From the sequence record OR896822.1: a stretch of DNA of 64,000 nucleotides. The stretch is one strand, 5' to 3'. The notes beneath the pieces are model-generated. The model saw nothing but the letters and a program-made list of their open reading frames with translations. It was not told the DNA's origin and did not search any database. Shown piece by piece: positions 1 through 64,000 of the stretch. Numbering within the stretch: the first letter of the stretch is position 1; each line of letters begins with the position of its first letter. This stretch comes from Salmonella phage vB_SenS-3. The position numbers were made by a program, and so were the translations under genes.

Positions 1-90
1 TTGAGAGAATGTGCCAGGCAACTCCCTGTTATCTAGCACATATTTATTATATCTTGTTGTAATTACGGAATAATCACCTTCCTGCTCAAT

Positions 91-121
91 TGATACAAAC
101 GCCCGTAAAGCATATACGGGC
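91..121 (-). terminator. putative rho-independent terminator downstream of DNA polymerase gene
   Basis: 7-bp inverted repeat GCCCGTA/TACGGGC followed by T-rich run on minus strand, just after pol stop at 131. Confidence 0.4.
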
Positions 122-130
122 AATTTGAAA

Positions 131-2698
131 TCAAGCACCTAAAATCCTTTTCACATTATCCAGATCTTTACATACAGCAATAAACTTATCATCCTTGTAC
201 TTGCTGTGGTCTGGATGCTCTTTATCCATTGCAGCTAACTTCTTATACTCGAAATCTGCATCGAGTAATACACCCTTAACATAACGAGTATATTCATCAT
301 CATCAATACAAGCGATTGATGGGTGCTGTTTCTTCATCTTACCACAAGAGTAGTCGCGAGAACCACCTTTCTCAGAATCAGAATCAATACCGATTGGGCA
401 ACCAGGGATACTAATACCACGATCCTTCTGGATGTTACGAATCAGAATCTCGTTATACTGATCGATCAGATCTTCACGTACAATGGCAACCACGGAGTCG
501 TGAACCAACATGACGATCTTCATCTCTTTTCCTAGACCCAGTGACAGGATTTCTTCATCAGCATCAATAGCACCTAACAACAGGCTATCAGAAGATGCAG
601 ACTGAATGATTGCGTTAAATCCAGAACGGATTTCTTCACCTTGAACACCACGATCTTCGGAATGGATGTTGTGCAGACGACGCTTACGACCAAAGTGACT
701 ATAGATGAATCCAAAGTTCTTGATCTGATCGTGGCACTTATCAATCCAACGCTTAAGCTGAGGGAACTGACCGAAGTAAGTTTCGATATAGTCCTTAGCA
801 TCTGCAACGGTACATTCAACAAACGGTTCGCCTGTCTTAGCAGCCTGTTCCAGAAGAGCTTCGTTAACAGAATGAGCTACTTTCGCTGGGCCAGAACCAT
901 ACAGAATACCGAAGGTAATTGCCTTAGCAGCCTGACGCAGAGCTGGGAACAGCTTTTTAACATCACGTGGTTCACAGGTCAGTTTAAATACCATGTGTGC
1001 GATGTTTGAGTGGAAGTCAGGGTATTTATCCGGCTCATTCTTCATGTTGATAAATACTTGTTGCATGTTTCTGTCACCAGACAGTACAGCAGCGTAATAA
1101 ACTTCCGCAGTTGTTAAGTCCCATGCGATTACACGATATCCAGGGGGAGCTACTACACAACCCTTGATAATAGATTCATCACGTGGTAACTGTTGCAGGT
1201 TTAGCTTACCAGAAGAACTCAGACGACCAGAAGTAGTCATGTGTTCGTGGAAACCGGTACGAATGCAACCATCTGCATCGATGCTCAGAAGAATCTTCTC
1301 AACATAAGTAGAGATCAGCTTAGTCAGCTTACGAATCTCTAGCAGAGTTTTAGCAATCGGGTGCTGAGTAGCCAGTTCATTCAGAGCTTCTGCATTTGTA
1401 GAATCTGCACCTGTATCCGTCAGTTTACCAGTTGGAGTCAAACCAACATAATCAAACAGAAGAACACGGAGTTGCTTAACAGAGTTCGGGTTAAACGCCT
1501 CGTTCTGATTCTTCTCCAGCTGAACGACTTCTGGATAAGTATACAGCTTCTCACGAGCCATATTTAATCGATGTGTCAACTGATACTGAGCTTCTTTCAA
1601 GCGATCAACGGAAATCGGTACACCACGATCTTCAACACGTTGCAGGAATACACAACCAGGCATCAGAACTTCGTAGTATAGACTGCAAAGCTTTTCGTTC
1701 TTCTCAATTTTTGGTAAGAAGAAGTTATGCAGACGCAGAGTAGCATCGGTATCTTTTGCAGCATATGGCCACATAATATCAAAAGGAATCAGATCATAGC
1801 TGAAATCCTCTTTTTTGATCTTATGTGCCTTGCAATAATCATCCTTGAACTTATCCAGTTCAAAGTCATAATCGCCCATGTCAGTATACTTCATAGCCAG
1901 AGATTTCAAGCCGTGAGTACCACGACGTTCATCAAGAACATAGTGTTGCAACATGGTATCATGAAGTCTACGCTCTTTATGTGCTTTCTCGAAGGAAAGT
2001 CTTAGATGATAGGAGTAAAAGTGCATATCGAACTTCAAGTTATGAAAAACGATCTGATGATTCTTGCTATCCAGAATTTTCTGGAGATAATGTACAGCTA
2101 CTTCGGTAATGCTGTCAGAGTCAATATAGACACCCTGATACTCTTGGTGAGACATAGAAACACCAAGAAGATAACCATCACGAGCATACAGAGCTGAGGT
2201 TTCGGAGTCGAATGCGATAGGTCCGATAACCATGTTATACACCATCTTGATGTATTCTTCAGCTTCGTCTGGATCAGTAATAGGACGATAATCACCAGCT
2301 TTTGCAATCTTCTCACGACCATTAATAATGTCGTGAATACTTTCAACAGTAGCATCGAAAACTGGTTTCATTTCAGGTTTAAAGTGTAGCTGAGCTGGAC
2401 TAATACTTGCAATCCAGTTGGCATAGCCACCATGCTCTACACGTTTACCAGTATAATCACCGATACCTTTCTTACCTGCGAAGTACAGGAAAGGTTCAGC
2501 ACCGACTAGCACAACAAAATCGTAATCGTTCGGATCGAACGGGTTATCTGGAGTTCCGATTGTAATATGCTTTTTCAGCAAACGACCAGATAACTTCTCG
2601 TTACACATATGGAATACATCAACTTCCTCACCATAAAGCTGGAAGTGTTTATCATAACGAGTGTTATTTAGAGCTTTATCAACTACTGCAATTTTCAA
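131..2698 (-). CDS. DNA polymerase, family A (Pol I-like) with 3'-5' exonuclease domain
   Basis: 855 aa ORF; exo motif FDSETSALY; motif B RQAAKAITFGILYGSG; motif C VMLVHDSV. Confidence 0.9.
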   Translation of the reverse strand: MKIAVVDKALNNTRYDKHFQLYGEEVDVFHMCNEKLSGRLLKKHITIGTPDNPFDPNDYDFVVLVGAEPFLYFAGKKGIGDYTGKRVEHGGYANWIASISPAQLHFKPEMKPVFDATVESIHDIINGREKIAKAGDYRPITDPDEAEEYIKMVYNMVIGPIAFDSETSALYARDGYLLGVSMSHQEYQGVYIDSDSITEVAVHYLQKILDSKNHQIVFHNLKFDMHFYSYHLRLSFEKAHKERRLHDTMLQHYVLDERRGTHGLKSLAMKYTDMGDYDFELDKFKDDYCKAHKIKKEDFSYDLIPFDIMWPYAAKDTDATLRLHNFFLPKIEKNEKLCSLYYEVLMPGCVFLQRVEDRGVPISVDRLKEAQYQLTHRLNMAREKLYTYPEVVQLEKNQNEAFNPNSVKQLRVLLFDYVGLTPTGKLTDTGADSTNAEALNELATQHPIAKTLLEIRKLTKLISTYVEKILLSIDADGCIRTGFHEHMTTSGRLSSSGKLNLQQLPRDESIIKGCVVAPPGYRVIAWDLTTAEVYYAAVLSGDRNMQQVFINMKNEPDKYPDFHSNIAHMVFKLTCEPRDVKKLFPALRQAAKAITFGILYGSGPAKVAHSVNEALLEQAAKTGEPFVECTVADAKDYIETYFGQFPQLKRWIDKCHDQIKNFGFIYSHFGRKRRLHNIHSEDRGVQGEEIRSGFNAIIQSASSDSLLLGAIDADEEILSLGLGKEMKIVMLVHDSVVAIVREDLIDQYNEILIRNIQKDRGISIPGCPIGIDSDSEKGGSRDYSCGKMKKQHPSIACIDDDEYTRYVKGVLLDADFEYKKLAAMDKEHPDHSKYKDDKFIAVCKDLDNVKRILGA

Positions 2699-2760
2699 AT
2701 TTAGTCTCCTTTTGGTAAGTAAGTATAACTTCAGTGTTTCTTCTCTAACTTACCAATATA

Positions 2761-3651
2761 TTATACCAAATCTTTGAGCGATTCGGCAACTAAAATTTCA
2801 ATACGTTGAGCCAACATATCGATCTCTTCTTTATTTAAATCACCTGGGTCTTTGCCTTCTGGAAGAAGGAAGTTACCAACTATAGGTGTTAAACGTGTTT
2901 TTGTACGAATTAGCTTCGCTAGTGCTTGGGCAGCTTTATTACCAGAGGCATCATTATCTAGCAAGATAACAACTACTCTTACTCCAGCAATAATGTAAGG
3001 ACTAAACTTATCCGCAATGTTATCAGATGTAAACTGATGTGTACCAAAGCAGCAAGAAGCATAATCTACACCATTGTCTTCTAGATTTAACATATCAAAG
3101 ATACCTTCAACTAGAACAAGAACTGGTGTATTATATCGTACAGGGAAAATCGGTGGTGAAACTTGTTTTGGTTTTACTAAGTATTTAGGAGGGGCAGAAC
3201 TGTTTATAGAACGTCCCAGGAATAGGATATTGCGTCCAACAGCATCTGTTATTGGGAATACAATTCTGCCTTCCCAGTCTGCTTGATGTTGGAAAGCAAA
3301 ATATTTCTTCAAGGTCTTAGAACTGATACCTCGGAAATCACCTTCGAAAAGGTAAGCAGATTCAGGAATTGCAAGATTCGTAGATCCATTCCTAATCTCT
3401 GAAATCTTTTTACGTACTTGTGACAATCTTGGGGACTGTCTGTACTGAGTCTCATTAAAATAATGGTAAATGCTCGGTATTCCTCTACCGAAGCCACAGC
3501 TCAAGCAATGCATAATACCTGATTCAGGATCAATACGCAAGCTTGGGTGTTTATCATCATGATCTGGATTGAGACAACAGATGAGGATGTCCCCACCTGT
3601 GTCTTTGTATTCAATGCCTTTCAGATCAAGTAGTTCTGTTATTCTACTCAT
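2761..3651 (-). CDS. DNA primase (DnaG-like, zinc finger + TOPRIM)
   Basis: 296 aa; CxxC zinc-binding region (HCLSCGFGRG); TOPRIM motifs LVEGIFD and VVVILLDNDASG. Confidence 0.8.
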   Translation of the reverse strand: MSRITELLDLKGIEYKDTGGDILICCLNPDHDDKHPSLRIDPESGIMHCLSCGFGRGIPSIYHYFNETQYRQSPRLSQVRKKISEIRNGSTNLAIPESAYLFEGDFRGISSKTLKKYFAFQHQADWEGRIVFPITDAVGRNILFLGRSINSSAPPKYLVKPKQVSPPIFPVRYNTPVLVLVEGIFDMLNLEDNGVDYASCCFGTHQFTSDNIADKFSPYIIAGVRVVVILLDNDASGNKAAQALAKLIRTKTRLTPIVGNFLLPEGKDPGDLNKEEIDMLAQRIEILVAESLKDLV

Positions 3652-5120
3652 ATATCGCTGGCCTGTTCACCTGTTGAATTTTCAGCTTTGTCTTTCTTAG
3701 CACGTTTAGGTTGAGCTGGTTTATCCTTTTCAATAGGAATAACGAACTCAGCTTCCATTTGCGCAATATCTTCCATTGCTAGGTTGGTAGTGTTATCCAT
3801 TCGCAGAGTTTCCCAGTTCATCTTAGGCATAAACTTCACACTATCAGAGGAACGAGTCTTAACGAAGTCAAACATAATAGCACCTTGACCATTATCAGCT
3901 TTTGCAGCATTAAGATTAGCAGCCATATCTGCGGAATCAAGAATCCCTTTAGACATACGCGTTCTACCATCTTGGTCAATCTGATAAGGAGCAACACCAG
4001 CCACGTTATGTTTCTGGCAGATAGATTTGAAAGACGAACTAACAACCATCTGTTCTTTCCAGTCATACATGTCAATGGTCTTTGAATCTGGAAGTCTTGT
4101 TTGGTTAATATAGTCTAGAAGAGCTACAGTAACCTTATCACCATACTTAGCAACTAGTTTATTTAATTCTACGTCAACCGTCGTAATAGACAGTTCAGGA
4201 TCGTAAACGATGATCATAGGAGTGTGAAGTTCATAGCTTTCAAGGAGTTTACTTTCCATATCATAGAAGTCACTCATTTTAGCCATAGTGTACTGCTTAA
4301 CGAAACTATCGAAAAGCTCTTCACCACCATTAAACATTCTAGCCCTAGTTCTGGCTAATCTCAACAGAGCAGCACCTTCAAGAGTGTTATTACGCATTGC
4401 TAATGCAGATACTCCAGCTAACATAGCCAGATTACGTCTAAACACTTCGTGCTCTTTCATCTCAATTGAGAAATATGGAGCAATGTCTCCATTCAAATAT
4501 TGCTGAACCTGTATGTTTGAACAGATAATGGATTTACCAGTACCACGCCAACCACCAAGCAGTAACGTTTCTGTGCGAGCTAAACCAATTTGAGCGTCGA
4601 ACTCATTACAAATACCAAGAGCGATCAAGTTCAGTTTGGTATCTTCTTCTCTCTGGAAAATACGCATTGTGTCCGCGTTGAATACCTTTCCAGTATTCGT
4701 TACTTTCTCTTCTAATTTTAAGTGAAGGGAGGCAACTCGATTGAGAATTTCTCCCTGATCCAGCATTGTTAAATCTTGAAGCACGTCTGTTTCTAGAAGT
4801 TTCAGGAATAGATCCTGTGTATATTCAGCTTCTAGGACTTCAAGTGCCTGTTCCATGCTCACTTCTGGAATTTGAGTGTTAGCTAAGACGACAAGAGCTT
4901 GAGAAAGGCGGGCGTTCCTATTGGCCTCAAGCATCAGTGCGTCAATGGACGGCATTGCGTTATATTTCTTATAATAATTCTGGACGGCTTGGTAAATTGA
5001 GGAGAAAGCGTCATTAAAATGATCTTTATGCAGTTTTGAGAATGTTTCCAATGCTATTTGCTTCTGTTCAGAAGCGAGAAGCATCTTCAACACTACAGCT
5101 TGCACGTTAAACAAGGTCAT
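3648..5120 (-). CDS. replicative DNA helicase (DnaB-like)
   Basis: Walker A GGWRGTGKS; overlaps primase start by 4 nt; ATG at 5120 preceded by AAGGAG chosen over upstream ATG at 5171, which sits inside a terminator hairpin. Confidence 0.8.
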   Translation of the reverse strand: MTLFNVQAVVLKMLLASEQKQIALETFSKLHKDHFNDAFSSIYQAVQNYYKKYNAMPSIDALMLEANRNARLSQALVVLANTQIPEVSMEQALEVLEAEYTQDLFLKLLETDVLQDLTMLDQGEILNRVASLHLKLEEKVTNTGKVFNADTMRIFQREEDTKLNLIALGICNEFDAQIGLARTETLLLGGWRGTGKSIICSNIQVQQYLNGDIAPYFSIEMKEHEVFRRNLAMLAGVSALAMRNNTLEGAALLRLARTRARMFNGGEELFDSFVKQYTMAKMSDFYDMESKLLESYELHTPMIIVYDPELSITTVDVELNKLVAKYGDKVTVALLDYINQTRLPDSKTIDMYDWKEQMVVSSSFKSICQKHNVAGVAPYQIDQDGRTRMSKGILDSADMAANLNAAKADNGQGAIMFDFVKTRSSDSVKFMPKMNWETLRMDNTTNLAMEDIAQMEAEFVIPIEKDKPAQPKRAKKDKAENSTGEQASDI

Positions 5121-5155
5121 TCTCCTTTGCACGCTTTCGTGCCTTCTAAATGCAA

Positions 5156-5186
5156 AAAGGGGAAGGAGCATAGCCCCCTCCCCTTA
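5156..5186 (-). terminator. putative terminator between 5203..5970 gene and helicase gene
   Basis: AAGGGGA/TCCCCTT inverted repeat followed on minus strand by TTTTTGC. Confidence 0.4.
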
Positions 5187-5202
5187 GGTTTAATTTACCA
5201 GA

Positions 5203-5970
5203 TTATTCAGCAGCCGCAGCTTTTGCATCCAGTTTAGCACGCTTAGCGGCACCATCATAGTCCTTAGCAACCAGACCACGACGAGACAGCATAGATTTAA
5301 CACCGCGCTCAGACTTACCAGTTTTCTCAGCGATCTCAGCAACAGTCATGTTAGCCAGATCCAGACCTTCTAACAGATCTTCACGAGTTTTAGCACTTGA
5401 AGTTTCCTGTACCGGCATAGCAGCGATACGACCTTCACGAAGCAGGCTCAGAGCTTTACCACGGATCTGCTTAATATTGCGACCGAAGTGAGCAGCGATA
5501 GCTTCAATAGTAGCACCAGCAACAACCTGATTAACGAAATCAGTTTCTTCGTCAGGAGTGAAGGAACGAACAGCAGCAGTTTTTTCAGTTGGCTTAACAG
5601 AAGCAGTCATTTCCAGACTCAGGATCTTACCCTGTACCTGCTTAGCACCGAACTGACCACCAGCTACAGCAGCAGCGATTTCAGCGTAAGTATACTGACC
5701 AGCATGAGCGTTCAGGAAATCAACCAGTTCAGCTTCCTGTTCAGGAGTCCACGGGGATTTCTGTACTTCGTTAGCTTTCTGTACTTCGAAACCTTCTTTA
5801 CGCAGCTTAGAGCCAACAGAGCGAGCGGTAACGTCTTTACCAGTCTCGGTAGCCAGTTCAGCAGCGATAGCAGCTACTTGTTCTTGAGAGATTACAGCAA
5901 CACCCAGAGCAGTGGCTTTTGCTTTCAGAGACTCGGTTACACCTTCTACGTTCCAGTTCAGTTTAGACAT
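5203..5970 (-). CDS. putative DNA-binding protein with four tandem HTH-like repeats
   Basis: 255 aa, Ala-rich; four repeats of the pattern xEIAxxxGxxxxxxxGKxLSL; RBS present. Confidence 0.6.
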   Translation of the reverse strand: MSKLNWNVEGVTESLKAKATALGVAVISQEQVAAIAAELATETGKDVTARSVGSKLRKEGFEVQKANEVQKSPWTPEQEAELVDFLNAHAGQYTYAEIAAAVAGGQFGAKQVQGKILSLEMTASVKPTEKTAAVRSFTPDEETDFVNQVVAGATIEAIAAHFGRNIKQIRGKALSLLREGRIAAMPVQETSSAKTREDLLEGLDLANMTVAEIAEKTGKSERGVKSMLSRRGLVAKDYDGAAKRAKLDAKAAAAE

Positions 5971-6745
5971 TATTATTTTTCTCCAATAGTTCTTTAATCG
6001 ACAGGATTTCTATCCCATTCGTTTCGGCTTTCTTATAAGATGAGGAAGAACGTTTTGATTCATCCTCACAGATTAGGTATTTGACGTCTTTGGTAACGGA
6101 CTTCTTGACCGTATATCCTAGACTTTCTAAATAGTTTGTTGCATCCGTTCGATTTGCAAAATCTTGCAAAGATCCGGTAATACAGATCGTGATTCCATTT
6201 GGCTGGGCAACTAAATCATCCGTAATGATGATATCAGCTTTAGTACCTCGAATACCAGTTGAGAATTTCCATGGTAATTCAATAACATCCTTGCCTTGTG
6301 GGGAATTTAGCCAGGTTTTGTAATTTTCTCCAGCCTTGCCGTCAGCCTTCACATCGTGGAAGCTAGTGCAATTTTGGGACAGTTTCTTTGCTGCAACCTC
6401 TCCAATAAGAGGAATTCCTAAAGAACCGAGAACCGAACCAAAGTCAATGTCTCCGCGAACCTTAGTATTTAACTCGCTAATCAACTTAGCGGCAACCTTG
6501 CTACCAACAGCTCCGACCAAATCTTCTTCGGTCAGGTAAAACAGTTCTGAGATCTTAGTCAGTTCCAGCTTCTCAATAGTTTTCGGGCCAAAGCCCTTTA
6601 ACTTCATTTTTGTGCAGAAGTTCTCGATTAACTTACTTGATTGCGCTGGACAGTTGGACTTATTCCTACAGAATAATTGCCCGTTGACAAGATCTAGCTT
6701 AGAACCACAAGAGGGACATTGTGTTGGAATTTCGATTTTCATCAA
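5963..6745 (-). CDS. ligB: NAD-dependent DNA ligase, C-terminal part (Zn finger, HhH, BRCT)
   Basis: 260 aa; C4 zinc finger CPSCGSKLDLVNGQLFCRNKSNCPAQ; HhH-like GFGPKTIEKL; C-terminal BRCT-like region. Confidence 0.8.
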   Translation of the reverse strand: MMKIEIPTQCPSCGSKLDLVNGQLFCRNKSNCPAQSSKLIENFCTKMKLKGFGPKTIEKLELTKISELFYLTEEDLVGAVGSKVAAKLISELNTKVRGDIDFGSVLGSLGIPLIGEVAAKKLSQNCTSFHDVKADGKAGENYKTWLNSPQGKDVIELPWKFSTGIRGTKADIIITDDLVAQPNGITICITGSLQDFANRTDATNYLESLGYTVKKSVTKDVKYLICEDESKRSSSSYKKAETNGIEILSIKELLEKNNNV

Positions 6746-6771
6746 ATTTCTTCCTTATCAATTTATATAAA

Positions 6772-6800
6772 TATTATAGCAAGTATTTAAGCATTTAGCA
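6772..6800 (-). promoter_or_regulatory. sigma70-type promoter in the ligA-ligB gap
   Basis: minus-strand -35 TTGCTA, 17 bp spacer, -10 TATAAT, then conserved leader ATTTATATAAATTGATAAGG. Confidence 0.6.
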
Positions 6801-6944
6801 ACTACAATTTTAACTAACTTTGCTTACCCTCGCCATAACTTTCTATCCCTCAACTGAATGATAATAGTATATACCTAAGCGGCGAAAATGTCAATAACCA
6901 CTTTATAATTCCGACATGGTAAACGGGTAGCAAAGGGTTACGAA

Positions 6945-7919
6945 TTAGTCGTATACTCGCTCTACTATACAAGGGATTACACCACCAGCACGAATCACTC
7001 GAATCTGGCAACCGATCTCTAAATCGAGAGCGTTAATATAATCAACGTTATTAAGAGTTGCTTTAACGATTGTGGCATCATCAATAATCACCGGCTCGAA
7101 ATAACCAACTGGAGTTACTTTACCAGAAGCCCCTACTTGCCATTCAACTTTAACAAGTGTGGTAATTTCGCCTTCTTCATCCTCTTTAATAGCAAATGCA
7201 CCGCGAGGAAATTTATTAGTCCAACCTTCACGGAAGAATTTGTTGTTATCATTAATACGAACAACTTTACCATCCGTCGGAATCCACTTAAAGAAGGAAC
7301 GAACATTAACAACTGTCAAGAAGTTCTCATTCTCTAGCCAAAGCATATCTTTTAAATAGGCTTCTGTAATACCGACTGTTTCCGCTGAACACTGGATACC
7401 ATATGCAACGAAGATTAAACCACCTTCACCAATACGTTGCATGAAATCATCACTATCTTTCAGGTTAATAGCACCAGAAGCATAGTTACGTTTGTTCTCT
7501 ACTTCTTTAGTAATGAGAACTTCACCAGTGATTTGAGTTGGTACTTTTTGGGAAATAGTTTTGGGGATGTTCAGCATTTTAACATTATGCGTTACATCAT
7601 TCCCTAGAATACCGTTACCACGAGTTAACGCTTGAACAAACTCACCATTAATATATAATAGAGAAATCGCACAACCATCTAACTTATCAGTTTCAACCTG
7701 ACCAAGTGGGTTGAATGGAGCTTTATCACCACGATCGTAATAGACTTTCTGCAAAGAATACATACGATACAAATGAGGGATATCACCTTTCGGTCCGATT
7801 TCTTCCTCTAGTGGGAATCTTTTAATCAGACGATCATATTCTTCATCGGAAATAAGACTCATTCCCTGGTAGTACGCTTCTTGACAACGTTTAATAAAGT
7901 CTTTTACATTATTCATCAT
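6945..7919 (-). CDS. ligA: NAD-dependent DNA ligase, N-terminal part (adenylation + OB domain)
   Basis: 324 aa; adenylation motif KLDG (TDKLDGCAISLLY); separate ORF from the Zn-finger/BRCT part. Confidence 0.85.
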   Translation of the reverse strand: MMNNVKDFIKRCQEAYYQGMSLISDEEYDRLIKRFPLEEEIGPKGDIPHLYRMYSLQKVYYDRGDKAPFNPLGQVETDKLDGCAISLLYINGEFVQALTRGNGILGNDVTHNVKMLNIPKTISQKVPTQITGEVLITKEVENKRNYASGAINLKDSDDFMQRIGEGGLIFVAYGIQCSAETVGITEAYLKDMLWLENENFLTVVNVRSFFKWIPTDGKVVRINDNNKFFREGWTNKFPRGAFAIKEDEEGEITTLVKVEWQVGASGKVTPVGYFEPVIIDDATIVKATLNNVDYINALDLEIGCQIRVIRAGGVIPCIVERVYD

Positions 7920-8109
7920 CTGCGATTTCCATTTTGAGTTCTTTATTATACTGAGCAGCCATACCAGCTAAATCAGCAGCTTCTTTTAACCACGCATCTT
8001 TGTACGCTTTCTGGTTTGGAGTGCCAGTATTGTCCTGATAATTGATCTTTGCTATGGAAAGCAAATTAAGTTTTGCTTGAATCTTTGGAAGTGTTATTGT
8101 CATTGCCAT
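7909..8109 (-). CDS. hypothetical protein
   Basis: start set at internal ATG after RBS GAGAGGA in the conserved leader; overlaps ligA start by 11 nt. Confidence 0.5.
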   Translation of the reverse strand: MAMTITLPKIQAKLNLLSIAKINYQDNTGTPNQKAYKDAWLKEAADLAGMAAQYNKELKMEIADDE

Positions 8110-8138
8110 AATTGATCCTCTCATCAATTTATATAAAT

Positions 8139-8167
8139 ATTATATATGAAAACTGAGTCGAAAGCAA
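8139..8167 (-). promoter_or_regulatory. sigma70-type promoter
   Basis: minus-strand -35 TTGCTT, 17 bp, -10 TATAAT plus conserved ATATTTATATAAATTGATGAG leader. Confidence 0.6.
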
Positions 8168-8194
8168 GTACATTTATAAAGAAAAAGCCAAGAA

Positions 8195-8503
8195 CTAGGC
8201 ATTCTTGGCTTTGAGTTCTTCAGCTCGTTTCTGTACTTCATGCAAGACCTCGGATTCACTGAGGATTTGCGTAAAAGCGTAGAATAGCTGTGACGTAGTT
8301 TCTAGGGTATAAGGAAAAGAGAAGCCGGATTTCGTTGGAAACCACTCTCCAGTAATATCTTGGAGCCAGTAACGAATTCCCATGTATAGATTCCCACGAA
8401 ATTCAGATACGGTTAGTCTTACTTGTTCTCCCTCCTTCTCCCAAAGCATGATGGACTGGTCGTCAACGTGTCCTTCATAGTTTTGATTTACCTGATCGCT
8501 CAT
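8195..8503 (-). CDS. hypothetical protein
   Basis: 102 aa ORF, coding-like composition, co-oriented with neighbours. Confidence 0.55.
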   Translation of the reverse strand: MSDQVNQNYEGHVDDQSIMLWEKEGEQVRLTVSEFRGNLYMGIRYWLQDITGEWFPTKSGFSFPYTLETTSQLFYAFTQILSESEVLHEVQKRAEELKAKNA

Positions 8504-8519
8504 TTACATATCCCAAATA

Positions 8520-8543
8520 CACAAAAAGCCCCATATAGGGGCT
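8520..8543 (-). terminator. putative rho-independent terminator
   Basis: AGCCCC/GGGGCT hairpin with T-run on minus strand, immediately downstream of gene 8554..8850. Confidence 0.5.
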
Positions 8544-8553
8544 AATTGGTTTC

Positions 8554-8850
8554 TTATCGGCCTACTGGAGAAGCACGATCTAACTCTGACTGGAGGCTCG
8601 TCACACGGCGAACTTTCGCAACAGGAATGAAACGGAAGCTATCATTAGTACGAGAGAAAACGAGGATTTCATCTTCTTTCGGCTTACGGATGCGCTCACG
8701 TTTAATACGCTCAGCCAGGTATTTATCCTGAGCTGGATCAAATTCCATCGTACCCTGAAGGTACGTGGTTCCTTTCTGACGAAGTTTTTCGTAATGAAGA
8801 TAAAACTCACCAAATTTTTCGCATTGAGCAATAATTTCAGCTTTATTCAT
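8554..8850 (-). CDS. hypothetical protein
   Basis: 98 aa ORF; followed by terminator hairpin. Confidence 0.55.
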   Translation of the reverse strand: MNKAEIIAQCEKFGEFYLHYEKLRQKGTTYLQGTMEFDPAQDKYLAERIKRERIRKPKEDEILVFSRTNDSFRFIPVAKVRRVTSLQSELDRASPVGR

Positions 8851-8886
8851 AACTGTATTCCTTGTGTTGGTGGATTTATCTAAGAA

Positions 8887-9297
8887 TTACTTAGTGATAG
8901 CTCGGATAGCTTCTGCCAGATGAGCAGCTGCTTTACCGGTCAGCTTGTCGATGATTGCGTAGTCCAGGAAGTCCGGGGCTAAGCCAGCATCAGAGAATGC
9001 AGAGCGAAGATCGGAGTGAGCCTGAGCTTTGGAAGTACGAGAACCACCAGAAGCTTTTTCTCCAGTAGATGCGCTTGATTTAGAAGTAGAGCCAGCAGCT
9101 TTCTTGATATACAGACCTGCTTTGGTCAGCTTCATACGAAAACCGTTCGGAGTTACACCATTTTCCTGAGCAATTTCGCTAACAATTTCCATGCTAACGC
9201 CCGGACGCTCATCCTCTGGGAATTGCTCCATACGAGCAACGTAGTCGGAAGACATTTTTTCGAACAGTTCATCAGTCCACTGAGTTGGAGTAGTCAT
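8887..9297 (-). CDS. hypothetical protein
   Basis: 136 aa ORF downstream of minus-strand promoter at 9356..9384. Confidence 0.55.
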   Translation of the reverse strand: MTTPTQWTDELFEKMSSDYVARMEQFPEDERPGVSMEIVSEIAQENGVTPNGFRMKLTKAGLYIKKAAGSTSKSSASTGEKASGGSRTSKAQAHSDLRSAFSDAGLAPDFLDYAIIDKLTGKAAAHLAEAIRAITK

Positions 9298-9355
9298 ATT
9301 TTTCGATTTCCTTAATTAAGAATTAAACAGAATAGTTCTTTCAAACTATGAGAAT

Positions 9356-9384
9356 ATTATATCAATAATTACAGGATTAAGCAA
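9356..9384 (-). promoter_or_regulatory. sigma70-type promoter
   Basis: minus-strand -35 TTGCTT, 17 bp, -10 TATAAT. Confidence 0.55.
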
Positions 9385-9404
9385 CTGAAATTTTTCAGTA
9401 ACTG

Positions 9405-9650
9405 CTACACATCTAGTTCAACGATCTCCCAATCGTCAGCCAGGGCTTCGTCTAGGGAGAGTTCTACCTCTTGCTTATACGCTCGCTTTACATCCTCAGC
9501 CGTATCGTTAGGTAATGGCACAAACCTTTTAACAGTATCGGCATCAACGTTAAACTCGAAAAGCATAGTAAATGTTTTACTATTTTCCCAGCAATCTCGC
9601 TGGAGATATTTTACGTCTCCAGCTTTTAACAGATCAGTTAGTTTACTCAC
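9405..9650 (-). CDS. hypothetical protein
   Basis: 81 aa acidic ORF; overlaps upstream gene end by 8 nt. Confidence 0.55.
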   Translation of the reverse strand: MSKLTDLLKAGDVKYLQRDCWENSKTFTMLFEFNVDADTVKRFVPLPNDTAEDVKRAYKQEVELSLDEALADDWEIVELDV

Positions 9651-10347
9651 GGCGTTTTCCTTTCTCTTTATCGAGTTTTAGGGCAGCTTTAACAGCTTCA
9701 TTAACCAACGTGATAACTTCTTCACGACTCCATTTAAAGCCCAGAGCCTTAACATCAACTCCCAGCTTTTCCAGATGTTTAACAGAGGCTAATTCGTAGT
9801 GCATATAGTGAACGTTCTGTTGTTTACCTTCTGATAACAACCAAACACGATAGCAACCAACTGGATTAGTCATTGCTTTCTTGATTTCACCAATACACTG
9901 ATAGCCAGGAACCCAAACAAGTTCACCAACTTCAAATTCTTCTGCCATCGCATCATCAGGAATCAGCGGTGGATTCAATGGATCAACAATATCGTTTAAA
10001 CGAAGCAAAGCACCATAACGTTCCAGAACAGATTTAATCATCGCTACAGAACGATAATTACGATCTGCGATTTCTTCAAAAGAATCACCAGAAAGATACT
10101 GTTCAATTACGTTTGCAAGCTCAACACCTTCAATCAGTGTTCCACGCTTCTTCTTTTTCATTTCCGCAACCTGAACCTGACGATCTCTCCATTCTTCAAT
10201 CATTCGTTCCATAGTTGGGTTAGAAGAAACACCGAGCATTTCACATGCTGCTTTCTTAGTACCACCATTCTCTAGATGTTCAATAACCTTTTTAAAGGTT
10301 TCATCAGGGATTTCATGGATAAGTTTCTTTCTACGAGAACCAGCCAT
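9643..10347 (-). CDS. hypothetical protein with N-terminal HTH-like segment
   Basis: 234 aa; N-terminal TKKAACEMLGVSSNPTMERMIEEW resembles a helix-turn-helix. Confidence 0.6.
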   Translation of the reverse strand: MAGSRRKKLIHEIPDETFKKVIEHLENGGTKKAACEMLGVSSNPTMERMIEEWRDRQVQVAEMKKKKRGTLIEGVELANVIEQYLSGDSFEEIADRNYRSVAMIKSVLERYGALLRLNDIVDPLNPPLIPDDAMAEEFEVGELVWVPGYQCIGEIKKAMTNPVGCYRVWLLSEGKQQNVHYMHYELASVKHLEKLGVDVKALGFKWSREEVITLVNEAVKAALKLDKEKGKRRE

Positions 10348-10378
10348 ATTTAAACTCCTCTCTCAAATTTATGAATCT

Positions 10379-10407
10379 ATTATACAGAAAAATTTTCCTG
10401 AAAGCAA
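10379..10407 (-). promoter_or_regulatory. sigma70-type promoter
   Basis: minus-strand -35 TTGCTT, 17 bp, -10 TATAAT, conserved ATTCATAAATTTGAGAGG leader. Confidence 0.6.
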
Positions 10408-10415
10408 ATAAATTT

Positions 10416-10874
10416 TTAAGCTGGATATAGCTCGGCTTTGAAAGCAGCTCTAACTTCTATGGCCTCTTCTAACGAATTGCATTGTTGGTACTTACGAGTA
10501 TTTCCTTTTTGCATAAGTACACAGTATTTTTCACCGCGCATATAGATATTAGATTCTCCTAACTTATTGTCCTTTCTCACATCTATATTATGCATTTGAT
10601 CAGATCTATTGGAATCTTCTAGATTCTCTATGAAATTACAATCCTTAATTCTGTTATTATGGTCTATCTCTTCAGGAATATATCCTTTATGATACAGAAA
10701 GACTAACTGATGTTCTCCCCATTTCTTGCCTTTGAAACCAATCCTGATATACCCTTTGTGCTTCCCACCCGCAAACTGCCCTATTAACCTCTTTTGGTTA
10801 GTTTTCCTCCATTTGAGGTGGCCAGTTTCTGAATCATATTCAAAGGCTTCTCTAACCTCTTCTTGAGTTATCAT
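10416..10874 (-). CDS. HNH homing endonuclease with AP2-like DNA-binding domain
   Basis: 152 aa; HNH motif EIDHNNRIKDCNFIENLEDSNRSDQMHN; C-terminal AP2-like region. Confidence 0.75.
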   Translation of the reverse strand: MITQEEVREAFEYDSETGHLKWRKTNQKRLIGQFAGGKHKGYIRIGFKGKKWGEHQLVFLYHKGYIPEEIDHNNRIKDCNFIENLEDSNRSDQMHNIDVRKDNKLGESNIYMRGEKYCVLMQKGNTRKYQQCNSLEEAIEVRAAFKAELYPA

Positions 10875-11103
10875 CTTCTTTAATTAATTCTCCTAATTCC
10901 TTATAAACACGTTCTAACTCAAAAGGGATACGTAAGGATATTCGTACCTTACGTTGTTTTAACAGCCATATAGATACGTTCGGAATACCAGCCAATCTGG
11001 GAGGGACCACTCGGCATAGTTTCTCCGCAGTATCGTAAACAGAAGTTTTCCGTTCTTTTACTGAAAACTTCCTTGTTTCCCACTTTTTATTCTTCGCTGT
11101 CAT
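10852..11103 (-). CDS. hypothetical protein
   Basis: ORF overlapping 3' end of helicase gene; start trimmed to internal ATG; basic protein. Confidence 0.4.
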   Translation of the reverse strand: MTAKNKKWETRKFSVKERKTSVYDTAEKLCRVVPPRLAGIPNVSIWLLKQRKVRISLRIPFELERVYKELGELIKEDDNSRRG

Positions 11104-13876
11104 TTCTAGCCCCCAATTCAGCAAGAGCTTCCTCATGCATCTGACGTTCTTCATCTGTCATAAACTTAACTGGAATCGGCATACATTCGATCTTACAGTA
11201 AGTTCTGTACCAGTCCACAATCTTTTCCGTATCCAGATCTTTACCGATACCCATCATGCCAAGATACATACGAGCATATTTTGGGTTAGCGCTCTGACCT
11301 GTCTTAAGGAAGAAATCCTTCTTCTTATTCTTAAGAGCTTCGATAAACGGTTTGATTGTTACGTTTGAACACTTTTTAATATCTTCCCAGAACATGTCGT
11401 GCATCTTATGGAAGAATGCAGCTCTATCGTTTGGTTTATCCTTGATATACTGTTCAACGTGTTCCACTGTTACATCTTTAATAGAATCCAGATGATAATA
11501 GCGAACCAGAAGTAACTTGGCTTCATAGGCATCTGCATGACGTGGTGCACAATATTCAGGAGTTGAGTGCAAAATAGCTTTGATTCGCTCTTCTGTATAC
11601 TCTTTGCCTGCACCTTCGATAGTCCCCCAGCTTTCACTGAAGATATCAATAGTTGCACCTTGATCGAGAAGATAATAACGCAAAGTACTGGTATAGTTTC
11701 TAGATTCCAGCTCACGACGGCGTGCGTACAGTTGCTGAGCTAACTCAATCCAACCCTCGTCAATATTATATTGCTCGGAACCAGCAGAGAATCCACTCGT
11801 AGATTTATCAATAAAATAATAAATGTTCTGAGCACCACGGTCGCGCCTGATTGCTTGAAAACGCATGTTTGGCGCTTGGTTTGAGGTTCTAGTGATTACG
11901 AATACGTTATCAAAATAGTTAAAGTCAACACCACTCGTTACAGATGGACTACATAACAAACAATCAATCTGTTGATCAATTAGCTCATTAGTTGTATAAT
12001 CCAGAATACGTCGGATATCTACATCAGACGTAGAGTTTGAGTGAATTTCTTTAACTAACGCACCAGTATTACGACGTAATGCCATTCCCTTCTCATTCAG
12101 TTCATCCGGGCCACAGTCAGATACTAGGATTGATTTCTCCCCCATCTCTAAAGATGTTTGAAGTGCAACCCAAATACTGGATTCATCAGGGAACTCATAT
12201 GCATGAGCTTTTGCCAGCATTTTACGGTGATGATTATAGAACGCGACCGGTTTATCAAAATCAATCAAAGAACCATAGGCTTCAATCGTTTCTGCACTGA
12301 TATCACCATCAGATAAGATAACCGTTTTTGCAGTAATAAGAATATCGCGAAGAACCTGAATACATTCACGACGGTTTTTAACAACCGGGGCGAATAACAG
12401 ATCATTCATTACTGCGTCACATTCATCAATAAAGATCGTATCAATCTGACCCACAAAGCTCTTGAACTTATGGATAGAGTGAATAGTTGAAGACATACGA
12501 TCAATAGCACCACGTTTGAAGTTCAGCATATCAACTGACTTATCATACTGACCAGCACCGAATTTCTTCGCGTTTGAAGATACAAGTGCCCTAGTATTTG
12601 TGATTGCAATAAAGTTTCCTGGAAGAACACCTGCATCTAGCCACTTAGTTACTGCTGTGGTTTTACCTGTACCAAGACTTGCCTTAACAAATGTTAAATG
12701 TCCTTTTGGGGGTACAATGTTAATCTTCAAGTATGGAACTTCTGGCGGTGAATCTGTGTCCAGACGCTTTAGTGGTACACCTTTTAAGTTGGGTGGAATC
12801 TCACGTTTGGAGTTATTCACAAAGGCTTTTAGAGCCTGCTTACGACCGTTATTAAAGTAATCTTGAATATTACGACTATTATCTTTAGTTGCAATATATT
12901 CAGATAAAGCTGGTTTAATCTCACGTTCTAACCACGTAAAGTCAACACCATCTTCTAACGCTCTGTGATAAAGTTTTGGGATAATACGCAGGTACACCCC
13001 ATCCTCAGCTTCTTCTAGTTCGCTGATGGTTTCTTCCACTTTATCAGATGCAGCTTTCTTGCCTTTAATTTGGTCAAGTAAGGAGTAGAATTCTTCTTTA
13101 AACTCACCTCTAGTTGTTTCAAAGTCAACTAGGTTATTGGGTAGATTCACTTTCGAACCCTTAACATACACAAGACGTGGTTTATTCTCCGCTTTAAACG
13201 GATCGACTATACCATCATCAAACAAGGGATCTGCGAAATAGTGAAGCTGAACAGAAGAATAATAAGCTAAGTCAGCAATATCAAAGCCATACTTTTGCTT
13301 ACTACTGTCATTGATAGATGTAAATAAGAACTTTAACTGTCCCTGCGTTACCTTGACATTAGATTCTAGCATTAAGTGCATTCGGATACCTGGTTTTAAT
13401 CCAGCCGAAGACGATGCATGGGCAATAAACCCTGCATCAAGAGGAAACATATCCTCACTAATACTATTCAACATCTTAATAATATGACGTGCCATGCCAA
13501 CAAGATTAAACTTGTCATAGCCACCAGTATCTACAATACCATCCACGTCCATAGCGATAATATGACTAGGATTGGATACGTTAAAGTTTCCTCTGGTACG
13601 ACGCACATTATCTTTTGGAGCTAGACATTTACCACGAATAGCTACAATATGCGGGTCTTTGGTAAGACGACGCATGATAGATAACATTTCAGCAAGGTTT
13701 TGCGGGTCAAGTTCTTCAAGTACATCAAATTTGAAGGGCATGGAAGCTGGTTTACCTTCTGGATGCTCTTTAGAGAATCGCTTTGCAAAGGTATAATCTT
13801 CCACTTTGATCTCTTTCCAGATGCCAGTGGCTTTATCTCTGGAAAATCCTGCGTGACCTTGTAGGATTGAGAACAC
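11087..13876 (-). CDS. large P-loop NTPase / superfamily helicase (putative replication origin-binding or primase-helicase type)
   Basis: Walker A SLGTGKTTAV mid-protein; six-frame ORF extends to 13999, but a GTG at 13876 follows RBS AGGAG and the upstream N-terminus looks non-coding. Confidence 0.75.
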   Translation of the reverse strand: MFSILQGHAGFSRDKATGIWKEIKVEDYTFAKRFSKEHPEGKPASMPFKFDVLEELDPQNLAEMLSIMRRLTKDPHIVAIRGKCLAPKDNVRRTRGNFNVSNPSHIIAMDVDGIVDTGGYDKFNLVGMARHIIKMLNSISEDMFPLDAGFIAHASSSAGLKPGIRMHLMLESNVKVTQGQLKFLFTSINDSSKQKYGFDIADLAYYSSVQLHYFADPLFDDGIVDPFKAENKPRLVYVKGSKVNLPNNLVDFETTRGEFKEEFYSLLDQIKGKKAASDKVEETISELEEAEDGVYLRIIPKLYHRALEDGVDFTWLEREIKPALSEYIATKDNSRNIQDYFNNGRKQALKAFVNNSKREIPPNLKGVPLKRLDTDSPPEVPYLKINIVPPKGHLTFVKASLGTGKTTAVTKWLDAGVLPGNFIAITNTRALVSSNAKKFGAGQYDKSVDMLNFKRGAIDRMSSTIHSIHKFKSFVGQIDTIFIDECDAVMNDLLFAPVVKNRRECIQVLRDILITAKTVILSDGDISAETIEAYGSLIDFDKPVAFYNHHRKMLAKAHAYEFPDESSIWVALQTSLEMGEKSILVSDCGPDELNEKGMALRRNTGALVKEIHSNSTSDVDIRRILDYTTNELIDQQIDCLLCSPSVTSGVDFNYFDNVFVITRTSNQAPNMRFQAIRRDRGAQNIYYFIDKSTSGFSAGSEQYNIDEGWIELAQQLYARRRELESRNYTSTLRYYLLDQGATIDIFSESWGTIEGAGKEYTEERIKAILHSTPEYCAPRHADAYEAKLLLVRYYHLDSIKDVTVEHVEQYIKDKPNDRAAFFHKMHDMFWEDIKKCSNVTIKPFIEALKNKKKDFFLKTGQSANPKYARMYLGMMGIGKDLDTEKIVDWYRTYCKIECMPIPVKFMTDEERQMHEEALAELGARNDSEE

Positions 13877-14372
13877 AACAATACTCCTATGTTGGTTATT
13901 CGAATATCTTTCTTTAGGACTATTCAAAAGAATAGAACAACTATTACTACCATTTACACAAACATTAATCATCATCAAGCAGTATGAATAAGTTATCATA
14001 CCTCAGTGCTGCGCTCTCTTAACTCTTATCCAGATCAGAACCTAGGTCATTGGCCGCTAAGCCGATTCTGATTGCCCTCACTATCCTATTGGTAGGTGGC
14101 TACTGGACGTGTCACCATTCGCTGCTCTTTTCGTTCGCACCCCCATATAAAGCTCTGCCTATATAACGAGCTAAATATGCACGGTTTGGATTTACCTTTC
14201 CGAATTCAGGGTACGCAGATCACTTAATTGATAATTAACTAATGCAGTATAAACACTAGTAATAGTTAAAACAACCCTTAATGGGGCAGCCTAACTGTTC
14301 CGTATTGCGGACTGTAAACAAGAAAAATTAGCAAAATCAATTTTTACTAATGTCTCTCAATTCAATATAAAT

Positions 14373-14401
14373 ATTATATCAAGATTTTGAGCATCCTGCA
14401 A
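14373..14401 (-). promoter_or_regulatory. sigma70-type promoter reading into the ORF-free region 13877..14372
   Basis: minus-strand -35 TTGCAG, 17 bp, -10 TATAAT, conserved ATTTATATTGAATTGAGAG leader. Confidence 0.55.
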
Positions 14402-14440
14402 GTAAAATTTTTCCGAAGGTGCTATCAGTGTCCTTGAGCA

Positions 14441-14468
14441 CAGAGAAAACCGAGTCAAAATGACTCGG
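14441..14468 (-). terminator. putative terminator downstream of gene 14493..14816
   Basis: 9-bp perfect hairpin ACCGAGTCA/TGACTCGGT followed by TTTCTCT on minus strand. Confidence 0.5.
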
Positions 14469-14492
14469 TAATCAGGATTGAGCTAATGAAAA

Positions 14493-14816
14493 TCAATCAT
14501 CATTTAGGCCTGGGACATAGATTCCAATGCGATTTAATTGACCTTTAGCTTCTTCGAGAATATCTTCGGTGTACTCCCAAATATCATCTTCTACTTGCAA
14601 AAGATAAGGGGATTCACCAGTTTCGGGCTCACGTGTAATGGCTAAGCCACGTGGATGGAATATAGAGAAGTTGAGGGCAACAATCAAGCCCATGCTGGAC
14701 AATTCATTCCAGTCAGCTTCCCAGCCATCATCTTCATCTTCGTCCACAAATACACCTACACTAGGGTCTGTTACAGAAGTAAACGGAAATGTTACACTAA
14801 CCTTGTCAACCCCCAA
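14493..14816 (-). CDS. hypothetical protein, paralog of 14898..15326
   Basis: 107 aa; shares DW-EL-MGL-ALN ... TGE-P ... PGL pattern with the adjacent ORF. Confidence 0.6.
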   Translation of the reverse strand: MGVDKVSVTFPFTSVTDPSVGVFVDEDEDDGWEADWNELSSMGLIVALNFSIFHPRGLAITREPETGESPYLLQVEDDIWEYTEDILEEAKGQLNRIGIYVPGLNDD

Positions 14817-14897
14817 CCAACGTGCAAGGAGCCCCTCAGCACGCTATACCAAACTAGGATCTATCTGACGCCAAAATACTTGTTCCATTCTGCCTCC

Positions 14898-15326
14898 TTA
14901 AGCAGTTAAACCTGGGATCATATACCCGAAACGACGAAGTTTCTGAATCCCCTCATTTACTTCCTCGGGCGAATATGACCAGCCCTCACGTTCATTTACC
15001 TGGAAAGCAGGAGCTTCACCAGTGCGATAGTTTACAATAAGACGGTGATTTGCAGGCATAAACAGCTTATGGTTCAAGGCAAAAACCAGACCCATTTCAT
15101 CGAGTTCTTTCCAGTCTACAATTTCTTCTACTCCCCCACCTAAATCCACGCTAACTCCAATACACGGAGCTTCCTCTAGTGGGCCTTTAAAAGACAGGAA
15201 GATATCGTTATTCTCACACCAAATCTTAAGCAGATTGATGGTTTCATTGTACATACCATTAGGGAGAGAACGCCAGAAGTTGAGGAGCATAGGATTTACC
15301 TCTTTCATGAAAATATTATTGAACAT
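14898..15326 (-). CDS. hypothetical protein, paralog of 14493..14816
   Basis: 142 aa; C-terminal region alignable to neighbouring 107 aa ORF. Confidence 0.6.
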   Translation of the reverse strand: MFNNIFMKEVNPMLLNFWRSLPNGMYNETINLLKIWCENNDIFLSFKGPLEEAPCIGVSVDLGGGVEEIVDWKELDEMGLVFALNHKLFMPANHRLIVNYRTGEAPAFQVNEREGWSYSPEEVNEGIQKLRRFGYMIPGLTA

Positions 15327-15328
15327 GC

Positions 15329-15868
15329 TTATACCTTAAGTTTCTGAAGAGCCTTACACATTTCAAGATCTGGACTAAATTCCAGCATATAGCTTATAGC
15401 ATTTAAATCTTGAAGGTTTATTCCAGTCCTGCCATTTACAATAACAGTAGGAAATTGGTACATCATAGCACCAGCATCATCTAGGACGCACCAATGCTTG
15501 AGCTTATGTTTTTCTACGAAACGTAAGACAGAATTACCTCGAGATAAACCACCTCCAGTAAAATCTGTTGTACCAAGAAAACGATCGATCAAACCGAGTC
15601 CGGTCATAATCTGAACGTTCTCCATTTCATTTCGTACAGAAAACCATGAAGATACCCCAACAATCATTATTGGGGATGGCTTAAGAAAGTTCTGAAAAGC
15701 CTGGAGTAATGGCTTGTAAACCCAATCACCACCAAAGAATAGCTTTTCACTATCTGGAGCATGATGGTGAGAGATGCTCGAATTGAGCACCCCATCAATA
15801 TCCGGGAAAATCACAGGAGTATTACTTATTTCCACCAGTAGCATCCCACGTCCAGACTTTAACTTCAT
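15329..15868 (-). CDS. HAD-superfamily hydrolase-like protein (putative phosphatase/nucleotidase)
   Basis: 179 aa; N-terminal IFPDIDGVL resembles HAD motif I (DxDG); VLDDAG near C-terminus. Confidence 0.5.
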   Translation of the reverse strand: MKLKSGRGMLLVEISNTPVIFPDIDGVLNSSISHHHAPDSEKLFFGGDWVYKPLLQAFQNFLKPSPIMIVGVSSWFSVRNEMENVQIMTGLGLIDRFLGTTDFTGGGLSRGNSVLRFVEKHKLKHWCVLDDAGAMMYQFPTVIVNGRTGINLQDLNAISYMLEFSPDLEMCKALQKLKV

Positions 15869-16007
15869 CAGTAAAAGGAACTGGAACCTTCAATTCACCT
15901 TTACCCCACATAACAGATAGGAACAGAGAATAAATGGTAATCATACCGATTAGGTTGACAAACCATACTAGACCTTTCCAGATACCCTTAAAAATCTTCT
16001 TCACCAT
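15822..16007 (-). CDS. small membrane protein
   Basis: start set at ATG after RBS AGGAGGG; one hydrophobic helix (LVWFVNLIGMITIYSLFLSVMW). Confidence 0.4.
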   Translation of the reverse strand: MVKKIFKGIWKGLVWFVNLIGMITIYSLFLSVMWGKGELKVPVPFTDEVKVWTWDATGGNK

Positions 16008-16170
16008 ATTCTCCCTCCTTAATAAGGAACTCTTTCCATTCTGCTGTATCCTCATAGATAACGCAGAAATCATCACTCTTCCATGAGAAGTCATCAGTAG
16101 CAAATTCGAAACGGTAGCACCAACTACCGTCTGGCCATACTAAAAGATCACACATGCTTTTCTGGGACAT
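15988..16170 (-). CDS. hypothetical protein
   Basis: start trimmed to ATG after RBS GGAGGG; acidic C-terminus. Confidence 0.4.
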   Translation of the reverse strand: MSQKSMCDLLVWPDGSWCYRFEFATDDFSWKSDDFCVIYEDTAEWKEFLIKEGEYGEEDF

Positions 16171-16999
16171 AAATATTTCCCTCCATAAAAGCTTCAACTT
16201 GATCAATAAAGTGTTTATTACCAAAAACTTCGGCAGCTCCAGCACGCCATACAGTAACACCACGTTTCTCATATTCAAGCTGTTCATCATAGCGAACTTG
16301 AGGGTTAACAACCATCATCTTAGTTCCACGACATACAGCAGGGAATAGTTCCCAGTTGAAGTCAATCACTTGGTTGCTACAACCTACTACAATAACCATA
16401 TCATTGCTAGTAAGTGTATCAAACAGGTTAATCTGACCCATATACCACGGAGCCGTCTCACCAAAGAATGTTACGTTTGGTTTTACCCATTCGTAATCTT
16501 CAGGAACAATTGCAGTGTATCCAACATCTTCGATGATTTGATTGCGACCCCGACGATAGATCACCTCTTTCAAGTACCCGTGAGCGTGAATGATTTCATC
16601 ACGAGGGATACCAGCACGTTCCAGAAGGTCATCAACGTTAGTAGTGAAGTTCTTCACGCTATCCGCACCATAACGCTGGAACCATTCTGCAATTCGCAGA
16701 TGGGCAATGTTAGGCTCAACAGTCTGTAATTCCTGACGACGCATGTTGTAGAACTCATGAGTCTTGAGATACAGATCGTTACCCTCTTCATCAATGCCAG
16801 GGAAACGAGCACTGAAGTAGTTAGGATCATCTTCACCACAGAAGCGACGGAAGCCAGCTTCAAAGTTAGGCAAGCTACATACTTCCTCTAGATCGTACTC
16901 ATCCCACAAAGATTTTCCACTAGCAGTATCAGTACGGAAAGCACGAACACCACTATCAACACTTAAACCAGCACCACTAACAATGATTAGTCTACGCAT
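16148..16999 (-). CDS. Sir2-family (sirtuin-like) NAD-dependent protein
   Basis: 283 aa; sirtuin-like motifs SGAGLSVDSGVRAFR, TTNVDDL, IHAHG, VTFFGE. Confidence 0.75.
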   Translation of the reverse strand: MRRLIIVSGAGLSVDSGVRAFRTDTASGKSLWDEYDLEEVCSLPNFEAGFRRFCGEDDPNYFSARFPGIDEEGNDLYLKTHEFYNMRRQELQTVEPNIAHLRIAEWFQRYGADSVKNFTTNVDDLLERAGIPRDEIIHAHGYLKEVIYRRGRNQIIEDVGYTAIVPEDYEWVKPNVTFFGETAPWYMGQINLFDTLTSNDMVIVVGCSNQVIDFNWELFPAVCRGTKMMVVNPQVRYDEQLEYEKRGVTVWRAGAAEVFGNKHFIDQVEAFMEGNIYVPEKHV

Positions 17000-17193
17000 T
17001 ATACGATTCCTTGCTTGAATCCTTCGATGATATTTTGGAGCAGAATTGCTTCTTCTGGGCGAACCTTCTCTTGCTTAATAAGCATATCCAAACCAGCAAT
17101 ACAGGTAGCTACTCCAGCATTATACCCAGCATTCCACTGCTCCATAAGCATATTTTCTAAATTACTTTTTAGATTCTGATTCAAGAAGTCCAT
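16999..17193 (-). CDS. hypothetical protein
   Basis: start set at internal ATG (MDFLNQ...) with RBS GGAGG; upstream part of the six-frame ORF looks non-coding. Confidence 0.45.
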   Translation of the reverse strand: MDFLNQNLKSNLENMLMEQWNAGYNAGVATCIAGLDMLIKQEKVRPEEAILLQNIIEGFKQGIV

Positions 17194-17365
17194 AAAGTTT
17201 TTCCTCCAATTCCATAATACGATTTTCGTAAGAAGCACGCAGCTTCTCGATGGACAAAGCACGAACTGTAACTTCATCTGAATTGATCGCTAGCTGAGCT
17301 AGATCTTCTGTTTCCATACGTCCGTTGTAAATTAAGCGATATTTAAGATGTTTTACGTTTTTCAT
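17162..17365 (-). CDS. hypothetical protein
   Basis: 67 aa ORF with coiled-coil-like composition. Confidence 0.5.
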   Translation of the reverse strand: MKNVKHLKYRLIYNGRMETEDLAQLAINSDEVTVRALSIEKLRASYENRIMELEEKLYGLLESESKK

Positions 17366-17374
17366 TCTTGTTCC

Positions 17375-17656
17375 TTAGTTCTGTACTGTAAATTCATTCT
17401 TATCACAGTGAGCATAATAATACCCATACATACGATAAATTTTCACAGCCTTAGTAGACCCCTTCGATTCTTCATAATCAATCCAGAGCCACTTGTCTTT
17501 ACCTACATAATGTACCCGAAACTTCTTAACTTTCTTATCATTCCATGTTGCAACAACACGACGATAATCAAATCCGCCCAACCAATCTAGAGCCTTACGT
17601 TCTTCACTAGGCTCTCCAAGATGGGAAACATCTACTTTCGGAAGCAATTCGCTCAT
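17375..17656 (-). CDS. hypothetical protein
   Basis: 93 aa ORF directly downstream of minus-strand promoter 17684..17712. Confidence 0.55.
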   Translation of the reverse strand: MSELLPKVDVSHLGEPSEERKALDWLGGFDYRRVVATWNDKKVKKFRVHYVGKDKWLWIDYEESKGSTKAVKIYRMYGYYYAHCDKNEFTVQN

Positions 17657-17683
17657 AGCTTTCTCCTCTCAAATTTATAAATC

Positions 17684-17712
17684 AATTATACATAAGTTTT
17701 AGCTCGAAAGCA
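17684..17712 (-). promoter_or_regulatory. sigma70-type promoter
   Basis: minus-strand -35 TTGCTT, 17 bp, -10 TATAAT, conserved leader TGATTTATAAATTTGAGAGG. Confidence 0.6.
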
Positions 17713-17746
17713 AATAAAATAAAAGCCAGGTCGACTAGCAACCTGG
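17711..17746 (-). terminator. putative terminator downstream of nrdD
   Basis: GCCAGG/CCTGGC stem with T-rich tract on minus strand, just after nrdD stop. Confidence 0.45.
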
Positions 17747-17754
17747 CTGATTCA

Positions 17755-19629
17755 TTATTTAGCGCGAATGTCTTGATGTTTCACTCGACCCATAACCTCA
17801 TGTTGTTTACCTGGGTTAAACGGACGAGCACCTGGATTTCCAAGATATCCACAAACTCGACGAGTTACCTCAAGAGTCTCAGGATCATGATTGCCACAAA
17901 TTGGGCATTTGAAACCATCCTCAGAAGCTATAGTTTCACCCAAGAACCCACATTCCCCACAAGAGTCTACTGGAGTATTAATACCGAAGTAATGAACTTT
18001 ACTTGCAGCATAGTTAATAACCCATTCCAGTGCATCAGGGAATCGTTTCATATCAGGCAATTCCACATAGGAAATGCACCCACCAGAAGCAATTGGGGTA
18101 AAGTTAGACTCATAATCGAACTTCACGTTCGGAGCAACCTTACGCTCCACATCAAGGTGATGAGAGTTAGTGTAATATCCTTTAACCAGAATATCTTCAT
18201 GCTCTGGGAAATACTCACGATCTAGACGACAGAAGCGATCACATAGAGATTCAGATGGTGTAGCATACAGACTATACCCTAATTGAGTCTCTTCCTTCTT
18301 CTGATCAGCACGATCACGCATGTATTGTAGCACACGTTGAACGAACTTGATACAGGATTCAGACATTGTATCTACATCTTTACCAAACATGAACTGTAAC
18401 ATTTCGTGGCAGCCAATATATCCTAGAGATACAGAAGCACGCTTGTAGAAATGATCAAATACATATTCATCTGGCCCCAGACGTAATCCAAAGGCTCCTG
18501 ACATATAGAGGATGGGCGCAGCTTTAGCTTGAATGTACTTTAAGCGATCAACCCTCCACTCCAATGCTTTTAACGCGGTATCCACACGCAGCTCAAGCAG
18601 ATCGAAGAATAGATCAATATTACCTTCCGCTTCGATAGCAATTCGAGGTAGGTTTACAGAAACAACGCCTAAGTTGTTACGACCAGAAGTTTCACCATCT
18701 TCCGCAGCAGCCAGGAATGAACGACAGCCCATAGAGACTTTGTAGTCTCCCGTAACTTCTACAACCTTATCATAACTGATGTAGTCAGGATACATACGTT
18801 CAGCAGTACATTTCATAGCTAACTTCTTGATATCATAGTTAACATCACCAGGTTTCATGTTTACGCCATCACGCAAAACAAATACCAGTTTAGGGAAGAT
18901 AGCTGTACGTTTATTGATACCCAAACCATCCATACGCACTTCTAGGATTGCTTTCTGTACAAGACGTGCTTCCCAAGAAGTTCCTAGACCAAACCCAAAG
19001 GTAATAAACGGACTTTGACCATTAGAGTTGAACATCGTATTGATTTCATACTCCAGGCCCTGACAGGCATCGTAAACTTCTTTCTCAGTCATTTCCGTAG
19101 CCATTACAGATGCTTTAGCTTCATCCTTAGTCCAACGCTTTGCAAACGCATGATTCTTATCATAAGACTTACGAACATAAGGAGCCAATACTTCATCTAA
19201 TCGGTCTACAGAAGTACCCCCATATTGATGTGAACTAACCTGAGTGATAATCTGAGCTGTGATAGCAGCCGCAGTAGTAATAGAGTTTGGTGTACTGATT
19301 TCAGCATTACCAACCTTCATACCATTCTTCAACATATCTTCCAAAGCAACCAGGCAACAGTTAGTCATACCTAACGCAGCGTAATCAGCATCATGGAAGT
19401 GAATATCACCAATCATGTGAGCATTTCGAATCTGGATTGGCATTTCTTCCAGAATCAGATGTTTACTCAATTCCCCTGCAAGCATGTCCCTTTGTGTAGG
19501 GAAACGTTCGCTTGGTTTGTTCGCATTATTAAAGAGTAGCTCTTCATCTGCTGATCCTTCGATAATTTCTTTGCAGTTTCGAATTAAGGACTGCACTCCT
19601 TTATACTTTAGTTCTTCATTGCGATTCAT
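17755..19629 (-). CDS. nrdD: anaerobic ribonucleoside-triphosphate reductase (class III RNR)
   Basis: 624 aa; C-terminal glycyl-radical motif RRVCGYLGNP and Cys-rich zinc ribbon CGECGF...CPICG. Confidence 0.9.
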   Translation of the reverse strand: MNRNEELKYKGVQSLIRNCKEIIEGSADEELLFNNANKPSERFPTQRDMLAGELSKHLILEEMPIQIRNAHMIGDIHFHDADYAALGMTNCCLVALEDMLKNGMKVGNAEISTPNSITTAAAITAQIITQVSSHQYGGTSVDRLDEVLAPYVRKSYDKNHAFAKRWTKDEAKASVMATEMTEKEVYDACQGLEYEINTMFNSNGQSPFITFGFGLGTSWEARLVQKAILEVRMDGLGINKRTAIFPKLVFVLRDGVNMKPGDVNYDIKKLAMKCTAERMYPDYISYDKVVEVTGDYKVSMGCRSFLAAAEDGETSGRNNLGVVSVNLPRIAIEAEGNIDLFFDLLELRVDTALKALEWRVDRLKYIQAKAAPILYMSGAFGLRLGPDEYVFDHFYKRASVSLGYIGCHEMLQFMFGKDVDTMSESCIKFVQRVLQYMRDRADQKKEETQLGYSLYATPSESLCDRFCRLDREYFPEHEDILVKGYYTNSHHLDVERKVAPNVKFDYESNFTPIASGGCISYVELPDMKRFPDALEWVINYAASKVHYFGINTPVDSCGECGFLGETIASEDGFKCPICGNHDPETLEVTRRVCGYLGNPGARPFNPGKQHEVMGRVKHQDIRAK

Positions 19630-19879
19630 TACACCCTCCTTCTCTAATTAAGACTACTATTATAACTCATTCGAAGGCGGATGTCAACAATATTTTACCA
19701 TAAAGTTCTGTAACATGATCTGAGTCAAAAAATTTTATTTGCCAACCTCTATTAAAAATAGTATAATCACACGCCCGTGTACGCGATATAAAATGATTAT
19801 CTAGTACCATACATCTCCCAATAAAAGCAAGTAAATTTTTTATTTAAAAGCAATATCATGGGTTTATTTAAAATTATAC

Positions 19880-19908
19880 TTGCTTTTTGCTGTAAACCTT
19901 GTTATAAT
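19880..19908 (+). promoter_or_regulatory. sigma70-type early promoter
   Basis: -35 TTGCTT, 17 bp, -10 TATAAT upstream of phoH. Confidence 0.6.
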
Positions 19909-19984
19909 ATATTTGTAAGTTGATAAACAAGATCTCTTTGTTGATCCTCTGTTAGAAGCGAAGTACACTATAGGAGTGTTATTT

Positions 19985-20737
19985 ATGGGAAAAGCACGTC
20001 AAAAAAGAGAGAACCGCAATGGTTCAAGAAAGCGTGGCAACAAGTATGATAGTAACGTAATTCAAGCAGATTTCTCTGGTGATTACGCCAATCCAGTTGC
20101 TAAATCCCTAGTTGGTAAAAACCGTGAGCAAAAATCATATATCAATATGATCAAGAACAACACAGTGACTGTTGGTATTGGTGAACCAGGTACTGGTAAA
20201 ACCTTTATTCCGTCCGTTCTTGCAGCTCAGGAACTCGTAGACATTCACTCAGATATTGAGCAAGTGATCCTCGTGCGTCCGAACGAACCTCTAGGTAAAT
20301 CTCTTGGTATGCTCCCAGGTGATCTGGCAGAAAAGCTAGAGCCTTGGTTGGAACCAATAGCCGATGGCATGAAATGGGCAATCGGTGATCACGCCTACAA
20401 AGGATATGTCGAACGTCAGAAAATTAAATTCCTGGCTATCGAACATGCCCGTGGCCGAACTTTCAACAACTCCTATGTAATTGTCGATGAAGCTCAGAAT
20501 ATCTCCGTTGAAGCAATGATCTGTCTCCTGACTCGTGTAGGACAAGATTGTCGTTTAATTATCTGTGGGGATATAGCGCAGAAAGACATCAAGGGTGATT
20601 CAGGTCTAGCACTTCTTATGGAAGTCTATGAGAAGTATGAAAACTCTCCTTTCTCTATGATCGAACTGATCGACAACGTTCGCTCACCAGAGTCTAAAGC
20701 ATTCTACGATATCTTTAAGGATATGGGGAAGGTGTAA
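19985..20737 (+). CDS. phoH: PhoH-like ATPase
   Basis: Walker A GEPGTGKT; ATG at 19985 preceded by RBS TAGGAG (listed ORF starts at GTG 19976). Confidence 0.85.
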   Translation: MGKARQKRENRNGSRKRGNKYDSNVIQADFSGDYANPVAKSLVGKNREQKSYINMIKNNTVTVGIGEPGTGKTFIPSVLAAQELVDIHSDIEQVILVRPNEPLGKSLGMLPGDLAEKLEPWLEPIADGMKWAIGDHAYKGYVERQKIKFLAIEHARGRTFNNSYVIVDEAQNISVEAMICLLTRVGQDCRLIICGDIAQKDIKGDSGLALLMEVYEKYENSPFSMIELIDNVRSPESKAFYDIFKDMGKV

Positions 20738-20738
20738 T

Positions 20739-20981
20739 ATGGGAAACGTCGTACATCTGCACCGCAAAACTAAGATTCACCGTACTTCACTGAGTGCTGC
20801 TAATATGATTACACGTAAGGAAGGGGAAGAAAGTCCTAAGACTACCCTAGCGTGGAAAATTGTAGCCTCTAATCCAAATCGGCCTTTTAATTATAACGAA
20901 TTGAGTACTTCTATAGACATTCTTATGGCTAAGGAAATACGACAGAAACTAACTGATATGACCGATAAACTTAAATGGTAA
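20739..20981 (+). CDS. hypothetical protein
   Basis: 80 aa ORF immediately after phoH. Confidence 0.5.
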   Translation: MGNVVHLHRKTKIHRTSLSAANMITRKEGEESPKTTLAWKIVASNPNRPFNYNELSTSIDILMAKEIRQKLTDMTDKLKW

Positions 20982-20989
20982 GACAGACG

Positions 20990-21022
20990 AGCCTGGGTAT
21001 GAAAATATCCGGGCTCTTTTTA
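20990..21022 (+). terminator. putative rho-independent terminator
   Basis: GAGCC...GGCTC hairpin followed by TTTTT. Confidence 0.5.
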
Positions 21023-21037
21023 TCTGTAAAATTGTAC

Positions 21038-21066
21038 TTGCAAAATGACCCAAAACAAAGTAGAAT
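21038..21066 (+). promoter_or_regulatory. sigma70-type promoter upstream of nrdA
   Basis: -35 TTGCAA, 17 bp, -10 TAGAAT. Confidence 0.5.
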
Positions 21067-21104
21067 ATTTCCTAAATCCTGATAACTACAAAAAGGAAAG
21101 CCAA

Positions 21105-23435
21105 ATGAGCCATCGCATCGAAAAAGTAATTAAACGTGACGGTACTGTTCAGGACTTTGCTCCTGAAAAACTCAATGATTGGGCTGCATGGGCATGTAAA
21201 GATACTGACGTAAGTTGGTCTGCCGTAGTTATGGCTGCCCTGAAAAATCTACCCAAAGGTGTTGTAGACTCCGATACACTCCAAGATGTGTTAATTAAAG
21301 CCGCTGAAGGTCTTATCAAAGACAACCCAGCATATGATACTGTAGCAAAGGAATTACGTCTTGCGCAGATGCGTAAACGCCTATATGATTCCTTTGAACC
21401 TCCTTCTCTGCGTTTCTTCCACGATCATATGATTCGTGTTGGCGCCTGGGAAGACATGAGTGCATGGATTAGCGATGATCAGTTTGATGCTCTGAATCAA
21501 GTTATTGATCATGATCGCGATCGTTTATTCACCAGTGGTGGACTGAAACAGTTCTTCGACAAGTATTCCCGTCGTAATATTGCAACTGGTGAAATTTATG
21601 AAACCCCGCAGTTTGCCTACATGGGTATGGCAATGGCGATGTTATCTCAACCTAACTGGACAATTCTCGATGCAATCGACCTCTACAACGCAATGTCACT
21701 CCATAAAATCAACGTGCCGACTCCACCTCTCGTGGGTCTTAGGAGCAGCGACCGCGGTTTTGCTTCTTGTTGTCTTGTTGATAGTACTGATACCCTCGAT
21801 TCAATCGACACAGCCGAGCACATCGTCTTCAAAATGGTCGCAGCCAGAGCGGGAATCGGGTATCATCTTGAAAGCCGATCAATTGCTGATCCGGTGCGAA
21901 ATGGGGCATTCCCGCATTCCGGAAAACTGCCATATTATCGACACATTGACCGATCAGTAAAAGCTAACACTCAGCAAACCCGTGGTGGTTCTGCTACTGT
22001 GTCTTACCCATACTTCGATCCTGAAATCATTCAGTTGATGCAGGTTAAGCAGCAACGTGCTACAGACGAGAATAAAATCGATAAGATGGATTACTCTCTG
22101 AGCTTTAACAACCTTCTGTTAAAACGTTACCTGAAAAATGAAGATATTACGCTAATGTCCTACTTCTACGCACCAGAAGTTCATGAAGCGTTTTATGGCG
22201 AAGATGAGGCTAAGTTTGAAGAAATCTACGTGGCAGCGGAGAAACGTGTGGCATCTCTTACAAAGATCGACCACGAAGGAAAAACAATTCCAGCAGCTCC
22301 TAGAATCTCTGCAAAAGAAATCCTAGATACTTGGTTACGTATCCGTATGGAAACAGGGCGTATGTATGCTCATCACATTGGTGAATCTAACCGTCATGGT
22401 AACTTCCTTGACCCGATTCGTATGACCAACCTTTGTGTTGAAATTACTCAGCCAACCCGTCCATTCCATCACATTACGGAGCTGTATAAGACCCAAGATC
22501 AGTTAGACGATATGCGTCCAGAAGATATTGGTGAAGTATCTCTGTGTAACTTAGGTGGTGTTGTACTAGGTCGTATGGAATCTCTGGCTGAATGGGAGAA
22601 AACTTGCTACATTCTTCTGAAATTCGTTGATACAATCATCGAGATTCAGGATTACCCATTCCCAACTATGGAGTACACGGCTAAGAAACGTCGTAACGTT
22701 GGTATTGGTCTGATGAACGCAGCAGGTGCAATGGCAGCAGAAGGTTTGGCTTACGAAGGTGTTGAAGCCCGTAACTGGATTCACCGTGAAGCTGAAAAGC
22801 TGTCCTACTTCCTACATAAAGCCTCTGTACGTCTGGCTAAAGAACAAGGTGCATGTGACTGGTTTAATCGTACTAAGCCTTCGCAAGGAACTCTGGTAAT
22901 CGACACGTACAAGAAAACTGTTGATGAACTGGTAACTGTAGGTCTAGAAATGGATTGGGAATCTCTGCGTGCAGATATTCTGAAATATGGTATGCGCAAC
23001 TCTGTTCTGACTGCTCAGATGCCAGGTGAAAGTTCCTCTGTACTGCTAGGTGTTACTAACTCTATCGAACCGCCCCGTAAGATCGTATCTATCAAGGGTA
23101 GTGCAGTGAATAAAGTAATTGCAATTGCTCCAGGTGCAACTGATTGGGATACATTAATGAGCTATAAACTGGCTTATGATGTAGATCGTATCGAGTGGAT
23201 CAAATGGGTAGCAACCATGCAGAAATTATTCAGCCAGTCTATCAGTACGAATATGTACTATGACTACACCAAGTTCGAGAATGAAATCATTCCCGGCCCA
23301 GTAGTAGTTCGTGACTTTATGACTGCTGTTAAGTACGGTTGGAAAACTTGGTACTACGCTAACTTCAACACTGAAAATGGTGGTGGAGCTGGTGAAGAAG
23401 CAGCAGGTTGTGCATCAGGTGGTTGTAACCTATAA
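21105..23435 (+). CDS. nrdA: ribonucleoside-diphosphate reductase large subunit (class Ia)
   Basis: N-terminal ATP-cone-like region; catalytic-site motif NLCVEI; start set at ATG 21105 after RBS AAGGAAAG. Confidence 0.9.
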   Translation: MSHRIEKVIKRDGTVQDFAPEKLNDWAAWACKDTDVSWSAVVMAALKNLPKGVVDSDTLQDVLIKAAEGLIKDNPAYDTVAKELRLAQMRKRLYDSFEPPSLRFFHDHMIRVGAWEDMSAWISDDQFDALNQVIDHDRDRLFTSGGLKQFFDKYSRRNIATGEIYETPQFAYMGMAMAMLSQPNWTILDAIDLYNAMSLHKINVPTPPLVGLRSSDRGFASCCLVDSTDTLDSIDTAEHIVFKMVAARAGIGYHLESRSIADPVRNGAFPHSGKLPYYRHIDRSVKANTQQTRGGSATVSYPYFDPEIIQLMQVKQQRATDENKIDKMDYSLSFNNLLLKRYLKNEDITLMSYFYAPEVHEAFYGEDEAKFEEIYVAAEKRVASLTKIDHEGKTIPAAPRISAKEILDTWLRIRMETGRMYAHHIGESNRHGNFLDPIRMTNLCVEITQPTRPFHHITELYKTQDQLDDMRPEDIGEVSLCNLGGVVLGRMESLAEWEKTCYILLKFVDTIIEIQDYPFPTMEYTAKKRRNVGIGLMNAAGAMAAEGLAYEGVEARNWIHREAEKLSYFLHKASVRLAKEQGACDWFNRTKPSQGTLVIDTYKKTVDELVTVGLEMDWESLRADILKYGMRNSVLTAQMPGESSSVLLGVTNSIEPPRKIVSIKGSAVNKVIAIAPGATDWDTLMSYKLAYDVDRIEWIKWVATMQKLFSQSISTNMYYDYTKFENEIIPGPVVVRDFMTAVKYGWKTWYYANFNTENGGGAGEEAAGCASGGCNL

Positions 23436-23444
23436 TAAAAACAA

Positions 23445-23470
23445 GGAGATCTTCGGGTCTCCTTTTTTCT
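23445..23470 (+). terminator. rho-independent terminator after nrdA
   Basis: GGAGATC-TTCG-GGTCTCC hairpin followed by TTTTTTCTTT. Confidence 0.6.
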
Positions 23471-23482
23471 TTGAAATTTTAC

Positions 23483-23511
23483 TTGCTAATCTCTACCAGA
23501 TTTGCTATAAT
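23483..23511 (+). promoter_or_regulatory. sigma70-type early promoter
   Basis: -35 TTGCTA, 17 bp, -10 TATAAT. Confidence 0.6.
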
Positions 23512-23542
23512 ATTCCTGAAATAGTGAGAAAGAGGAAAATCA

Positions 23543-24688
23543 ATGACTACTTTACTAAACCTGAATTGGGATCATACTAACGCTGACCTTTTCCTGGGCG
23601 ATTCTCTTGGTATCGCAGATTACGTTCGTGTAGCACATCCTGAACTTGAGCGTCTAGCACTTCTGCAACGTTCTCAATTTTGGACTGAAACTGAAATCAG
23701 TCTGGAAGCTGATAAGAAACAATGGCCAAACCTCCCGCGTGATATCCAGGAAATTACTCTCCTGAACTTAGCATGGCAAACTCAAACAGATTCTTTCATT
23801 AGTCGTGCTCCTGAGGCAGCTATTATGCCACTTGTAAGCCGTCCTGAATTGGAAGGTATGCTCAAGCAGTGGAGCTACTTCGAAGATCTACATAGCCGTG
23901 CGTATAGTAACATTATTCGTAACGTTCTGACTGACCCAGCAGAATTTATTGATTCTGTAACTAAAAACCAAGAAGCATTTGCACGTATCGCAGATTCTGT
24001 TGAACTGTTTGATGAATTGTATCTGTTAGGTCAGTATTTCCTTGCAGTACGTGATCATCGTGGTGATAATACTTATCCAGAAACTGAGTTCCCTGAAGTT
24101 AAACGTGAAACTCAGGCTAAACTGTTAGACGCTTACTTTGCAATCTACGGTCTGGAAGCAATGCAGTTCTACGCATCCTTTGCATGTACCTTTGCTCTAG
24201 CAGAGAACGATATTCTGCAAGGTATTGCTAAGAACCTGCAATTAATCGCTAAAGATGAAGCTCTACATACTCAAATGTCTAAAGCTATCATCCAGATTAT
24301 GTTCCAGCAGTTTGATAAAGATCTGGTAGATGAAGCATTAGCTAAAGCACCAGCACAACTCCTAAAAACTCTGAAAACTGAGATTGAATGGGGCCACTTT
24401 ATCTTTAAAGGCCGCAGTCTGATTGGTTTGAACGCAGAATTGCTTGAAGAATACCTTTACTTTGTAGGACGTAACGCATTTATGCACATTGGTGTAGAAT
24501 GGCCAAGCCACTTACCTGTAATTACTAAGAACCCTATTCCGTGGATTATGAACTGGTTGGATACTACATCTTTACAACCTGCTCCACAAGAGATTCAGAT
24601 TGGTGCAGCGTACCGTGTAGGTCAAGTAACTGAAACCTCTGCTGATACTCTGAAAGATCTTGGCAACGAATTTGAGGATATGTTCTAA
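23543..24688 (+). CDS. nrdB: ribonucleoside-diphosphate reductase small subunit
   Basis: 381 aa; di-iron ligand motifs (ExxH) and tyrosyl-radical region. Confidence 0.9.
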   Translation: MTTLLNLNWDHTNADLFLGDSLGIADYVRVAHPELERLALLQRSQFWTETEISLEADKKQWPNLPRDIQEITLLNLAWQTQTDSFISRAPEAAIMPLVSRPELEGMLKQWSYFEDLHSRAYSNIIRNVLTDPAEFIDSVTKNQEAFARIADSVELFDELYLLGQYFLAVRDHRGDNTYPETEFPEVKRETQAKLLDAYFAIYGLEAMQFYASFACTFALAENDILQGIAKNLQLIAKDEALHTQMSKAIIQIMFQQFDKDLVDEALAKAPAQLLKTLKTEIEWGHFIFKGRSLIGLNAELLEEYLYFVGRNAFMHIGVEWPSHLPVITKNPIPWIMNWLDTTSLQPAPQEIQIGAAYRVGQVTETSADTLKDLGNEFEDMF

Positions 24689-25218
24689 TGATAGCAGCAA
24701 TCTATGCAACTGGGCCGAATGGGGAGTTCGGCCTCAATGGTAAGCTCCCCTGGGGTTCTTTCAAAGAAGAACTAGATATCTTCTATGCTACATTGGATTC
24801 TCTGGCACCTGACAATATTATTGTAGGAGCAGGAACTTGGTTAGCATTCCCTGAGACTCTGCAAAAAAGAATACTAGGAGATTCTGACCTATTTATTTAT
24901 GCAAATAGACCACTACCGAACTCTATAAGATCAGCTACACGCATAAGCAACATTGGATACCGTCTGCCTGATTTTCTCAAGGAAGAGGTAACTGTAGTAT
25001 TAGGGGGAGCAACTCTGCTTCTTGAAATGTATGTCAAAAATCATCTAGATATGGCGTATATCTCTACTGTTACTTCAGCCACACCATTATCTGCTGATGT
25101 ACATCTGCATCATCATATTACTTTAACTAATTCAATGGCAACTAGAATGGACTATGTGGCAGGACAGAATGCAGATAAAACGCTTTCATTCTTACAAGAA
25201 TTGGTGATATTTAAATGA
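24688..25218 (+). CDS. folA: dihydrofolate reductase
   Basis: 176 aa; N-terminal [18 protein letters not shown] matches the DHFR signature; start overlaps nrdB stop. Confidence 0.85.
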
Positions 25219-26069
25219 AGCAATATATTGAAACTGGAAAACGTATTCTTGAAGAGGGTGTATGGGTAACGAATCCTAGAACAGGGGTTCGTTGCCTAAC
25301 CATTATTGATGCAGACTTTACCTTTAACGTAGGAGCAGGAGAACTGCCGCTAGTAACTACTCGTAAAGCATTTGCTAAACAAGCAATAATGGAAATGATC
25401 GGATATCTACGTGGGTACGACTCAGCAGCACAATTCCGCGCTATTGGTGTTAATACATGGAATGCTAATGCAAATGAAAATATTGCCTGGCTAGGTAATC
25501 CATTCCGTAAAGGCGAGGATGATATGGGACGAGTCTATGGTGTTCAAGGACGTCATTGGACTAATTCTGATGGTATGGTATTTGATCAGTTAGCCAAAGT
25601 CTACCATAATTTGAAAAGAGGGATTGACGATCGTGGAGAAATTTTAACTTTTTGGAACCCTGGGGAATTTCGTAAAGGATGCCTACGTCCGTGTATGCAT
25701 ACCCATCAATTCTCTATTTTAGGTGATACACTATACCTAAACTCTTTCCAGAGGTCTAATGATTTCTTGCTGGGCCAAGTATTTAATATGGTGCAATGCT
25801 ATGCACTTCTAGCTATTATGGCACAGATTACAGGTCTTAAGCCAGGTATTGCTCGTCAAAAGATTATTAATCTTCATATCTATGAAGATCAGTATAATGT
25901 TCTGATGGAGCACAAGCAATTCGATCGTGAACCTTTTGCACCTCCTACTTTAGAAATCAATCCAAATATTAGAACTTTGGATGATGTATTAACGTGGGTA
26001 AGTAAGGATGATTTTACTGTTCGTGGCTATGAACACCATCCTGCTATTGCATATCCATTTACGGTGTAA
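25215..26069 (+). CDS. thyA: thymidylate synthase
   Basis: 284 aa; ThyA-family active-site region LRPCMH and conserved FQ/RSND segments; overlaps DHFR stop by 4 nt. Confidence 0.85.
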
Positions 26070-26072
26070 CAT

Positions 26073-26426
26073 ATGTTAATTATACTATTATTTGTCATAT
26101 TCTTTCTAAAACATTTTATGGCCGATTATCCACTCCAAACACCATATATGCTAAGAAAGACGCATAAAATAGGGTGGAAACTTCCATTATTAACCCATTC
26201 GCTAGTACATGCTGGATTAACATTTGCAATTCTAATCCTATTCACATCACCAGGAATGTCTATAGCTTTAGCTATTATGGAATTAATTCTACACTTTATT
26301 ATAGATTATTGGAAAGCACAACGCTGTAAATACGCTATAAGCGATGCTAAGTTTTGGATAGCTTTAGGATTTGATCAGTTACTGCATTATCTGACATACG
26401 CCCTAATAATCTTGATTATAATCTAA
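26073..26426 (+). CDS. small membrane protein
   Basis: 117 aa with about three hydrophobic helices. Confidence 0.55.
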   Translation: MLIILLFVIFFLKHFMADYPLQTPYMLRKTHKIGWKLPLLTHSLVHAGLTFAILILFTSPGMSIALAIMELILHFIIDYWKAQRCKYAISDAKFWIALGFDQLLHYLTYALIILIII

Positions 26427-26430
26427 TTCA

Positions 26431-26456
26431 AATAGCCCTTCGGGGCTATTATATTT
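26431..26456 (+). terminator. rho-independent terminator
   Basis: AATAGCCC-TTCG-GGGCTATT hairpin followed by AT-rich run. Confidence 0.55.
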
Positions 26457-26465
26457 AAATTTCAT

Positions 26466-26494
26466 TTGCTTACTGAGTGAAATTCAAATATAAT
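26466..26494 (+). promoter_or_regulatory. sigma70-type early promoter
   Basis: -35 TTGCTT, 17 bp, -10 TATAAT. Confidence 0.55.
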
Positions 26495-26524
26495 ATACTT
26501 CTAATTTGACAGAAGGATTTAATA

Positions 26525-27103
26525 ATGACAGCCATAGTAGCATTTAAATATAAAGATAAAGTATACTTAGCTGGTGATCGTATGGGTTCTAATGGCTATA
26601 CGAAACTGCTGGTTAAAAATCCGAAAGTATTCAAAATCTCTGATGATTTGTACTTCGGATACACTAGTTCCTTCTACATGGGACAATTACTAGAGCATAG
26701 CTTTACTGTACCACCACGTTTAGCAGATATTTCCGATGATAAATATTTATATACGGAAATAGTACCTAAATTACGTGATATGTTTAACCAGAAAGATTTT
26801 GGCGAAAAGAAAAATGAAAAATATGCTGAACCTAATCTGGGACAATTTATTATGCTCTACAAAGGAAGAATCTTTATTTTCCAATCTAATGCTTCTATTC
26901 TAGAAGTTGAATATGCCGGTGTAGGCTGTGGAGGAGAAGATGTACTTTCCAGTATTCGTACAGGTTTAGCTATTGCGGATTGTCGAGCCACAGATTTAGA
27001 TGTAGATGATATATTTGAAATCATTGATCTGGCTTTTACGCATTGTGCAGATTATATGTGTGGTGTATCTTCCCAACATGATGTTTTAGTAATTGGAGAA
27101 TAA
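26525..27103 (+). CDS. hypothetical protein
   Basis: 192 aa ORF with RBS. Confidence 0.55.
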   Translation: MTAIVAFKYKDKVYLAGDRMGSNGYTKLLVKNPKVFKISDDLYFGYTSSFYMGQLLEHSFTVPPRLADISDDKYLYTEIVPKLRDMFNQKDFGEKKNEKYAEPNLGQFIMLYKGRIFIFQSNASILEVEYAGVGCGGEDVLSSIRTGLAIADCRATDLDVDDIFEIIDLAFTHCADYMCGVSSQHDVLVIGE

Positions 27104-27105
27104 AT

Positions 27106-27375
27106 ATGTCTATTCTTTTATCTGCTTTAGAAGCAAAACAAAATACTATTGCTAGCATTAAAAAGGAAGTAATTGACCTAGAATCACTTATTGCCGTAGA
27201 GATTGACAAAGCTATTAAAGATAAAGAATTTAACTGTCACATCCAGGGATTAACTGAATACTCAGAAAACGCTAGAAATAGCGTCATGCAAAAACTTAGC
27301 AAACTAGGTTATGTTGTAGAAGCTAAGTATGAACAGCGTGAAGGTTTTTGGCTTGAAATTGATTGGAGCAAATAA
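27106..27375 (+). CDS. hypothetical protein
   Basis: 89 aa ORF. Confidence 0.5.
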   Translation: MSILLSALEAKQNTIASIKKEVIDLESLIAVEIDKAIKDKEFNCHIQGLTEYSENARNSVMQKLSKLGYVVEAKYEQREGFWLEIDWSK

Positions 27376-27851
27376 TGTCGGTTTTCCACATATATACAGA
27401 TGGTGCATGTAAGGGCAATCCTGGTTTAGGTGCGTGGGGATTCGTTGTCTATAATGATAATGATGATCGTATTGGCTCTAAATCTGGCTTCAGCCATAAA
27501 ACTACTAATAACGAAATGGAACTTACTGCAATTGTTGAAGTTCTTCGTTGGTCTACTAAGAAAGATAATCGTCCAGTAATTATCTACACTGATTCTGCTT
27601 ACTGCAAAAATGGTATGGAAAGCTGGATGTGGTCTTGGCAGAAGAAAGGATGGAAGAAAGGAGATGGTGAAACTCCTCTTAATCTAGAACTCTGGCAAGA
27701 AGCGTTTAAACTAACTCAACAGTATATTAATTTCCATGATACTAACCCAACCTTTGTTAAGGTTAAAGGTCACTCAGGTATTCGTGGTAATGAAGAAGTT
27801 GATGCTCTATGCAATACTGTAATTACTGAGCAAGAACTTGCTGAGATGTAA
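27363..27851 (+). CDS. rnhA: ribonuclease H (RNase HI-like)
   Basis: 162 aa; N-terminal HIYTDGACKGNPGLGAWG and HSG...NEEVD motifs typical of RNase HI. Confidence 0.85.
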   Translation: MEQIMSVFHIYTDGACKGNPGLGAWGFVVYNDNDDRIGSKSGFSHKTTNNEMELTAIVEVLRWSTKKDNRPVIIYTDSAYCKNGMESWMWSWQKKGWKKGDGETPLNLELWQEAFKLTQQYINFHDTNPTFVKVKGHSGIRGNEEVDALCNTVITEQELAEM

Positions 27852-27871
27852 TAAATAAATTAAAAATTCAC

Positions 27872-27900
27872 TTGCTTAAAGCCCTCGAATTTATTATAAT
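27872..27900 (+). promoter_or_regulatory. sigma70-type early promoter
   Basis: -35 TTGCTT, 17 bp, -10 TATAAT. Confidence 0.6.
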
Positions 27901-27927
27901 ATTCGTATTGAAAGTGAGGAGGGCTTT

Positions 27928-28206
27928 ATGCGAATTTACAACTCAAATTCATTAGGATTTAAACCTTTGAGAAAACGCGCACAATCTCCGCGTCAGATCA
28001 GAAAGGCAAATATTGGTGAGCCAGAAACTAGGCTTCCACCACCTCCGGAGCAACGTCTAGTTTACTTAGACGAAGAATTAGCCGAAAGGGAACGTAAAGC
28101 TCAAGAAGAAATTGAGCGTAAGAAACTGTGTACTGCTCCTGCATATAATAAGGGTGGTTATCAGTACGTTTCCAGTGAGGAACAAGCTAAGATGATCGGC
28201 AGATAA
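27928..28206 (+). CDS. hypothetical protein
   Basis: 92 aa ORF with RBS GAGGAGG. Confidence 0.5.
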   Translation: MRIYNSNSLGFKPLRKRAQSPRQIRKANIGEPETRLPPPPEQRLVYLDEELAERERKAQEEIERKKLCTAPAYNKGGYQYVSSEEQAKMIGR

Positions 28207-28222
28207 TTTTTAAAAAATTCAT

Positions 28223-28251
28223 TTGCTAAACGCTTCAAAATTTCGTATAAT
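28223..28251 (+). promoter_or_regulatory. sigma70-type early promoter
   Basis: -35 TTGCTA, 17 bp, -10 TATAAT, conserved leader. Confidence 0.6.
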
Positions 28252-28289
28252 ATATCTCATAAATTGATCAACAAAAAGGAAAACAAATA

Positions 28290-28805
28290 ATGGCTAAGCA
28301 GAAAAACGCAAAAACTCAGGCAGCTCCGGCAGTTAAAACTTTCGCTCAGACCGAAGCCAATCGTAAGGCTCGTCTGGAACGTCATCTGCGTAAGCATCCT
28401 ACTGATGCTCAGGCTCAGACTGCCCTGAAGTCTGCGGCTCCGGTTCGCCAGAAGCCGAAGGCCAAGAACTCTACTCGCGCAACTGCTAAGCAGGTTGTGT
28501 TCATCAAGGGTGAAGGTCATAAGTCTGTACCGGTAACTCTGAGCTTTAACGGTGGTGCTGAGATGTTCGCCCGCAACGGTATGGCTCTGAAAGACTACGA
28601 AAAAGCAGTCAATCAGAAGCGTAAGCCAATGGCTGACGTAATGCGTGAATCGCGTGGACAGTTTGGCTCCGTTAAACCGAATATCTTCGGTGTAGAGTAC
28701 AGCCGTGACAACGTTCGCGCTCTGTGCTACGGTATCGGTATTAAGTTTACTGGTGCTTCTGATCGTAAATCCGCTAAACCTACTCGTAAGCGTAAAGCGA
28801 AGTAA
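28290..28805 (+). CDS. highly basic hypothetical protein
   Basis: 171 aa, Lys/Arg/Ala-rich; opposite-strand ORF 28257..28829 judged spurious. Confidence 0.55.
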   Translation: MAKQKNAKTQAAPAVKTFAQTEANRKARLERHLRKHPTDAQAQTALKSAAPVRQKPKAKNSTRATAKQVVFIKGEGHKSVPVTLSFNGGAEMFARNGMALKDYEKAVNQKRKPMADVMRESRGQFGSVKPNIFGVEYSRDNVRALCYGIGIKFTGASDRKSAKPTRKRKAK

Positions 28806-28866
28806 TGATTGATGGGGCGAAAGCCCCATATACTAACTCTTTCTCTGACTAATCAAGGATATTTTT

Positions 28867-29082
28867 ATGTTCTCTAAGAAACCACGTTCCGTTACTGAAA
28901 TCGTTGCTTCCTTTACCACTATTACTGATGAACTTCAAGCTCGTATTGAAGCTGACCAGAAAACTGCTGCTGATATTCAGAAACAGCAGGAAGAACTCGC
29001 TCTGAAACTGGCTGAAACCAATAAGAGTGAAAAATCTGCTCAAACTATTAAGGAAAATATCCTTAAACTGCTGGGCAAGTAA
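28867..29082 (+). CDS. hypothetical protein
   Basis: 71 aa ORF. Confidence 0.5.
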   Translation: MFSKKPRSVTEIVASFTTITDELQARIEADQKTAADIQKQQEELALKLAETNKSEKSAQTIKENILKLLGK

Positions 29083-29091
29083 TTTAAATCA

Positions 29092-29114
29092 GGGGGCGAA
29101 AGCCCCTCTTATTT
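29092..29114 (+). terminator. rho-independent terminator
   Basis: GGGGC-GAAA-GCCCC hairpin followed by TCTTATTT. Confidence 0.5.
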
Positions 29115-29123
29115 GGAGAAACT

Positions 29124-29336
29124 ATGCGTAACTTCGTTGCAAAGAATGATTTTAACCGTGCTAGCACTCACAAGTCTGCTAGAGACTACACTCGTCTTTC
29201 TAAACATGAGCTTCTAGAAGAAATCATGGAAGAAAACTGGGATGTTAGTGAAAATGGAACAGACCTGTTTGAAGAAGAGGAACTTCCTCTGAAAGACCCC
29301 AAACAGTGGGAGTCTATTAAAGAGACAGCTCTTTAA
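29124..29336 (+). CDS. hypothetical protein
   Basis: 70 aa acidic ORF. Confidence 0.5.
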   Translation: MRNFVAKNDFNRASTHKSARDYTRLSKHELLEEIMEENWDVSENGTDLFEEEELPLKDPKQWESIKETAL

Positions 29337-29366
29337 TAGTTTTCTACAACAATAAAGGACATAATT

Positions 29367-30068
29367 ATGAAATTCAAGCCCTTTGGTATGCTGGACATTG
29401 AATCTCTAGGTACTCCAGGAAATTGCGGTACTACTCATATTGCAATGCCTTCTTTCGCTTTTGTAGCGATGCACGGAATTGATAAAGATCCTGATCTGGT
29501 ATTCGTTACTCTAGACGTTCAAGATCAGCTTAATGCGGGTGCTAAGGTAACTGCCTCTACTATTGCATTCTGGATGGATCAAGCTAAAAACAGTCCATCT
29601 GCGCTCCATATTATGGAGGCTCTAAATGGTCGTAATCCTAAACTGATTGCCTTCCGTGATGGTAAGCATCACTGCACTAATGACGTAGGCTCTAATTATG
29701 CTGCCTTCTCTATGGCTCAGAACATTATGGAATTGTCTCTAGGAGATAATGCTCTGTATTATGGCAATGGCCCAGAGTTTGATATGACAATCTACTCTGC
29801 AAATACGTTCCATGCCGGAACCCATGAAGAAATAGTTCCGTGGAAATTCTGGAACTTAGGTAACGTTCGATCTTTCCGTAATCAGTGGATGCAAGCTGGT
29901 TATAGCTATAAAGATCTAGAAGCCGAAGGTGCTAGCTGGGCAAAAGCTAAAATGGAAAAGATGGACACCATTCGTTATGGAATCTATCCTGTGAAGCATG
30001 ATCCAGCATTCGATGCTTTAGTTGAAAGTTATTGTGTAGCCGTCATGATCGAAAAAATCAAAATTTGA
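29367..30068 (+). CDS. hypothetical protein (possible DEDD-type exonuclease-like fold)
   Basis: 233 aa; N-terminal LDIESLG weakly resembles exonuclease motif I; assignment tentative. Confidence 0.5.
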   Translation: MKFKPFGMLDIESLGTPGNCGTTHIAMPSFAFVAMHGIDKDPDLVFVTLDVQDQLNAGAKVTASTIAFWMDQAKNSPSALHIMEALNGRNPKLIAFRDGKHHCTNDVGSNYAAFSMAQNIMELSLGDNALYYGNGPEFDMTIYSANTFHAGTHEEIVPWKFWNLGNVRSFRNQWMQAGYSYKDLEAEGASWAKAKMEKMDTIRYGIYPVKHDPAFDALVESYCVAVMIEKIKI

Positions 30069-30069
30069 T

Positions 30070-30098
30070 TTGCTTTCAGCTCCAAAATTCTGTATAAT
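30070..30098 (+). promoter_or_regulatory. sigma70-type early promoter
   Basis: -35 TTGCTT, 17 bp, -10 TATAAT, conserved leader. Confidence 0.6.
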
Positions 30099-30138
30099 AT
30101 ATTCATAAATTTGAGAGAACAACAAAAGGAAAATAATT

Positions 30139-30321
30139 ATGCCAGTATCTAAAAACGTCCGTAAAAATGGTAAAGTAGCAAAACGTAACCTGGGTCTGCG
30201 TCGTATGGCTGAGCGTCAGTCCGGCATCCAGAAAATCTTTAATGTGCTGAATCGCGCCAACCCGAATATTGATAACAGTTCTGATACTGTTCTGCGCACT
30301 CTGCTGGCAATCGGTCTGTAA
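30139..30321 (+). CDS. hypothetical basic protein
   Basis: 60 aa ORF downstream of promoter. Confidence 0.45.
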   Translation: MPVSKNVRKNGKVAKRNLGLRRMAERQSGIQKIFNVLNRANPNIDNSSDTVLRTLLAIGL

Positions 30322-30374
30322 TAGACCATTTTTAAAACAAATTCAAATCTCAAACTTCATATAAGGAAGAAATA

Positions 30375-31013
30375 ATGACTACTCGTATCTCTAAAACTCG
30401 TGCTCTGGCAACTATCAAGTCTCTAGAAGCTAAAATCCGTAAAGCTACTGAACAACAGCTTTTGATTGCTGTTGGTGAAGGTAAGGATAAGAACCAAGTT
30501 GTAGTTGGCGCTGCAATCGAAGTAGATGCTCTGTCTACTCGTATTAAGACTGATTTCCAGTCTCTGTTGGATATGATGTCCCAGCGTGATCATCTGAAAG
30601 CAGCGCTGATCAAGAGCAATGCTGAAACTGTTGTAGAGATCGGTTCCCGATCTATGACTGTTGCGGAAGCAATCGAAGCTAAGCGTTCTATGGAACTCAA
30701 AGCTCAGTTGCTGGCTAACATGCGTAAGCAGTTCCATGCTGCTACTGTTAAGTTTAACACTCAGAAGGCTCAGTTTGATAACAAGTATGAGCGTTTGCAG
30801 GATACCATGGCTACCCGCGACAAGAAGACTTCTGAGGATGAAGTTAAGATGCAGCTTAACCTGCTGGAACTCAAGAACACTCCGTTCCTGATCGATCCGC
30901 TGGAGCTGGAAAAGCTGATCAAGCAACACGACGAAGAATACCAGGATTTTGCAACCAACGTTGACTTTGTTATGTCTGAGTCCAACGCCTCTACTTTTAT
31001 CGAAGTAGAGTAA
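30375..31013 (+). CDS. hypothetical protein
   Basis: 212 aa, coiled-coil-like composition. Confidence 0.55.
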   Translation: MTTRISKTRALATIKSLEAKIRKATEQQLLIAVGEGKDKNQVVVGAAIEVDALSTRIKTDFQSLLDMMSQRDHLKAALIKSNAETVVEIGSRSMTVAEAIEAKRSMELKAQLLANMRKQFHAATVKFNTQKAQFDNKYERLQDTMATRDKKTSEDEVKMQLNLLELKNTPFLIDPLELEKLIKQHDEEYQDFATNVDFVMSESNASTFIEVE

Positions 31014-31403
31014 TGATTTAAAAGACTAGTAAATCGGTAGACGAAAGCCCAAGCATCTTACCTCGCAGCAGCGGTTGAAATACGAGGTTAAATAAGACCG
31101 CTGACCATACTATAAAGTATAATCTATTGGAGATTATCTTAATTTATTTTTCGGCAGATGTTGCATCTGTCAAAATAAAACAAGACGTCGTTGGTAGTAC
31201 CAACACAACTTCAAAGATCAACGCTCAAGTATGAAAGCTGAAAAGTTAAAAGCACTCAAACTTCTAACCTTCTAAAGCTAAAAGATGCAAAGTATTCGTT
31301 GATGATTCAAACCCTAGATCAAAGGTACATGGCTCATAAGATATGGCCTGTGGCGCCTCTAGGCTATTTATCGGTTTACTAGTTTCACAATTTAAAAATG
31401 TAT

Positions 31404-31432
31404 TTGCTAATTAGTTTAGTTTTCTGTATAAT
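31404..31432 (+). promoter_or_regulatory. sigma70-type early promoter
   Basis: -35 TTGCTA, 17 bp, -10 TATAAT. Confidence 0.6.
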
Positions 31433-31462
31433 ATATTTTTAAATTGATGAGACGAGGCTATT

Positions 31463-31780
31463 ATGATTTTTCATATTCTTATTGATGATGTGCGTAACCT
31501 TCATGGAATGGACATTATAATTCGAACCCCCGAAGCCGCTGTTGAGTTTCTGAATAAAACCGATACCACAGGTCATTTCGTTTATATGGATAACGATCTG
31601 GCTGTAGATGATATGGAAGGTTATCAAATTCTTCGTTTACTCCTAGAATTTGGTCAGAGACCCAAGAAAGTGGTACTAGTAACCTCGAACCCAGTAGCTA
31701 AAGAGACCATGCGTAATGATCTCTTAGACGAAGGGTATCAAGAAAGCCCTAATCGTATTGAGTACGATTGGCCGGAGTAA
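31463..31780 (+). CDS. CheY-like receiver (REC) domain protein
   Basis: 105 aa; ILIDD acidic pair, YMDNDL putative phosphoacceptor region, VVLVTSNP and downstream Lys follow CheY spacing. Confidence 0.5.
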   Translation: MIFHILIDDVRNLHGMDIIIRTPEAAVEFLNKTDTTGHFVYMDNDLAVDDMEGYQILRLLLEFGQRPKKVVLVTSNPVAKETMRNDLLDEGYQESPNRIEYDWPE

Positions 31781-31785
31781 ATAAA

Positions 31786-32235
31786 ATGAAGGCAGCTTTG
31801 CTTTTAATAGCTGCCCTAACCTATAGCTTCAATAGTCATGCTACCTACGACGCTAAACAGATTGATTGCATTGCAAAAAATGTCTATTTTGAGAGCCGAG
31901 GTGAGGGCACGAAGGGAATGGTTGCAGTTGCACAGGTCACCAAAAACCGTGTTAACTCTGGTACATTCCCGGATTCTTACTGTAAAGTAGTATATCAGTC
32001 TAACCAGTTCTCTTGGGTATCTAAGAGACCAAAAGTTGATAAAACCGATGCGGCTTGGCAAACTGCTAAGAATGTAGCTAGAGTGATATACTACGTTGAT
32101 TTACCCCATGATCCAACATATGGAGCGTTATACTTCCATAGTGGTAAAGAAAAGCCGTACTGGACGAAAACGTTCAAGAAAACAACTAAAATTCAAGGCC
32201 ACACGTTCTATAAGCCTGTGACTAAGAAAATTTAA
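31786..32235 (+). CDS. secreted SleB-like cell wall hydrolase domain protein
   Basis: signal peptide MKAALLLIAALTYSFNSHA; Hydrolase_2-like NVYFESRGEG...VAQVTKNR; ATG 31786 with RBS GGAG. Confidence 0.65.
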   Translation: MKAALLLIAALTYSFNSHATYDAKQIDCIAKNVYFESRGEGTKGMVAVAQVTKNRVNSGTFPDSYCKVVYQSNQFSWVSKRPKVDKTDAAWQTAKNVARVIYYVDLPHDPTYGALYFHSGKEKPYWTKTFKKTTKIQGHTFYKPVTKKI

Positions 32236-32243
32236 AAATTCAA

Positions 32244-32272
32244 TTGCTTTAAGCCTTAAAATTCTGTATAAT
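32244..32272 (+). promoter_or_regulatory. sigma70-type early promoter
   Basis: -35 TTGCTT, 17 bp, -10 TATAAT. Confidence 0.6.
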
Positions 32273-32304
32273 AACTGTATAAATTGATGAGAGGAAAGCG
32301 AACA

Positions 32305-32475
32305 ATGAAAACCTTAGTAATTATTGGTGTTAATACTCATGGTATTCGTACTACGAAAACAGTTAAAACTACTAACATTGCTGAAATTACTACAAATCCT
32401 AAGAAGTTTGATTTCGCCAAAGTCTCAGCAGTTATGACAGAACAATCTTTTAACCAAGCACTGGGAATTAAATAA
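32305..32475 (+). CDS. hypothetical protein
   Basis: start set at ATG after RBS GAGAGGAAAG within the conserved leader. Confidence 0.45.
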   Translation: MKTLVIIGVNTHGIRTTKTVKTTNIAEITTNPKKFDFAKVSAVMTEQSFNQALGIK

Positions 32476-32918
32476 TGGAAGAGAATATTCTAGATGTTTT
32501 GCGTAGGGCTTTGCAGGAATCCAAGTTTGATGGTTCTGATAAAGAAGTAGCTAAAAGCTACCAGACCATAATCGGAGATCTTCAGCGTGTTGATAAAGAC
32601 TTCATTACTTCTGAACAGTTTATATCTTATCTAAAAGCTCAACTGAAAAGCATTAATCAGACGAAAGCTAAACTTCACAGTCAAGATCTTGATAATTATA
32701 GCTTGCAGTCTGCTCAGTATGAATATATACTGAACAAATGGTTACAGCAGTATTTGCCTCCTCAGCTATCTGATTCTGAGATTCGCAAATACTTCGCAGA
32801 ATTAGTTAAGCTGAATCCTGGGATTACAAAGGGTATGCTGATGAAAGCGATTAAGGAAGAGTTTCCTGGTCGTTACGACGGTGGCATTGCTGCTCAGGTT
32901 GCTGGCGAATTTAATTAA
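32475..32918 (+). CDS. GatB/YqeY-like domain protein
   Basis: 147 aa; N- and C-terminal segments resemble the YqeY family. Confidence 0.55.
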   Translation: MEENILDVLRRALQESKFDGSDKEVAKSYQTIIGDLQRVDKDFITSEQFISYLKAQLKSINQTKAKLHSQDLDNYSLQSAQYEYILNKWLQQYLPPQLSDSEIRKYFAELVKLNPGITKGMLMKAIKEEFPGRYDGGIAAQVAGEFN

Positions 32919-32927
32919 AAATTAATT

Positions 32928-32956
32928 TGCTAAACGCTTCAAAATTCTGTATAATA
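32928..32956 (+). promoter_or_regulatory. sigma70-type early promoter directly abutting the HNH endonuclease ORF
   Basis: -35 TTGCTA, 17 bp, -10 TATAAT; ATG of 32962 lies 6 nt after the -10 with no RBS. Confidence 0.6.
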
Positions 32957-32961
32957 TATTC

Positions 32962-33444
32962 ATGAAAAGGAAAGAATACCCTACTAAAGAAATACTTGAA
33001 AAATATTTTGTAGCTGATCCTGATAATGGGATACTATATAGGAAAACAAAGAAAGGTTTGAAAGAGTGTTGTGCCAATAATAAGAAATCACATCCAGATG
33101 TGGGATTTCAGGGCGACACCTATCAACTGCATGTCTTATTATTTATTATGTACTATGGATATATGCCTGAAGAAGTAGATCATAAGGATACTAATCCTAG
33201 AAATAATAGGAAAAATAATCTAAGGGACGCCTCTAGATCGCAAAATAATGCGAATAGAAACCAACAATGCAATAATACTTCTTGGTACAAAGGAGTAAGT
33301 TGGGAAGGCTCTTCCTTGAGATACCAAGTAAGACATGAAGGAAAAAATTACAGTAAAAGAGGGTTTAAAACTGCGGAAGAGGCTTTCGAGGCCTCTAAGA
33401 TATTAAGAGAATCCTTACATAAAGAATTTACTAACTTTGGTTAG
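32962..33444 (+). CDS. HNH homing endonuclease with AP2 domain
   Basis: 160 aa; HNH core EEVDHKDTNPRNNRKNNL...N; AP2-like WYKGVSWEGSSLRYQVRHEGKNYSKRGFKTAEEA. Confidence 0.75.
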   Translation: MKRKEYPTKEILEKYFVADPDNGILYRKTKKGLKECCANNKKSHPDVGFQGDTYQLHVLLFIMYYGYMPEEVDHKDTNPRNNRKNNLRDASRSQNNANRNQQCNNTSWYKGVSWEGSSLRYQVRHEGKNYSKRGFKTAEEAFEASKILRESLHKEFTNFG

Positions 33445-34074
33445 TAATAGTGGGGTGCCGAAACCACTTATGTAACAACACTGCCGTCCTAGTATAATAG
33501 GTATTATTAGGGCTTCACCGCCTGAAGATGTGGGTTCGAGTCCCACGGTCGGAAAGAGTTGGATAACTGGTGCTTCTAATGGCGAAGCAATCGCAGGCAG
33601 TTGCGCACTGCCAAAACCACGCGGTAGTTGGTTCCAGGCTAACCAACCACTCTTGAAAAGTATATACTACGGTTTTGCTTGTTCAGGAAGCTTCGCATCG
33701 AAAATCGGAGGTGCGATTTTATCAGACCGCGTGGAGGACGTCTCTCCGTTAAGTGACGAAAAGTGGGACGATTCAGGTAGAGCTGGATATGGAACACCTA
33801 TACATATGCGGAGTGCGCACAAAGCATATTGCGGTGGTACTAAACGAAATTAGGAGTCATGACCTGCACAAGTTTAGTATGTCATAACCGATGTACATTC
33901 AGTACAAAAACCACTGAAGCTAAGATAGATAGTCACCTTGACTTAAACTGGAAGATATTGTCTGACGGAAGGGCTGCAGAGCTTAATCTGAGGGGGCTGA
34001 CCCTACCTACCGTCGGGTATCTTTAAGAGTTCTTACGAGAACTCTTAAAGATACCTAAACATTAAGGAATACTG

Positions 34075-34584
34075 ATGAATCTAGGAACTACTTGTATATT
34101 TGATCACAGAGAAATGTGTTGCCCACATATTCTGTATGTAGTTCACTTTGCAGAACGTCTTACTCTGGATGAAGCTCGTGAGAAAATGGGTGGAATTACT
34201 GGATATGATTTCCGTGAAGGTGAATACTTTAGCATTGCTCTTGATTACATTGACAATACCCGTCTCTATCATCTAGTGCAGCTAGGGGAAGAAACTGATG
34301 AAGTGAAAATGGCGAAAGATACTCTACGTCGTTATCGTCCTCAGATTCTAGAACGTACACTTCGTGGAGAACGTAGTGACCCATTGTTCTTGAAGTGCTA
34401 TGACGCAGATGTTAATGAGTATCTAGGACAGCAACGGTTTTACACTGAAATCAAAGAGTTTGTTCGTGAAAAATACGACGCTCTACTAATTGATTCCAGA
34501 GCACGACGTGCAGCTAAAAATGCTGAGAAATCTGCTAAAGCAGCACTAGAAAGCCAAACCAAACTGAACGAAATCGTTAAGTGA
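34075..34584 (+). CDS. hypothetical protein
   Basis: 169 aa ORF ending 8 nt before tRNA-Arg. Confidence 0.55.
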   Translation: MNLGTTCIFDHREMCCPHILYVVHFAERLTLDEAREKMGGITGYDFREGEYFSIALDYIDNTRLYHLVQLGEETDEVKMAKDTLRRYRPQILERTLRGERSDPLFLKCYDADVNEYLGQQRFYTEIKEFVREKYDALLIDSRARRAAKNAEKSAKAALESQTKLNEIVK

Positions 34585-34592
34585 TCTAATTT

Positions 34593-34667
34593 CGGGGTGT
34601 AGTCTAAGGGATAGGCAGGAGTCTTCTAAATTCCTTTATGCAGGTTCGAATCCTGTCACCTCGGCCA
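34593..34667 (+). tRNA. tRNA-Arg (anticodon TCT)
   Basis: hand-folded cloverleaf: acceptor CGGGGTG/CACCTCG, anticodon loop CTTCTAA, T-loop TTCGAAT, CCA encoded. Confidence 0.75.
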
Positions 34668-34693
34668 ATCTTATTACCTGTTAGGAAAATAAA

Positions 34694-34894
34694 ATGAAAA
34701 CACGATATATAGTAAAAGTAGTAGGTGAACATTCGCAAGTAAATACCACGGATGTTACAGCACTAGCATTTGAGGTAGTCTCCGGTATAGTCATATTTCA
34801 TAATGGGGATATCAAAGCTCCTGAATTTGCTGTGGATGCTGGCCTGTTTATTTCTGCAACTAAAGTAACTGTAGTAGCTAACTCTTCTAAATAA
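34694..34894 (+). CDS. hypothetical protein
   Basis: 66 aa ORF with RBS AGGAAA. Confidence 0.45.
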   Translation: MKTRYIVKVVGEHSQVNTTDVTALAFEVVSGIVIFHNGDIKAPEFAVDAGLFISATKVTVVANSSK

Positions 34895-34905
34895 TAAGGA
34901 AATAT

Positions 34906-35850
34906 ATGTTTACTAAAAACACTAAAGAACTGACTTCTGAGCAAAAAGTAATTCGTACTATTAAACGTTGGGGTGTTGGTGCTGCTATTAGTCTTGGTGC
35001 TCTTATTCTGGCTCTCAATTCCTATACAGTTGTTCAGGATGGTACTGTTAAGACCCAAACCTTCCTGGGTAAAGTTAGCCCTAATCCTGTATTGCCAGGC
35101 TTCCATATTGTTAACCCATTTGCTTCTTTTGATACTTTTAGTACGAAAGATATTTCCATGAAACTGGATAAACTTCAGGTTCCTAGCCAGGATAAGTTTA
35201 AGTCCACTGTTGACATTACCGTTATGTTGCAGTTTGATGGTGCTAAAGCTCCTATGAACCGTGTTAACGCAGGTACTCAGGATCAAGCTCTGAACAAGTA
35301 CGTTGAAGAGAAGATGCTGTCTACGATTCGTGAGTTTGGTAAGTCTGTACCAAAAGCACAAGATCTGTTCGACGCTAAGATTCAGGCTCAACTGCAAACC
35401 GCTATTCAGCAAGAAGTAGAAGAGTATGCGCGTCCTTATGGTTACACCGTTAAGCAAGTATTCCTTCAGGATATTACTCTGCCACCGGTAATCATGGAAC
35501 AGGTACAGAACACCAAAGTTCGTGAAGAACAAGTTAACGCTGCAAAAGCTGAACTGGCTCGTGTTGAACAAGAAGCACAGCAGAAAGTTAAGCAAGCTGA
35601 GGCGGATCGTTCCGCTCGTGAAAACATGGCAGTAGCTAACGAACGTGACGCAGATGCTAAACTGTACGCAGCTAAGAAAGAAGCTGAAGCTAACGCCGCT
35701 CTGCAACGTACCATTACTCCTGAAATGATTCGTTGGAAGCAGCTGGAAGTTGAAATGCTTCGTGCTGAAAAATACCAAGGTGGTGTACCACAGACTGTTG
35801 TCGGTACTGGCTACGATGGTCAAATGATCATGGATATGCGTAACAAGTAA
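34906..35850 (+). CDS. SPFH/band-7 (prohibitin/HflC-like) membrane protein
   Basis: 314 aa; N-terminal TM helix, SPFH-like core, C-terminal Ala/Glu-rich coiled coil. Confidence 0.7.
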   Translation: MFTKNTKELTSEQKVIRTIKRWGVGAAISLGALILALNSYTVVQDGTVKTQTFLGKVSPNPVLPGFHIVNPFASFDTFSTKDISMKLDKLQVPSQDKFKSTVDITVMLQFDGAKAPMNRVNAGTQDQALNKYVEEKMLSTIREFGKSVPKAQDLFDAKIQAQLQTAIQQEVEEYARPYGYTVKQVFLQDITLPPVIMEQVQNTKVREEQVNAAKAELARVEQEAQQKVKQAEADRSARENMAVANERDADAKLYAAKKEAEANAALQRTITPEMIRWKQLEVEMLRAEKYQGGVPQTVVGTGYDGQMIMDMRNK

Positions 35851-35873
35851 TAGTTACACGTAATCTTCGAACC

Positions 35874-35908
35874 AAGCCCGCGTTTCCTTCGAGAGCGCGG
35901 GCTTTTCT
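35874..35908 (+). terminator. rho-independent terminator after SPFH gene
   Basis: AAGCCCGCG...CGCGGGCTT hairpin followed by TTCTGT. Confidence 0.55.
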
Positions 35909-36054
35909 GTATTTAAGGCAAAAGAAAAAGCCCATAAGTTATTCAACTAAGGTCTTTAGTATTTAATTCTTTAGAATCATATACTATTATTGCAGCAACA
36001 ACGTGCTAACCTTAAGTGCCCTGCGATTTTCCTCTAAAAAGTTAAAAAATTCGA

Positions 36055-36083
36055 TTGCTTGAATGCTAAATTCTCTGTATAAT
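36055..36083 (+). promoter_or_regulatory. sigma70-type early promoter
   Basis: -35 TTGCTT, 17 bp, -10 TATAAT, conserved leader TATAAATTTGAGAGAGGAATCAAAT. Confidence 0.6.
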
Positions 36084-36113
36084 ATATTTATAAATTTGAG
36101 AGAGGAATCAAAT

Positions 36114-37169
36114 ATGATTAAGACTGGTCTAGTAATTGGTAAGTTCGCACCATTAACGCGTGGTCATATTAACCTAATAAACACAGCAGCAACTATGTGT
36201 GAACGAGTTATTGTTGTAGTTAGTCATGATAATCGTTGGCTGGATAAGCAGAACACACGTGATAAGGAAGTATTACAGTTAAAGAATCGACTTCGTTGGT
36301 TAGAACAAACTTACGCGGATATTGAGCACATTTCGGTAGAGTACATTATTGAAGATGATATTCCTGAATATCCGAATGGTTGGCCGGAATATGCTAGAAT
36401 CCTTAATGAAAATTACGGACATTTGCCTGAGATCACCGTTTTCTCTAGCGAACTAGACTATGATGCAGAATATAAGAAATATCTGCCGAAGTTTGGTCAT
36501 TATATTGTAGATTCTGATCGGACTCGTGTTCCAATCTCAGCTACAATGATTCGTAATGATCTTATGAAGTATTGGGAGTTTCTTCCTAGCGTAGTTCGTA
36601 AAGATTACGTGCGTAAGGTTGTAATCATTGGGACTGAAAGCTCGGGAAAGACTACTTTAACAAAATACCTTGCGAAGCTATACAACACTTCGTGGGTAGA
36701 AGAATATGGTCGAACGTATTGTGAAGTTGATCTAGTTGGTAACGAAAATCTGCTTACCAGCGAAGATTATAGTAAAATTGCGTTCAGACACAAAGAGCTA
36801 GAGTTTGAAGCAGAACGTACTGCAAATAAGATCATGTTTGTGGATACAAATGCTTTTATTACTGAGTTCTACCACAGACTTTATGAACATAGTAAGAATC
36901 CTGTGGTTACAGCAATTGCAAAAGAAGAACATTATGATTTAGTAATTGTTCTAGCGCCTACTGTCAAGTGGGTAGATGATGGTTTACGTATTAACTCCGA
37001 TCGTTCAATTACTTCTGAACTATTCGAGCAGATGAAGAAAGAATTTCCAAATCAGTTCCCTGAAGGGCGTACTGTTTACATCGACTCTCCGGACTACAAA
37101 GTTCGTATGGACGAAGCAGTAAACGCAGTAGACTGGCTGATTCATCACTTTAACGTTGGAGAGTTTTAA
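36114..37169 (+). CDS. nadR: NadR-like bifunctional NMN adenylyltransferase / ribosylnicotinamide kinase
   Basis: N-terminal GKFAPLTRGHINLI (nucleotidyltransferase HxGH-type); C-terminal Walker A GTESSGKTT; ATG 36114 after conserved leader RBS. Confidence 0.8.
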   Translation: MIKTGLVIGKFAPLTRGHINLINTAATMCERVIVVVSHDNRWLDKQNTRDKEVLQLKNRLRWLEQTYADIEHISVEYIIEDDIPEYPNGWPEYARILNENYGHLPEITVFSSELDYDAEYKKYLPKFGHYIVDSDRTRVPISATMIRNDLMKYWEFLPSVVRKDYVRKVVIIGTESSGKTTLTKYLAKLYNTSWVEEYGRTYCEVDLVGNENLLTSEDYSKIAFRHKELEFEAERTANKIMFVDTNAFITEFYHRLYEHSKNPVVTAIAKEEHYDLVIVLAPTVKWVDDGLRINSDRSITSELFEQMKKEFPNQFPEGRTVYIDSPDYKVRMDEAVNAVDWLIHHFNVGEF

Positions 37170-37170
37170 T

Positions 37171-37827
37171 ATGACTAACTATCTCGTAAATGACTTTAAA
37201 AACTGGAAACCTCTGGAATATCTGTGGCTGTTCATAGCGGTTGTCTTCATTAGTTTAGCAAACTATAATGGTACAGCTCTAGATTGGGCTACTGCAATAA
37301 CCAATGTGGTTTGTGTTATTCTGGTTGCAAAAGGACGTATTTCCAACTATATTTGGGGCTTAGTGGGTGTTCTTACATATGGTATTACAGCTTTAAACGC
37401 AGATCTTTATGGTAACGCTGCACTAAACCTGCTATACTACGTTCCTATGCAGTTTTATGGAATGTACTTATGGCATAAAAATAAGCCAAGTAATCTGCCA
37501 GATGTTCCAACTAAGGTTCTGACTAAAGCCCAAGCTCTGCTGACTCTAGGGATTCTAGCAGTAGCCACGTTAGGGTATGGTAGTTTCTTAGCTACTACGG
37601 CTGATCCATTTCCAATGTTGGATGCATTTACTGCTGTAGGTAGTGTGATCGCTATGTGGCTTATGGTTAAGCAATATGCCGAGCAGTGGCTGATCTGGAT
37701 TGCTATTAACATTGGTACTGTGTACATTTGGCTTGTAACTGCTCAATCTACAGGTGCATCTTATGCAATCCTAGCAATGTGGCTAGTATTCTTAGGTAAC
37801 TCTATTATAGGAGCCTATAAAGGATAA
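37171..37827 (+). CDS. pnuC: PnuC-like nicotinamide riboside transporter
   Basis: polytopic membrane protein with W/G-rich helices; adjacent and co-oriented with nadR; ATG 37171 after RBS GGAGAG. Confidence 0.7.
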   Translation: MTNYLVNDFKNWKPLEYLWLFIAVVFISLANYNGTALDWATAITNVVCVILVAKGRISNYIWGLVGVLTYGITALNADLYGNAALNLLYYVPMQFYGMYLWHKNKPSNLPDVPTKVLTKAQALLTLGILAVATLGYGSFLATTADPFPMLDAFTAVGSVIAMWLMVKQYAEQWLIWIAINIGTVYIWLVTAQSTGASYAILAMWLVFLGNSIIGAYKG

Positions 37828-37854
37828 TTTGTACGCGTTAACAAATAAAGTAGT

Positions 37855-37878
37855 TATAGCCCTCGCTTAGAGGGCTAT
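37855..37878 (+). terminator. putative terminator hairpin after pnuC
   Basis: ATAGCCCTC-GCTTA-GAGGGCTAT perfect 9-bp hairpin; weak T-run. Confidence 0.45.
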
Positions 37879-37895
37879 TATACAGAAATTTTCAC

Positions 37896-37924
37896 TTGCT
37901 TAATATAGAAAATTTCTGTATAAT
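37896..37924 (+). promoter_or_regulatory. sigma70-type early promoter
   Basis: -35 TTGCTT, 17 bp, -10 TATAAT; leader identical to the nadR promoter leader. Confidence 0.6.
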
Positions 37925-37954
37925 ATATTTATAAATTTGAGAGAGGAATCAAAT

Positions 37955-38251
37955 ATGAAACGCATTGTACTTGCATTGACTCTAGTATCTACTTCTGTAT
38001 TTGCTGCTCCACAACAGGAACTTTGTCAAGTTCAAGTTTGTAATAAGCTAGAACGATTTACTCTAGACATTTGGTCCCACATTAAAGATAATATGGGTGA
38101 ACAGTGTTTTGATATTGTTCTGCCAAAAGAACAAGCTGTTCCTGGGGCTGTTCTCAGCTCAGAATCACGTTGGTGGCAAGGTTCTTCTATCAACCCAACT
38201 AAGAAGTCAGTGACACGTATCAAACAAGTATATCAGTGCAACGTTCAGTAA
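37955..38251 (+). CDS. secreted hypothetical protein
   Basis: signal peptide MKRIVLALTLVSTSVFAAP; paired cysteines. Confidence 0.5.
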   Translation: MKRIVLALTLVSTSVFAAPQQELCQVQVCNKLERFTLDIWSHIKDNMGEQCFDIVLPKEQAVPGAVLSSESRWWQGSSINPTKKSVTRIKQVYQCNVQ

Positions 38252-38259
38252 AATTTCAC

Positions 38260-38288
38260 TTGCTTAATGCCTAAATTTTCTGTATAAT
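38260..38288 (+). promoter_or_regulatory. sigma70-type early promoter
   Basis: -35 TTGCTT, 17 bp, -10 TATAAT. Confidence 0.6.
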
Positions 38289-38321
38289 ATATTCATAAAT
38301 TTGGAAGATTAGGAACTATTT

Positions 38322-38831
38322 ATGTTAGACTATGAGTCTATACTTTATAGATTCCGTTTAGAAGATGGTGTACTGGTGTGGAATCCGCTCTCCGGAAACT
38401 CCAGAGAGGAGAAGATATTTAATACTAAGTTTGCCAATAAACCTGCGGGATCTTTGCACAAAAGCTCTGGGTATATCAGAGTTAACGTTGATCACCAAGA
38501 TTACTTAGCTCATATCATAGTATTTATACTATATTATGGGTATAGGCCGGAAATGGTTGATCATAAAGACTGCAATAAGTTAAATATACATCCTTTAAAT
38601 TTAAGAGCAGCGGATAGTACCACTAATACTCATAATGCTAGTAAATCTTCTAGGAATACTAGCGGATTTAAGGGAGTATCCTACCACAAAGCATCTGGTC
38701 AGTGGCAGGGTAGAATAATGTTTAAAGGTAAGTCATACTCCGCAGGGCTGCACAGTACTCCTGAAGCAGCAAATGAAGCTCTAATTCAACTGAGAGAGAA
38801 ACTTCATGGGGAATATGCCCGAAATAATTAA
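38322..38831 (+). CDS. HNH homing endonuclease with AP2 domain
   Basis: 169 aa; HNH core PEMVDHKDCNKLNIHPLNL; AP2-like GFKGVSYHKASGQWQGRIMFKGKSY; stop abuts tRNA-Ser. Confidence 0.75.
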   Translation: MLDYESILYRFRLEDGVLVWNPLSGNSREEKIFNTKFANKPAGSLHKSSGYIRVNVDHQDYLAHIIVFILYYGYRPEMVDHKDCNKLNIHPLNLRAADSTTNTHNASKSSRNTSGFKGVSYHKASGQWQGRIMFKGKSYSAGLHSTPEAANEALIQLREKLHGEYARNN

Positions 38832-38920
38832 GGAAGAATAGCATAACGGTATTGCAGCAGATTGCTAATCTGTCGGTTTGAAACATAGCCTTGTGGGTTC
38901 GATTCCCACTTCTTCCGCCA
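38832..38920 (+). tRNA. tRNA-Ser (anticodon GCT), long variable arm
   Basis: acceptor GGAAGAA/TTCTTCC perfect; anticodon loop TTGCTAA; T-arm GTGGG-TTCGATT-CCCAC; CCA encoded. Confidence 0.8.
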
Positions 38921-38925
38921 AATTT

Positions 38926-39003
38926 GGTTCTCAAGCTCATTTGGTATGAGCCGTCGCCTCATAAGCGAAAGGTAGGTAGGTTCGAATCCTCCGGGAGCCA
39001 CCA
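38926..39003 (+). tRNA. tRNA with CAT anticodon (Met or Ile2)
   Basis: acceptor GGTTCTC/GGGAGCC with G-U pairs; D-stem GCTC/GAGC; anticodon loop CTCATAA; CCA encoded. Confidence 0.7.
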
Positions 39004-39152
39004 GATAACTAGGAGACTTTATGTCACGCTTTCACGAAATTAAGCAAGAACTAGAAGAATGTATGTGTACTGAATGTTGGGGTTCTGGCACTTAATGTTC
39101 CAGTGACTGGATTCCCTGATTGGCTGCAAGGTTACGAACTCTAACAAAATTT

Positions 39153-39238
39153 GGATCTGTGGTGGAATTGGCAATACACACCATGCTTAAAACGTGGCGC
39201 TTAAATGATTGAGGGTTCGAGCCCCTCCAGATCCACCA
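39153..39238 (+). tRNA. tRNA-Leu (anticodon TAA), long variable arm
   Basis: acceptor GGATCTG/CAGATCC perfect; anticodon stem CCATG/CGTGG, loop CTTAAAA; T-arm GAGGG-TTCGAGC-CCCTC; CCA encoded. Confidence 0.8.
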
Positions 39239-39399
39239 AATTAAGGAAGTAAAAATGAAATCTATTAAGAAAGCTATTCGTGAACTTATCCGTTGTCGCT
39301 TCCATAGCATCAAGGCTTCAACTAATGGTACTACTTACGATCGCTACGATCGCTATGATCCTAAGTTTGGCTTACATTCTAAATAACTGGAGAAAACAA

Positions 39400-39606
39400 A
39401 TGGCTAATCCTGAAATTACGGCACAACGTTTTATGCTGAAAGGAATTATTGCTGAAGCAGGCGTGACACAAGAAGTGGAAGATTTCCATAAGCAGTTCCT
39501 AAATATTCTCACTCAAGCCAAAGAGCTAGGAGAGAAAGAACATGGCGCGGCTATTATGGCAATCACATTGGTTGGGCTTGATCTGGCAGAAGAATCAGGA
39601 GTTTAA
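39400..39606 (+). CDS. hypothetical protein
   Basis: start set at internal ATG (MANPEITAQ...) with RBS; upstream part of the listed ORF overlaps tRNA-Leu. Confidence 0.4.
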   Translation: MANPEITAQRFMLKGIIAEAGVTQEVEDFHKQFLNILTQAKELGEKEHGAAIMAITLVGLDLAEESGV

Positions 39607-39636
39607 CTTCTCCAAGCAGAAATTTTAAAAATGTAC

Positions 39637-39666
39637 TTGCTTTTTACTTAAGATTTCTGCTATAAT
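39637..39666 (+). promoter_or_regulatory. sigma70-type early promoter
   Basis: -35 TTGCTT, 18 bp, -10 TATAAT. Confidence 0.55.
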
Positions 39667-39695
39667 AGTTATATAAGTTGATGAGAGGAATCAGA

Positions 39696-39971
39696 ATGTT
39701 AAAACGTTTTGCAGCAACTGGTATTGAAAGCTCAGTATGTAAATCCTGGGGTGGTTGGGAAGGTGAGATCGAGTGGCTTTATTTCTACAATGTAGAACTT
39801 CTTCCAGAGATCAAAGCTCAATGTATTAAGGCTGGTATGGCTCCTGATGCTACGGCTGATGTTGAAATCAGCATGAATAAGCTAGAGGGTCGAGTAGTCA
39901 CTGTTACTGATGAAGGTGAAGAGGTATTCGAACTTCCATTCACTTTGAAAGTCACTCCTTCATTTGATTAA
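39696..39971 (+). CDS. hypothetical protein
   Basis: start at ATG after conserved leader RBS GAGAGGAATCAGA. Confidence 0.5.
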   Translation: MLKRFAATGIESSVCKSWGGWEGEIEWLYFYNVELLPEIKAQCIKAGMAPDATADVEISMNKLEGRVVTVTDEGEEVFELPFTLKVTPSFD

Positions 39972-40008
39972 CTGATACAGCACTTGAGCAAGTTCTTTAA
40001 AATTTGAC

Positions 40009-40038
40009 TTGCTCAAGTGCCTTAAAACTTGATATAAT
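40009..40038 (+). promoter_or_regulatory. sigma70-type promoter heading a tRNA transcription unit
   Basis: -35 TTGCTC, 18 bp, -10 TATAAT; about 120 nt leader then tRNA-Tyr. Confidence 0.55.
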
Positions 40039-40162
40039 AGTTACCTAATTTGGAAACATATCTGAATGAGAAGTAATTAAGCGAGTTGCTTTGAGGGATA
40101 AAGTCAGGATAGCCGGAAATATTCCACCTTGAGTTTAACCGACTTACTTTTCATTCAAATAT

Positions 40163-40243
40163 GGGGGATTGGCTCAGTGGCGACGGCGCCTGGCTGTAGA
40201 CCGGGTATATCACGCGGAGGTTCGAGTCCTCCATCCCCCACCA
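40163..40243 (+). tRNA. tRNA-Tyr (anticodon GTA), long variable arm
   Basis: acceptor GGGGGAT/ATCCCCC perfect; anticodon stem CCTGG/CCGGG, loop CTGTAGA; T-arm GGAGG-TTCGAGT-CCTCC; CCA encoded. Confidence 0.75.
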
Positions 40244-40251
40244 AAATTAAT

Positions 40252-40326
40252 GCACCTATCGTCTAATGGTTAGGACATCAGGATTTCAATCTGAGAATTG
40301 AACTCCGATTCTCCGTGGGTGTGCCA
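40252..40326 (+). tRNA. tRNA-Glu (anticodon TTC)
   Basis: acceptor GCACCTA/TGGGTGT; D-stem GTCT/GGAC; anticodon stem TCAGG/TCTGA, loop ATTTCAA; atypical T-arm; CCA encoded. Confidence 0.6.
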
Positions 40327-40335
40327 ATTAATAAT

Positions 40336-40406
40336 TGGGGTACGCATAGGTTGCTAGTGGGCCTCCAAAACCCATGAAAAGGTTTCGAATACCTTTACCC
40401 CTGCCA
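40336..40406 (+). tRNA. tRNA-Trp (anticodon CCA), atypical
   Basis: T-arm AAGGT-TTCGAAT-ACCTT perfect; acceptor 6 bp with U1/U72 mismatch; anticodon loop CTCCAAA; CCA encoded. Confidence 0.55.
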
Positions 40407-40412
40407 ATATTT

Positions 40413-40487
40413 GCACCTTTAGCTGAGATGGATTAGCGCTTGCCTGAAGAGCTTGAGAGGTTCGTTCAATTCGAACAGGGTGCACCA
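40413..40487 (+). tRNA. tRNA, probable Phe (anticodon GAA); anticodon stem imperfect
   Basis: acceptor GCACCTT/AGGGTGC; T-arm GTTCG-TTCAATT-CGAAC perfect; loop CTGAAGA fits Phe but stem has two U-U mismatches; CCA encoded. Confidence 0.55.
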
Positions 40488-40504
40488 ATTTGAAGGAGAT
40501 GCTG

Positions 40505-40777
40505 ATGCATCCTGAAAACTTCTTTATATACTGTACTAGTCCTTTGCTTAAACGCCGGATTAATAAAGTATATCACTACAGAGCTAGTCAACAGCCTTAT
40601 GTTTATGATTCTAGTGGAGATCATATTCCACTTGAGCAACTAGGGACTGATTATATGGTTTTGAAGCACTTTAATGAGGCGAAGATCTCTAGCGTTCATA
40701 ACCGACAAAACTCTAAAACGTGGTGGCATAAGAAGCGTAAGAAAGGCATCAAATTTCTTAAAAATGTAGTTGCTTAA
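40505..40777 (+). CDS. hypothetical basic protein
   Basis: ATG 40505 six nt after RBS AAGGAG, immediately downstream of the tRNA cluster. Confidence 0.45.
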   Translation: MHPENFFIYCTSPLLKRRINKVYHYRASQQPYVYDSSGDHIPLEQLGTDYMVLKHFNEAKISSVHNRQNSKTWWHKKRKKGIKFLKNVVA

Positions 40778-40798
40778 ATCCTTAAAGTTCTGTATAAT
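40770..40798 (+). promoter_or_regulatory. sigma70-type early promoter
   Basis: -35 TTGCTT, 17 bp, -10 TATAAT; -35 overlaps stop region of 40505..40777. Confidence 0.6.
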
Positions 40799-40826
40799 TA
40801 TTACATAAATTGAACTGGAGAACTAG

Positions 40827-41015
40827 ATGAAAGCACCTAAACCGAAATTAGTTAAGTTCGACTGCTGTGATACTGAAATCTTATTTACTAAGTTTGGTGA
40901 ATTTAAGATGTGTGAATGTGGAACATGTGGTTACGATCATGGTGATGGATATTATTGCAGAACCCTAGGGCCTTCTGAACTAATCCACTTCTCATGGCCG
41001 GAAAGTAAAGAATAA
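40827..41015 (+). CDS. small Cys-rich (zinc-ribbon-like) protein
   Basis: 62 aa; CC...CEC..CGYDH..YC cysteine pattern. Confidence 0.45.
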   Translation: MKAPKPKLVKFDCCDTEILFTKFGEFKMCECGTCGYDHGDGYYCRTLGPSELIHFSWPESKE

Positions 41016-41083
41016 TACGACCGTTGGCTGAATGGCTTAGGCGGAGGCCTGCAAAACCTCCTTATGTGAGTTCGAATCTCATG
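41008..41083 (+). tRNA. tRNA-Cys (anticodon GCA)
   Basis: acceptor CGACCGT/GCGGTCG; anticodon loop CTGCAAA; T-arm GTGAG-TTCGAAT-CTCAT; CCA encoded; 5' end overlaps stop of 40827..41015. Confidence 0.7.
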
Positions 41084-41235
41084 CGGTCGTCCAATTTGCT
41101 GAAAGAATTGTTAAATCAATTCAGGCACGCGTAGGAACACTGCCTCAGTAATTGAAAGATGAGGCACGGTTTGGAGAGGTATGCCGCTACACGCTACGGT
41201 GCTAACTCCGTCTAGGTGAAAATCCTAGTCAGCAA

Positions 41236-41318
41236 TATAAATTTAGGGTCGTTAGCCAAGCGGTTTGGCGGTGGACTGTTAATCCATGTCGAAAGACAAC
41301 GTAGGTTCGAATCCTACA
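41236..41318 (+). tRNA. tRNA with GTT anticodon (Asn-like) and 13-nt variable arm
   Basis: acceptor GGGTCGT/ACGGCCC; anticodon stem GTGGA/TCCAT, loop CTGTTAA; T-arm GTAGG-TTCGAAT-CCTAC perfect; CCA encoded. Confidence 0.6.
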
Positions 41319-41431
41319 CGGCCCGCCATATTCTATGTAGGATTAAGTAAACCGGTAGCCAACCAGCTATCATTACTGATATCGAATTCAGTCACAGATA
41401 CCATTTTTCACTAACAACTGAGGAAATAGAT

Positions 41432-41617
41432 ATGACAACTCGTGCAATTGCTCGACTAGAAGCTGATCGTGATAATCTGATTAATAATATTAAGGTTCGT
41501 GGTAATATTATTAAGGCTCTGAAAGCTGAACTTCTTGAAGAACTTCAAGGTCAAGTAGAGCGTCGTGAAGCTCTAAAAGAGGTTGAGGAAGCTATCGAAA
41601 AACTCAAGGCTGAATAA
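41432..41617 (+). CDS. hypothetical coiled-coil protein
   Basis: 61 aa ORF with RBS GAGGAAA. Confidence 0.45.
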   Translation: MTTRAIARLEADRDNLINNIKVRGNIIKALKAELLEELQGQVERREALKEVEEAIEKLKAE

Positions 41618-41620
41618 ATT

Positions 41621-42202
41621 ATGCACGGAATATCCTTACCCATTCCAGGGTTTGAGGAGTACTTAGTAAGTTTGGATGGGTTAGTATTTAGTATCAAATC
41701 AAACAAAATACTAACCCCAATAACCAGTAATTACGGATACTTATCTATACGTCTCCATAAAAATGGTCAACAGAGAAATACCGGTGTACATAGGATTTTA
41801 GCATGTGCATTTAAGAAATTACCAAGTCTAGACTCTGAACTAGAAGTTGACCATATTAACACAGACATTACTTATTGGGGTCTTAATAACTTACAAGTGC
41901 TCACAAAAGAGCAGCATCTAGAAAAGACTTTAAAAGATAAAGGATTTAGTAAACTAAACCATGATAATTGTTGTAAGGATTGTGGTAAAGCTATTTCTTT
42001 AAAAGCTGAAAAATGTCAGGAGTGCTCTTCACATAAACCAAAAGATATCTCTATAACTAAAGAAATAATCGAGGTTACAGTAAGAGAGCTAGGCTGGTCA
42101 GGTGCAGGGAGAAAGTTAAATTATTCAGATAATGGGTTGCGTAAAAGATACACTTCTTTAGGAGGCAATCCTAAAGAACTTAAAAAGTTAAAGGTACTAT
42201 AG
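41621..42202 (+). CDS. HNH homing endonuclease (NUMOD-like N-terminus)
   Basis: 193 aa; motifs HRILACAF...VDHINTD...NNLQ; Cys-rich C-terminal region; stop codon overlaps 5' end of tRNA-Asp. Confidence 0.7.
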   Translation: MHGISLPIPGFEEYLVSLDGLVFSIKSNKILTPITSNYGYLSIRLHKNGQQRNTGVHRILACAFKKLPSLDSELEVDHINTDITYWGLNNLQVLTKEQHLEKTLKDKGFSKLNHDNCCKDCGKAISLKAEKCQECSSHKPKDISITKEIIEVTVRELGWSGAGRKLNYSDNGLRKRYTSLGGNPKELKKLKVL

Positions 42203-42267
42203 TCTAACGGTTAGGATACTCCCCTGTCACGGGAGAGGTAGGGTTTCGATTACCCTTAGTACCGCCA
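42193..42267 (+). tRNA. tRNA-Asp (anticodon GTC)
   Basis: acceptor GGTACTA/TAGTACC perfect; anticodon stem CTCCC/GGGAG, loop CTGTCAC; T-arm AGGGT-TTCGATT-ACCCT; CCA encoded. Confidence 0.85.
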
Positions 42268-42273
42268 AATTAT

Positions 42274-42350
42274 ACATCCATAGCTCAACTGGTCAGAGCT
42301 ACCGCCTCTTAAGCGGAGGGTTGAAGGTTCAAGTCCTTCTGGGAGTACCA
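42274..42350 (+). tRNA. tRNA-Lys (anticodon CTT)
   Basis: D-stem GCTC/GAGC; anticodon loop CTCTTAA; T-arm GAAGG-TTCAAGT-CCTTC; acceptor with one A-A mismatch; CCA encoded. Confidence 0.65.
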
Positions 42351-42553
42351 AACAAATAGAGTAAAGGCTACAGTAGGTGCACCCTTACGGACTGCTACAC
42401 CGGACTCTATTCATTAACAAACATTCTAGCGTGGTGGAGAGGGGACACCAGCTGTGCGAGGGTAGAAGCTTGTTCGATTCAAGTGAAAGAATGGTTCTCG
42501 TAAATCCGCAGCAGTGATAGTAGGTTCAAGTCCTACCTAGATTGACTTATTAT

Positions 42554-42627
42554 GCGTTCGTAGTTAAAAGGTATAATTTTTGGTTGCCAACCAGAAGTTG
42601 AGGGTTCGATTCCCTCCGACCGCACCA
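42554..42627 (+). tRNA. tRNA-Gly (anticodon GCC)
   Basis: T-arm GAGGG-TTCGATT-CCCTC; acceptor GCGTTCG/CGACCGC (one mismatch); anticodon stem TTTGG/CCAGA, loop TTGCCAA; CCA encoded. Confidence 0.65.
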
Positions 42628-42878
42628 AATTTAGGTTTCTGCTTCCTAGAGAACGGACTCCTAGATAAACAAGGCGATGAGTTTCCGGCCGGTTCTAGTC
42701 GCTGAAAATCCTCCCGACCAGGTAGGTGTAGGTAAACGAAAGTTTACTTATTGAGTAGGTTCCGATAGATCGGCGGATCTATTCTGGCATTTAAGAGAAG
42801 TCTCGCAAACTTCTTTGTCAGCAGAGCGTTTGAAGCGTGAGGTGGCCTACACAATAAGTAAATTTATTAAAAACTCAT

Positions 42879-42907
42879 TTGCTATTTCACTTAATTCTCT
42901 TTATAAT
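42879..42907 (+). promoter_or_regulatory. sigma70-type promoter heading a tRNA transcription unit
   Basis: -35 TTGCTA, 17 bp, -10 TATAAT; tRNA-Pro begins about 33 nt downstream. Confidence 0.6.
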
Positions 42908-42939
42908 ATATCTTATAAAGTGAGTTAACAAAGAATATT

Positions 42940-43017
42940 CTCCGTGTAGCTCAGTTTGGCCAGAGCGTTCCGTTTGGGGCGGTAGGGTCGGGGGTTCAAA
43001 TCCTCCCACGGAGACCA
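42940..43017 (+). tRNA. tRNA-Pro (anticodon TGG)
   Basis: acceptor CTCCGTG/CACGGAG perfect; D-stem GCTC/GAGC; anticodon loop TTTGGGG; T-arm GGGGG-TTCAAAT-CCTCC; CCA encoded. Confidence 0.8.
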
Positions 43018-43023
43018 AACAAT

Positions 43024-43101
43024 TGCGGGTTAGATCTCTGGTAGAGATCGCTAGTCTCATAAGCTAGAAAGAGGTAGGTTAGATTCCTACACCCGCTTCC
43101 A
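43024..43101 (+). tRNA. tRNA with CAT anticodon (Met or Ile2), U1/U72 mismatch
   Basis: D-stem GATC/GATC; anticodon stem CTAGT/GCTAG, loop CTCATAA; T-arm GTAGG-TTAGATT-CCTAC; CCA encoded. Confidence 0.7.
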
Positions 43102-43120
43102 ATTTAATAGAGGATACGAA

Positions 43121-43285
43121 ATGAAATTATTTCGATTGGTAGTAAGTGATAGACGGTCTAGCAAAGATCGTTCGAAGTATACCTTAGCCCATTATGGGAA
43201 AGATGAAAATGAAGTAATGGCTGAATTTGGTATTAATCATCGCTACTTAGAAGTTTACTCTATTAAGGAAGTTTATCCGTATTAA
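43121..43285 (+). CDS. small hypothetical protein (54 aa) between tRNAs
   Basis: ATG-initiated ORF found by eye (not in the six-frame list, under 60 aa); ends at the nucleotide before tRNA-Lys. Confidence 0.3.
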   Translation: MKLFRLVVSDRRSSKDRSKYTLAHYGKDENEVMAEFGINHRYLEVYSIKEVYPY

Positions 43286-43363
43286 GGGTCGTTAGCTCAA
43301 TTGGTTAGTAGCACTTGCCTTTTAAGCAATAGGTTGAAGGTTCGAGTCCTTCACGACCCACCA
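43286..43363 (+). tRNA. tRNA-Lys (anticodon TTT)
   Basis: acceptor GGGTCGT/ACGACCC perfect; anticodon loop CTTTTAA; T-arm GAAGG-TTCGAGT-CCTTC; CCA encoded. Confidence 0.8.
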
Positions 43364-43372
43364 AATTACTTT

Positions 43373-43446
43373 GCTCGGTTAGTTTAATGGGAGAACCCCG
43401 TCTTTACACGGCGGTTGCGATAGTTCGATTCTATCACCGAGTACCA
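43373..43446 (+). tRNA. tRNA-Val (anticodon TAC)
   Basis: acceptor GCTCGGT/ACCGAGT; anticodon stem CCGTC/GGCGG, loop TTTACAC; T-arm GATAG-TTCGATT-CTATC; CCA encoded. Confidence 0.75.
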
Positions 43447-43471
43447 ATTAACTCAAAATAAGGAATTGCAA

Positions 43472-43825
43472 ATGCAATTATCAAGCAAGATTCAAGGCTA
43501 TTTTGGTCATGTAACAATGGAGTTCGCTATCTCTAAAGGTTGGGATTTCGAGCAAGATCTAGCTGAGTTCTACAAAGATATTGATCTGAACGTACCATAC
43601 ATGGGACTCTCCACTGGTCAAGAGATCACAGAAGGCGATGTGTTCAAGGCAAGTCAAGGTGAGGTAACACCTAGTTTTGCCAAGTTCTGGTTAGGACTTA
43701 CTTTGAAGGAAGATGCACCAGAGGATGGTGTGGTTATGCAGAGTATGCACTCTGGAAGCTCTGATTACCTTTTCGTTAGCGACGTTAAGGAACTACAAGA
43801 AATCGCTAAAAATGTACTTGCTTGA
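43472..43825 (+). CDS. hypothetical protein
   Basis: ATG 43472 after RBS AAGGAA (listed ORF starts at TTG 43466); acidic protein. Confidence 0.5.
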   Translation: MQLSSKIQGYFGHVTMEFAISKGWDFEQDLAEFYKDIDLNVPYMGLSTGQEITEGDVFKASQGEVTPSFAKFWLGLTLKEDAPEDGVVMQSMHSGSSDYLFVSDVKELQEIAKNVLA

Positions 43826-43846
43826 TGCTTAATTTCTTGTTATAAT
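43818..43846 (+). promoter_or_regulatory. sigma70-type promoter overlapping the 3' end of CDS 43472..43825
   Basis: -35 TTGCTT, 17 bp, -10 TATAAT; leader then forms an 8-bp hairpin GATGAGGA/TCCTCATC. Confidence 0.55.
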
Positions 43847-44108
43847 ATTTATATAAATTGATGAGGAGAAATCCTCATCAAAGTTCACTAAGGTATTAGC
43901 TCGACCTAGGGCTGGCTGCCAAAAAGCACAATTGCAATTAGACCCCTAATGGCGGGGGATACTTTGCAATAAGTTCTAGATTAGTCCACTAGATTCAGTG
44001 GCAACTGAATAGTGTATCGGGTTTGTGAAGAGCGGTTATCCTCTACTGGCTAATGTCTGAGGGTAATACGCACACCGAGCTAATAGCCTTAGTAAACTTA
44101 AAGATTTT

Positions 44109-44187
44109 GGGGAATGGGTCTGCTTGGAGTGGACACCTCGCTTGCACCGAGGATATCAGAAGAGTTCGAATCTCTTATTCTCCACCA
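44109..44187 (+). tRNA. tRNA-Ala (anticodon TGC), copy 1
   Basis: acceptor with G3-U70 wobble pair (Ala identity element); anticodon stem CCTCG/CGAGG, loop CTTGCAC; CCA encoded. Confidence 0.65.
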
Positions 44188-44192
44188 AATTC

Positions 44193-44268
44193 GGGGTCAT
44201 AGGTTATTTGGTTAAACTTACTGCCTTGCAAGCAGTGGAACTCAGTTCAATTCTGAGTGACTCCACCA
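44193..44268 (+). tRNA. tRNA-Ala (anticodon TGC), copy 2
   Basis: acceptor GGGGTCA/TGACTCC with G3-U70; anticodon stem ACTGC/GCAGT, loop CTTGCAA; T-arm CTCAG-TTCAATT-CTGAG; CCA encoded. Confidence 0.75.
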
Positions 44269-44287
44269 AACAAATTAAGGAAATAAT

Positions 44288-44506
44288 ATGGTATTCTTAG
44301 CAGCCTCTGTAGTTCTTGCAGCTTTAGCACTAGCTATCTATTTTAGAACTATTAAAGATTTAGCTAAAGAAAAGAAAACTTTCTTTACTGATTATTCTTG
44401 GGGCGCTCCATATAACGTCCGCTTTATCAGCTTAGAAGCTATGCTGATAATGGTATTCAGTGGCATAGGTTCCATTGTTGCAGGGTTACTATTTATTTCT
44501 AACTAA
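44288..44506 (+). CDS. small membrane protein
   Basis: 72 aa with two hydrophobic helices. Confidence 0.45.
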   Translation: MVFLAASVVLAALALAIYFRTIKDLAKEKKTFFTDYSWGAPYNVRFISLEAMLIMVFSGIGSIVAGLLFISN

Positions 44507-44513
44507 ATAAAAT

Positions 44514-44594
44514 GGGGATGTGGCGAAATTGGCAGACGCGCTAGATTTAGGTTCTAGTCTTCGGGTGTGGGTTCGAGTCCCTCCATCCCTACCA
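44514..44594 (+). tRNA. tRNA-Leu (anticodon TAG), long variable arm
   Basis: acceptor GGGGATG/CATCCCT; anticodon stem CTAGA/TCTAG perfect, loop TTTAGGT; T-loop TTCGAGT; CCA encoded. Confidence 0.7.
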
Positions 44595-44768
44595 AACATT
44601 GGATTAACTCATGATGAAAACTCCTATAACTGATATCTGGTTAGCTGTTAATACATCAACTAAAGAGTATGTGTTTATAGAGTATGGTCAGAGGTATGAC
44701 CAAAAGATGTATAATCTCATACTTCCAGTATCTGCTAATGAAGTTTATGATTTAATCCTGAGATCTAC

Positions 44769-44861
44769 GGAAGAGCAAATCGATTAGGTGACGAAAACCG
44801 CTTGGAAAGTGGCTGACTTGTTAAAGCAGGCTTGAGAATTCGAATCTCTCTTCTTCCGCCA
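44769..44861 (+). tRNA. tRNA-Ser (anticodon GGA), long variable arm
   Basis: acceptor GGAAGAG/TTCTTCC; anticodon loop TTGGAAA; T-loop TTCGAAT; CCA encoded; 93 nt. Confidence 0.6.
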
Positions 44862-44882
44862 AACAACTAATAGGGAATATAA

Positions 44883-45125
44883 ATGAAAGTCAAGATTATG
44901 ATGTTGGATTTAGCTAATGATAAGTTTTTCTTGCGTCATACATTCCCTAGTAAGCAAGCTTTAGAGTTTCATATCAAGTACGCAATAGGCATGAAACTTC
45001 CTGAGCGAGAAATATTTGATAAAGCATGTGATACTGGAGTTATTTATGTATGGCAAACAACCTATCATGATAATCCAGAAGATCTTCGAAAAGAAGTAGA
45101 ACAAATACTAGAAGATAGGACGTAG
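44883..45125 (+). CDS. hypothetical protein
   Basis: 80 aa ORF; 3' end overlaps the start of tRNA-Ser(TGA). Confidence 0.5.
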   Translation: MKVKIMMLDLANDKFFLRHTFPSKQALEFHIKYAIGMKLPEREIFDKACDTGVIYVWQTTYHDNPEDLRKEVEQILEDRT

Positions 45126-45199
45126 TGGTATGTAACCGGTCTTGAAAACCGGCCCGCTGTAGTGATACGGTGATGGTTCGACTCCATTATCTTCTGCCA
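45109..45199 (+). tRNA. tRNA-Ser (anticodon TGA), long variable arm
   Basis: acceptor AGAAGAT/ATCTTCT perfect; anticodon stem CCGGT/ACCGG perfect, loop CTTGAAA; T-arm GATGG-TTCGACT-CCATT; CCA encoded. Confidence 0.75.
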
Positions 45200-45524
45200 A
45201 ATCTTGAAGTATGCCGGAATCGGTAGACGGGGCTTCCTAAAGGGCGTAAGGGGAACATCCACTCCTCATAAGATACCCGAAAACGAGGCTGAGATAACTG
45301 GTCTATCTCGTGAAGGTTCGAGTCCTTCTGCTTCTTGATATTCATCAATGGCTCAAAGTGTAACGGTGCTATTTGATGCTCTTAGTAAGACTTTCCCGAC
45401 ATGCGTTCGGGAGTAAGCTGCTAAGGCTAGAGTAGAAGAGTTTCGGAGAGCCGCCACAATTGAAGTCTTTAGAATGGGTATCGCCCTTTAGCCCCTCCGA
45501 AAGGGATAACTAGAGATTTCAATT

Positions 45525-45601
45525 GTGGTTATATCATAATTGGTTAATGATCCTGATTGTGAATCAGGCCTATGTGGATTCGAATTCCACTAACCACCCC
45601 A
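45525..45601 (+). tRNA. tRNA-His (anticodon GTG)
   Basis: acceptor GTGGTTA/TAACCAC perfect; D-stem TCAT/ATGA; anticodon stem CCTGA/TCAGG, loop TTGTGAA; T-arm GTGGA-TTCGAAT-TCCAC; CCA encoded. Confidence 0.85.
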
Positions 45602-45607
45602 AATATT

Positions 45608-45682
45608 GCGTCCTTATTTCAATGGAAAGAATGTAAAGCTACGAACTTTACGATCGGGGTTCGATTCCCTGAGGATGCACCA
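45608..45682 (+). tRNA. tRNA-Arg (anticodon ACG)
   Basis: acceptor GCGTCCT/AGGATGC; anticodon stem TAAAG/CTTTA perfect, loop CTACGAA; T-loop TTCGATT; CCA encoded. Confidence 0.75.
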
Positions 45683-45706
45683 ATTAACTTATACAGGAAC
45701 TAAAAT

Positions 45707-45907
45707 ATGGCTGATTTCTGCAAAGAATGCTCTATCGATATGTGGGGCAAAGATACTGGTGATCTTTCTGGTCTGATTACAGAAGCCGAAGTTAAAGAAG
45801 GCTATGGTGCTGTTGTAATCTGTGAAGGTTGTGGTATTATTCGTGTTGACCATAATGGTAAACGTCTAGAAGAACCAGATCCAATTGCCACGGTTCCTGT
45901 AGAATAA
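45707..45907 (+). CDS. small Cys-rich protein
   Basis: 66 aa; CKEC...CEGC cysteine pairs (zinc-ribbon-like). Confidence 0.45.
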   Translation: MADFCKECSIDMWGKDTGDLSGLITEAEVKEGYGAVVICEGCGIIRVDHNGKRLEEPDPIATVPVE

Positions 45908-45914
45908 AAATTAT

Positions 45915-45990
45915 TGGGATGTAGATCAATTGGCAGATCGTCGGCCTCTGACTCCGAAGGTTCCACGTTCGATCCGTGGCATCCCAGCCA
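45915..45990 (+). tRNA. tRNA-Gln (anticodon CTG)
   Basis: acceptor TGGGATG/CATCCCA perfect; D-stem GATC/GATC; anticodon loop CTCTGAC; T-arm CCACG-TTCGATC-CGTGG; CCA encoded. Confidence 0.7.
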
Positions 45991-45996
45991 AACAAT

Positions 45997-46072
45997 TGGA
46001 GAGTAGTGTAACGGTTAGCACAACGGCCTTTGACTCCGTTAATGGTAGGTTCGATTCCTCCTTCTCCAGCCA
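45997..46072 (+). tRNA. tRNA-Gln (anticodon TTG)
   Basis: acceptor TGGAGAG/TTCTCCA; anticodon stem ACGGC/TCCGT, loop CTTTGAC; T-loop TTCGATT; CCA encoded. Confidence 0.65.
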
Positions 46073-46078
46073 ATTTAT

Positions 46079-46153
46079 GCGTGATTAGTTCAGTGGCTAG
46101 AATAACTGGCTTCCAACCAGTAGACACGAGTTCGACTCTCGTATCCCGCACCA
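46079..46153 (+). tRNA. tRNA-Gly (anticodon TCC)
   Basis: anticodon stem ACTGG/CCAGT perfect, loop CTTCCAA; T-arm ACGAG-TTCGACT-CTCGT perfect; CCA encoded. Confidence 0.75.
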
Positions 46154-46169
46154 AATATAAGGAAACGTT

Positions 46170-46391
46170 ATGGACGTTTTTGAGTTTCGTAATAAAAACC
46201 CCAATAGACGAGTTTTAATTATTGGTGAAACATATAGAGCTTATGAGCAAGAAGATGGTTCGGTTTTATTAAATGATGAAAAACAAGGCTATAGCTTTCA
46301 TCCAGAAGAAACATATGAAGAATTTCGTACTAAGTTTCTTTTACCAGACTGGCTAGCAATAGCTGAGCAAAGAGAATCCAAAGATGGCTGA
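46170..46391 (+). CDS. hypothetical protein
   Basis: 73 aa ORF with RBS AAGGAAA. Confidence 0.45.
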   Translation: MDVFEFRNKNPNRRVLIIGETYRAYEQEDGSVLLNDEKQGYSFHPEETYEEFRTKFLLPDWLAIAEQRESKDG

Positions 46392-46535
46392 TAATCTAAA
46401 GCTAAAAGTAGATAAACGAATGAAGTGCGTTGAGGTTGAGTTGGGTGAAGAACGTTTAAAACTCTCCTTCGAATTCTTACAGCAGTTGGCTATGACAGTA
46501 ATGTCTGATAAGTCTCCTGTATTTGAAAAAGAAAT

Positions 46536-46558
46536 CCCGTTGAAATAACGGGTTTATT
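46536..46558 (+). terminator. putative terminator hairpin just upstream of tRNA-Thr
   Basis: CCCGTT-GAAATA-AACGGG hairpin followed by TTTATT. Confidence 0.45.
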
Positions 46559-46632
46559 GCTCCTAAAGCATTGCTGGCGATGCAGTTGCCTTGTAAGCAT
46601 CTGAACCGGGTTCGATTCCTGGTGGGAGCACC
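46559..46632 (+). tRNA. tRNA-Thr (anticodon TGT)
   Basis: acceptor GCTCCTA/TGGGAGC; D-stem GCAT/ATGC; anticodon loop CTTGTAA; T-arm CCGGG-TTCGATT-CCTGG; CCA encoded. Confidence 0.75.
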
Positions 46633-46647
46633 AAATTTAAAAATTCA

Positions 46648-46677
46648 TTTGCCTTCTCTCTTATTTCTTGTTATAAT
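46648..46677 (+). promoter_or_regulatory. sigma70-type early promoter
   Basis: -35 TTGCCT, 18 bp, -10 TATAAT, conserved leader. Confidence 0.55.
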
Positions 46678-46707
46678 ATTTATATAAATTAATGAGAGGG
46701 AAACCAA

Positions 46708-47001
46708 ATGAAACGTTATCTTTCTGTCGTATTCCAAACGGGTGGTCAACGCTACACTTATGAATTTCCTGAGTCCTGGAAAATTAAAGAAGGTGATCAA
46801 GTTGTTGTATTAACACCTCGTGAAGGCTTCAAAGTAGTAACGGTTAAACAAGTATTTCCAAAAGATCACGAACCATCTAAGTCTATTCAGTACAAGATGA
46901 TTCATGGTCTAGTTCGTAAAGTACCACGAACTGAGGTAGAAGTAGATAAGACTGGTGAAGCTAAATACCAGTATACTTCTTACTTAGACGAGTTGTTATA
47001 A
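46708..47001 (+). CDS. hypothetical protein
   Basis: 97 aa ORF with conserved leader RBS. Confidence 0.5.
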   Translation: MKRYLSVVFQTGGQRYTYEFPESWKIKEGDQVVVLTPREGFKVVTVKQVFPKDHEPSKSIQYKMIHGLVRKVPRTEVEVDKTGEAKYQYTSYLDELL

Positions 47002-47207
47002 TGAGAATTACTTTCACAGAAAAGATTATGGGCAATGGTGTTATGATCATTACCGCATGGGATGGTAATCAGTGGTGTAGTGTTTCAGGTATTAAGCCTG
47101 AAGAACAAACACTAGAAAATATCTCAAAGATTAAGCGAAGAATGGCAGAACGTGCACGACTTCCAGGTGCTCCTAGAAATGGTAAACGTTCTGCAATTAA
47201 ATGTTAA
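47001..47207 (+). CDS. hypothetical protein
   Basis: 68 aa ORF; start overlaps previous stop (ATGA). Confidence 0.45.
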   Translation: MRITFTEKIMGNGVMIITAWDGNQWCSVSGIKPEEQTLENISKIKRRMAERARLPGAPRNGKRSAIKC

Positions 47208-47208
47208 T

Positions 47209-47285
47209 GCTTCGGTAGCTTAGCGATCTAAAGCACTCGGCTGATAACCGAGAGATCGGGGGTTTAAATCCCTCCCGGAGTACCA
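47209..47285 (+). tRNA. tRNA-Ile (anticodon GAT)
   Basis: acceptor GCTTCGG/CCGGAGT with G-U pairs; D-stem GCTT/AAGC; anticodon stem CTCGG/CCGAG perfect, loop CTGATAA; CCA encoded. Confidence 0.75.
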
Positions 47286-47381
47286 AATTTAGGAAGTAAG
47301 ACTATGCGTCCAGGAAAGTTTAAAAAAGCTAATTGGTCTAAAGAGTATAAAGAATACTTACTTAGTCTAGTAAAACATAAT

Positions 47382-47454
47382 AGTTAGTTGGCAGAGAGGT
47401 TATGCACCTCCTTCATACGGAGCGCCTACAGTGGTTCAAATCCACTACTAACTA
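47382..47454 (+). tRNA. tRNA with CAT anticodon (Met or Ile2)
   Basis: acceptor AGTTAGT/ACTAACT perfect; anticodon loop TTCATAC; T-arm AGTGG-TTCAAAT-CCACT perfect; CCA not encoded. Confidence 0.65.
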
Positions 47455-47821
47455 CTAAACAGAGGATCAGATCATTGTACCAGATCCTGCTGAGAAGAGA
47501 GTCCACATTCTATAAATGGCCGGGCGTGACAGCAGGAAGTAGACTGCAACTCCATGCTATACAGGAGTATAAATGTAGAAGCTAGGGCTTTAGATAGCCA
47601 TTGTCTTAGCGTGAGCAATCACGTAGTTGCAACAGACCAGGGGATAGCAACGTTAAAATCAAAGCTCCTGTGCTTATTAAACTGAATGGGACTATCAATC
47701 CACAAGCCGGACTACGAGCGATTATCGGGTATTCACTTAATAAGCAAGCCTGCCTTCCAGTTTTTATCTTGCTTCTGGGTTAACAAAAAGCTGAGCCAAA
47801 TTCTAGCATCAGGGAGATCTA

Positions 47822-48190
47822 ATGAAAGCATATCAAAGTCTTAAGTCTGGCGTAATTAACCTTGTTCATAACAATCAGATCATTCAACTATATTCTAAAG
47901 ATGGTGAACTTAAACAGAAAGTTCTAGTCGAAGATCTAGAAGGTATCACACCTCACTTTGACCCTGAGGCCTTTCGCATTGTAGATGTGGAAGTGATTCC
48001 TCAAGTCGAGGGTGGTCAGCACCTAAATGTCAACGTGTTAAGCCGTGATCAGCTTTTGGATGCACAGAAACATCCTGAAAAATATCCTCAGTTGACCATC
48101 CGTGTCTCTGGATATGCTGTTCGATTTAACGCATTGACGCGTGAACAACAGAACGACGTTATTAGTCGTACATTTACTCAGGCGATATAA
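47822..48190 (+). CDS. grcA: GrcA/YfiD-like autonomous glycyl radical cofactor protein
   Basis: C-terminal [12 protein letters not shown]...[37 protein letters not shown] closely matches E. coli GrcA and the PFL C-terminal glycyl-radical domain. Confidence 0.8.
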
Positions 48191-48271
48191 TGGGGTTTGG
48201 ATATGATTTCTCCCAGCTACGCAAGGTAGTCGAGCAAACTCCATTTATCTCCCAAGTTTTAGGAGAAATGT

Positions 48272-48571
48272 GTGGATCGAGCATTAAGACGCCATCACCG
48301 GCAACGTGTGAAAAACAATCGCAAAAAGTATTGGACAGTCTTCCCACATGAAGAAAGTCCTAAGCGGTTAGGCATTATCACTACCACTCCTTGCATCTGT
48401 TCTTGTTGGATGTGTGGGAATCCTCGCAAATACTATAAGAATAGTAAAGCAGGTATGAAAATCTCGGAGATTAAAAAGATGGATGCAATGATTATGGGCA
48501 TCACCTTTACAGGCGGTATCTCTGATGAATTCGACGGTTTTGTAACTCAGGATATTGTCGAAATTATCTAA
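48272..48571 (+). CDS. hypothetical protein
   Basis: 99 aa ORF, basic N-terminus. Confidence 0.45.
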   Translation: MDRALRRHHRQRVKNNRKKYWTVFPHEESPKRLGIITTTPCICSCWMCGNPRKYYKNSKAGMKISEIKKMDAMIMGITFTGGISDEFDGFVTQDIVEII

Positions 48572-48582
48572 TTAATAATAAA

Positions 48583-48616
48583 CCCCAGCTATTGAATAGG
48601 TAGTCTGGGGTTTTCT
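48583..48616 (+). terminator. rho-independent terminator
   Basis: CCCCAG...CTGGGG hairpin followed by TTTTCTTG. Confidence 0.55.
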
Positions 48617-48638
48617 TGTAGTATGTAGGATTTTCGAA

Positions 48639-48824
48639 ATGAAAATTTTTAAAGTGAACTATAGCGGCCTGTGGTTAGGTGGTACAGCTATTGTCGTTGC
48701 AGAAACTGCAGAAGAAGCAATCGAACTGGCTAGAAACCATAGAAGTTCTATAGAATTCGAGGATGTGACAGTAGAAGAACTCCCGAGCAGTGGGGTAGTA
48801 TACAACGACAACGGAGATTACTGA
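48639..48824 (+). CDS. hypothetical protein
   Basis: 61 aa ORF. Confidence 0.4.
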   Translation: MKIFKVNYSGLWLGGTAIVVAETAEEAIELARNHRSSIEFEDVTVEELPSSGVVYNDNGDY

Positions 48825-48882
48825 TGTTATATTTTGAAGTTCGCCCACATTAAGTTAATTTAAAAGACTTAATGGAGGTAAT

Positions 48883-49278
48883 ATGAGCCGTACATATCGT
48901 AAACAATCTGGTGATCGTCACTGGCGTGATGCACATCGTTCTACTTATAATTTTCATAGCACTAATATCCGTATTCCGTATATCTACACGGATAGGGATG
49001 GTAGGCAGTGGAAGTATTATCAAGTTCGATCCAATGAAGCATGGGCTAAAACTTGGGATGAAATTGAGAAGGAGATTCAGGAAAATATCATCCGTAACGA
49101 GAAGAAAGATGGGCACTGGTGGGATTCTGTTAGTAGGAATGTTAAGTGGCATTCTAACAAAATGGTTCGTCAGGGAAACCGTCGCGAACTTCATCGTGTG
49201 ATGAAAGATCCAGAAAATTACGACTATAATCGCGATCATGATCTGCGTAAGCGTGGGTTATGGTGGTGCTACGACTAA
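48883..49278 (+). CDS. hypothetical protein
   Basis: 131 aa, Arg/Trp-rich; RBS GGAGG. Confidence 0.5.
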   Translation: MSRTYRKQSGDRHWRDAHRSTYNFHSTNIRIPYIYTDRDGRQWKYYQVRSNEAWAKTWDEIEKEIQENIIRNEKKDGHWWDSVSRNVKWHSNKMVRQGNRRELHRVMKDPENYDYNRDHDLRKRGLWWCYD

Positions 49279-49295
49279 TTTCATAAATAATTCAT

Positions 49296-49324
49296 TTGCT
49301 AAAACCCTCTCCTTTTGATATAAT
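49296..49324 (+). promoter_or_regulatory. sigma70-type early promoter
   Basis: -35 TTGCTA, 17 bp, -10 TATAAT, conserved leader. Confidence 0.6.
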
Positions 49325-49354
49325 ATTTATATAAATTGATGAGAGGGCTTTGAA

Positions 49355-49627
49355 ATGAAAGAAGCAGAAATTAATGAAATGGCTAGAATATTCATCGTTT
49401 CCTATATGCAAGGCAGTTGCAATAGTTTATTCGAGTCTGCTATAGTATTTCAGGAAATGTTAGCCGAGAAAGGCGTACATATGGAAGATACTGAAATTGA
49501 AGATCTTCTAATGGAAACTTGTAGTAGTGCTGAAGTCTTCCAGTGTGGTAACTGTAATTGGTGGTGTCCAGAGCATGATCGTTCTGAAGAAGGTTCCTAC
49601 TGTTCCGATTGTGAAGGAGAAGAATAA
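49355..49627 (+). CDS. hypothetical Cys-rich protein
   Basis: 90 aa; CGNCNWWC and CSDC motifs. Confidence 0.5.
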   Translation: MKEAEINEMARIFIVSYMQGSCNSLFESAIVFQEMLAEKGVHMEDTEIEDLLMETCSSAEVFQCGNCNWWCPEHDRSEEGSYCSDCEGEE

Positions 49628-49926
49628 TGAATAAGTTTATTATTGCTCTAGTAATTTCAGCAGTTAGTTTCGGTTCTCTGGCATCTACCAAAGTTTCTAT
49701 GAAAAATGGTAATGTTAAAGTTCAGCAGAATGGCATTACCACCGAATATGGTAAAGTACGTGATGTAAAAGAACGTAATGGCAAAGTAGAAATATATACT
49801 AATAAAAACTTCTCTACTCCGGCTGTTACTGTTAGTAAACGTGGTGAAATCACTACTCAACGTACTAATAGTTCTGATTCTTTTACTTGCCGTTATGACT
49901 GCGGCTTTGAAGGTGAAGATGAGTAA
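49627..49926 (+). CDS. secreted hypothetical protein
   Basis: 99 aa with N-terminal signal peptide. Confidence 0.5.
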   Translation: MNKFIIALVISAVSFGSLASTKVSMKNGNVKVQQNGITTEYGKVRDVKERNGKVEIYTNKNFSTPAVTVSKRGEITTQRTNSSDSFTCRYDCGFEGEDE

Positions 49927-50338
49927 TTTAGACCCTAGAATTAAACATGCAGTTGAAGAAATCCAAGATCAAATCGATGAGGATTTCACTGTTTGGTCAA
50001 GATTTGGTAATGGTGAAGGTTGTCAGCTTTATAGCATGAAAATGGGTATCTCGATTGAACTTAGTATCAATCCCGAGGGTAACGTAGAAGCCCAACCCAT
50101 GTTCAGTGTTCCAGGCTTCTCTGGATTTGTTATGGGCATGAAACTATGTCTACCAAATAAACATCTTTACCGCGTTATCTGTCAGCTAGAAACAATTAAA
50201 CATTTCTTACCAGAAGATAACATTAATGACTACTATCATGAAGTTGTAGCAGCTTACATGATGAAAGAACGCAAACGTCGGAGAGCAGAACGTGAAAGAG
50301 CTAAATCTCAACAGTCTAGTACAGATTCCAGCAACTGA
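49919..50338 (+). CDS. hypothetical protein
   Basis: start set at ATG overlapping previous stop (GATGAGTAA); upstream extension of the listed ORF unlikely. Confidence 0.5.
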   Translation: MSNLDPRIKHAVEEIQDQIDEDFTVWSRFGNGEGCQLYSMKMGISIELSINPEGNVEAQPMFSVPGFSGFVMGMKLCLPNKHLYRVICQLETIKHFLPEDNINDYYHEVVAAYMMKERKRRRAERERAKSQQSSTDSSN

Positions 50339-50588
50339 TGCTGTACTAGACTTCCCCAAGCAGGAACATATTAAGTTCTGGACTAACTATGCAGAACAGT
50401 ACGAAGAAACTTCTAGTGCAATAACATTCGCGGATAAACGAATAGCTGAGTATACAGATCCTAGAGTTAAAAATGGTATGATTACCTTACCACTTTGGGA
50501 TGTAATGGAAAAGTTTGGTAAAGATTTGTGCCCAGGTTGTATACCATTGTTTGTTACTATTCTAATTGACGAAAAGGATCTTAAATGA
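50292..50588 (+). CDS. hypothetical protein
   Basis: 98 aa ORF; 5' overlap with the previous gene makes the start uncertain. Confidence 0.4.
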   Translation: MKELNLNSLVQIPATDAVLDFPKQEHIKFWTNYAEQYEETSSAITFADKRIAEYTDPRVKNGMITLPLWDVMEKFGKDLCPGCIPLFVTILIDEKDLK

Positions 50589-50869
50589 TTATCTCTCCAT
50601 TTGCTTTGTGGTTTGTTATTGGTGCAGTTGTCGCGATTTACAGTCTGATTGATGATCTGTATATCTCTAAAAATAAAGATGTTATTCTTTATGTTATAAA
50701 CAAATATCGTCCGCCAGAATTAACAGAATTTGACGATGAAAAGATGTTCAAATTCATTATGTCAGGTATGCTTATTATGGATACCTTGTTCGGGCCAGTA
50801 GCTACTTATTTCTTCTTCCGTAAAACTCGTAAGATGAAAAAGTTCCGTGCTGAAATGCAGAGCAAGTAA
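50585..50869 (+). CDS. small membrane protein
   Basis: 94 aa with two hydrophobic helices. Confidence 0.45.
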   Translation: MIISPFALWFVIGAVVAIYSLIDDLYISKNKDVILYVINKYRPPELTEFDDEKMFKFIMSGMLIMDTLFGPVATYFFFRKTRKMKKFRAEMQSK

Positions 50870-50985
50870 AGAACTCGCGTAGGACCGAGTTGCGTCACCT
50901 GCAACTGTTACGGATAAGGGAGTCGTGCCCCTTAGTGCGGTAAGTGGTGAGTTGGTCGCTGACCTCAACTTTAACTGGAGATATC

Positions 50986-51333
50986 ATGAGCTTTATTTTA
51001 TTCATTGTAGCAGCATGGTTTATTATTGGTTTAGGCTATGCTATTGCAGTTATTCGTCATCTGGATGAATATTCTGCTGAATGGTTTATTAAGTACCTAC
51101 GTTTAGACGATCAAGAACACGAGTTCGACAGTGCTGAGGAAAGACAGGCTGTCCAGTCAATGACTCCCAAAGAATGCTTGCTTTACATGCGTGTAATTGG
51201 TTTCTTTGGACTGTTGGTAGCGGGGCCGCTAGGTCTTACTATTGCTCCCTACAAAGAAGTTGTTGACGACATTAAACTATGGAGAACCGCTGGATCGCTA
51301 CGTCGTGCTAGAGAATTAAGTAAACAAGAGTGA
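50986..51333 (+). CDS. small membrane protein
   Basis: ATG 50986 after RBS GGAG (listed ORF starts at GTG 50944); two hydrophobic helices. Confidence 0.45.
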   Translation: MSFILFIVAAWFIIGLGYAIAVIRHLDEYSAEWFIKYLRLDDQEHEFDSAEERQAVQSMTPKECLLYMRVIGFFGLLVAGPLGLTIAPYKEVVDDIKLWRTAGSLRRARELSKQE

Positions 51334-51368
51334 TGATAATCACCTCCTAGCAAGAATAATAATGACAA

Positions 51369-51402
51369 AGCCCAGCCTGCAATTTTGCGACTGGGCTATT
51401 TT
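51369..51402 (+). terminator. rho-independent terminator
   Basis: AGCCCAG...CTGGGCT hairpin followed by ATTTTTG. Confidence 0.55.
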
Positions 51403-51418
51403 TGTAATAAAATTTCAG

Positions 51419-51447
51419 TTGCTCAGATGCCACAAGTATTGTATAAT
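51419..51447 (+). promoter_or_regulatory. sigma70-type early promoter
   Basis: -35 TTGCTC, 17 bp, -10 TATAAT. Confidence 0.6.
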
Positions 51448-51478
51448 ATGTTTATAGATTGAGGCAAAAGGATAATTT

Positions 51479-52177
51479 ATGAGAATCATTTCAAAGTTCA
51501 ATGATGTATACGATTTGCAGAATAGTTTATTTGATCCAGATCGTGTCTGGGAGCGTAAAACTGAAGAGCTGCTAGTAAAAGTAACTGACGATGTAGAAAA
51601 GAATATCGTTCATAATCGTCAGGTGTTTCGTGAGGGTTCCTTATCCTTCCGTGGTGACTTCGAATACTCAGTAAATCCACTGTTTATTGCAGGTGAAGTT
51701 TACTGGTTACATGAACTGTCCTGCTGGCATCCAGCATTCAGTTTCAAAACGTTCAACATCGATGCTGTGTTCGATAAAATGGAAGAAATGGGATTACATG
51801 CCCGTTCTTACTTACTAGATAAGAATCGTGGTGATGTTCGTGAAACCATGCGAGATATGTTGGTTGAAGCAAAACCTAAAGCAGAACGTATCTTATCTGA
51901 ACTGCGCGTACCAATTGCATATGTGAAAGGTATTAAGAAGAACGATAACGATGATGTTCGTAACTTCGTAATTCAGACAAACATTCGTTTCCATCAGTCA
52001 GGTATTCCGTGGCAGGAAATTGAAAGTAACTTATACCGTTTACACCAAGTTCTCGAACAGTATATTTTCGGTGTACTAGGAACTGGTGAGCCTGATATGA
52101 TTACCGTATCAGATAAAGACAGGTTAGCAGCACATGGATTTGATACAAAAACTTCTTTCAGGAATATGGCAAGGTAA
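51479..52177 (+). CDS. hypothetical protein
   Basis: 232 aa ORF downstream of promoter. Confidence 0.55.
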   Translation: MRIISKFNDVYDLQNSLFDPDRVWERKTEELLVKVTDDVEKNIVHNRQVFREGSLSFRGDFEYSVNPLFIAGEVYWLHELSCWHPAFSFKTFNIDAVFDKMEEMGLHARSYLLDKNRGDVRETMRDMLVEAKPKAERILSELRVPIAYVKGIKKNDNDDVRNFVIQTNIRFHQSGIPWQEIESNLYRLHQVLEQYIFGVLGTGEPDMITVSDKDRLAAHGFDTKTSFRNMAR

Positions 52178-52583
52178 GTGGTATATCCTGGGAGCTGGTC
52201 TTGCGATAGGTATCGGATTCGGTGCTTATCACTTAGTAAATAAGGTTGAAACTCTAGCTGGGGATCTTGCAGTTGCGGCTAAAAAGATCTCCACTCTAGA
52301 GACTTCCCTTAATAAGGTGAAAACTGAAAGTGAACTTCGGGAGACTCGAATGAACCAGTATTTCACAATGAATAATATTTCGCAAGCAGATCTAGACAAA
52401 AAGATTAAGCAGTTAGATAAAGCTCTTAATCGTCAAGATGTTATCGCTGCAAAGCCTGGATTGGTAACATTAATTGCTAAAAAGCAGAATAAAGAGTTCG
52501 AGGAAAGATTAGCGTGTTTAACTGGAAACTTGGAGTACTGCTCGCAGCCGCAATCACAATCACAGGCTGTGCAGAAGAAATAA
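52134..52583 (+). CDS. putative i-spanin (Rz-like)
   Basis: N-terminal TM helix YILGAGLAIGIGFGAY followed by coiled-coil region; overlaps lipoprotein ORF. Confidence 0.5.
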   Translation: MDLIQKLLSGIWQGKWYILGAGLAIGIGFGAYHLVNKVETLAGDLAVAAKKISTLETSLNKVKTESELRETRMNQYFTMNNISQADLDKKIKQLDKALNRQDVIAAKPGLVTLIAKKQNKEFEERLACLTGNLEYCSQPQSQSQAVQKK

Positions 52584-52867
52584 AACCAGAGCCATCCCAT
52601 GAGTTAAAGCAAGCTCATATCGATTGGCCTAAAGGACTTCAGCCTTGTAGTTTTGATTTCAAATTCGAAAAGAAATTAGCTACAAATGGTGAAGATGGCG
52701 TAGTAGTTGTTGTACCTTACAAAGATTGGAATGCAAAAGCAAAATGCGAGGAAGCAGTTTACTCTTACATTTCACGACTGACCGGTATGGTTTGCTTCTA
52801 TCGTCAGGATTTACAAGAAAAACGTTGCTTAGTTTATTATCCACCCATTACAAATAGGAAAGATTAA
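52514..52867 (+). CDS. putative o-spanin (Rz1-like outer membrane lipoprotein)
   Basis: GTG start with RBS AGGAAAG; lipobox-like LAAAITITGC; overlaps the i-spanin candidate out of frame. Confidence 0.5.
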   Translation: MFNWKLGVLLAAAITITGCAEEIKPEPSHELKQAHIDWPKGLQPCSFDFKFEKKLATNGEDGVVVVVPYKDWNAKAKCEEAVYSYISRLTGMVCFYRQDLQEKRCLVYYPPITNRKD

Positions 52868-53619
52868 TGTCAGTATTAGTCGGTTTACATGGTGAGGCTG
52901 GTGCGGGAAAAGATACTGTTGCAAAATTAATGATTGACTGGTGTAATGACACGTTCCCAACGTGTTTATCCCGTCGTTATAGTTTTGCTAAACCCGTTTA
53001 CGAACTTGCATCCGTAATCCTCGGGGTAACTCCAGAGTTTCTGGGAGAGCGCAGGAGAAAAGAGATTGACCAATGGTTTACGATCACACAATCTCAATTG
53101 GAGCGAGCTAGAGACGTATGGTTTAAGTATGGTATCGATAAGTTTGAGGACTTCTCGTACGTTTGGCCGATTTTTGAAGGAAAATACCTTGATCCTCAGC
53201 AGTTAATTGGGCAAGCTGATGATGCGCTGTATAGCGTGTTTATCTCCCCAAGAAAAATGCTACAGCTTGTAGGTACTGAGTTAGGAAGGCAGCTGGTGCA
53301 TGAACGCATTTGGCTCATAATTCTGGAGCAATCCATCGATAAAGACGACCCAGACGTCGCAATCGTTACCGATGTGCGTTTCCCCAATGAGGGAGAGCTA
53401 ATCATGGAAACCAATACTCTAGATATGGATTCCATGCTTATTAAGGTTGAATCTGGTATTACTAATAAGTATCGCATCGAGACAGATCATCCGTCTGAAA
53501 GCGGTATTCCTGAAAAATACATTTCTCATAAATTTGAGAATACCTTCAACGGACTTGATGCACTTCGTACCGATGTGTACCACTTCTGTGACTTAGAGCT
53601 AGAACCACTAGTTGGATAA
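52867..53619 (+). CDS. P-loop nucleotide kinase, likely deoxynucleoside monophosphate kinase
   Basis: N-terminal Walker A GLHGEAGAGKDT. Confidence 0.65.
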   Translation: MSVLVGLHGEAGAGKDTVAKLMIDWCNDTFPTCLSRRYSFAKPVYELASVILGVTPEFLGERRRKEIDQWFTITQSQLERARDVWFKYGIDKFEDFSYVWPIFEGKYLDPQQLIGQADDALYSVFISPRKMLQLVGTELGRQLVHERIWLIILEQSIDKDDPDVAIVTDVRFPNEGELIMETNTLDMDSMLIKVESGITNKYRIETDHPSESGIPEKYISHKFENTFNGLDALRTDVYHFCDLELEPLVG

Positions 53620-53631
53620 TTAAGGATCACT

Positions 53632-54231
53632 ATGACTAATAAGAAAGAAGAAAAGACTAACTTGTTTCACACTGTTCGCCAATCTAACGAATATACCTTT
53701 TTCTTTGATGAAGAATTAGGCTCACCGGATGAGTATCGTGACCTATCCATGATACTTATGCAGGCTGGTGAAGAAGATGAAATTAATCTGATGATTAATG
53801 GGCCTGGTGGTTACGTTGATACTGCTGCACAACTATCTAACCTAATCGCTAACTGTCGTGGAACGGTTATTGGACACCTGCTCGGTCCTAGTGCTTCTGC
53901 TTACTGTACAATCTTCCTGTCTTGCCACGGTTGGGTTGTACATCCACATGCTACGCTTATGGGACATACGTTCTCTGGCGGATTCTGCGAGAAAGGTCAA
54001 GAAATCAAGAAAGCCTATGAATCCTACAACCAGTTTGTAGAAGATATGATGCTAGATATTTACTTTCCGTTCTTCTCTGTCGACGAAATCGAGGATATGG
54101 TAAAAGAGAATAAGAATATCTATCTCAACAGCAAAGAAATCAATAAGCGTATTGAAATTTTGGCGAATTATCGTAAAGAGCAGTGTAGTAAAGCTCAAGC
54201 CCCGCATCCAGAAGAACATGGAGAAGTGTAA
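53632..54231 (+). CDS. ClpP-like serine protease family protein
   Basis: 199 aa; INLMINGPGGYVDTAAQL, GPSASAYCTIFL and HPHATLMGH segments align with the ClpP Ser/His region. Confidence 0.6.
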   Translation: MTNKKEEKTNLFHTVRQSNEYTFFFDEELGSPDEYRDLSMILMQAGEEDEINLMINGPGGYVDTAAQLSNLIANCRGTVIGHLLGPSASAYCTIFLSCHGWVVHPHATLMGHTFSGGFCEKGQEIKKAYESYNQFVEDMMLDIYFPFFSVDEIEDMVKENKNIYLNSKEINKRIEILANYRKEQCSKAQAPHPEEHGEV

Positions 54232-54239
54232 GTAGTTTT

Positions 54240-54270
54240 AAGCCAGAGTTTAACGACTCTGGCTTTTCTT
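54240..54270 (+). terminator. rho-independent terminator
   Basis: AGCCAGAGT-TTAACG-ACTCTGGCT hairpin followed by TTTTCTTTTG. Confidence 0.6.
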
Positions 54271-54333
54271 TTGCCTAAAATTCTTCTTGACAACGACAAA
54301 AAATTGTGCTCCAGAAGTGATCTTAAAAAACAC

Positions 54334-54362
54334 ATTGTAATTTTACTCTAGAATTAGTATAA
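54334..54362 (+). promoter_or_regulatory. sigma70-type promoter upstream of holin (distinct -35)
   Basis: -35 TTGTAA, 17 bp, -10 TATAAT; lacks the conserved early leader. Confidence 0.45.
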
Positions 54363-54387
54363 TGGTAGTGGTTAGAGGAGGTTACAA

Positions 54388-55044
54388 GTGGAAAAGTTTA
54401 TACAACTATTAACGATACTGCTACAAGAAGCGAAAGATCCAGCTTCGCTACTAAAACGTCTGCTAACTATCTTAGTTGCTGTCATTATTTTCTTGTTTAT
54501 AAGTAACACTAGCGAGGTGATGTCATTTTTAAAGACTTTCTCCACGTCTTCGGTTTTACAGGATGTTCAAACCCAAAGGATAGATAACTTTCCTAATGTA
54601 GCACGAGAAAAGAGTATGGTTCTTTTCTCCCAGACTGGTGCGGATGCCGTTTTTGTAGTAAAGTATAAACCAGATGCTATAAATGATTATTCAAACATTA
54701 TTGCATGGGAAAGCAATGCGCAATTGGATAGGGCTGACTTGGCAGATAAAGCAGTAAACAAGACGTCTGAACTTTATAGACGTCACCTGGAAGGCTTTAA
54801 CTATGCTGCGGATTTAAGTGTAAAAGTAAATAAATATACGGGGTCAAATATACCAGCGTTTAAGAACATTACTTTTAATTACGTCTACACTTGTCCATAT
54901 TTCAACCTAAATAATATCTATGCTGGATACATAGGTATTGCATGGAAGGATAAACCCGTAGATACAGCTGATTCGGAACAATTTAATGAGTACTTAGCAA
55001 AGCTCTGTTCCCCACAACGGAGATCATTAGGTAGATCTATATGA
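54388..55044 (+). CDS. putative holin
   Basis: 218 aa; GTG start with RBS AGAGGAGG; N-terminal TM helix LTILVAVIIFLFI; immediately upstream of and overlapping the endolysin gene. Confidence 0.6.
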   Translation: MEKFIQLLTILLQEAKDPASLLKRLLTILVAVIIFLFISNTSEVMSFLKTFSTSSVLQDVQTQRIDNFPNVAREKSMVLFSQTGADAVFVVKYKPDAINDYSNIIAWESNAQLDRADLADKAVNKTSELYRRHLEGFNYAADLSVKVNKYTGSNIPAFKNITFNYVYTCPYFNLNNIYAGYIGIAWKDKPVDTADSEQFNEYLAKLCSPQRRSLGRSI

Positions 55045-55454
55045 GTTTTAAATTTGGTAAAAATAGCGAAAAACAATTAGCAACTGTTAAGCCCGAGCTA
55101 CAGAAGGTAGCTCGTAGGGCTTTAGAATTATCTCCATATGATTTCACAATCGTACAGGGTATTCGTACAGTAGCACAAAGTGCCCAAAACATTGCTAATG
55201 GTACTTCATTTTTGAAAGACCCTAGCAAAAGTAAGCATGTAACTGGAGACGCTATCGATTTTGCACCATATATTAATGGTAAGATTGATTGGAAAGATCT
55301 GGAAGCATTTTGGGCTGTTAAGAAGGCTTTTGAACAAGCTGGTAAGGAACTTGGTGTCAAACTTCGTTTTGGTGCCGACTGGAATAGTTCTGGTGATTAT
55401 CATGATGAGATCGATCGTGGTACTTACGACGGTGGTCACGTAGAATTAGTCTGA
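55041..55454 (+). CDS. endolysin, L-alanyl-D-glutamate peptidase (peptidase M15 family)
   Basis: 137 aa; zinc-ligand motifs HVTGDAIDF and DGGHVEL; start overlaps holin stop. Confidence 0.85.
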   Translation: MSFKFGKNSEKQLATVKPELQKVARRALELSPYDFTIVQGIRTVAQSAQNIANGTSFLKDPSKSKHVTGDAIDFAPYINGKIDWKDLEAFWAVKKAFEQAGKELGVKLRFGADWNSSGDYHDEIDRGTYDGGHVELV

Positions 55455-55463
55455 TAATAAATC

Positions 55464-55488
55464 AAGGCGGGGTAATTCCCGCCTTTTA
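55464..55488 (+). terminator. rho-independent terminator after endolysin
   Basis: AAGGCGGG-GTAATT-CCCGCCTT hairpin followed by TTAAA. Confidence 0.55.
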
Positions 55489-55529
55489 AAGCAAAGGGGG
55501 CTTTAAAAACTTAATGATAGGAGAAAGCC

Positions 55530-55946
55530 ATGTTTGCAGAACTATTCACCATGATATTACTAGGAATATGGAAAATAAGCCTAGTAGTTTTCATCTTAAT
55601 GATAATTCTCACTGTTGTCGCACTAGTTACCCAAAATGATACATTAAAGAAAGTCGTTCATGGGCTAGAGTATATAATTATGGGCACATTCGGCGTTTGC
55701 AAATGCAACTGCCAGAGGAATACGAAATATTGTTGGCTTTGGATGGAGTTAGAGAACTGCATCACAGTAGCCTTGGCTGTCTCATTCGGTATGATTCTTA
55801 TGGCCCTTACTCTAGCATTGATACCACTAATGTTAGCTGGGGGAGTCACGGCTTATTTCACCCTTTTCTCCCCTATACTTATGTATTCAATATACCCAAT
55901 AACTATGTACTTAGTTAGGAAGAGATTCCCACATCAAGCACACTAA
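55530..55946 (+). CDS. membrane protein
   Basis: 138 aa, multiple hydrophobic helices, Cys cluster CKCNCQ. Confidence 0.5.
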   Translation: MFAELFTMILLGIWKISLVVFILMIILTVVALVTQNDTLKKVVHGLEYIIMGTFGVCKCNCQRNTKYCWLWMELENCITVALAVSFGMILMALTLALIPLMLAGGVTAYFTLFSPILMYSIYPITMYLVRKRFPHQAH

Positions 55947-55959
55947 TATAAAAAAGTAG

Positions 55960-55988
55960 TTGACTTTCCGCTGAAATTTTTATATAAT
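55960..55988 (+). promoter_or_regulatory. sigma70-type early promoter
   Basis: -35 TTGACT, 17 bp, -10 TATAAT. Confidence 0.6.
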
Positions 55989-56021
55989 ATTTGTATAAAT
56001 TGAATCAGAGGAGTTTCACAA

Positions 56022-56432
56022 ATGTCAGATCGTTACTATACTCAGATGGCTAACCATTACAATATGGCTCCGTATGAATTGAACATCGCATTACGTGACC
56101 TAGATTCACCAGAGCGTGCAAAACTTGAGAAAAAGGCGGGAATTCGTATGTCTAGCAAGGGCAAGAAACTTACTCGTATTGACTTAAATACCATGCTAAT
56201 GGAAGAGCTTGGCGTGAATATTGAAGGTCAGAAGTTGCCTCTCAATGTTCTTGAAACGATGCTGGATAAAGTCAAGAAGAAAACCTATAAGAAAGTACAA
56301 GTACCGGAAGGCAGGCTAAAAGCCCCTTATCAAGCTGCTGTATCCGAGTGCTTAGGTGCTACCTTAGATCTTAGCACTGCAACTGTCAAGGTAATGAAAG
56401 GCTTTTTGGAGGCCATTAATAAACATGAGTAA
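56022..56432 (+). CDS. hypothetical protein
   Basis: 136 aa ORF with RBS. Confidence 0.5.
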   Translation: MSDRYYTQMANHYNMAPYELNIALRDLDSPERAKLEKKAGIRMSSKGKKLTRIDLNTMLMEELGVNIEGQKLPLNVLETMLDKVKKKTYKKVQVPEGRLKAPYQAAVSECLGATLDLSTATVKVMKGFLEAINKHE

Positions 56433-56715
56433 ATTAATATATCTATTAAAAGGTTCCACTTGCAACCCATGTAAACTTTTCGAGCCTGTATTCGATAAAG
56501 TAGTACAGGGCTACAGTCTAGAAGTTCATAAAGAGACTGATAATACAGAACTTATGCAGAAGTTCGGTGTTAGACAAGTTCCTGTAGTAGTTCTAGCAGA
56601 TCGTCTACCGAATGGTCGTGTGGAAGCCAACCACATTCTGATTGATCGTCAGCTTCGTAAGGAAACTATGCACGATGCAATCAAAAACTTCCTGGAAGAT
56701 AATCCAGAAGATTAA
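56425..56715 (+). CDS. thioredoxin/glutaredoxin-like (CxxC) protein
   Basis: 96 aa; CNPC redox motif near N-terminus. Confidence 0.55.
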   Translation: MSKLIYLLKGSTCNPCKLFEPVFDKVVQGYSLEVHKETDNTELMQKFGVRQVPVVVLADRLPNGRVEANHILIDRQLRKETMHDAIKNFLEDNPED

Positions 56716-56724
56716 TAAATCCAA

Positions 56725-56752
56725 CCCAGATCTTAGCTGATCTGGGTTTTTC
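56725..56752 (+). terminator. rho-independent terminator
   Basis: CCCAGATC-TTAGCT-GATCTGGG hairpin followed by TTTTTCTTT. Confidence 0.6.
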
Positions 56753-56756
56753 TTTA

Positions 56757-56785
56757 TTTGCTAAACGCTTAAAATTTTGATATAA
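56757..56785 (+). promoter_or_regulatory. sigma70-type early promoter
   Basis: -35 TTGCTA, 17 bp, -10 TATAAT. Confidence 0.6.
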
Positions 56786-56817
56786 TATACCTATAAACTT
56801 GAGAAAGGAACCAGATA

Positions 56818-57681
56818 ATGAAAAAAGAATTTAACCTGCATGAAATGTTAGTAGTACCAGACGATGTTAACCTGTTCTTCGTAGGAGATATTCACGGCTG
56901 TAATGATATGCTGGAAGATGCTCTTAAACTAGCAGGATATAAAGAGAAGCGTGACTATGTTGTCTGTGTTGGCGACTTAATTGACCGTGGCCCGCAGAAC
57001 TTACAGGTTCTAGCCAAATTCTTATATAACCCACGCTTCCGCAGCGTTCGTGGCAACCATGATCAGTTTATGATTGCTGGTGACTACGCCAACTGGATGT
57101 ATAATGGTGGAATGTGGGCAATGAATGATCTAGATACCGATACAATTAAAGGTATCGCAGAAGATATGGCAGTTAAAATGCCAGTATTCATGACTGTACT
57201 CCATCGTGGCAAGAAATATGGTGTTGTTCATGGTGGAATACCATTCCAATATAAAGATGCGGGATTCGATGTACATACACCTAATTGGGATGATATTATT
57301 GATCATATCGCTGCAAGTGAAAATGATCCTAATGATCATCCTAGTTATTACATTGAGCCATATCTATGGGATCGTGATGTAATTCAGGAAATTGGTTTTC
57401 ATCTGTCTAAGCAAGGTGCAGAGCACCCCTATTTCCAGCGTTATGCAGGATTTAAAGATGAATTGACGGTGGAAGTACCAGAAGTTGAAAGTGTGGATTT
57501 CGTATTCCACGGCCACACTGGTGTTCCTTACCCGATTCTATATAAGAACCGTGTTTATCTTGATACTGGCGGTGTTTTCAACGGGCAGTTGACGGTTGCG
57601 CAAGTTAATGATGAAGCCGGTAAAATCATGACATTTACCACAGATAAAAATGATAGCTGTGGTGTACAGAGGATTCTATAA
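56818..57681 (+). CDS. Ser/Thr protein phosphatase (calcineurin-like, lambda PPase type)
   Basis: 287 aa; motifs GDIHG, GDLIDRG, RGNHD. Confidence 0.85.
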   Translation: MKKEFNLHEMLVVPDDVNLFFVGDIHGCNDMLEDALKLAGYKEKRDYVVCVGDLIDRGPQNLQVLAKFLYNPRFRSVRGNHDQFMIAGDYANWMYNGGMWAMNDLDTDTIKGIAEDMAVKMPVFMTVLHRGKKYGVVHGGIPFQYKDAGFDVHTPNWDDIIDHIAASENDPNDHPSYYIEPYLWDRDVIQEIGFHLSKQGAEHPYFQRYAGFKDELTVEVPEVESVDFVFHGHTGVPYPILYKNRVYLDTGGVFNGQLTVAQVNDEAGKIMTFTTDKNDSCGVQRIL

Positions 57682-58049
57682 TGGAACGTGAAGAACGTTA
57701 TGTAGTAATAAAGTTGTCTGATATTGAGAAAGCCCTAGAATTAGGGCATATCACTCAAAGCAACTTTACCACTTTGGAACATATCTTATCCAAACTGTGG
57801 TATAGTCGAGCACAACGTGGAAAAGAGGATCTCAAAACCGTTGTGGTAGAGCATGACTGGCCAGAGTATGAAGAAGTCTGGAAAATGCTAGAGAATCGTG
57901 TTGATTTTGAGCAAGCACGACAAGAAGAACTTGACAAAGGATATCAAGAAGCAAAAGAACATCATGAGATTCATGATGAAATATTCAAACTTCGTGGTAT
58001 TAGTAGTTATTGTCAGGGTTGGAATAAATATGCGGAGGAAGTTCTGTAA
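57681..58049 (+). CDS. hypothetical protein
   Basis: 122 aa acidic ORF. Confidence 0.5.
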   Translation: MEREERYVVIKLSDIEKALELGHITQSNFTTLEHILSKLWYSRAQRGKEDLKTVVVEHDWPEYEEVWKMLENRVDFEQARQEELDKGYQEAKEHHEIHDEIFKLRGISSYCQGWNKYAEEVL

Positions 58050-58567
58050 TGAAAGTTTATTTTTGGAGCGACCTACACTTAGGGCATGTTAATATCCCTA
58101 AGTTTCGAACTATGTTCTCTAGTATGGAAGAGCACGACGAATTTATCATGGATACTATTACGTCTATGAAGGATAAACGTACTGTATTTTTCATTTTAGG
58201 GGACGCATTTGTATCTAGAAAGGGTCTGGAGAAGTTTGAAAAACTATTTAGCAATGTTAGGACTACTTTAGTTCTGGGAAACCACGATTTGGAACGAGAA
58301 GGCTTATCTTTTACAGACTTAGTAGGTGTAGTAGATAATGTGCAGTCTTTAGTTAAATATAAGAACTTCTGGCTTTCTCATGCCCCCGTGCACCCAGGAG
58401 AGTTAAGGGGTAAAAAGAATTTACATGGGCATACTCACTTTGAATTAATGGGAGATCCACGTTACATTAACGTTTGTGTTGAGTATGCAAAGTCGCCTGT
58501 ACGATTAGAAGATATTATGAGTGGTAAGTATACTTCTCATGATAAAACTAGCTGGATGTTGGAATGA
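58049..58567 (+). CDS. metallophosphoesterase
   Basis: 172 aa; motifs SDLHLGH, GNHD, GHTH. Confidence 0.7.
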   Translation: MKVYFWSDLHLGHVNIPKFRTMFSSMEEHDEFIMDTITSMKDKRTVFFILGDAFVSRKGLEKFEKLFSNVRTTLVLGNHDLEREGLSFTDLVGVVDNVQSLVKYKNFWLSHAPVHPGELRGKKNLHGHTHFELMGDPRYINVCVEYAKSPVRLEDIMSGKYTSHDKTSWMLE

Positions 58568-59031
58568 TATGGATACAAATTACAGAATATCCTAACTATG
58601 CTGTATCAGAAGATGGTGAAGTTAAGAATATATCACGAGGTAGACTTTTAACTCCCCATATAGATAGAGATGGATATGTTATTTATACACTATATAACAA
58701 GGGTAAACCTAAAAAGTTAAAAGCCCATAGATTAGTCGCGCAATACCATCTAGATTTACCAGATAACTGGGAAAACCTACCTGTTAATCACAAGGATGGG
58801 GATAAGCAGAATAACCATAAATCTAATGTAGAATGGTCTACTATACTGGAAAATAATAGACATACTAGAATTAATGGGTTAACTACAGATGCGCTTACAG
58901 TAGAACAAGTATGGGAAATTAGAAGTCTGCTTATACAAGGCAGATCTAATACCGAAATTGCCAAAATCTATAAAGTAGATCAGTCTACTATCAGTAATAT
59001 AAAGACAGGAAGAACGTGGAATTATGTTTGA
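58564..59031 (+). CDS. HNH homing endonuclease (NUMOD-like N-terminus, C-terminal HTH)
   Basis: 155 aa; HNH_3-like AHRLVAQYH...VNHKDGDKQNNH..N; C-terminal NTEIAKIYKVDQSTISNI HTH. Confidence 0.7.
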   Translation: MIWIQITEYPNYAVSEDGEVKNISRGRLLTPHIDRDGYVIYTLYNKGKPKKLKAHRLVAQYHLDLPDNWENLPVNHKDGDKQNNHKSNVEWSTILENNRHTRINGLTTDALTVEQVWEIRSLLIQGRSNTEIAKIYKVDQSTISNIKTGRTWNYV

Positions 59032-59133
59032 TTTTGATGGCATGGCTCGTGAGATATTTATAGCAATAGGGATAGTAGTTCTTATCTCTTTCTTTACGGG
59101 CCTAGGCTTAGGCCTTTTATTTTAAAACTTCAT

Positions 59134-59162
59134 TTGCTAAAATGCTTAGTTTTCTGTATAAT
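59134..59162 (+). promoter_or_regulatory. sigma70-type early promoter
   Basis: -35 TTGCTA, 17 bp, -10 TATAAT. Confidence 0.6.
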
Positions 59163-59193
59163 TACTTTATAAATTGATGAGAAGGAATCAAAA

Positions 59194-59625
59194 ATGCAAA
59201 AGATTGATAAAGCACTTTTAATCGCAACAGCAGATAAGTTTGAGCAAGTTAAAACTACTTTTAAGGCAGTCTTTCAGTCCTATGTTCAAGACAAATCGAA
59301 CCCGATTTCTGAGCGTTTGATGATGTGGGAATGTTTTACTTGCAATGCTCTGCTAATTTCCGATTATAGGGGAGAAGTATCTGAGGAATTGCAGGAGATC
59401 TTTATTAATGAAGATACTACACGCTATCAGTTAGTGAACTTCCAGGATCTAGCCGAGCAAGTTATTCCAGATGATCTTTGGGACAAGTATTACGGTGATC
59501 CTGAAGAAGATGGTATGGAACCTGAGAAGTGCATCGAACTGATCTGTAAGGATTATCCTGAAATTGCTGAGAAATTTGAGTTAGTATTTGCTTCGGAGTT
59601 CTCAGGTTTCGTTAACGATTGGTAA
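59194..59625 (+). CDS. hypothetical protein
   Basis: 143 aa acidic ORF. Confidence 0.5.
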   Translation: MQKIDKALLIATADKFEQVKTTFKAVFQSYVQDKSNPISERLMMWECFTCNALLISDYRGEVSEELQEIFINEDTTRYQLVNFQDLAEQVIPDDLWDKYYGDPEEDGMEPEKCIELICKDYPEIAEKFELVFASEFSGFVNDW

Positions 59626-59638
59626 ATAAATAATTTAC

Positions 59639-59667
59639 TTGCTAAATGTCCAGAAATCTTATATAAT
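59639..59667 (+). promoter_or_regulatory. sigma70-type early promoter
   Basis: -35 TTGCTA, 17 bp, -10 TATAAT. Confidence 0.6.
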
Positions 59668-59699
59668 ATATTTATAAATTAATGAGAGAGGAAGTTCAA

Positions 59700-59960
59700 A
59701 TGGAAAACATGACTAAAACTGAAATGGCAAACGTATTGGCTATCCTGCTGGACATGCAAGGGTTTGAAGGTCAGCTCATGAAGATGTCTATTCCGGCAAT
59801 GAAAAAGATGTATGATTCTCTGAACAAGAATGCTATGGCATTCAACCTAGCAAAACAGGAAGCACGTTTTGCGAAAGAGCATCAGGCAACTGCCGAACGT
59901 CGTGCAGCATCTTTTGAGCGTGAAGTTAAGCAACTGAAAGGTAAGAAAAATGGAAGCTAA
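59700..59960 (+). CDS. hypothetical protein
   Basis: start set at ATG after leader RBS GAGAGAGGAAG. Confidence 0.5.
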   Translation: MENMTKTEMANVLAILLDMQGFEGQLMKMSIPAMKKMYDSLNKNAMAFNLAKQEARFAKEHQATAERRAASFEREVKQLKGKKNGS

Positions 59961-60092
59961 ACTAGCTATATTAGTAGTATTAGCTTTCCAAGCAATGGTA
60001 TTAGGATTTATTCATGGTAAAGTGTCCCATTTAGAGAATTCAGTGAAGGAATTAAAAGTAGAAATGTGCAAAAATATCCCAGATAATGAAAA

Positions 60093-60389
60093 ATGCAGGA
60101 GCACTTAATGATTATAGAAATTTTAATTGGATTGCTGGTTCTTACTACTTTAGCAGCAATTGGAGGAATCATTGGCATTCTTAATGCTAGTAAAAATATG
60201 GAAGCAATGAAGGCTACCAACAATGCGCTTTGGGAAAAATATATAGCTGCGGAAAAAGATATCGAGGACACACAAAGACGTTCAGATCTTCTTAAAGAAA
60301 AGCTAAAGAATGTTGAAACTCTTGTTGGTAACACTAAACTTCCTATTAAAGTCCTGCGCGCTCAGGTAATCACGGAGATTAAGAAATGA
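60093..60389 (+). CDS. small membrane protein
   Basis: 98 aa; N-terminal TM helix; opposite-strand ORF 60008..60334 judged spurious. Confidence 0.45.
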   Translation: MQEHLMIIEILIGLLVLTTLAAIGGIIGILNASKNMEAMKATNNALWEKYIAAEKDIEDTQRRSDLLKEKLKNVETLVGNTKLPIKVLRAQVITEIKK

Positions 60390-60631
60390 TGTTAATTATC
60401 TTAGCTTTTTATCTGGTTATTGTTGGTGTTCTGGTTACTAAGTATCACACCTGGACTCCGAAGAACGTTGGTAAAGTAGCACTGTTTGTTCTGCCAGTTC
60501 CTATCATCATCGTTGCAATGCTGTTCACGATGTTGGCCGGTAAAGTGACAAAAACTGACGTTAAACGCATTGTAGACGAACTACAGCAATCTTCTGACAT
60601 GATCGAGGATATTCTGAAAGATGAAGCTTAA
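60386..60631 (+). CDS. small membrane protein
   Basis: 81 aa, two hydrophobic helices; overlaps previous stop. Confidence 0.45.
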   Translation: MMLIILAFYLVIVGVLVTKYHTWTPKNVGKVALFVLPVPIIIVAMLFTMLAGKVTKTDVKRIVDELQQSSDMIEDILKDEA

Positions 60632-60953
60632 TTTTAGTGAATTAACCCTGCTGGACGAGTTTCTAGGTTTTGTTACTGAACGTGGGTTTATTAACGTAGA
60701 CCACCAGACACTAGAAGTCCTTCAATCTATCCAGAATAAAACTAAAACAGATCTGGAAGACTTATGGCGACCGCTTTCTGAGTTAACTCCTCTTAATATG
60801 AAAGTGATTATTAAAAATATTGAAACTGGTGAAGAACGTGAGATGGTTCGTAAAGAACTGGCTAATAGTTATTCTCCAGAGTCCCTAGTGATGCATCATG
60901 ACGATGAACCAGAAACACTTTGGACAGCCCATTATATTTGGCGTCTGCCTTGA
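60621..60953 (+). CDS. hypothetical protein
   Basis: 110 aa ORF. Confidence 0.5.
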   Translation: MKLNFSELTLLDEFLGFVTERGFINVDHQTLEVLQSIQNKTKTDLEDLWRPLSELTPLNMKVIIKNIETGEEREMVRKELANSYSPESLVMHHDDEPETLWTAHYIWRLP

Positions 60954-61052
60954 TTGATTTAACAACTGTTACGGCAATCTTAATCTTCGGTTTAGTGGTT
61001 GCAGTTTTCATAATCGTTGAGCAGGCCAAAGTAATACGGAGACTTAAAAACA

Positions 61053-61253
61053 ATGCTAAGACTTCTTAGTTCCAAGCTCTCCCAATCCATTTGGGAGTAT
61101 TTTATAATTCTACCAGCTTTTATGTTAAGTTGTGCAATCATTAACATTATGTATCAAGAAGCTGGTTGGACAGTCCAAGATTTCCACATTTCACAAGTTC
61201 TTCCCTTCATGTATGAAGGCGTTATCGCAGCAATAAATGGAGTTCGTAAATGA
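61053..61253 (+). CDS. small membrane protein
   Basis: 66 aa with a hydrophobic helix. Confidence 0.4.
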   Translation: MLRLLSSKLSQSIWEYFIILPAFMLSCAIINIMYQEAGWTVQDFHISQVLPFMYEGVIAAINGVRK

Positions 61254-61717
61254 CAGCACTGCAAAGATTACAAAATTACTGGTTTGATGGCCAATTTAAT
61301 GATTTATTCATCCAGTTGTTTGTCGAAACGAATGGACGCTTTAACTACCGCTTCTTTAATACCTTCCATGAAACGAAGTTCTCACATACAGAGATTAATG
61401 CGGCGATTCAAGATCTCACCGGTTCTAAGGTAGTTCCTTATCGTGATGTAGATTTTGCACCTGACTGTTTTGGTTTTGAACTGTTCAAGAAAGCATATAA
61501 GTTCGGTAAGTTTGAAAATGCACGACATTGGGTTCATGACTTCTGGTATAATACCGATATCGTTCCTAGCCGTGTACTGATCCTCAACTGGATTGCTAAA
61601 CAACATCCGCCGAAAGCACAATCGGCATTCCTTCCAACTGATACAGGAAACCTTTACCATGACACAAAAGAAAAATCCAGTGCTAGAGCAGATGAAGCAG
61701 TTGGAGAAGCAGATTGA
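61250..61717 (+). CDS. hypothetical protein
   Basis: 155 aa; start overlaps previous stop. Confidence 0.5.
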   Translation: MTALQRLQNYWFDGQFNDLFIQLFVETNGRFNYRFFNTFHETKFSHTEINAAIQDLTGSKVVPYRDVDFAPDCFGFELFKKAYKFGKFENARHWVHDFWYNTDIVPSRVLILNWIAKQHPPKAQSAFLPTDTGNLYHDTKEKSSARADEAVGEAD

Positions 61718-62042
61718 GGAAGGAAGCGTTGATGGGCAGTCAATTGTCAATCATGCTTTCGATCTTACAGTAGGATGTGCTAATCCGCTGGTGGCAGGTG
61801 AAACAACAGATATTCTTGGGCTTTTAATGGCTGTTGGCCAGTTAATTGAGATTACCAAAGAAGAGTTAGACAAGGATGAAGAAGTAACTGTTCATGATGT
61901 TCTTGGTGCTCTAGATCTGATTGTTAATGCTTATGCCTATAAACGCCGCCACTCAATTGATGAATATCTAGTTTCTCGAGAGATTACCGAATCTCTTCTG
62001 GAAACCGCTGATATGGCCTTAAACGGCAAGCAACTTCACTAA
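61659..62042 (+). CDS. hypothetical protein
   Basis: start set at internal ATG (MTQKKNP...) after RBS AGGAAA. Confidence 0.45.
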   Translation: MTQKKNPVLEQMKQLEKQIEEGSVDGQSIVNHAFDLTVGCANPLVAGETTDILGLLMAVGQLIEITKEELDKDEEVTVHDVLGALDLIVNAYAYKRRHSIDEYLVSREITESLLETADMALNGKQLH

Positions 62043-62048
62043 TCCTAG

Positions 62049-62077
62049 AGGCCAGGACTTAATTGTTCTGGCCTTTC
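62049..62077 (+). terminator. putative terminator
   Basis: AGGCCAG...CTGGCCT hairpin followed by TTCG/T-rich. Confidence 0.45.
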
Positions 62078-62605
62078 GTGTATGCTATGAGAGATAAAAT
62101 AAACGAATTACTTTATGAGGAAGCATTACAATTCCCCATAAATAGCTTCACTAAATCAGATGGATCTATTAATAGAACTAAGCTCAAACAACTTCATCCA
62201 GACTTCCAGCAAGACGCACTTAATCTTATCTTTATCAGGAGAGCTGTAGAAGCACATGGTAAGTTCTTTGGATATGAAAGAGTTAAGTATAGAACTATGC
62301 AGCAGCAGGTTGAGATCTATTGCCCAGATCACGATGGTTACTTCTTGCAAACTGCACGGTCTCACTTAGAAGGACATGGTTGCCGATTATGCGCTCATAA
62401 AGTTGTGACACGCTTAACAGAGTATGGAGTGTACACCGTACCAGCACCTTTCCACAAATTTGTAGTTGACGGTGAGCATATAATTTGGTATAATAAAGAT
62501 CAAAAGTTAAAACAGGAGTTAAAGAAAGATGGAGTACGTAGTCTGGTCAAACCCATTAGCTCTACTCTCCCACAAACTGTTCAAGACGACGTGGGGAAGG
62601 CATGA
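62063..62605 (+). CDS. hypothetical protein
   Basis: 180 aa; Cys/His cluster CPDHDG...HGCRLCAH. Confidence 0.5.
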   Translation: MFWPFVYAMRDKINELLYEEALQFPINSFTKSDGSINRTKLKQLHPDFQQDALNLIFIRRAVEAHGKFFGYERVKYRTMQQQVEIYCPDHDGYFLQTARSHLEGHGCRLCAHKVVTRLTEYGVYTVPAPFHKFVVDGEHIIWYNKDQKLKQELKKDGVRSLVKPISSTLPQTVQDDVGKA

Positions 62606-62813
62606 AGTCTTTATAGATACAAATCCTTATCCAAATAGCCCTCCATTAGTTCCTACATTATTTAAGGTAAAAATTGATGGTAAAGAATATTTACTAGATT
62701 CTTTTGGGCATGAGTTTGTAATAGAAGCTGTAGAAAATAATAGTATCTCTATGCGTGAAGTAATTAATAGAGTAGCCACCTTTGATAAGAGTTGGATGTT
62801 AATCTGGGGTTAA
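62529..62813 (+). CDS. hypothetical protein
   Basis: 94 aa ORF overlapping previous gene by 77 nt; start uncertain. Confidence 0.35.
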   Translation: MEYVVWSNPLALLSHKLFKTTWGRHEVFIDTNPYPNSPPLVPTLFKVKIDGKEYLLDSFGHEFVIEAVENNSISMREVINRVATFDKSWMLIWG

Positions 62814-63039
62814 TATGGAAATTATAGTAAGTGTCTTAGTAGTTATGTTATTCATCGTAATACTCGTATCTTTCGCTATTATGCGTAGAACTAGCAGCAG
62901 ATCTAACAAAGTTACGTGGCGAAGTAGCTGGTTTTAAACTACAACGTGAAGCTCTCAAGTTATTCGTGGCTCAAGGTAGCCTAGAACATAAAGCGGAAGA
63001 CTTTATCGTATATCTTAAACATTACATGGGAATCAAATA

Positions 63040-63225
63040 ATGGAAACATTACTTCTTGTATTACTAGGCGGCTCACTCTTAACCATCCTAGGCTTGATAA
63101 TTGTGTGCAGTCGCCTCAATACTAAGAATCTAGAGTTAATCTGTGAGAATGAAATTCTCAATAATGAACTCTTTCAATATAACATCGCAGCTCATAAACT
63201 GTTAGACAAACTGGAGAATATATAA
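63040..63225 (+). CDS. small membrane protein
   Basis: 61 aa, N-terminal TM helix. Confidence 0.4.
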   Translation: METLLLVLLGGSLLTILGLIIVCSRLNTKNLELICENEILNNELFQYNIAAHKLLDKLENI

Positions 63226-63830
63226 TGTTTACACAACAACCTATTCAAGTAGTACCGGATCATGAACTGAACACATGGGATTATAGCTTTAAAGATTTAA
63301 CTGCTACTGTACAATTCAAATCTATGAAGCTAACATTTGCACACAATGACCTTAGAGCATGTAAAGATCTTGAGGGTAAGCTCGAAGATGCTCGCAAGAT
63401 TTTTGGTAAGGCCCGCATCCCGGCGGATAATCTGATTAATGCACTGATCGATGCAGGATACAAACTCGTGAAGACTGAGGTGAACCGCCCGAGTACTACA
63501 ACTATTCCTCGTAATGACCCTTGGCATATTACTGCACTGACTAATTCTGATAAAAGATTAATGTCTGATATGCACAATGTTCCTTGTGGTGGCGTGGTAA
63601 GCAATACGCAATCATATAAGTTTGGGGAGGATTGCAGTCCTTCTGTACAATTGAAACATACTCAAGAAGCTCTTGAATCTGATATGCGAAGCGTAGCACC
63701 AGCGGATACTGGAGTTTCTAGGAACTCATACACCATTCATCTGAGTACACCATCTAGTAGAAATGAGAGCTTTGCTGATGCAGTTATGGAAGCTCTTGTT
63801 GATCTGACTAATAGTAAGGGTTTTAATTAA
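63225..63830 (+). CDS. hypothetical protein
   Basis: 201 aa; start overlaps previous stop. Confidence 0.5.
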   Translation: MFTQQPIQVVPDHELNTWDYSFKDLTATVQFKSMKLTFAHNDLRACKDLEGKLEDARKIFGKARIPADNLINALIDAGYKLVKTEVNRPSTTTIPRNDPWHITALTNSDKRLMSDMHNVPCGGVVSNTQSYKFGEDCSPSVQLKHTQEALESDMRSVAPADTGVSRNSYTIHLSTPSSRNESFADAVMEALVDLTNSKGFN

Positions 63831-64000
63831 TGGAACTAGTTACTGAATTTACTATAGGCCACTGCAAGGTGGCTTTTCTCAATGAAAAGTCTTTTAATAA
63901 CGAAGAAACTATTGGGATCTTTGAAATTAAGGAGGATGAATATGAACGTGTGGAAAGGCTAGCGTATTTATTCTTTGCTGATGGTCATTTAATGAATGAT

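What the first reader, a model, noticed from the sequence alone, without database searches (positions are those of the whole stretch)
44611..46548. Tiny ORFs interleaved with and overlapping tRNA genes
Several short ATG-initiated ORFs with ribosome-binding sites run up to or into tRNA genes: a 58 aa ORF at 44611..44787 overlaps the start of tRNA-Ser(GGA), 44883..45125 overlaps tRNA-Ser(TGA), a 54 aa ORF at 43121..43285 ends at tRNA-Lys, and a 54 aa ORF at 46384..46548 sits before tRNA-Thr. Translation and tRNA processing would compete on the same transcript, which could couple tRNA maturation to ribosome occupancy.
Basis: seen in the sequence. Interest (0 to 1): 0.4.

Follow-up and report, generated by a model that had tools for sequence, protein, structure and literature searches.

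The report
Small phage genes packed between tRNAs
These are real, conserved small protein genes that T5-like phages pack between their tRNA genes, some running a few bases into the next tRNA; phage T5 and near-identical genomes already annotate this layout, so the finding is correct but ordinary.

Summary
The window is a T5-like Salmonella phage (Epseptimavirus), 99.9% identical to phages RA40 and PMBT36. All four ORFs exist at the stated coordinates. Comparison with 19 related loci shows each is under purifying selection. In frame-blind alignments pN/pS is 0.07-0.43 in the annotated frame, except the closest o58 pair at 0.65, against 0.6-8.6 in the other frames. Substitutions are mostly third-position and the reading frames stay open. 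They are genes, not chance ORFs.

- The 80-aa ORF ends 16 nt inside tRNA-Ser(UGA).
- The 58-aa ORF ends 19 nt inside a degenerate tRNA-Ser(GGA) copy that ARAGORN and Rfam do not call here.
- The two 54-aa ORFs stop 0 and 10 nt before tRNA-Lys and tRNA-Thr.

The T5 RefSeq record shows the same layout, including ORFs that overlap tRNAs. Across Demerecviridae, 32 of 107 ORF-to-tRNA junctions overlap, most often by exactly 10 nt. That places the stop codon at conserved tRNA positions 8-10 (TAG/TAA). The C-terminal tails change with whichever tRNA follows.

I read the overlaps as a by-product of tight packing and cassette exchange. Competition between ribosomes and tRNA processing is physically plausible and was already proposed for T4 segB and the T5 homing endonucleases. 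It is untested. What the proteins do is unknown.

The parts
41621..42202 (+). 193-aa homing endonuclease ORF ending 10 nt inside tRNA-Asp (42193-42267); its stop is the TAG at tRNA positions 8-10
   Evidence: ORF; Pfam NUMOD4 above cut-off and HNH_3 below cut-off; overlap; the homologue is annotated F-TflII/hegD in MET_P1-88
42860..42923 (+). sequence homologous to T5 early promoter P13a
   Evidence: blastn 86% over 64 nt; consensus scan finds TTGCTA-17-TATAAT at 42879-42907; promoter name from the T5 RefSeq record
43121..43285 (+). 54-aa gene (o54a, orthologue of T5.065, PHROG 6221); TAA abuts tRNA-Lys(UUU)
   Evidence: 377 phage records; gap 0-2 nt in 7 of 9 relatives; dN/dS 0.07-0.32
43286..43363 (+). 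tRNA-Lys(UUU)
43797..43872 (+). sequence homologous to T5 early promoter P13b
   Evidence: blastn 91% over 76 nt; T5 annotation
44288..44506 (+). 72-aa gene predicted from its sequence to be a membrane protein (o72, PHROG 15739); stops 7 nt before tRNA-Leu(UAG)
44514..44594 (+). tRNA-Leu(UAG)
44611..44787 (+). 58-aa gene (o58, PHROG 11405); its last 19 nt lie in the tRNA-Ser(GGA)-like sequence
   Evidence: 170 records, down to 41% aa identity; pN/pS 0.30-0.38 against distant homologues, 0.65 against the closest divergent one
44769..44861 (+). degenerate tRNA-Ser(GGA) copy: a T insertion in the D loop creates the TAG stop, and G53-to-A breaks the T stem
   Evidence: not called; comparison with the Ace copy; relaxed ARAGORN; fold
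44883..45125 (+). 80-aa gene (o80, PHROG 32148); its last 16 nt lie in tRNA-Ser(UGA)
   Evidence: 83 records in two genera; pN/pS 0.25-0.27
45110..45199 (+). tRNA-Ser(UGA); folds as a cloverleaf
   Evidence: compensatory differences from the T5 copy
45203..45456 (+). homologues of T5 stable RNAs rna1 (tRNA-like) and rnaI
   Evidence: blastn 80% and 92%; names from the T5 RefSeq record
45707..45907 (+). 66-aa cysteine-rich gene (o66, orthologue of T5.062); stops 7 nt before tRNA-Gln(CUG)
   Evidence: dN/dS 0.04-0.13; matches in Felixounavirus phages
46170..46391 (+). 73-aa gene (o73, orthologue of T5.060); its stop overlaps the start of o54b
46384..46548 (+). 54-aa gene (o54b, orthologue of T5.059, Pfam DUF7293); stops 10 nt before tRNA-Thr
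   Evidence: 411 records; pN/pS 0.07-0.19; confident beta3-alpha model with pLDDT 91
46536..46552 (+). conserved hairpin with the o54b stop codon in its loop, 6 nt before tRNA-Thr
   Evidence: z = -2.6; wobble variants and one double compensatory variant
46559..46633 (+). tRNA-Thr(UGU)
46629..46703 (+). sequence homologous to T5 early promoter P11
   Evidence: blastn 93% over 75 nt; consensus scan with extended -10 at 46649-46677
47001..47207 (+). 68-aa gene (o68); stops 1 nt before tRNA-Ile
47304..47387 (+). 27-aa ORF (orthologue of T5.057) ending 6 nt inside tRNA-Met (47382-47455)
   Evidence: sequence; blastn 95% to T5.057; T5 annotation

Best explanation
The ORFs are genuine small accessory genes of the early region of a T5-like phage. 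They sit as cassettes in the gaps of the tRNA gene cluster. They are most likely transcribed together with the tRNAs and small stable RNAs, as long precursors from a few early promoters. Host tRNA-processing enzymes then cut the tRNAs out: RNase P at the 5' ends, and RNase E plus exonucleases at the 3' ends. That leaves short mRNAs with a 14-27 nt leader carrying the ribosome-binding site and almost no 3' untranslated region.

Where an ORF has no stop codon of its own, translation runs into the next tRNA gene until it meets a stop triplet that the tRNA provides. In about half of the tRNAs this is TAG or TAA at tRNA positions 8-10. In the Ser tRNAs it is a TAG in the D arm. The overlaps are therefore a by-product of tight packing and of cassette exchange at tRNA borders.

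One consequence follows by inference only. A full-length protein from an overlapping ORF can be made only from a precursor not yet cut by RNase P, which would lower or time-limit its yield.

Shown: the ORFs are coding and conserved; the anatomy of the junctions; homology to the annotated T5 layout. Inferred: co-transcription, the processing steps, and any effect on expression. The function of the proteins is unknown.
For: Identity:
- The window is 99.9% identical to Salmonella phages RA40 and PMBT36.
- The same ORFs are annotated as hypothetical proteins in phage S113, including the overlap of a CDS with tRNA-Ser-TGA.

Coding:
- NG86 dN/dS is 0.03-0.32 for the four ORFs against divergent syntenic homologues, apart from one o58 pair at 0.61.
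- In frame-blind nucleotide alignments, pN/pS is 0.07-0.43 in the annotated frame (one o58 pair 0.65) and 0.6-8.6 in the other two frames.
- In the same alignments, third-position excess gives p of 1e-3 to 1e-5 in 10 of 14 pairs. There are no stops in the annotated frame in 13 of 14 homologues, and 4-12 stops in each other frame.
- tblastn finds 377, 170, 83 and 411 phage records for the four ORFs, down to 41-61% amino-acid identity.
- Each ORF matches a PHROG family, and one matches Pfam DUF7293.
- The 54-aa DUF7293 protein gives a confident fold, pLDDT 91.

Layout:
- ORF starts lie 14-27 nt after the preceding tRNA. Stops lie 0-10 nt before the next tRNA or 9-23 nt inside it.
- The T5 RefSeq record shows the same layout, with promoters, stable RNAs and four ORF/tRNA overlaps. 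The window has homologues of P13a, P13b, P11, rna1, rnaI and T5.057.
- No consensus terminator lies between these promoters, apart from one weak hairpin.

Overlaps look incidental:
- 32 of 107 distinct junctions overlap, and 14 of them by exactly 10 nt.
- 15 of 29 tRNAs in the window carry a stop triplet at positions 8-10.
- The tails of the o80 family (LEDRT, LEGRA, LTGE, LEEQID) follow the downstream Ser tRNA.
- The junctions of o58 orthologues vary from a 22-nt overlap to a 1-nt gap.

Expression and dispensability:
- phiR2-01 g054.1 ends 10 nt inside tRNA-Lys and was detected by mass spectrometry.
- T5 mutants with deletions in the tRNA region that cover the coordinates of T5.065 and T5.062 are described as carrying non-essential deletions (PMC11464382; coordinates).
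Against: - No transcript, processing or translation data exist for this phage. Co-transcription rests on homology to sequences annotated as promoters in T5 and on the absence of consensus terminators.
- The o80 family reads into a Ser tRNA in every homologue examined, across two genera and three kinds of Ser tRNA. That is more regular than a purely incidental arrangement would need to be.
- o58 has a poor Shine-Dalgarno sequence, and its closest divergent pair shows weak constraint (pN/pS 0.65).
- The junction survey used mechanically called ORFs of at least 40 aa, and a few of them are spurious.
Confidence: 0.72

Rival explanations
1. The overlaps are an evolved control device. RNase P cutting at the tRNA 5' end removes or strands the stop codon of the upstream ORF. 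This would yield a non-stop or unprotected mRNA and limit the dose of the small protein or endonuclease. Conversely, a ribosome finishing the ORF would unfold the acceptor stem and delay maturation of that tRNA.
For: - The stop of the 80-aa ORF lies inside a Ser tRNA in all six distinct homologues and in a metagenomic seventh, although the tRNA partner differs.
- 30% of junctions overlap, and most of the rest have gaps of 10 nt or less.
- Homing endonuclease ORFs, whose dose is expected to be kept low, are among the overlapping ones.
- The same mechanism was proposed for T4 segB and the T5 F-Tfl genes (PMC2330249).
Against: - The overlap is not kept among o58 orthologues.
- The o54a and o54b orthologues keep their own stop outside the tRNA in all relatives where that tRNA follows.
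- The overlapping residues are not conserved.
- The overlap lengths match the positions of stop triplets that tRNAs carry anyway.
- One overlapped 'tRNA' in this window is degenerate.
- No experiment has tested the idea.
Confidence: 0.15
2. This explains the origin of the layout and complements the main explanation. The conserved tRNA genes act as recombination anchors and as targets of homing endonucleases. Small ORF cassettes are exchanged between phages by gene conversion at tRNA borders, and the overlaps are the scars of those joins.
For: - HNH or GIY-YIG-like endonuclease ORFs occupy the same slots in the window, T5, Ace, PMBT22, DaisyDussoix and phiR2-01.
- In Ace the o54a homologue is fused in frame to such an ORF.
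- The slot between tRNA-Leu and tRNA-Ser(GGA) holds o58 in the window, hegC in T5 and an o80 homologue in a metagenomic contig.
- Many relatives align only from the tRNA-Ser(GGA) position onward.
- Published comparisons attribute most local differences among T5-like genomes to homing endonuclease genes (PMC10644984).
Against: - No cleavage sites were mapped here.
- Most of the small ORFs have no endonuclease next to them in this window.
- Exchange by ordinary homologous recombination would give the same picture.
Confidence: 0.4
3. The ORFs are chance open frames in AT-rich spacers and are not translated.
For: - They are short (54-80 aa).
- They have no assigned function.
- One has a weak ribosome-binding site.
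Against: - Purifying selection acts in the annotated frame only.
- The frames stay open in homologues down to 41-61% amino-acid identity.
- One of them gives a confident predicted fold.
Confidence: 0.02

Closest known systems
tRNA gene region of bacteriophage T5 (RefSeq NC_005859; genes T5.057-T5.076, hegA-hegD, stable RNAs rna1, rnaI, rnaIII)
   Same: Same order of tRNAs, promoters and stable RNAs. Direct orthologues: T5.065 for the 43121 ORF, T5.059 and T5.060 for the 46384 and 46170 ORFs, T5.062 for the 45707 ORF, and T5.057 for the 27-aa ORF. T5 also has ORFs ending inside tRNA genes: hegC in tRNA-Ser(GGA), hegD in tRNA-Gln, T5.069 in tRNA-Asn and T5.057 in tRNA-Met.
   Different: The 58-aa and 80-aa ORFs gave no tblastn match in the fetched T5 tRNA-region locus. 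In T5 the slot before tRNA-Ser(GGA) holds the endonuclease hegC, and the two Ser tRNAs are adjacent. The window's tRNA-Ser(GGA) is a different sequence type and is degenerate.
T4 tRNA gene cluster with segB
   Same: A protein gene embedded among phage tRNA genes. The authors proposed that tRNA-Arg maturation cuts the transcript between the last codon and the stop codon of segB, lowering its expression. They mention the same idea for the T5 F-Tfl endonucleases (PMC2330249).
   Different: segB is a GIY-YIG homing endonuclease, whereas the ORFs here are small proteins of unknown function. The phage family is different, and no sequence relation was tested.
tRNA punctuation of animal mitochondrial transcripts (from my own knowledge, not tested here)
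   Same: Protein genes and tRNA genes alternate with almost no spacer on one precursor. Excision of the tRNAs defines the mRNA ends. Some coding regions abut or overlap tRNAs.
   Different: This is an analogy only. Here there are several internal promoters, ribosome-binding sites in short leaders and complete stop codons. There is no evidence that processing is needed for translation.
Mixed tRNA-mRNA operons of E. coli, such as thrU-tyrU-glyT-thrT-tufB (from my own knowledge, not tested here)
   Same: tRNAs and a translated mRNA share one promoter and are separated by RNase P and RNase E.
   Different: The protein gene there is large, lies downstream of the tRNAs and does not overlap them.

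Membership tests
Small-ORF families of the T5-like tRNA region (PHROG 6221, 11405, 32148, 5919; Pfam DUF7293) | Full-length match to the family profile | tested here: met
   PHROG E-values of 5e-35 to 7e-52 over the full length. DUF7293 scores 132 bits against a cut-off of 27.
Small-ORF families of the T5-like tRNA region (PHROG 6221, 11405, 32148, 5919; Pfam DUF7293) | Same position relative to the tRNA genes as in relatives (synteny) | tested here: met
   o54a lies between tRNA-fMet and tRNA-Lys, and o54b before tRNA-Thr, in nearly all loci. o58 follows tRNA-Leu. o80 precedes a Ser tRNA.
Small-ORF families of the T5-like tRNA region (PHROG 6221, 11405, 32148, 5919; Pfam DUF7293) | Protein-coding constraint in the annotated frame | tested here: met
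   dN/dS of 0.03-0.32 apart from one o58 pair at 0.61. The alternative frames are near or above 1 and full of stops.
Small-ORF families of the T5-like tRNA region (PHROG 6221, 11405, 32148, 5919; Pfam DUF7293) | The protein is made during infection | not testable with these tools
   Only indirect support: a neighbouring ORF of phiR2-01 (g054.1) that overlaps tRNA-Lys was detected by mass spectrometry. The supplementary tables that would list the others are not held.
Canonical tRNA (for 44769-44861, the claimed tRNA-Ser(GGA)) | Detected as a cloverleaf by ARAGORN at default settings and by the Rfam tRNA model at its gathering score | tested here: not met
   Absent. Found only with the ARAGORN threshold lowered to 90%, and in a shifted register.
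Canonical tRNA (for 44769-44861, the claimed tRNA-Ser(GGA)) | Intact T stem, including the G53-C61 pair | tested here: not met
   GAGAA/CTCTC here against GAGAG/CTCTC in phage Ace, which gives an A-C mismatch next to the loop. The minimum-energy fold lacks the T arm.
Canonical tRNA (for 44769-44861, the claimed tRNA-Ser(GGA)) | Homology to a recognised tRNA-Ser(GGA), with a 7-nt anticodon loop carrying GGA | tested here: met
   Three differences from the ARAGORN-called copy in phage Ace; the loop is TTGGAAA.
Mixed tRNA-mRNA transcription unit (tRNA-punctuated precursor) | Same strand, a shared promoter and no terminator between ORFs and tRNAs | tested here: inconclusive
   All features are on the + strand. 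There are homologues of T5 promoters P13a, P13b and P11. No consensus terminator lies between them except a weak hairpin at 46536. No transcript data exist.
Mixed tRNA-mRNA transcription unit (tRNA-punctuated precursor) | RNase P and RNase E processing releases the mRNAs | not testable with these tools
   Needs RNA end mapping.
Translation-coupled control of a downstream RNA gene | The overlap or abutment is conserved among orthologues | tested here: inconclusive
   Kept for o80 (overlap of 16 or 9 nt in all homologues). Not kept for o58 (from a 22-nt overlap to a 1-nt gap, or a different neighbour). o54a and o54b never overlap.

The most novel reading that the evidence does not exclude
The junctions where an ORF's stop codon lies inside a tRNA could form a real switch. 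The clearest case is the 80-aa family, which reads into a Ser tRNA in every homologue examined. Under this reading, only transcripts not yet cut by RNase P give complete protein. Cut transcripts would become non-stop mRNAs handled by tmRNA, and ribosome traffic would in turn delay maturation of that tRNA. The phage would then set the dose and timing of small proteins, and of the linked tRNA, through the host's tRNA-processing capacity.
Probability: 0.12. Interest if true: 0.5.

Novelty: already known. Interest (0 to 1): 0.2.

Why it matters
For annotation, these short ORFs in T5-like tRNA clusters should be kept as genes, and a stop codon inside a tRNA gene is normal in this family rather than an error. 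For biology, the tRNA cluster is an accessory region. Published work shows that T5 tRNAs counter host defences that cut tRNAs (PARIS and retron Eco7; PMC11464382 and PMC10644984). The conserved small proteins packed among the tRNAs have no known function and would be reasonable candidates to test for related roles. The specific idea that tRNA processing limits expression of the overlapping ORFs has been in print since 2008 and is still untested.

Tried and rejected
- Chance ORFs: rejected by codon-level tests.
- Function from profile libraries: Pfam, PHROGs and NCBIfam give only families of unknown function.
- Structure of the 80-aa protein: only 4 homologue clusters in the large protein database, and the model has low confidence (pLDDT 57), so I did not search with it.
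- Structure of the 54-aa DUF7293 protein: the model is confident (pLDDT 91), but Foldseek against the PDB gave nothing significant (best E = 0.37, TM 0.43).
- Rfam at a permissive threshold over 44550-45560: no family for the tRNA-Ser(GGA)-like sequence or for the stable-RNA region.
- Proteomic evidence for the exact orthologues in phiR2-01: the supplementary tables are not held.
- Literature searches for T5 ribosome profiling or transcript maps of this region found nothing usable.
- The hairpin at 46536 as an intrinsic terminator: the T tract after it is not conserved (T5 has ATCATC), so I do not call it a terminator.
Full report
**What the window is.** The region matches 613 phage records. 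Salmonella phages RA40, PMBT36 and vB_SenS-3 are 99.9% identical over 43000-47500. The taxonomy of the annotated relatives is Demerecviridae, Markadamsvirinae, Epseptimavirus, that is, T5-like phages. ARAGORN finds 28 tRNA genes between 33.4 and 47.5 kb, all on the + strand. Rfam confirms 27 tRNA matches.

**Checking the observation.** All four ORFs are present at the stated coordinates.
- The TAA of the 43121-43285 ORF is followed immediately by tRNA-Lys(UUU) at 43286.
- The 44883-45125 ORF ends with a TAG 16 nt inside tRNA-Ser(UGA), 45110-45199.
- The 46384-46548 ORF stops 10 nt before tRNA-Thr.
- The 44611-44787 ORF ends 19 nt inside a sequence with the anticodon loop of tRNA-Ser(GGA), at 44769-44861.

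That last sequence is not called by ARAGORN at default settings or by Rfam, even at E<=10. It differs in three ways from the copy in phage Ace, which ARAGORN does call. A T is inserted in the D loop, which creates the ORF's TAG stop. There is a G-to-T change in the variable loop. And G53 is changed to A, which breaks the T stem. ARAGORN finds it only at a 90% threshold, and its minimum-energy fold is not a cloverleaf, whereas the Ace copy does fold as one. So one of the two claimed overlaps is with a degenerate tRNA copy.

The ribosome-binding sites are uneven. The 43121 ORF has GAGG, the 44883 ORF has AGGGA and the 44611 ORF has little. The 46384 ORF starts inside the stop region of the upstream 73-aa ORF (ATGGCTGA), which suggests translational coupling.

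**Are the ORFs genes?** I fetched 19 related loci from five or more genera and one metagenomic contig.
- tblastn against the phage collection finds the four proteins in 377, 170, 83 and 411 records. Identities go down to 61%, 41%, 60% and 59%.
- Nei-Gojobori dN/dS against divergent syntenic homologues is 0.07-0.32 for the 43121 ORF, 0.13-0.25 for the 44611 ORF (0.61 for its closest divergent pair), 0.16 for the 44883 ORF and 0.03-0.13 for the 46384 ORF. Six neighbouring ORFs give similar values.
- Alignments found through protein similarity could bias this result. I therefore repeated the test on frame-blind nucleotide alignments in all three frames. The annotated frame gives pN/pS of 0.07-0.43 (0.65 for one o58 pair), and the other frames give 0.6-8.6. 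Third-position excess is significant in 10 of 14 pairs (p of 1e-3 to 1e-5). The homologues have no stops in the annotated frame in 13 of 14 cases, against 4-12 stops in each other frame.
- All four match PHROG families of unknown function, and one matches Pfam DUF7293. The DUF7293 protein gives a confident three-strand-plus-helix model (pLDDT 91).

**The layout is already annotated.** The T5 RefSeq record shows the same architecture.
- T5.065 abuts tRNA-Lys(UUU).
- T5.060 and T5.059 precede tRNA-Thr.
- T5.062 follows tRNA-His.
- The stable RNAs rna1, rnaI and rnaIII lie between tRNA-Ser1 and tRNA-His.
- Promoters P13a, P13b and P11 are marked.
- Four ORFs end inside tRNA genes: hegC in tRNA-Ser2(GGA) by 14 nt, hegD in tRNA-Gln2, T5.069 in tRNA-Asn and T5.057 in tRNA-Met.

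The window has clear homologues of P13a (42860-42923), P13b (43797-43872), P11 (46629-46703), rna1 and rnaI (45203-45456) and T5.057 (47304-47387). Phage S113, a close relative, annotates the same CDS/tRNA-Ser-TGA overlap.

**Anatomy of the junctions.** In the window and its relatives, ORF starts lie 14-27 nt after the 3' end of the preceding tRNA. Stops lie 0-10 nt before the next tRNA or 9-23 nt inside it. I made a mechanical survey of ATG-started ORFs of at least 40 aa next to + strand tRNAs in all loci. It gave 107 distinct junctions: 32 overlap the tRNA and 62 have gaps of 0-10 nt. The commonest overlap is exactly 10 nt (14 cases). A few of these ORFs are spurious, so the numbers are approximate.

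The 10-nt class places the stop codon at tRNA positions 8-10, and 15 of the 29 tRNAs in the window have TAG or TAA there. In half of all tRNA-by-frame combinations, a stop occurs within the first 25 nt of the tRNA. An ORF that lacks its own stop will therefore usually terminate a few codons into the tRNA.

**Tails follow the tRNA.**
- The 80-aa family ends ...ILEDRT before one tRNA-Ser(UGA) variant and ...ILEGRA before another.
- It ends ...ILTGE before the Sugarlandvirus tRNA-Ser.
- It ends ...ILEEQID in a metagenomic contig, where it sits before a tRNA-Ser(GGA)-like sequence.
- The 58-aa family ends ...TEEQID(R) when it reads into tRNA-Ser(GGA). It ends with its own TAA 1 nt before that tRNA in phage smaug. 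In PMBT22 it ends ...LTEVRA, reading into a sequence resembling the 5' part of tRNA-Ser(UGA) that ARAGORN does not call there.

The conserved protein thus ends where the tRNA begins, and the last 2-6 residues are whatever the tRNA encodes.

**Cassette behaviour.** The slot between tRNA-Leu(UAG) and tRNA-Ser(GGA) holds the 58-aa ORF in the window, the endonuclease hegC in T5 and DaisyDussoix, and an 80-aa-family member in the metagenomic contig. In Ace, a GIY-YIG-like ORF is fused to the 54-aa ORF. In PMBT22 and phiR2-01 it lies between that ORF and tRNA-Lys, ending 10 nt inside the tRNA. The window itself has a NUMOD4/HNH endonuclease ORF ending 10 nt inside tRNA-Asp. Published comparisons attribute most local differences among T5-like genomes to homing endonuclease genes (PMC10644984).

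**Mechanism.** The best-supported reading is that these are small accessory early genes transcribed with the tRNAs and stable RNAs from a few promoters. Host tRNA processing then separates them, and the overlaps are a by-product of tight packing and cassette exchange. Co-transcription and processing are inferred, not shown.

One consequence would follow. For the overlapping ORFs, RNase P cleavage would remove the stop codon, so a complete protein needs an uncut precursor. This idea is already in print for T4 segB/tRNA-Arg and for the T5 F-Tfl endonucleases (PMC2330249).

Translation of such an ORF is possible. phiR2-01 g054.1, which ends 10 nt inside tRNA-Lys, was discovered by six-frame mass spectrometry (PMC8624392).

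The region is dispensable in the laboratory. T5 deletion mutants lacking 29191-32442 or 30661-38625 are described as carrying non-essential deletions (PMC11464382). Those ranges cover the coordinates of T5.065 and T5.062.

It is physically reasonable and cannot be excluded. The strongest point in its favour is that the 80-aa family reads into a Ser tRNA in every homologue examined. Against it are four points. The junctions of the 58-aa family vary. The two 54-aa ORFs always keep their own stop outside the tRNA. The overlapping tails are not conserved. And one overlapped tRNA here is degenerate. I give the evolved-switch reading about 0.12-0.15.

**Function of the proteins.** It is unknown. Pfam, PHROGs and NCBIfam give no function. 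The 80-aa model is of low confidence. The confident 54-aa model has no significant structural match in the PDB.

**Verdict.** The ORFs are real genes. The arrangement is a known, annotated property of T5 and its relatives, and the proposed coupling has a published precedent but no test. Interest is low, at 0.2.

Noticed in passing
window 46536-46552: A hairpin (CCCGTTGAAATAACGGG) has the stop codon of the 54-aa ORF in its loop and lies 6 nt before tRNA-Thr. It is kept in 13 T5-like loci. S113, Ace and S116 carry G-U wobble variants, and UTK0009 has a double compensatory variant (CCCAC...GTGGG) in which synonymous codon changes are matched by changes after the stop. The T tract after it is not conserved, so it is probably not a terminator. 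It may protect the mRNA 3' end after RNase P cleavage.
   Followed up: partly
window 45203-45456, 43894-44028, 42755-42853, 42422-42546 and 41331-41403: Homologues (77-92% identity) of the T5 'stable RNAs with unknown functions': rna1 (tRNA-like), rnaI, rna2H, rnaIV, rna2 and rna3. No Rfam family matches 45203-45456, the only one of these searched at a permissive threshold.
   Followed up: partly
window 33482-33555: ARAGORN calls a tRNA with anticodon TCA, which would read the UGA stop codon and is therefore labelled tRNA-SeC. Its Rfam tRNA score is only 33 bits. Some relatives annotate a 'tRNA-TERM'.
   Followed up: no
window 47304-47387: A 27-aa ORF with a good AGGAAG ribosome-binding site, 95% identical at nucleotide level to T5.057, ends 6 nt inside tRNA-Met (47382-47455).
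   Followed up: partly
window 41621-42202: A 193-aa NUMOD4/HNH homing endonuclease ORF (its homologue is annotated F-TflII/hegD in a relative) ends 10 nt inside tRNA-Asp, using the TAG at tRNA positions 8-10 as its stop.
   Followed up: yes
window 45707-45907: A 66-aa protein with two CxxC pairs is identical across Epseptimavirus relatives (dN/dS 0.04-0.13). It also has about 71% nucleotide matches in unrelated Felixounavirus-type phages, so this small gene is shared between phage families.
   Followed up: no
window 44109-44187 and 44193-44268: Two adjacent tRNA-Ala(UGC) genes. The first is called by ARAGORN but does not reach the Rfam gathering score, and several relatives annotate only one. 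It may be another decaying duplicate.
   Followed up: no
L004 (phage Ace) 1135-1776: The homologue of the 54-aa ORF is fused in frame to a GIY-YIG-like endonuclease (213 aa) that ends 10 nt inside tRNA-Lys. In PMBT22 and phiR2-01 the two are separate, overlapping genes.
   Followed up: partly

What the first reader, a model, noticed from the sequence alone, without database searches (positions are those of the whole stretch)
45200..45524. Orphan T-arm and an 11-bp long-range inverted repeat upstream of tRNA-His
A canonical T-arm GAAGG-TTCGAGT-CCTTC at 45312-45328 has no convincing acceptor partner. Further on, CCACAATTGAA (45454-45464) pairs with TTCAATTGTGG (45518-45528, overlapping the 5' end of tRNA-His) around a nested CCCTTT/AAAGGG stem. 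This could be a structured RNA or a processing signal that controls tRNA-His maturation.
Basis: seen in the sequence. Interest (0 to 1): 0.45.

Follow-up and report, generated by a model that had tools for sequence, protein, structure and literature searches.

The report
Phage T5 stable RNAs before tRNA-His
The "orphan" T-arm belongs to a complete tRNA-like RNA, and the inverted repeat is the closing stem of a second small RNA; both match the long-annotated but functionally unexplained stable RNAs of phage T5 (RNA1, RNA I, RNA III), so the features are real but not new.

Summary
Both sequence observations are correct, but the T-arm is not orphan. Window 45205-45336 folds into a full class-II tRNA-like cloverleaf. 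It has an acceptor stem, a Leu-like D-arm, a long variable arm and a T-arm. The anticodon loop is replaced by a 48-nt hairpin extension. Across 24 variants, 13 of 33 base pairs show compensatory changes.

The 11-bp inverted repeat is the base of a 19-bp helix (45454-45472 / 45510-45528). Five unrelated insert variants (4-115 nt) all keep this helix at 18-20 bp.

GenBank records for T5, T5 st0, phage 5 and BF23 already annotate this interval as three genes. These are rna1 ("tRNA-like stable RNA with unknown functions"), rnaI and rnaIII ("stable RNA with unknown functions"). The window holds homologues of RNA1 (45203-45349) and RNA I (45350-45456), plus a short positional variant of RNA III (45461-45523).

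The region is therefore a run of structured small RNAs cut out of the tRNA-cluster transcript. The helix is most likely a processing stem. The ends annotated in T5 leave a 2-nt 3' overhang, which suggests RNase III, and give a tRNA-His that starts at U-1. That mechanism is inferred, not shown.

Novelty: already known. Function is still open.

The parts
45110..45199 (+). tRNA-Ser(UGA), the upstream neighbour; ends in encoded GCCA
   Evidence: ARAGORN; same synteny as T5 tRNAS1
45203..45349 (+). Homologue of T5 rna1 ('tRNA-like stable RNA with unknown functions'), using the extent of the T5 annotation
   Evidence: blastn of T5 RNA1 against the window gives 80.3% identity over 147 nt; T5, phage 5 and BF23 annotations
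45205..45336 (+). tRNA-like core of RNA1. Acceptor stem 45205-45211 / 45329-45335 (U1.U72 mismatch). D-arm 45214-45230 (loop GAATCGGTAGA, Leu-like). Anticodon-stem equivalent 45232-45236 / 45285-45289. Variable arm 45291-45309. T-arm 45312-45328. Position 73 = T at 45336. No encoded CCA.
   Evidence: ARAGORN -i. Covariation: 96.6% of cells paired and 13 of 33 pairs with double changes, against 43-53% paired and at most 4 such pairs when the partners are slid. RNAfold MFE of the T5 copy gives the same cloverleaf.
45237..45284 (+). 48-nt extension that replaces the anticodon loop. Stem GGG/CCC 45242-45244 / 45276-45278. Stem GGGG/CCTC 45250-45253 / 45264-45267. Apical loop AACATCCACT 45254-45263.
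   Evidence: Both stems covary: GGGG/CCTC, AGGG/CCCT, TAGG/CCTA, GCAG/CTGC, AAGG/CCTT. The 10-nt loop is identical in all 24 aligned variants. The alignment set was collected with patterns that require this loop, so the invariance is partly by construction. One T5 record, AY543070, has A->G in the loop.
45312..45328 (+).
45350..45456 (+). Homologue of T5 rnaI (RNA I, 107 nt). It has 5' GGCTC paired with GAGCC, then an encoded GCCA 3' end. The internal body is the 'alpha' variant.
   Evidence: blastn gives 91.6% identity over 107/107 nt. RNAalifold consensus with 5 covarying pairs. T5 annotation.
45457..45460 (+). CAAT spacer between the RNA I 3' CCA and the RNA III 5' end, by homology with the T5 annotation
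45461..45523 (+). Positional equivalent of T5 rnaIII (63 nt here, 106 nt in T5). The body is unrelated to T5's; only the flanks and the closing helix are shared.
   Evidence: No blastn match for the T5 RNAIII body. Invariant flanks and five insert variants.
45454..45472 (+). 5' arm of the 19-bp closing helix. It includes the CCA end of RNA I.
45510..45528 (+). 3' arm of the 19-bp closing helix. It includes U-1 (45524) and G1-G4 of tRNA-His.
45484..45505 (+). Nested CCCTTT / AAAGGG hairpin inside the window-type RNA III body. An alternative pair of 4-bp hairpins has similar predicted stability.
   Evidence: Only three near-identical copies were seen, so there is no covariation test.
45525..45601 (+). 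tRNA-His(GUG). It has G1-C72, C73 and encoded CCA. Position -1 is T, so there is no encoded G-1.
   Evidence: ARAGORN and Rfam at 59.8 bits. T5 records annotate a 78-nt tRNA-His that starts at U-1.

Best explanation
Window 45203-45523 encodes three consecutive small structured RNAs that lie inside the phage's tRNA-cluster transcript, between tRNA-Ser(UGA) and tRNA-His. They correspond to the stable RNAs annotated in phage T5.

(1) RNA1 is a class-II, tRNA-Leu-like molecule. Its anticodon loop is replaced by a conserved 48-nt hairpin with an invariant 10-nt apical loop. It has no anticodon and no encoded CCA, so it is a tRNA mimic rather than a decoding tRNA.

(2) RNA I is a bent hairpin with an acceptor-like end (GGCUC/GAGCC plus GCCA).

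(3) RNA III is a variable cassette closed by an invariant helix of about 19 bp. That helix pairs the RNA I 3' trailer with the tRNA-His leader and the first four nucleotides of tRNA-His.

Shown here: the structures, their covariation, their conservation across about 490 T5-like phage genomes, and their identity with the T5 annotations.

Inferred: host nucleases cut the units apart. The tRNA-like and hairpin-plus-CCA ends serve as RNase P sites. The 19-bp helix serves as a double-strand processing stem. The ends annotated in T5 (RNA III 5' at U8 of the 5' arm; RNA III 3' end two nucleotides beyond its pairing partner) are those of a staggered RNase III-type cut. Such a cut would release RNA I with a 4-nt trailer, RNA III, and a tRNA-His carrying a single 5' extra nucleotide (U-1). 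I put RNase III at about 0.35 for this step and RNase P acting on a hairpin-like substrate at about 0.35.

The trans function of RNA1 is unknown. The invariant loop, and the retention of RNA1 as a free-standing module in Klebsiella and Pectobacterium phages, argue that it is more than a processing by-product.
For: Identity. AY692264, AY543070, AJ604531 and AJ604530 annotate rna1, rnaI and rnaIII in the same order between tRNA-Ser1 and tRNA-His, with the notes quoted above. blastn gives 80% identity for RNA1 and 92% for RNA I. The window is identical to Salmonella phage RA40 here.

RNA1 structure. ARAGORN -i calls it in the window and in all 24 variants. 96.6% of cells are paired, 13 of 33 pairs show double changes, and 0 of 500 shuffles reach the observed values; slid controls give 43-53% paired. 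A covariance model of RNA1 scores the window's two tRNA-Leu genes next best, at 37 and 30 bits.

Not a decoding tRNA. There is no Rfam tRNA hit at E<=10. The 'anticodon' and the insert position are inconsistent among variants: aaa, taa, aac. 26 of 28 tRNAs in the window encode CCA and RNA1 does not.

Helix. It is 18-20 bp in five insert variants whose inserts range from 4 to 115 nt. 96.8% of cells are paired and 9 of 19 pairs show double changes, against 33-46% paired when slid.

Ends. The T5 and phage 5 annotations give RNA I ending in GCCA, a 4-nt gap, RNA III with a 2-nt 3' overhang, and a 78-nt tRNA-His that starts with U-1.

Precedents. E. coli RNase P cleaves hairpin-like phage RNAs (PMC5499578). 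A role for RNase III in T4 tRNA synthesis is cited as McClain 1979 in PMC4810235.

RNA1 as an independent module. Klebsiella phages keep the core at about 92% identity in a different context and with a compensated acceptor stem.
Against: No expression or end-mapping data for this phage were available. The RNA ends come from GenBank annotations whose experimental basis I could not read, because the original 1980s papers are not in the searchable library.

The annotated tRNA-His start at U-1 may be a convention rather than a measurement.

Pectobacterium phage Arno162 also has T at -1 of its tRNA-His but no upstream helix. So a helix is not needed to make such a tRNA.

The lower 4 bp of the helix compete with tRNA-His's own acceptor stem. 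The invariance of CCA and GTGG is already explained by RNA I and tRNA-His themselves.

The helix alignment (A3) was assembled by hand from arms taken in register.

The RNA1 sequences come from closely related phages, so some covariation counts are inherited rather than independent events. Their collection required the apical loop sequence, which weakens the 'invariant loop' argument.
Confidence: 0.8

Rival explanations
1. The closing helix is not an RNase III site. RNase P makes both cuts: at the 5' end of RNA III, treating the long helix with its short 3' tail as a hairpin-like substrate, and at the 5' end of tRNA-His. The helix only stabilises RNA III.
For: E. coli RNase P processes hairpin-like RNAs such as 4.5S RNA, phi80 M3, P4 CI and P1/P7 C4 (PMC5499578). 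RNA I, RNA2H and RNAIV of T5 also have a terminal helix with a 2-4 nt 3' tail. Arno162 makes a tRNA-His with T at -1 without any helix.
Against: A leader that is fully base-paired up to -1 is a poor RNase P substrate; sequestering the leader blocks cleavage (abstract of PMC7897497, listed). RNase P does not explain a constant helix length of 18-20 bp across inserts of 4-115 nt. It also does not explain the exact 2-nt stagger.
Confidence: 0.35
2. RNA1 is a decoy or sponge. It is a class-II tRNA look-alike that occupies host tRNA-directed enzymes, such as tRNA-cleaving defence nucleases or modification or processing enzymes, without entering translation.
For: The tRNA body (elbow, variable arm, acceptor) is intact while the anticodon loop is missing. 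It is kept as a free-standing module in phages of several host genera: about 492 records, including Klebsiella and Pectobacterium phages. The tRNA-rich region of T5-like phages is known to counter tRNA-targeting defences: PARIS (PMC11464382), retron-Eco7 and PrrC (PMC11555353). A bacterial Schlafen cleaves tRNAs during T5 infection (PMC13056530).
Against: No experiment links RNA1 to any defence system. The rescuing activities found so far were ordinary tRNAs (tRNA-Lys, tRNA-Tyr). No target complementary to the loop was found in the window.
Confidence: 0.2
3. 45205-45336 is a genuine intron-containing tRNA gene (one record, OK272480, annotates the homologue as tRNA-Leu) that is spliced to a functional class-II tRNA.
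For: ARAGORN -i returns a tRNA with a 41-nt 'intron'. A tRNA-Leu annotation exists in phage JLBYU40. The RNA1 model scores tRNA-Leu genes best after itself.
Against: The predicted anticodon and insert position change among variants: aaa at 35 or 37, taa at 33, aac at 39. The insert is a conserved, covarying hairpin with an invariant loop, not a spacer. At 41 nt it is far too short for a group I intron, and by inspection it has no bulge-helix-bulge geometry. CCA is not encoded, unlike 26 of 28 tRNAs here. The T5 annotators describe a stable tRNA-like RNA of 144 nt, that is, unspliced.
Confidence: 0.03
4. The region is protein-coding or non-functional spacer: small ORFs, as annotated in several phage genomes, or a decayed tRNA pseudogene plus a chance inverted repeat.
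For: Hypothetical CDSs are laid over it in phages rutana, SB13 and Riker. ORFs of 20-65 aa exist on both strands.
Against: Substitutions are compensatory in stems rather than frame-preserving. The 22-aa ORF at 45348-45416 is replaced by unrelated sequence in the beta variant of RNA I, while the RNA ends are kept. The helix is kept through five different inserts.
Confidence: 0.02

Closest known systems
Phage T5 rna1 / RNA1 ('tRNA-like stable RNA with unknown functions'; GenBank AY543070, AY692264, AJ604531, AJ604530)
   Same: Same position directly after tRNA-Ser(UGA) and before RNA I. 80% identity over the full length. Same cloverleaf with an extended anticodon arm. Same apical loop AACATCCACT.
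   Different: The window carries a different sequence type of the extension stems (GGG/CCC and GGGG/CCTC, against AGG/CCT and TAGG/CCTA in T5) and of the acceptor stem, all compensated. The small ORF T5p061 that precedes RNA1 in T5 is absent.
Phage T5 rnaI / RNA I (107-nt stable RNA)
   Same: 92% identical, the same 107 nt, the same GGCUC/GAGCC terminal stem and encoded GCCA end.
   Different: Only point differences. Other relatives carry a 100-nt 'beta' body between the same ends.
Phage T5 rnaIII / RNA III (106-nt stable RNA that abuts tRNA-His)
   Same: Same position, same invariant flanks CCACAATTGA / TCAATTGTGG, and same closing helix of about 19 bp.
   Different: The body is unrelated and shorter: 63 nt with one or two small hairpins, against a 106-nt four-way junction in T5. 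There is no blastn match. It is a positional and structural variant, not a sequence homologue.
Class-II bacterial tRNA (tRNA-Leu type)
   Same: Acceptor stem, 3-bp D-stem with a GAAUYGGUAGA loop, long variable arm, and a T-arm with the TTCRA motif. The RNA1 model scores tRNA-Leu genes best after itself.
   Different: No 7-nt anticodon loop, no anticodon, no encoded CCA, a U1.U72 mismatch and U73. Not recognised by the Rfam tRNA model or by default ARAGORN.
RNase III processing stems that flank 16S/23S rRNA and phage early transcripts
   Same: A long-range helix of about two turns, formed by sequences on either side of an RNA, with (by annotation) cuts on both strands staggered by 2 nt.
   Different: It excises a small RNA of variable content, and its 3' arm runs into a tRNA. 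Dependence on RNase III is untested.
Phage T4 stable RNAs in the tRNA cluster (species 1 and 2, rnaC/rnaD). This comparison is from my own knowledge and was not tested here.
   Same: Small stable RNAs of unknown function that are co-transcribed with phage tRNAs and matured by the host tRNA-processing enzymes.
   Different: No sequence comparison was made. Different phage family.

Membership tests
T5 RNA1 (tRNA-like stable RNA) | Full-length sequence homology to T5 rna1 | tested here: met
   80.3% over 147 nt, E 1e-32; 492 phage records match at 60-100% identity
T5 RNA1 (tRNA-like stable RNA) | Same gene order: tRNA-Ser(UGA) - RNA1 - RNA I - RNA III - tRNA-His | tested here: met
T5 RNA1 (tRNA-like stable RNA) | Shared cloverleaf with an extended anticodon arm, maintained by compensatory changes | tested here: met
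T5 RNA1 (tRNA-like stable RNA) | Accumulates as a stable RNA in infected cells | not testable with these tools
   Only the GenBank note 'stable RNA' for T5
T5 RNA I | Sequence homology and an acceptor-like end with encoded GCCA | tested here: met
   91.6% over 107/107 nt; terminal stem invariant in 23 sequences
T5 RNA III | Sequence homology of the RNA body | tested here: not met
   No blastn match at E<=1e-3; the body differs
T5 RNA III | Position next to tRNA-His, with the invariant flanks and the closing helix | tested here: met
Canonical tRNA (Rfam RF00005 / ARAGORN default) | Recognised by tRNA models; 7-nt anticodon loop with an anticodon | tested here: not met
   No Rfam match at E<=10 in 45200-45524; ARAGORN default finds none; the loop is replaced by a 48-nt hairpin
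Canonical tRNA (Rfam RF00005 / ARAGORN default) | Acceptor, D, variable and T arms | tested here: met
Canonical tRNA (Rfam RF00005 / ARAGORN default) | 3' CCA encoded, as in the other tRNAs of this cluster | tested here: not met
   26 of 28 tRNAs encode CCA; RNA1 reads CTTCT-TGAT
Intron-containing tRNA | Conserved anticodon and a fixed insert position across homologues | tested here: not met
   aaa/taa/aac, with the insert at 33, 35, 37 or 39
Intron-containing tRNA | Recognisable splicing apparatus: a group I core, or a bulge-helix-bulge motif | tested here: not met
   41 nt is too short for group I; no Rfam intron hit; by inspection the internal loops are 5/6 and 5/8 nt, not 3-nt bulges around a 4-bp helix
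tmRNA | tRNA-like domain plus a tag reading frame | tested here: not met
   ARAGORN -m finds nothing; no Rfam hit
RNase III processing stem | Helix of about 20 bp or more formed by long-range pairing | tested here: met
   18-20 bp in five variants
RNase III processing stem | Cleavage on both strands that leaves 2-nt 3' overhangs | tested here: inconclusive
   The ends annotated in T5 and phage 5 fit, but their experimental basis could not be checked
RNase III processing stem | Cleavage depends on rnc | not testable with these tools
   -

The most novel reading that the evidence does not exclude
The invariant 19-bp helix is a measuring device for RNase III. Its staggered cut, one nucleotide upstream of G1, gives the phage tRNA-His the extra 5' nucleotide (here U-1, with its 5' phosphate) that histidyl-tRNA synthetase needs. 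This would work although the gene lacks the usual G-1 and although RNase P would be expected to remove an unpaired -1 base. A double-strand nuclease would then replace RNase P in setting a tRNA identity element, and the variable RNA III cassette would be a by-product of that device.
Probability: 0.12. Interest if true: 0.6.

Novelty: already known. Interest (0 to 1): 0.3.

Why it matters
The practical value is in annotation. About 490 T5-like phage genomes carry RNA1, and nearly all either leave it unannotated or cover it with hypothetical ORFs. A few records (T5, T5 st0, phage 5, BF23) name these RNAs.

On the biology, the function of these RNAs is still listed in current GenBank records as unknown. 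The tRNA-rich region of T5-like phages has recently been shown to be an anti-defence locus. A conserved class-II tRNA mimic without an anticodon is therefore a reasonable candidate to test against tRNA-targeting immune systems.

The constant-length helix in front of a tRNA-His gene that lacks G-1 gives a concrete, cheap experiment on tRNA-His 5' end formation.

Tried and rejected
- Rfam search at E<=10 over 44600-46000: only the flanking tRNAs, nothing in 45200-45524.
- ARAGORN in default, pseudogene, tmRNA and mitochondrial modes: nothing.
- Search for an antisense target of the RNA1 apical loop in the window: no matches beyond chance.
- Local alignment of RNA1's two halves against the 28 tRNAs of the window: no close parent. 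The best match is the T-arm region of tRNA-Tyr. The covariance model ranks the tRNA-Leu genes first instead.
- Promoter and terminator scan: counts at the level of shuffled sequence. The T-arm itself was flagged as terminator-like.
- ORF listing: only short overlapping ORFs.
- Seven literature searches for the original T5 stable-RNA papers, for any recent work on these RNAs, and for tRNA-His U-1: no paper in the library describes RNA1, RNA I or RNA III.
- Two IMG/VR pattern scans. About half of the loci returned were chance matches in unrelated contigs and were discarded by eye.
- Search for RNA1 in the first 50 kb of Vibrio T5-like phage pVp-1 with the covariance model: only ordinary class-II tRNAs.
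- The idea that a helix is required for a tRNA-His with T at -1 was weakened by phage Arno162.

Full report
**Context.** The window is the tRNA-rich region of a T5-like phage of the Demerecviridae. Positions 45100-45700 are 100% identical to Salmonella phage RA40, and 549 phage records match this stretch. ARAGORN finds 28 tRNA genes on the + strand. Among them are tRNA-Ser(UGA) at 45110-45199 and tRNA-His at 45525-45601, with nothing called between them.

**Checking the observation.** The motif GAAGG-TTCGAGT-CCTTC is at 45312-45328. CCACAATTGAA (45454-45464) is the exact reverse complement of TTCAATTGTGG (45518-45528). CCCTTT (45484-45489) and AAAGGG (45500-45505) lie between the two arms.

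The repeat finder extends the repeat to 19-nt arms, 45454-45472 / 45510-45528. Complementarity is 89% Watson-Crick, and the other two positions are G-U pairs. A perfect 11-mer inverted repeat with a 3-100 nt loop is expected about twice per 64 kb in first-order Markov (dinucleotide-frequency-matched) random sequence. The 11-mer alone is therefore weak evidence. The 19-bp helix and its conservation carry the case.

**The T-arm belongs to a complete tRNA-like gene.** When ARAGORN is allowed an insert in the anticodon loop, it calls a gene at 45205-45336, and it is the only such call in 32000-49000. Its parts are:
- an acceptor stem TGAAGTA / TGCTTCT, paired at 6 of 7 positions with a U1.U72 mismatch;
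- a 3-bp D-stem with the loop GAATCGGTAGA, which I recognise as typical of bacterial tRNA-Leu;
- a 5-bp anticodon-stem equivalent;
- a 6-bp variable arm with a 7-nt loop;
- the T-arm.

In place of the 7-nt anticodon loop there are 48 nt (45237-45284). They form two further stems (GGG/CCC and GGGG/CCTC) separated by internal loops and capped by the loop AACATCCACT.

I collected 24 distinct homologues from GenBank and IMG/VR records: T5, Salmonella and Escherichia phages, Klebsiella phage Riker, and Pectobacterium phage DU_PP_V. On this alignment the proposed structure pairs 96.6% of cells. Thirteen of 33 pairs show changes on both sides, spread over the acceptor stem, the anticodon-stem equivalent, both extension stems and the variable arm. 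Sliding the 3' partners by 1-3 columns gives only 43-53% pairing and at most 4 such pairs.

The 10-nt apical loop is identical in all 24 sequences, while the 4-bp stem beneath it occurs as GGGG/CCTC, AGGG/CCCT, TAGG/CCTA, GCAG/CTGC and AAGG/CCTT, among others. The collecting patterns required this loop sequence, so its invariance is partly by construction. One T5 record, AY543070, has an A-to-G change in it.

**RNA1 is not a decoding or spliced tRNA.**
- The Rfam tRNA model gives no match at E<=10.
- The anticodon and insert position that ARAGORN proposes differ among variants: aaa, taa and aac, with the insert at 33, 35, 37 or 39.
- 26 of the 28 tRNAs in the window encode a 3' CCA, but this gene continues CTTCT-TGAT.
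- A covariance model built from the 24 sequences scores the window copy at 158 bits. Next come the phage's two tRNA-Leu genes at 37 and 30 bits, which fits an origin from a class-II, Leu-type tRNA.

**This is already annotated in T5.** The T5 st0 record AY692264 lists, between tRNA-Ser1 and tRNA-His, a small CDS and three misc_RNA genes. These are rna1 (144 nt), rnaI (107 nt) and rnaIII (106 nt).
- AY543070 adds the notes "tRNA-like stable RNA with unknown functions" for rna1, and "stable RNA with unknown functions" for rnaI and rnaIII.
- The phage 5 record AJ604531 and the BF23 record AJ604530 carry the same genes.
- blastn of the T5 features against the window maps RNA1 to 45203-45349 (80%) and RNA I to 45350-45456 (92%). 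The body of RNA III finds nothing.
- Most other genomes leave the region blank or lay hypothetical CDSs over it. One calls RNA1 a tRNA-Leu.
- I could not find the original papers in the searchable library. From memory they are from the Bayev and Ksenzenko group in the early 1980s; that is not a checked citation.

**RNA I.** The window copy is 107 nt. It starts GGCTC and ends GAGCC-GCCA, which gives an acceptor-like 5-bp stem with an encoded CCA tail. Two internal versions exist among relatives: alpha (107 nt, as in the window) and beta (100 nt). Both sit between identical ends, and hairpins in each version show compensatory changes. The 22-codon ORF at 45348-45416 is not preserved in the beta version.

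**The inverted repeat is the closing helix of RNA III.** Between the CCA of RNA I and tRNA-His, relatives carry five unrelated inserts. These range from a 4-nt loop in Salmonella phage S124, through the window type and the T5 type, to two larger types of 107 and 115 nt.
- All five keep the flanks CCACAATTGA / TCAATTGTGG. In S124 the flank G-C pair is changed to A-U on both sides.
- All five continue the helix with different sequence to a total of 19, 19, 18, 19 and 20 bp.
- On a hand-made alignment of the arms, 96.8% of cells pair and 9 of 19 pairs show double changes. Slid controls give 33-46% pairing.

The helix, and in particular its length, is therefore the conserved feature. The enclosed RNA is exchangeable. 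The nested CCCTTT/AAAGGG hairpin exists only in the window-type insert. It has an alternative fold of similar predicted stability, and there is no variation to test it with.

**How it probably works.** The annotated T5 and phage 5 ends place the following:
- the RNA I 3' end on the A of CCA (window 45456);
- the RNA III 5' end four nucleotides later (45461);
- the RNA III 3' end at 45523;
- the start of a 78-nt tRNA-His at U-1 (45524).

In the helix, 45461 pairs with 45521, so RNA III ends with a 2-nt 3' overhang. The two cuts are staggered as in an RNase III product. They lie 7 bp from the base of the helix and 11-13 bp from its inner end in every variant.

I therefore favour a double-strand processing stem. 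It would simultaneously free three products: RNA I, whose CAAU trailer is then trimmed to CCA; RNA III; and a tRNA-His with a one-nucleotide leader.

This is inference from annotation and geometry. The main rival is RNase P acting on hairpin-like substrates, which E. coli RNase P is known to accept (PMC5499578). A role for RNase III in T4 tRNA synthesis has been reported (cited in PMC4810235).

One result counts against a special link to tRNA-His. Phage Arno162 also has T at -1 of its tRNA-His but no upstream helix.

**What RNA1 does is not known.** Three points argue for a function beyond being a processing by-product:
- it keeps an intact tRNA body;
- the apical loop is conserved above a freely covarying stem;
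- it persists as a stand-alone module in Klebsiella phages, at about 92% identity to the window type, with a different but compensated acceptor stem and away from tRNA-His, and also in a Pectobacterium phage.

A tRNA mimic that engages tRNA-directed host enzymes or defence nucleases is an attractive reading. The tRNA-rich region of T5-like phages counters PARIS, retron-Eco7 and PrrC. There is no direct evidence for this reading. In the first 50 kb of the Vibrio T5-like phage pVp-1, the model finds only ordinary class-II tRNAs.

**Verdict.** The "orphan T-arm" premise is wrong, and the elements are already named in the T5 reference annotations. Novelty: already known. Interest is modest, because the function of these RNAs remains open and two cheap experiments would address it.

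Noticed in passing
window 45524-45601: The tRNA-His gene has T, not G, at position -1, together with C73 and an encoded CCA. The T5 and phage 5 records annotate a 78-nt tRNA-His that begins with this U-1. Pectobacterium phage Arno162 (L085, position 143) also has T at -1, whereas Erwinia phage Omen (L086, position 143) has G-1:C73.
   Followed up: partly
window 42422-42546, 42755-42853, 43894-44028: Homologues of three further T5 misc_RNA genes: rna2 (84%; also tRNA-like, with a T-arm and acceptor stem), RNAIV (89%) and RNA2H (77%, partial). All three are multi-branch folds closed by a terminal helix with a short 3' tail in T5.
   Followed up: partly
window 33482-33555 and 47382-47455: These are the only two ARAGORN tRNA calls of 28 that lack an encoded 3' CCA: 'tRNA-SeC(tca)' and a tRNA-Met(cat). 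They may be tRNA-like RNAs or miscalls rather than ordinary tRNAs.
   Followed up: no
L083 (Salmonella phage STP-SP9) about 240-370; loci L001, L021, L053, L081: The three RNAs reassort as cassettes. RNA1 sequence types, RNA I alpha and beta bodies, and five RNA III inserts occur in different combinations. STP-SP9 has an extra element of about 130 nt between RNA1 and RNA I.
   Followed up: partly
L002 1494-1626 (Klebsiella phage Riker ER52): The Klebsiella T5-like phages hold the RNA1 core at about 92% identity to the window type, which is closer than T5's own copy at 80%. Their acceptor stem is different and extends to about 14 bp, and the genomic context differs. This suggests horizontal exchange of the module.
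   Followed up: partly
L001 799-1005; L081 569-775; L002 1432-1560: Hypothetical-protein CDSs in published phage annotations (rutana_119, SB13 gp185, Riker CDS0091) overlap RNA1, RNA I or RNA III and are probably spurious. Phage JLBYU40 (OK272480) annotates RNA1 as tRNA-Leu.
   Followed up: partly
window 34016-34055, 37876-37925, 39980-40020, 41481-41514, 41678-41717: Several other perfect inverted repeats of 12-18 nt with short loops lie in the tRNA-rich region, well above the shuffled expectation. They may be terminators or further processing hairpins.
   Followed up: no
L078 (AY543070) RNA1 against L003 (AY692264): The two T5 records differ at one base of the otherwise invariant RNA1 apical loop: AACATCCGCT against AACATCCACT. 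This is either a strain difference or a sequencing error.
   Followed up: no
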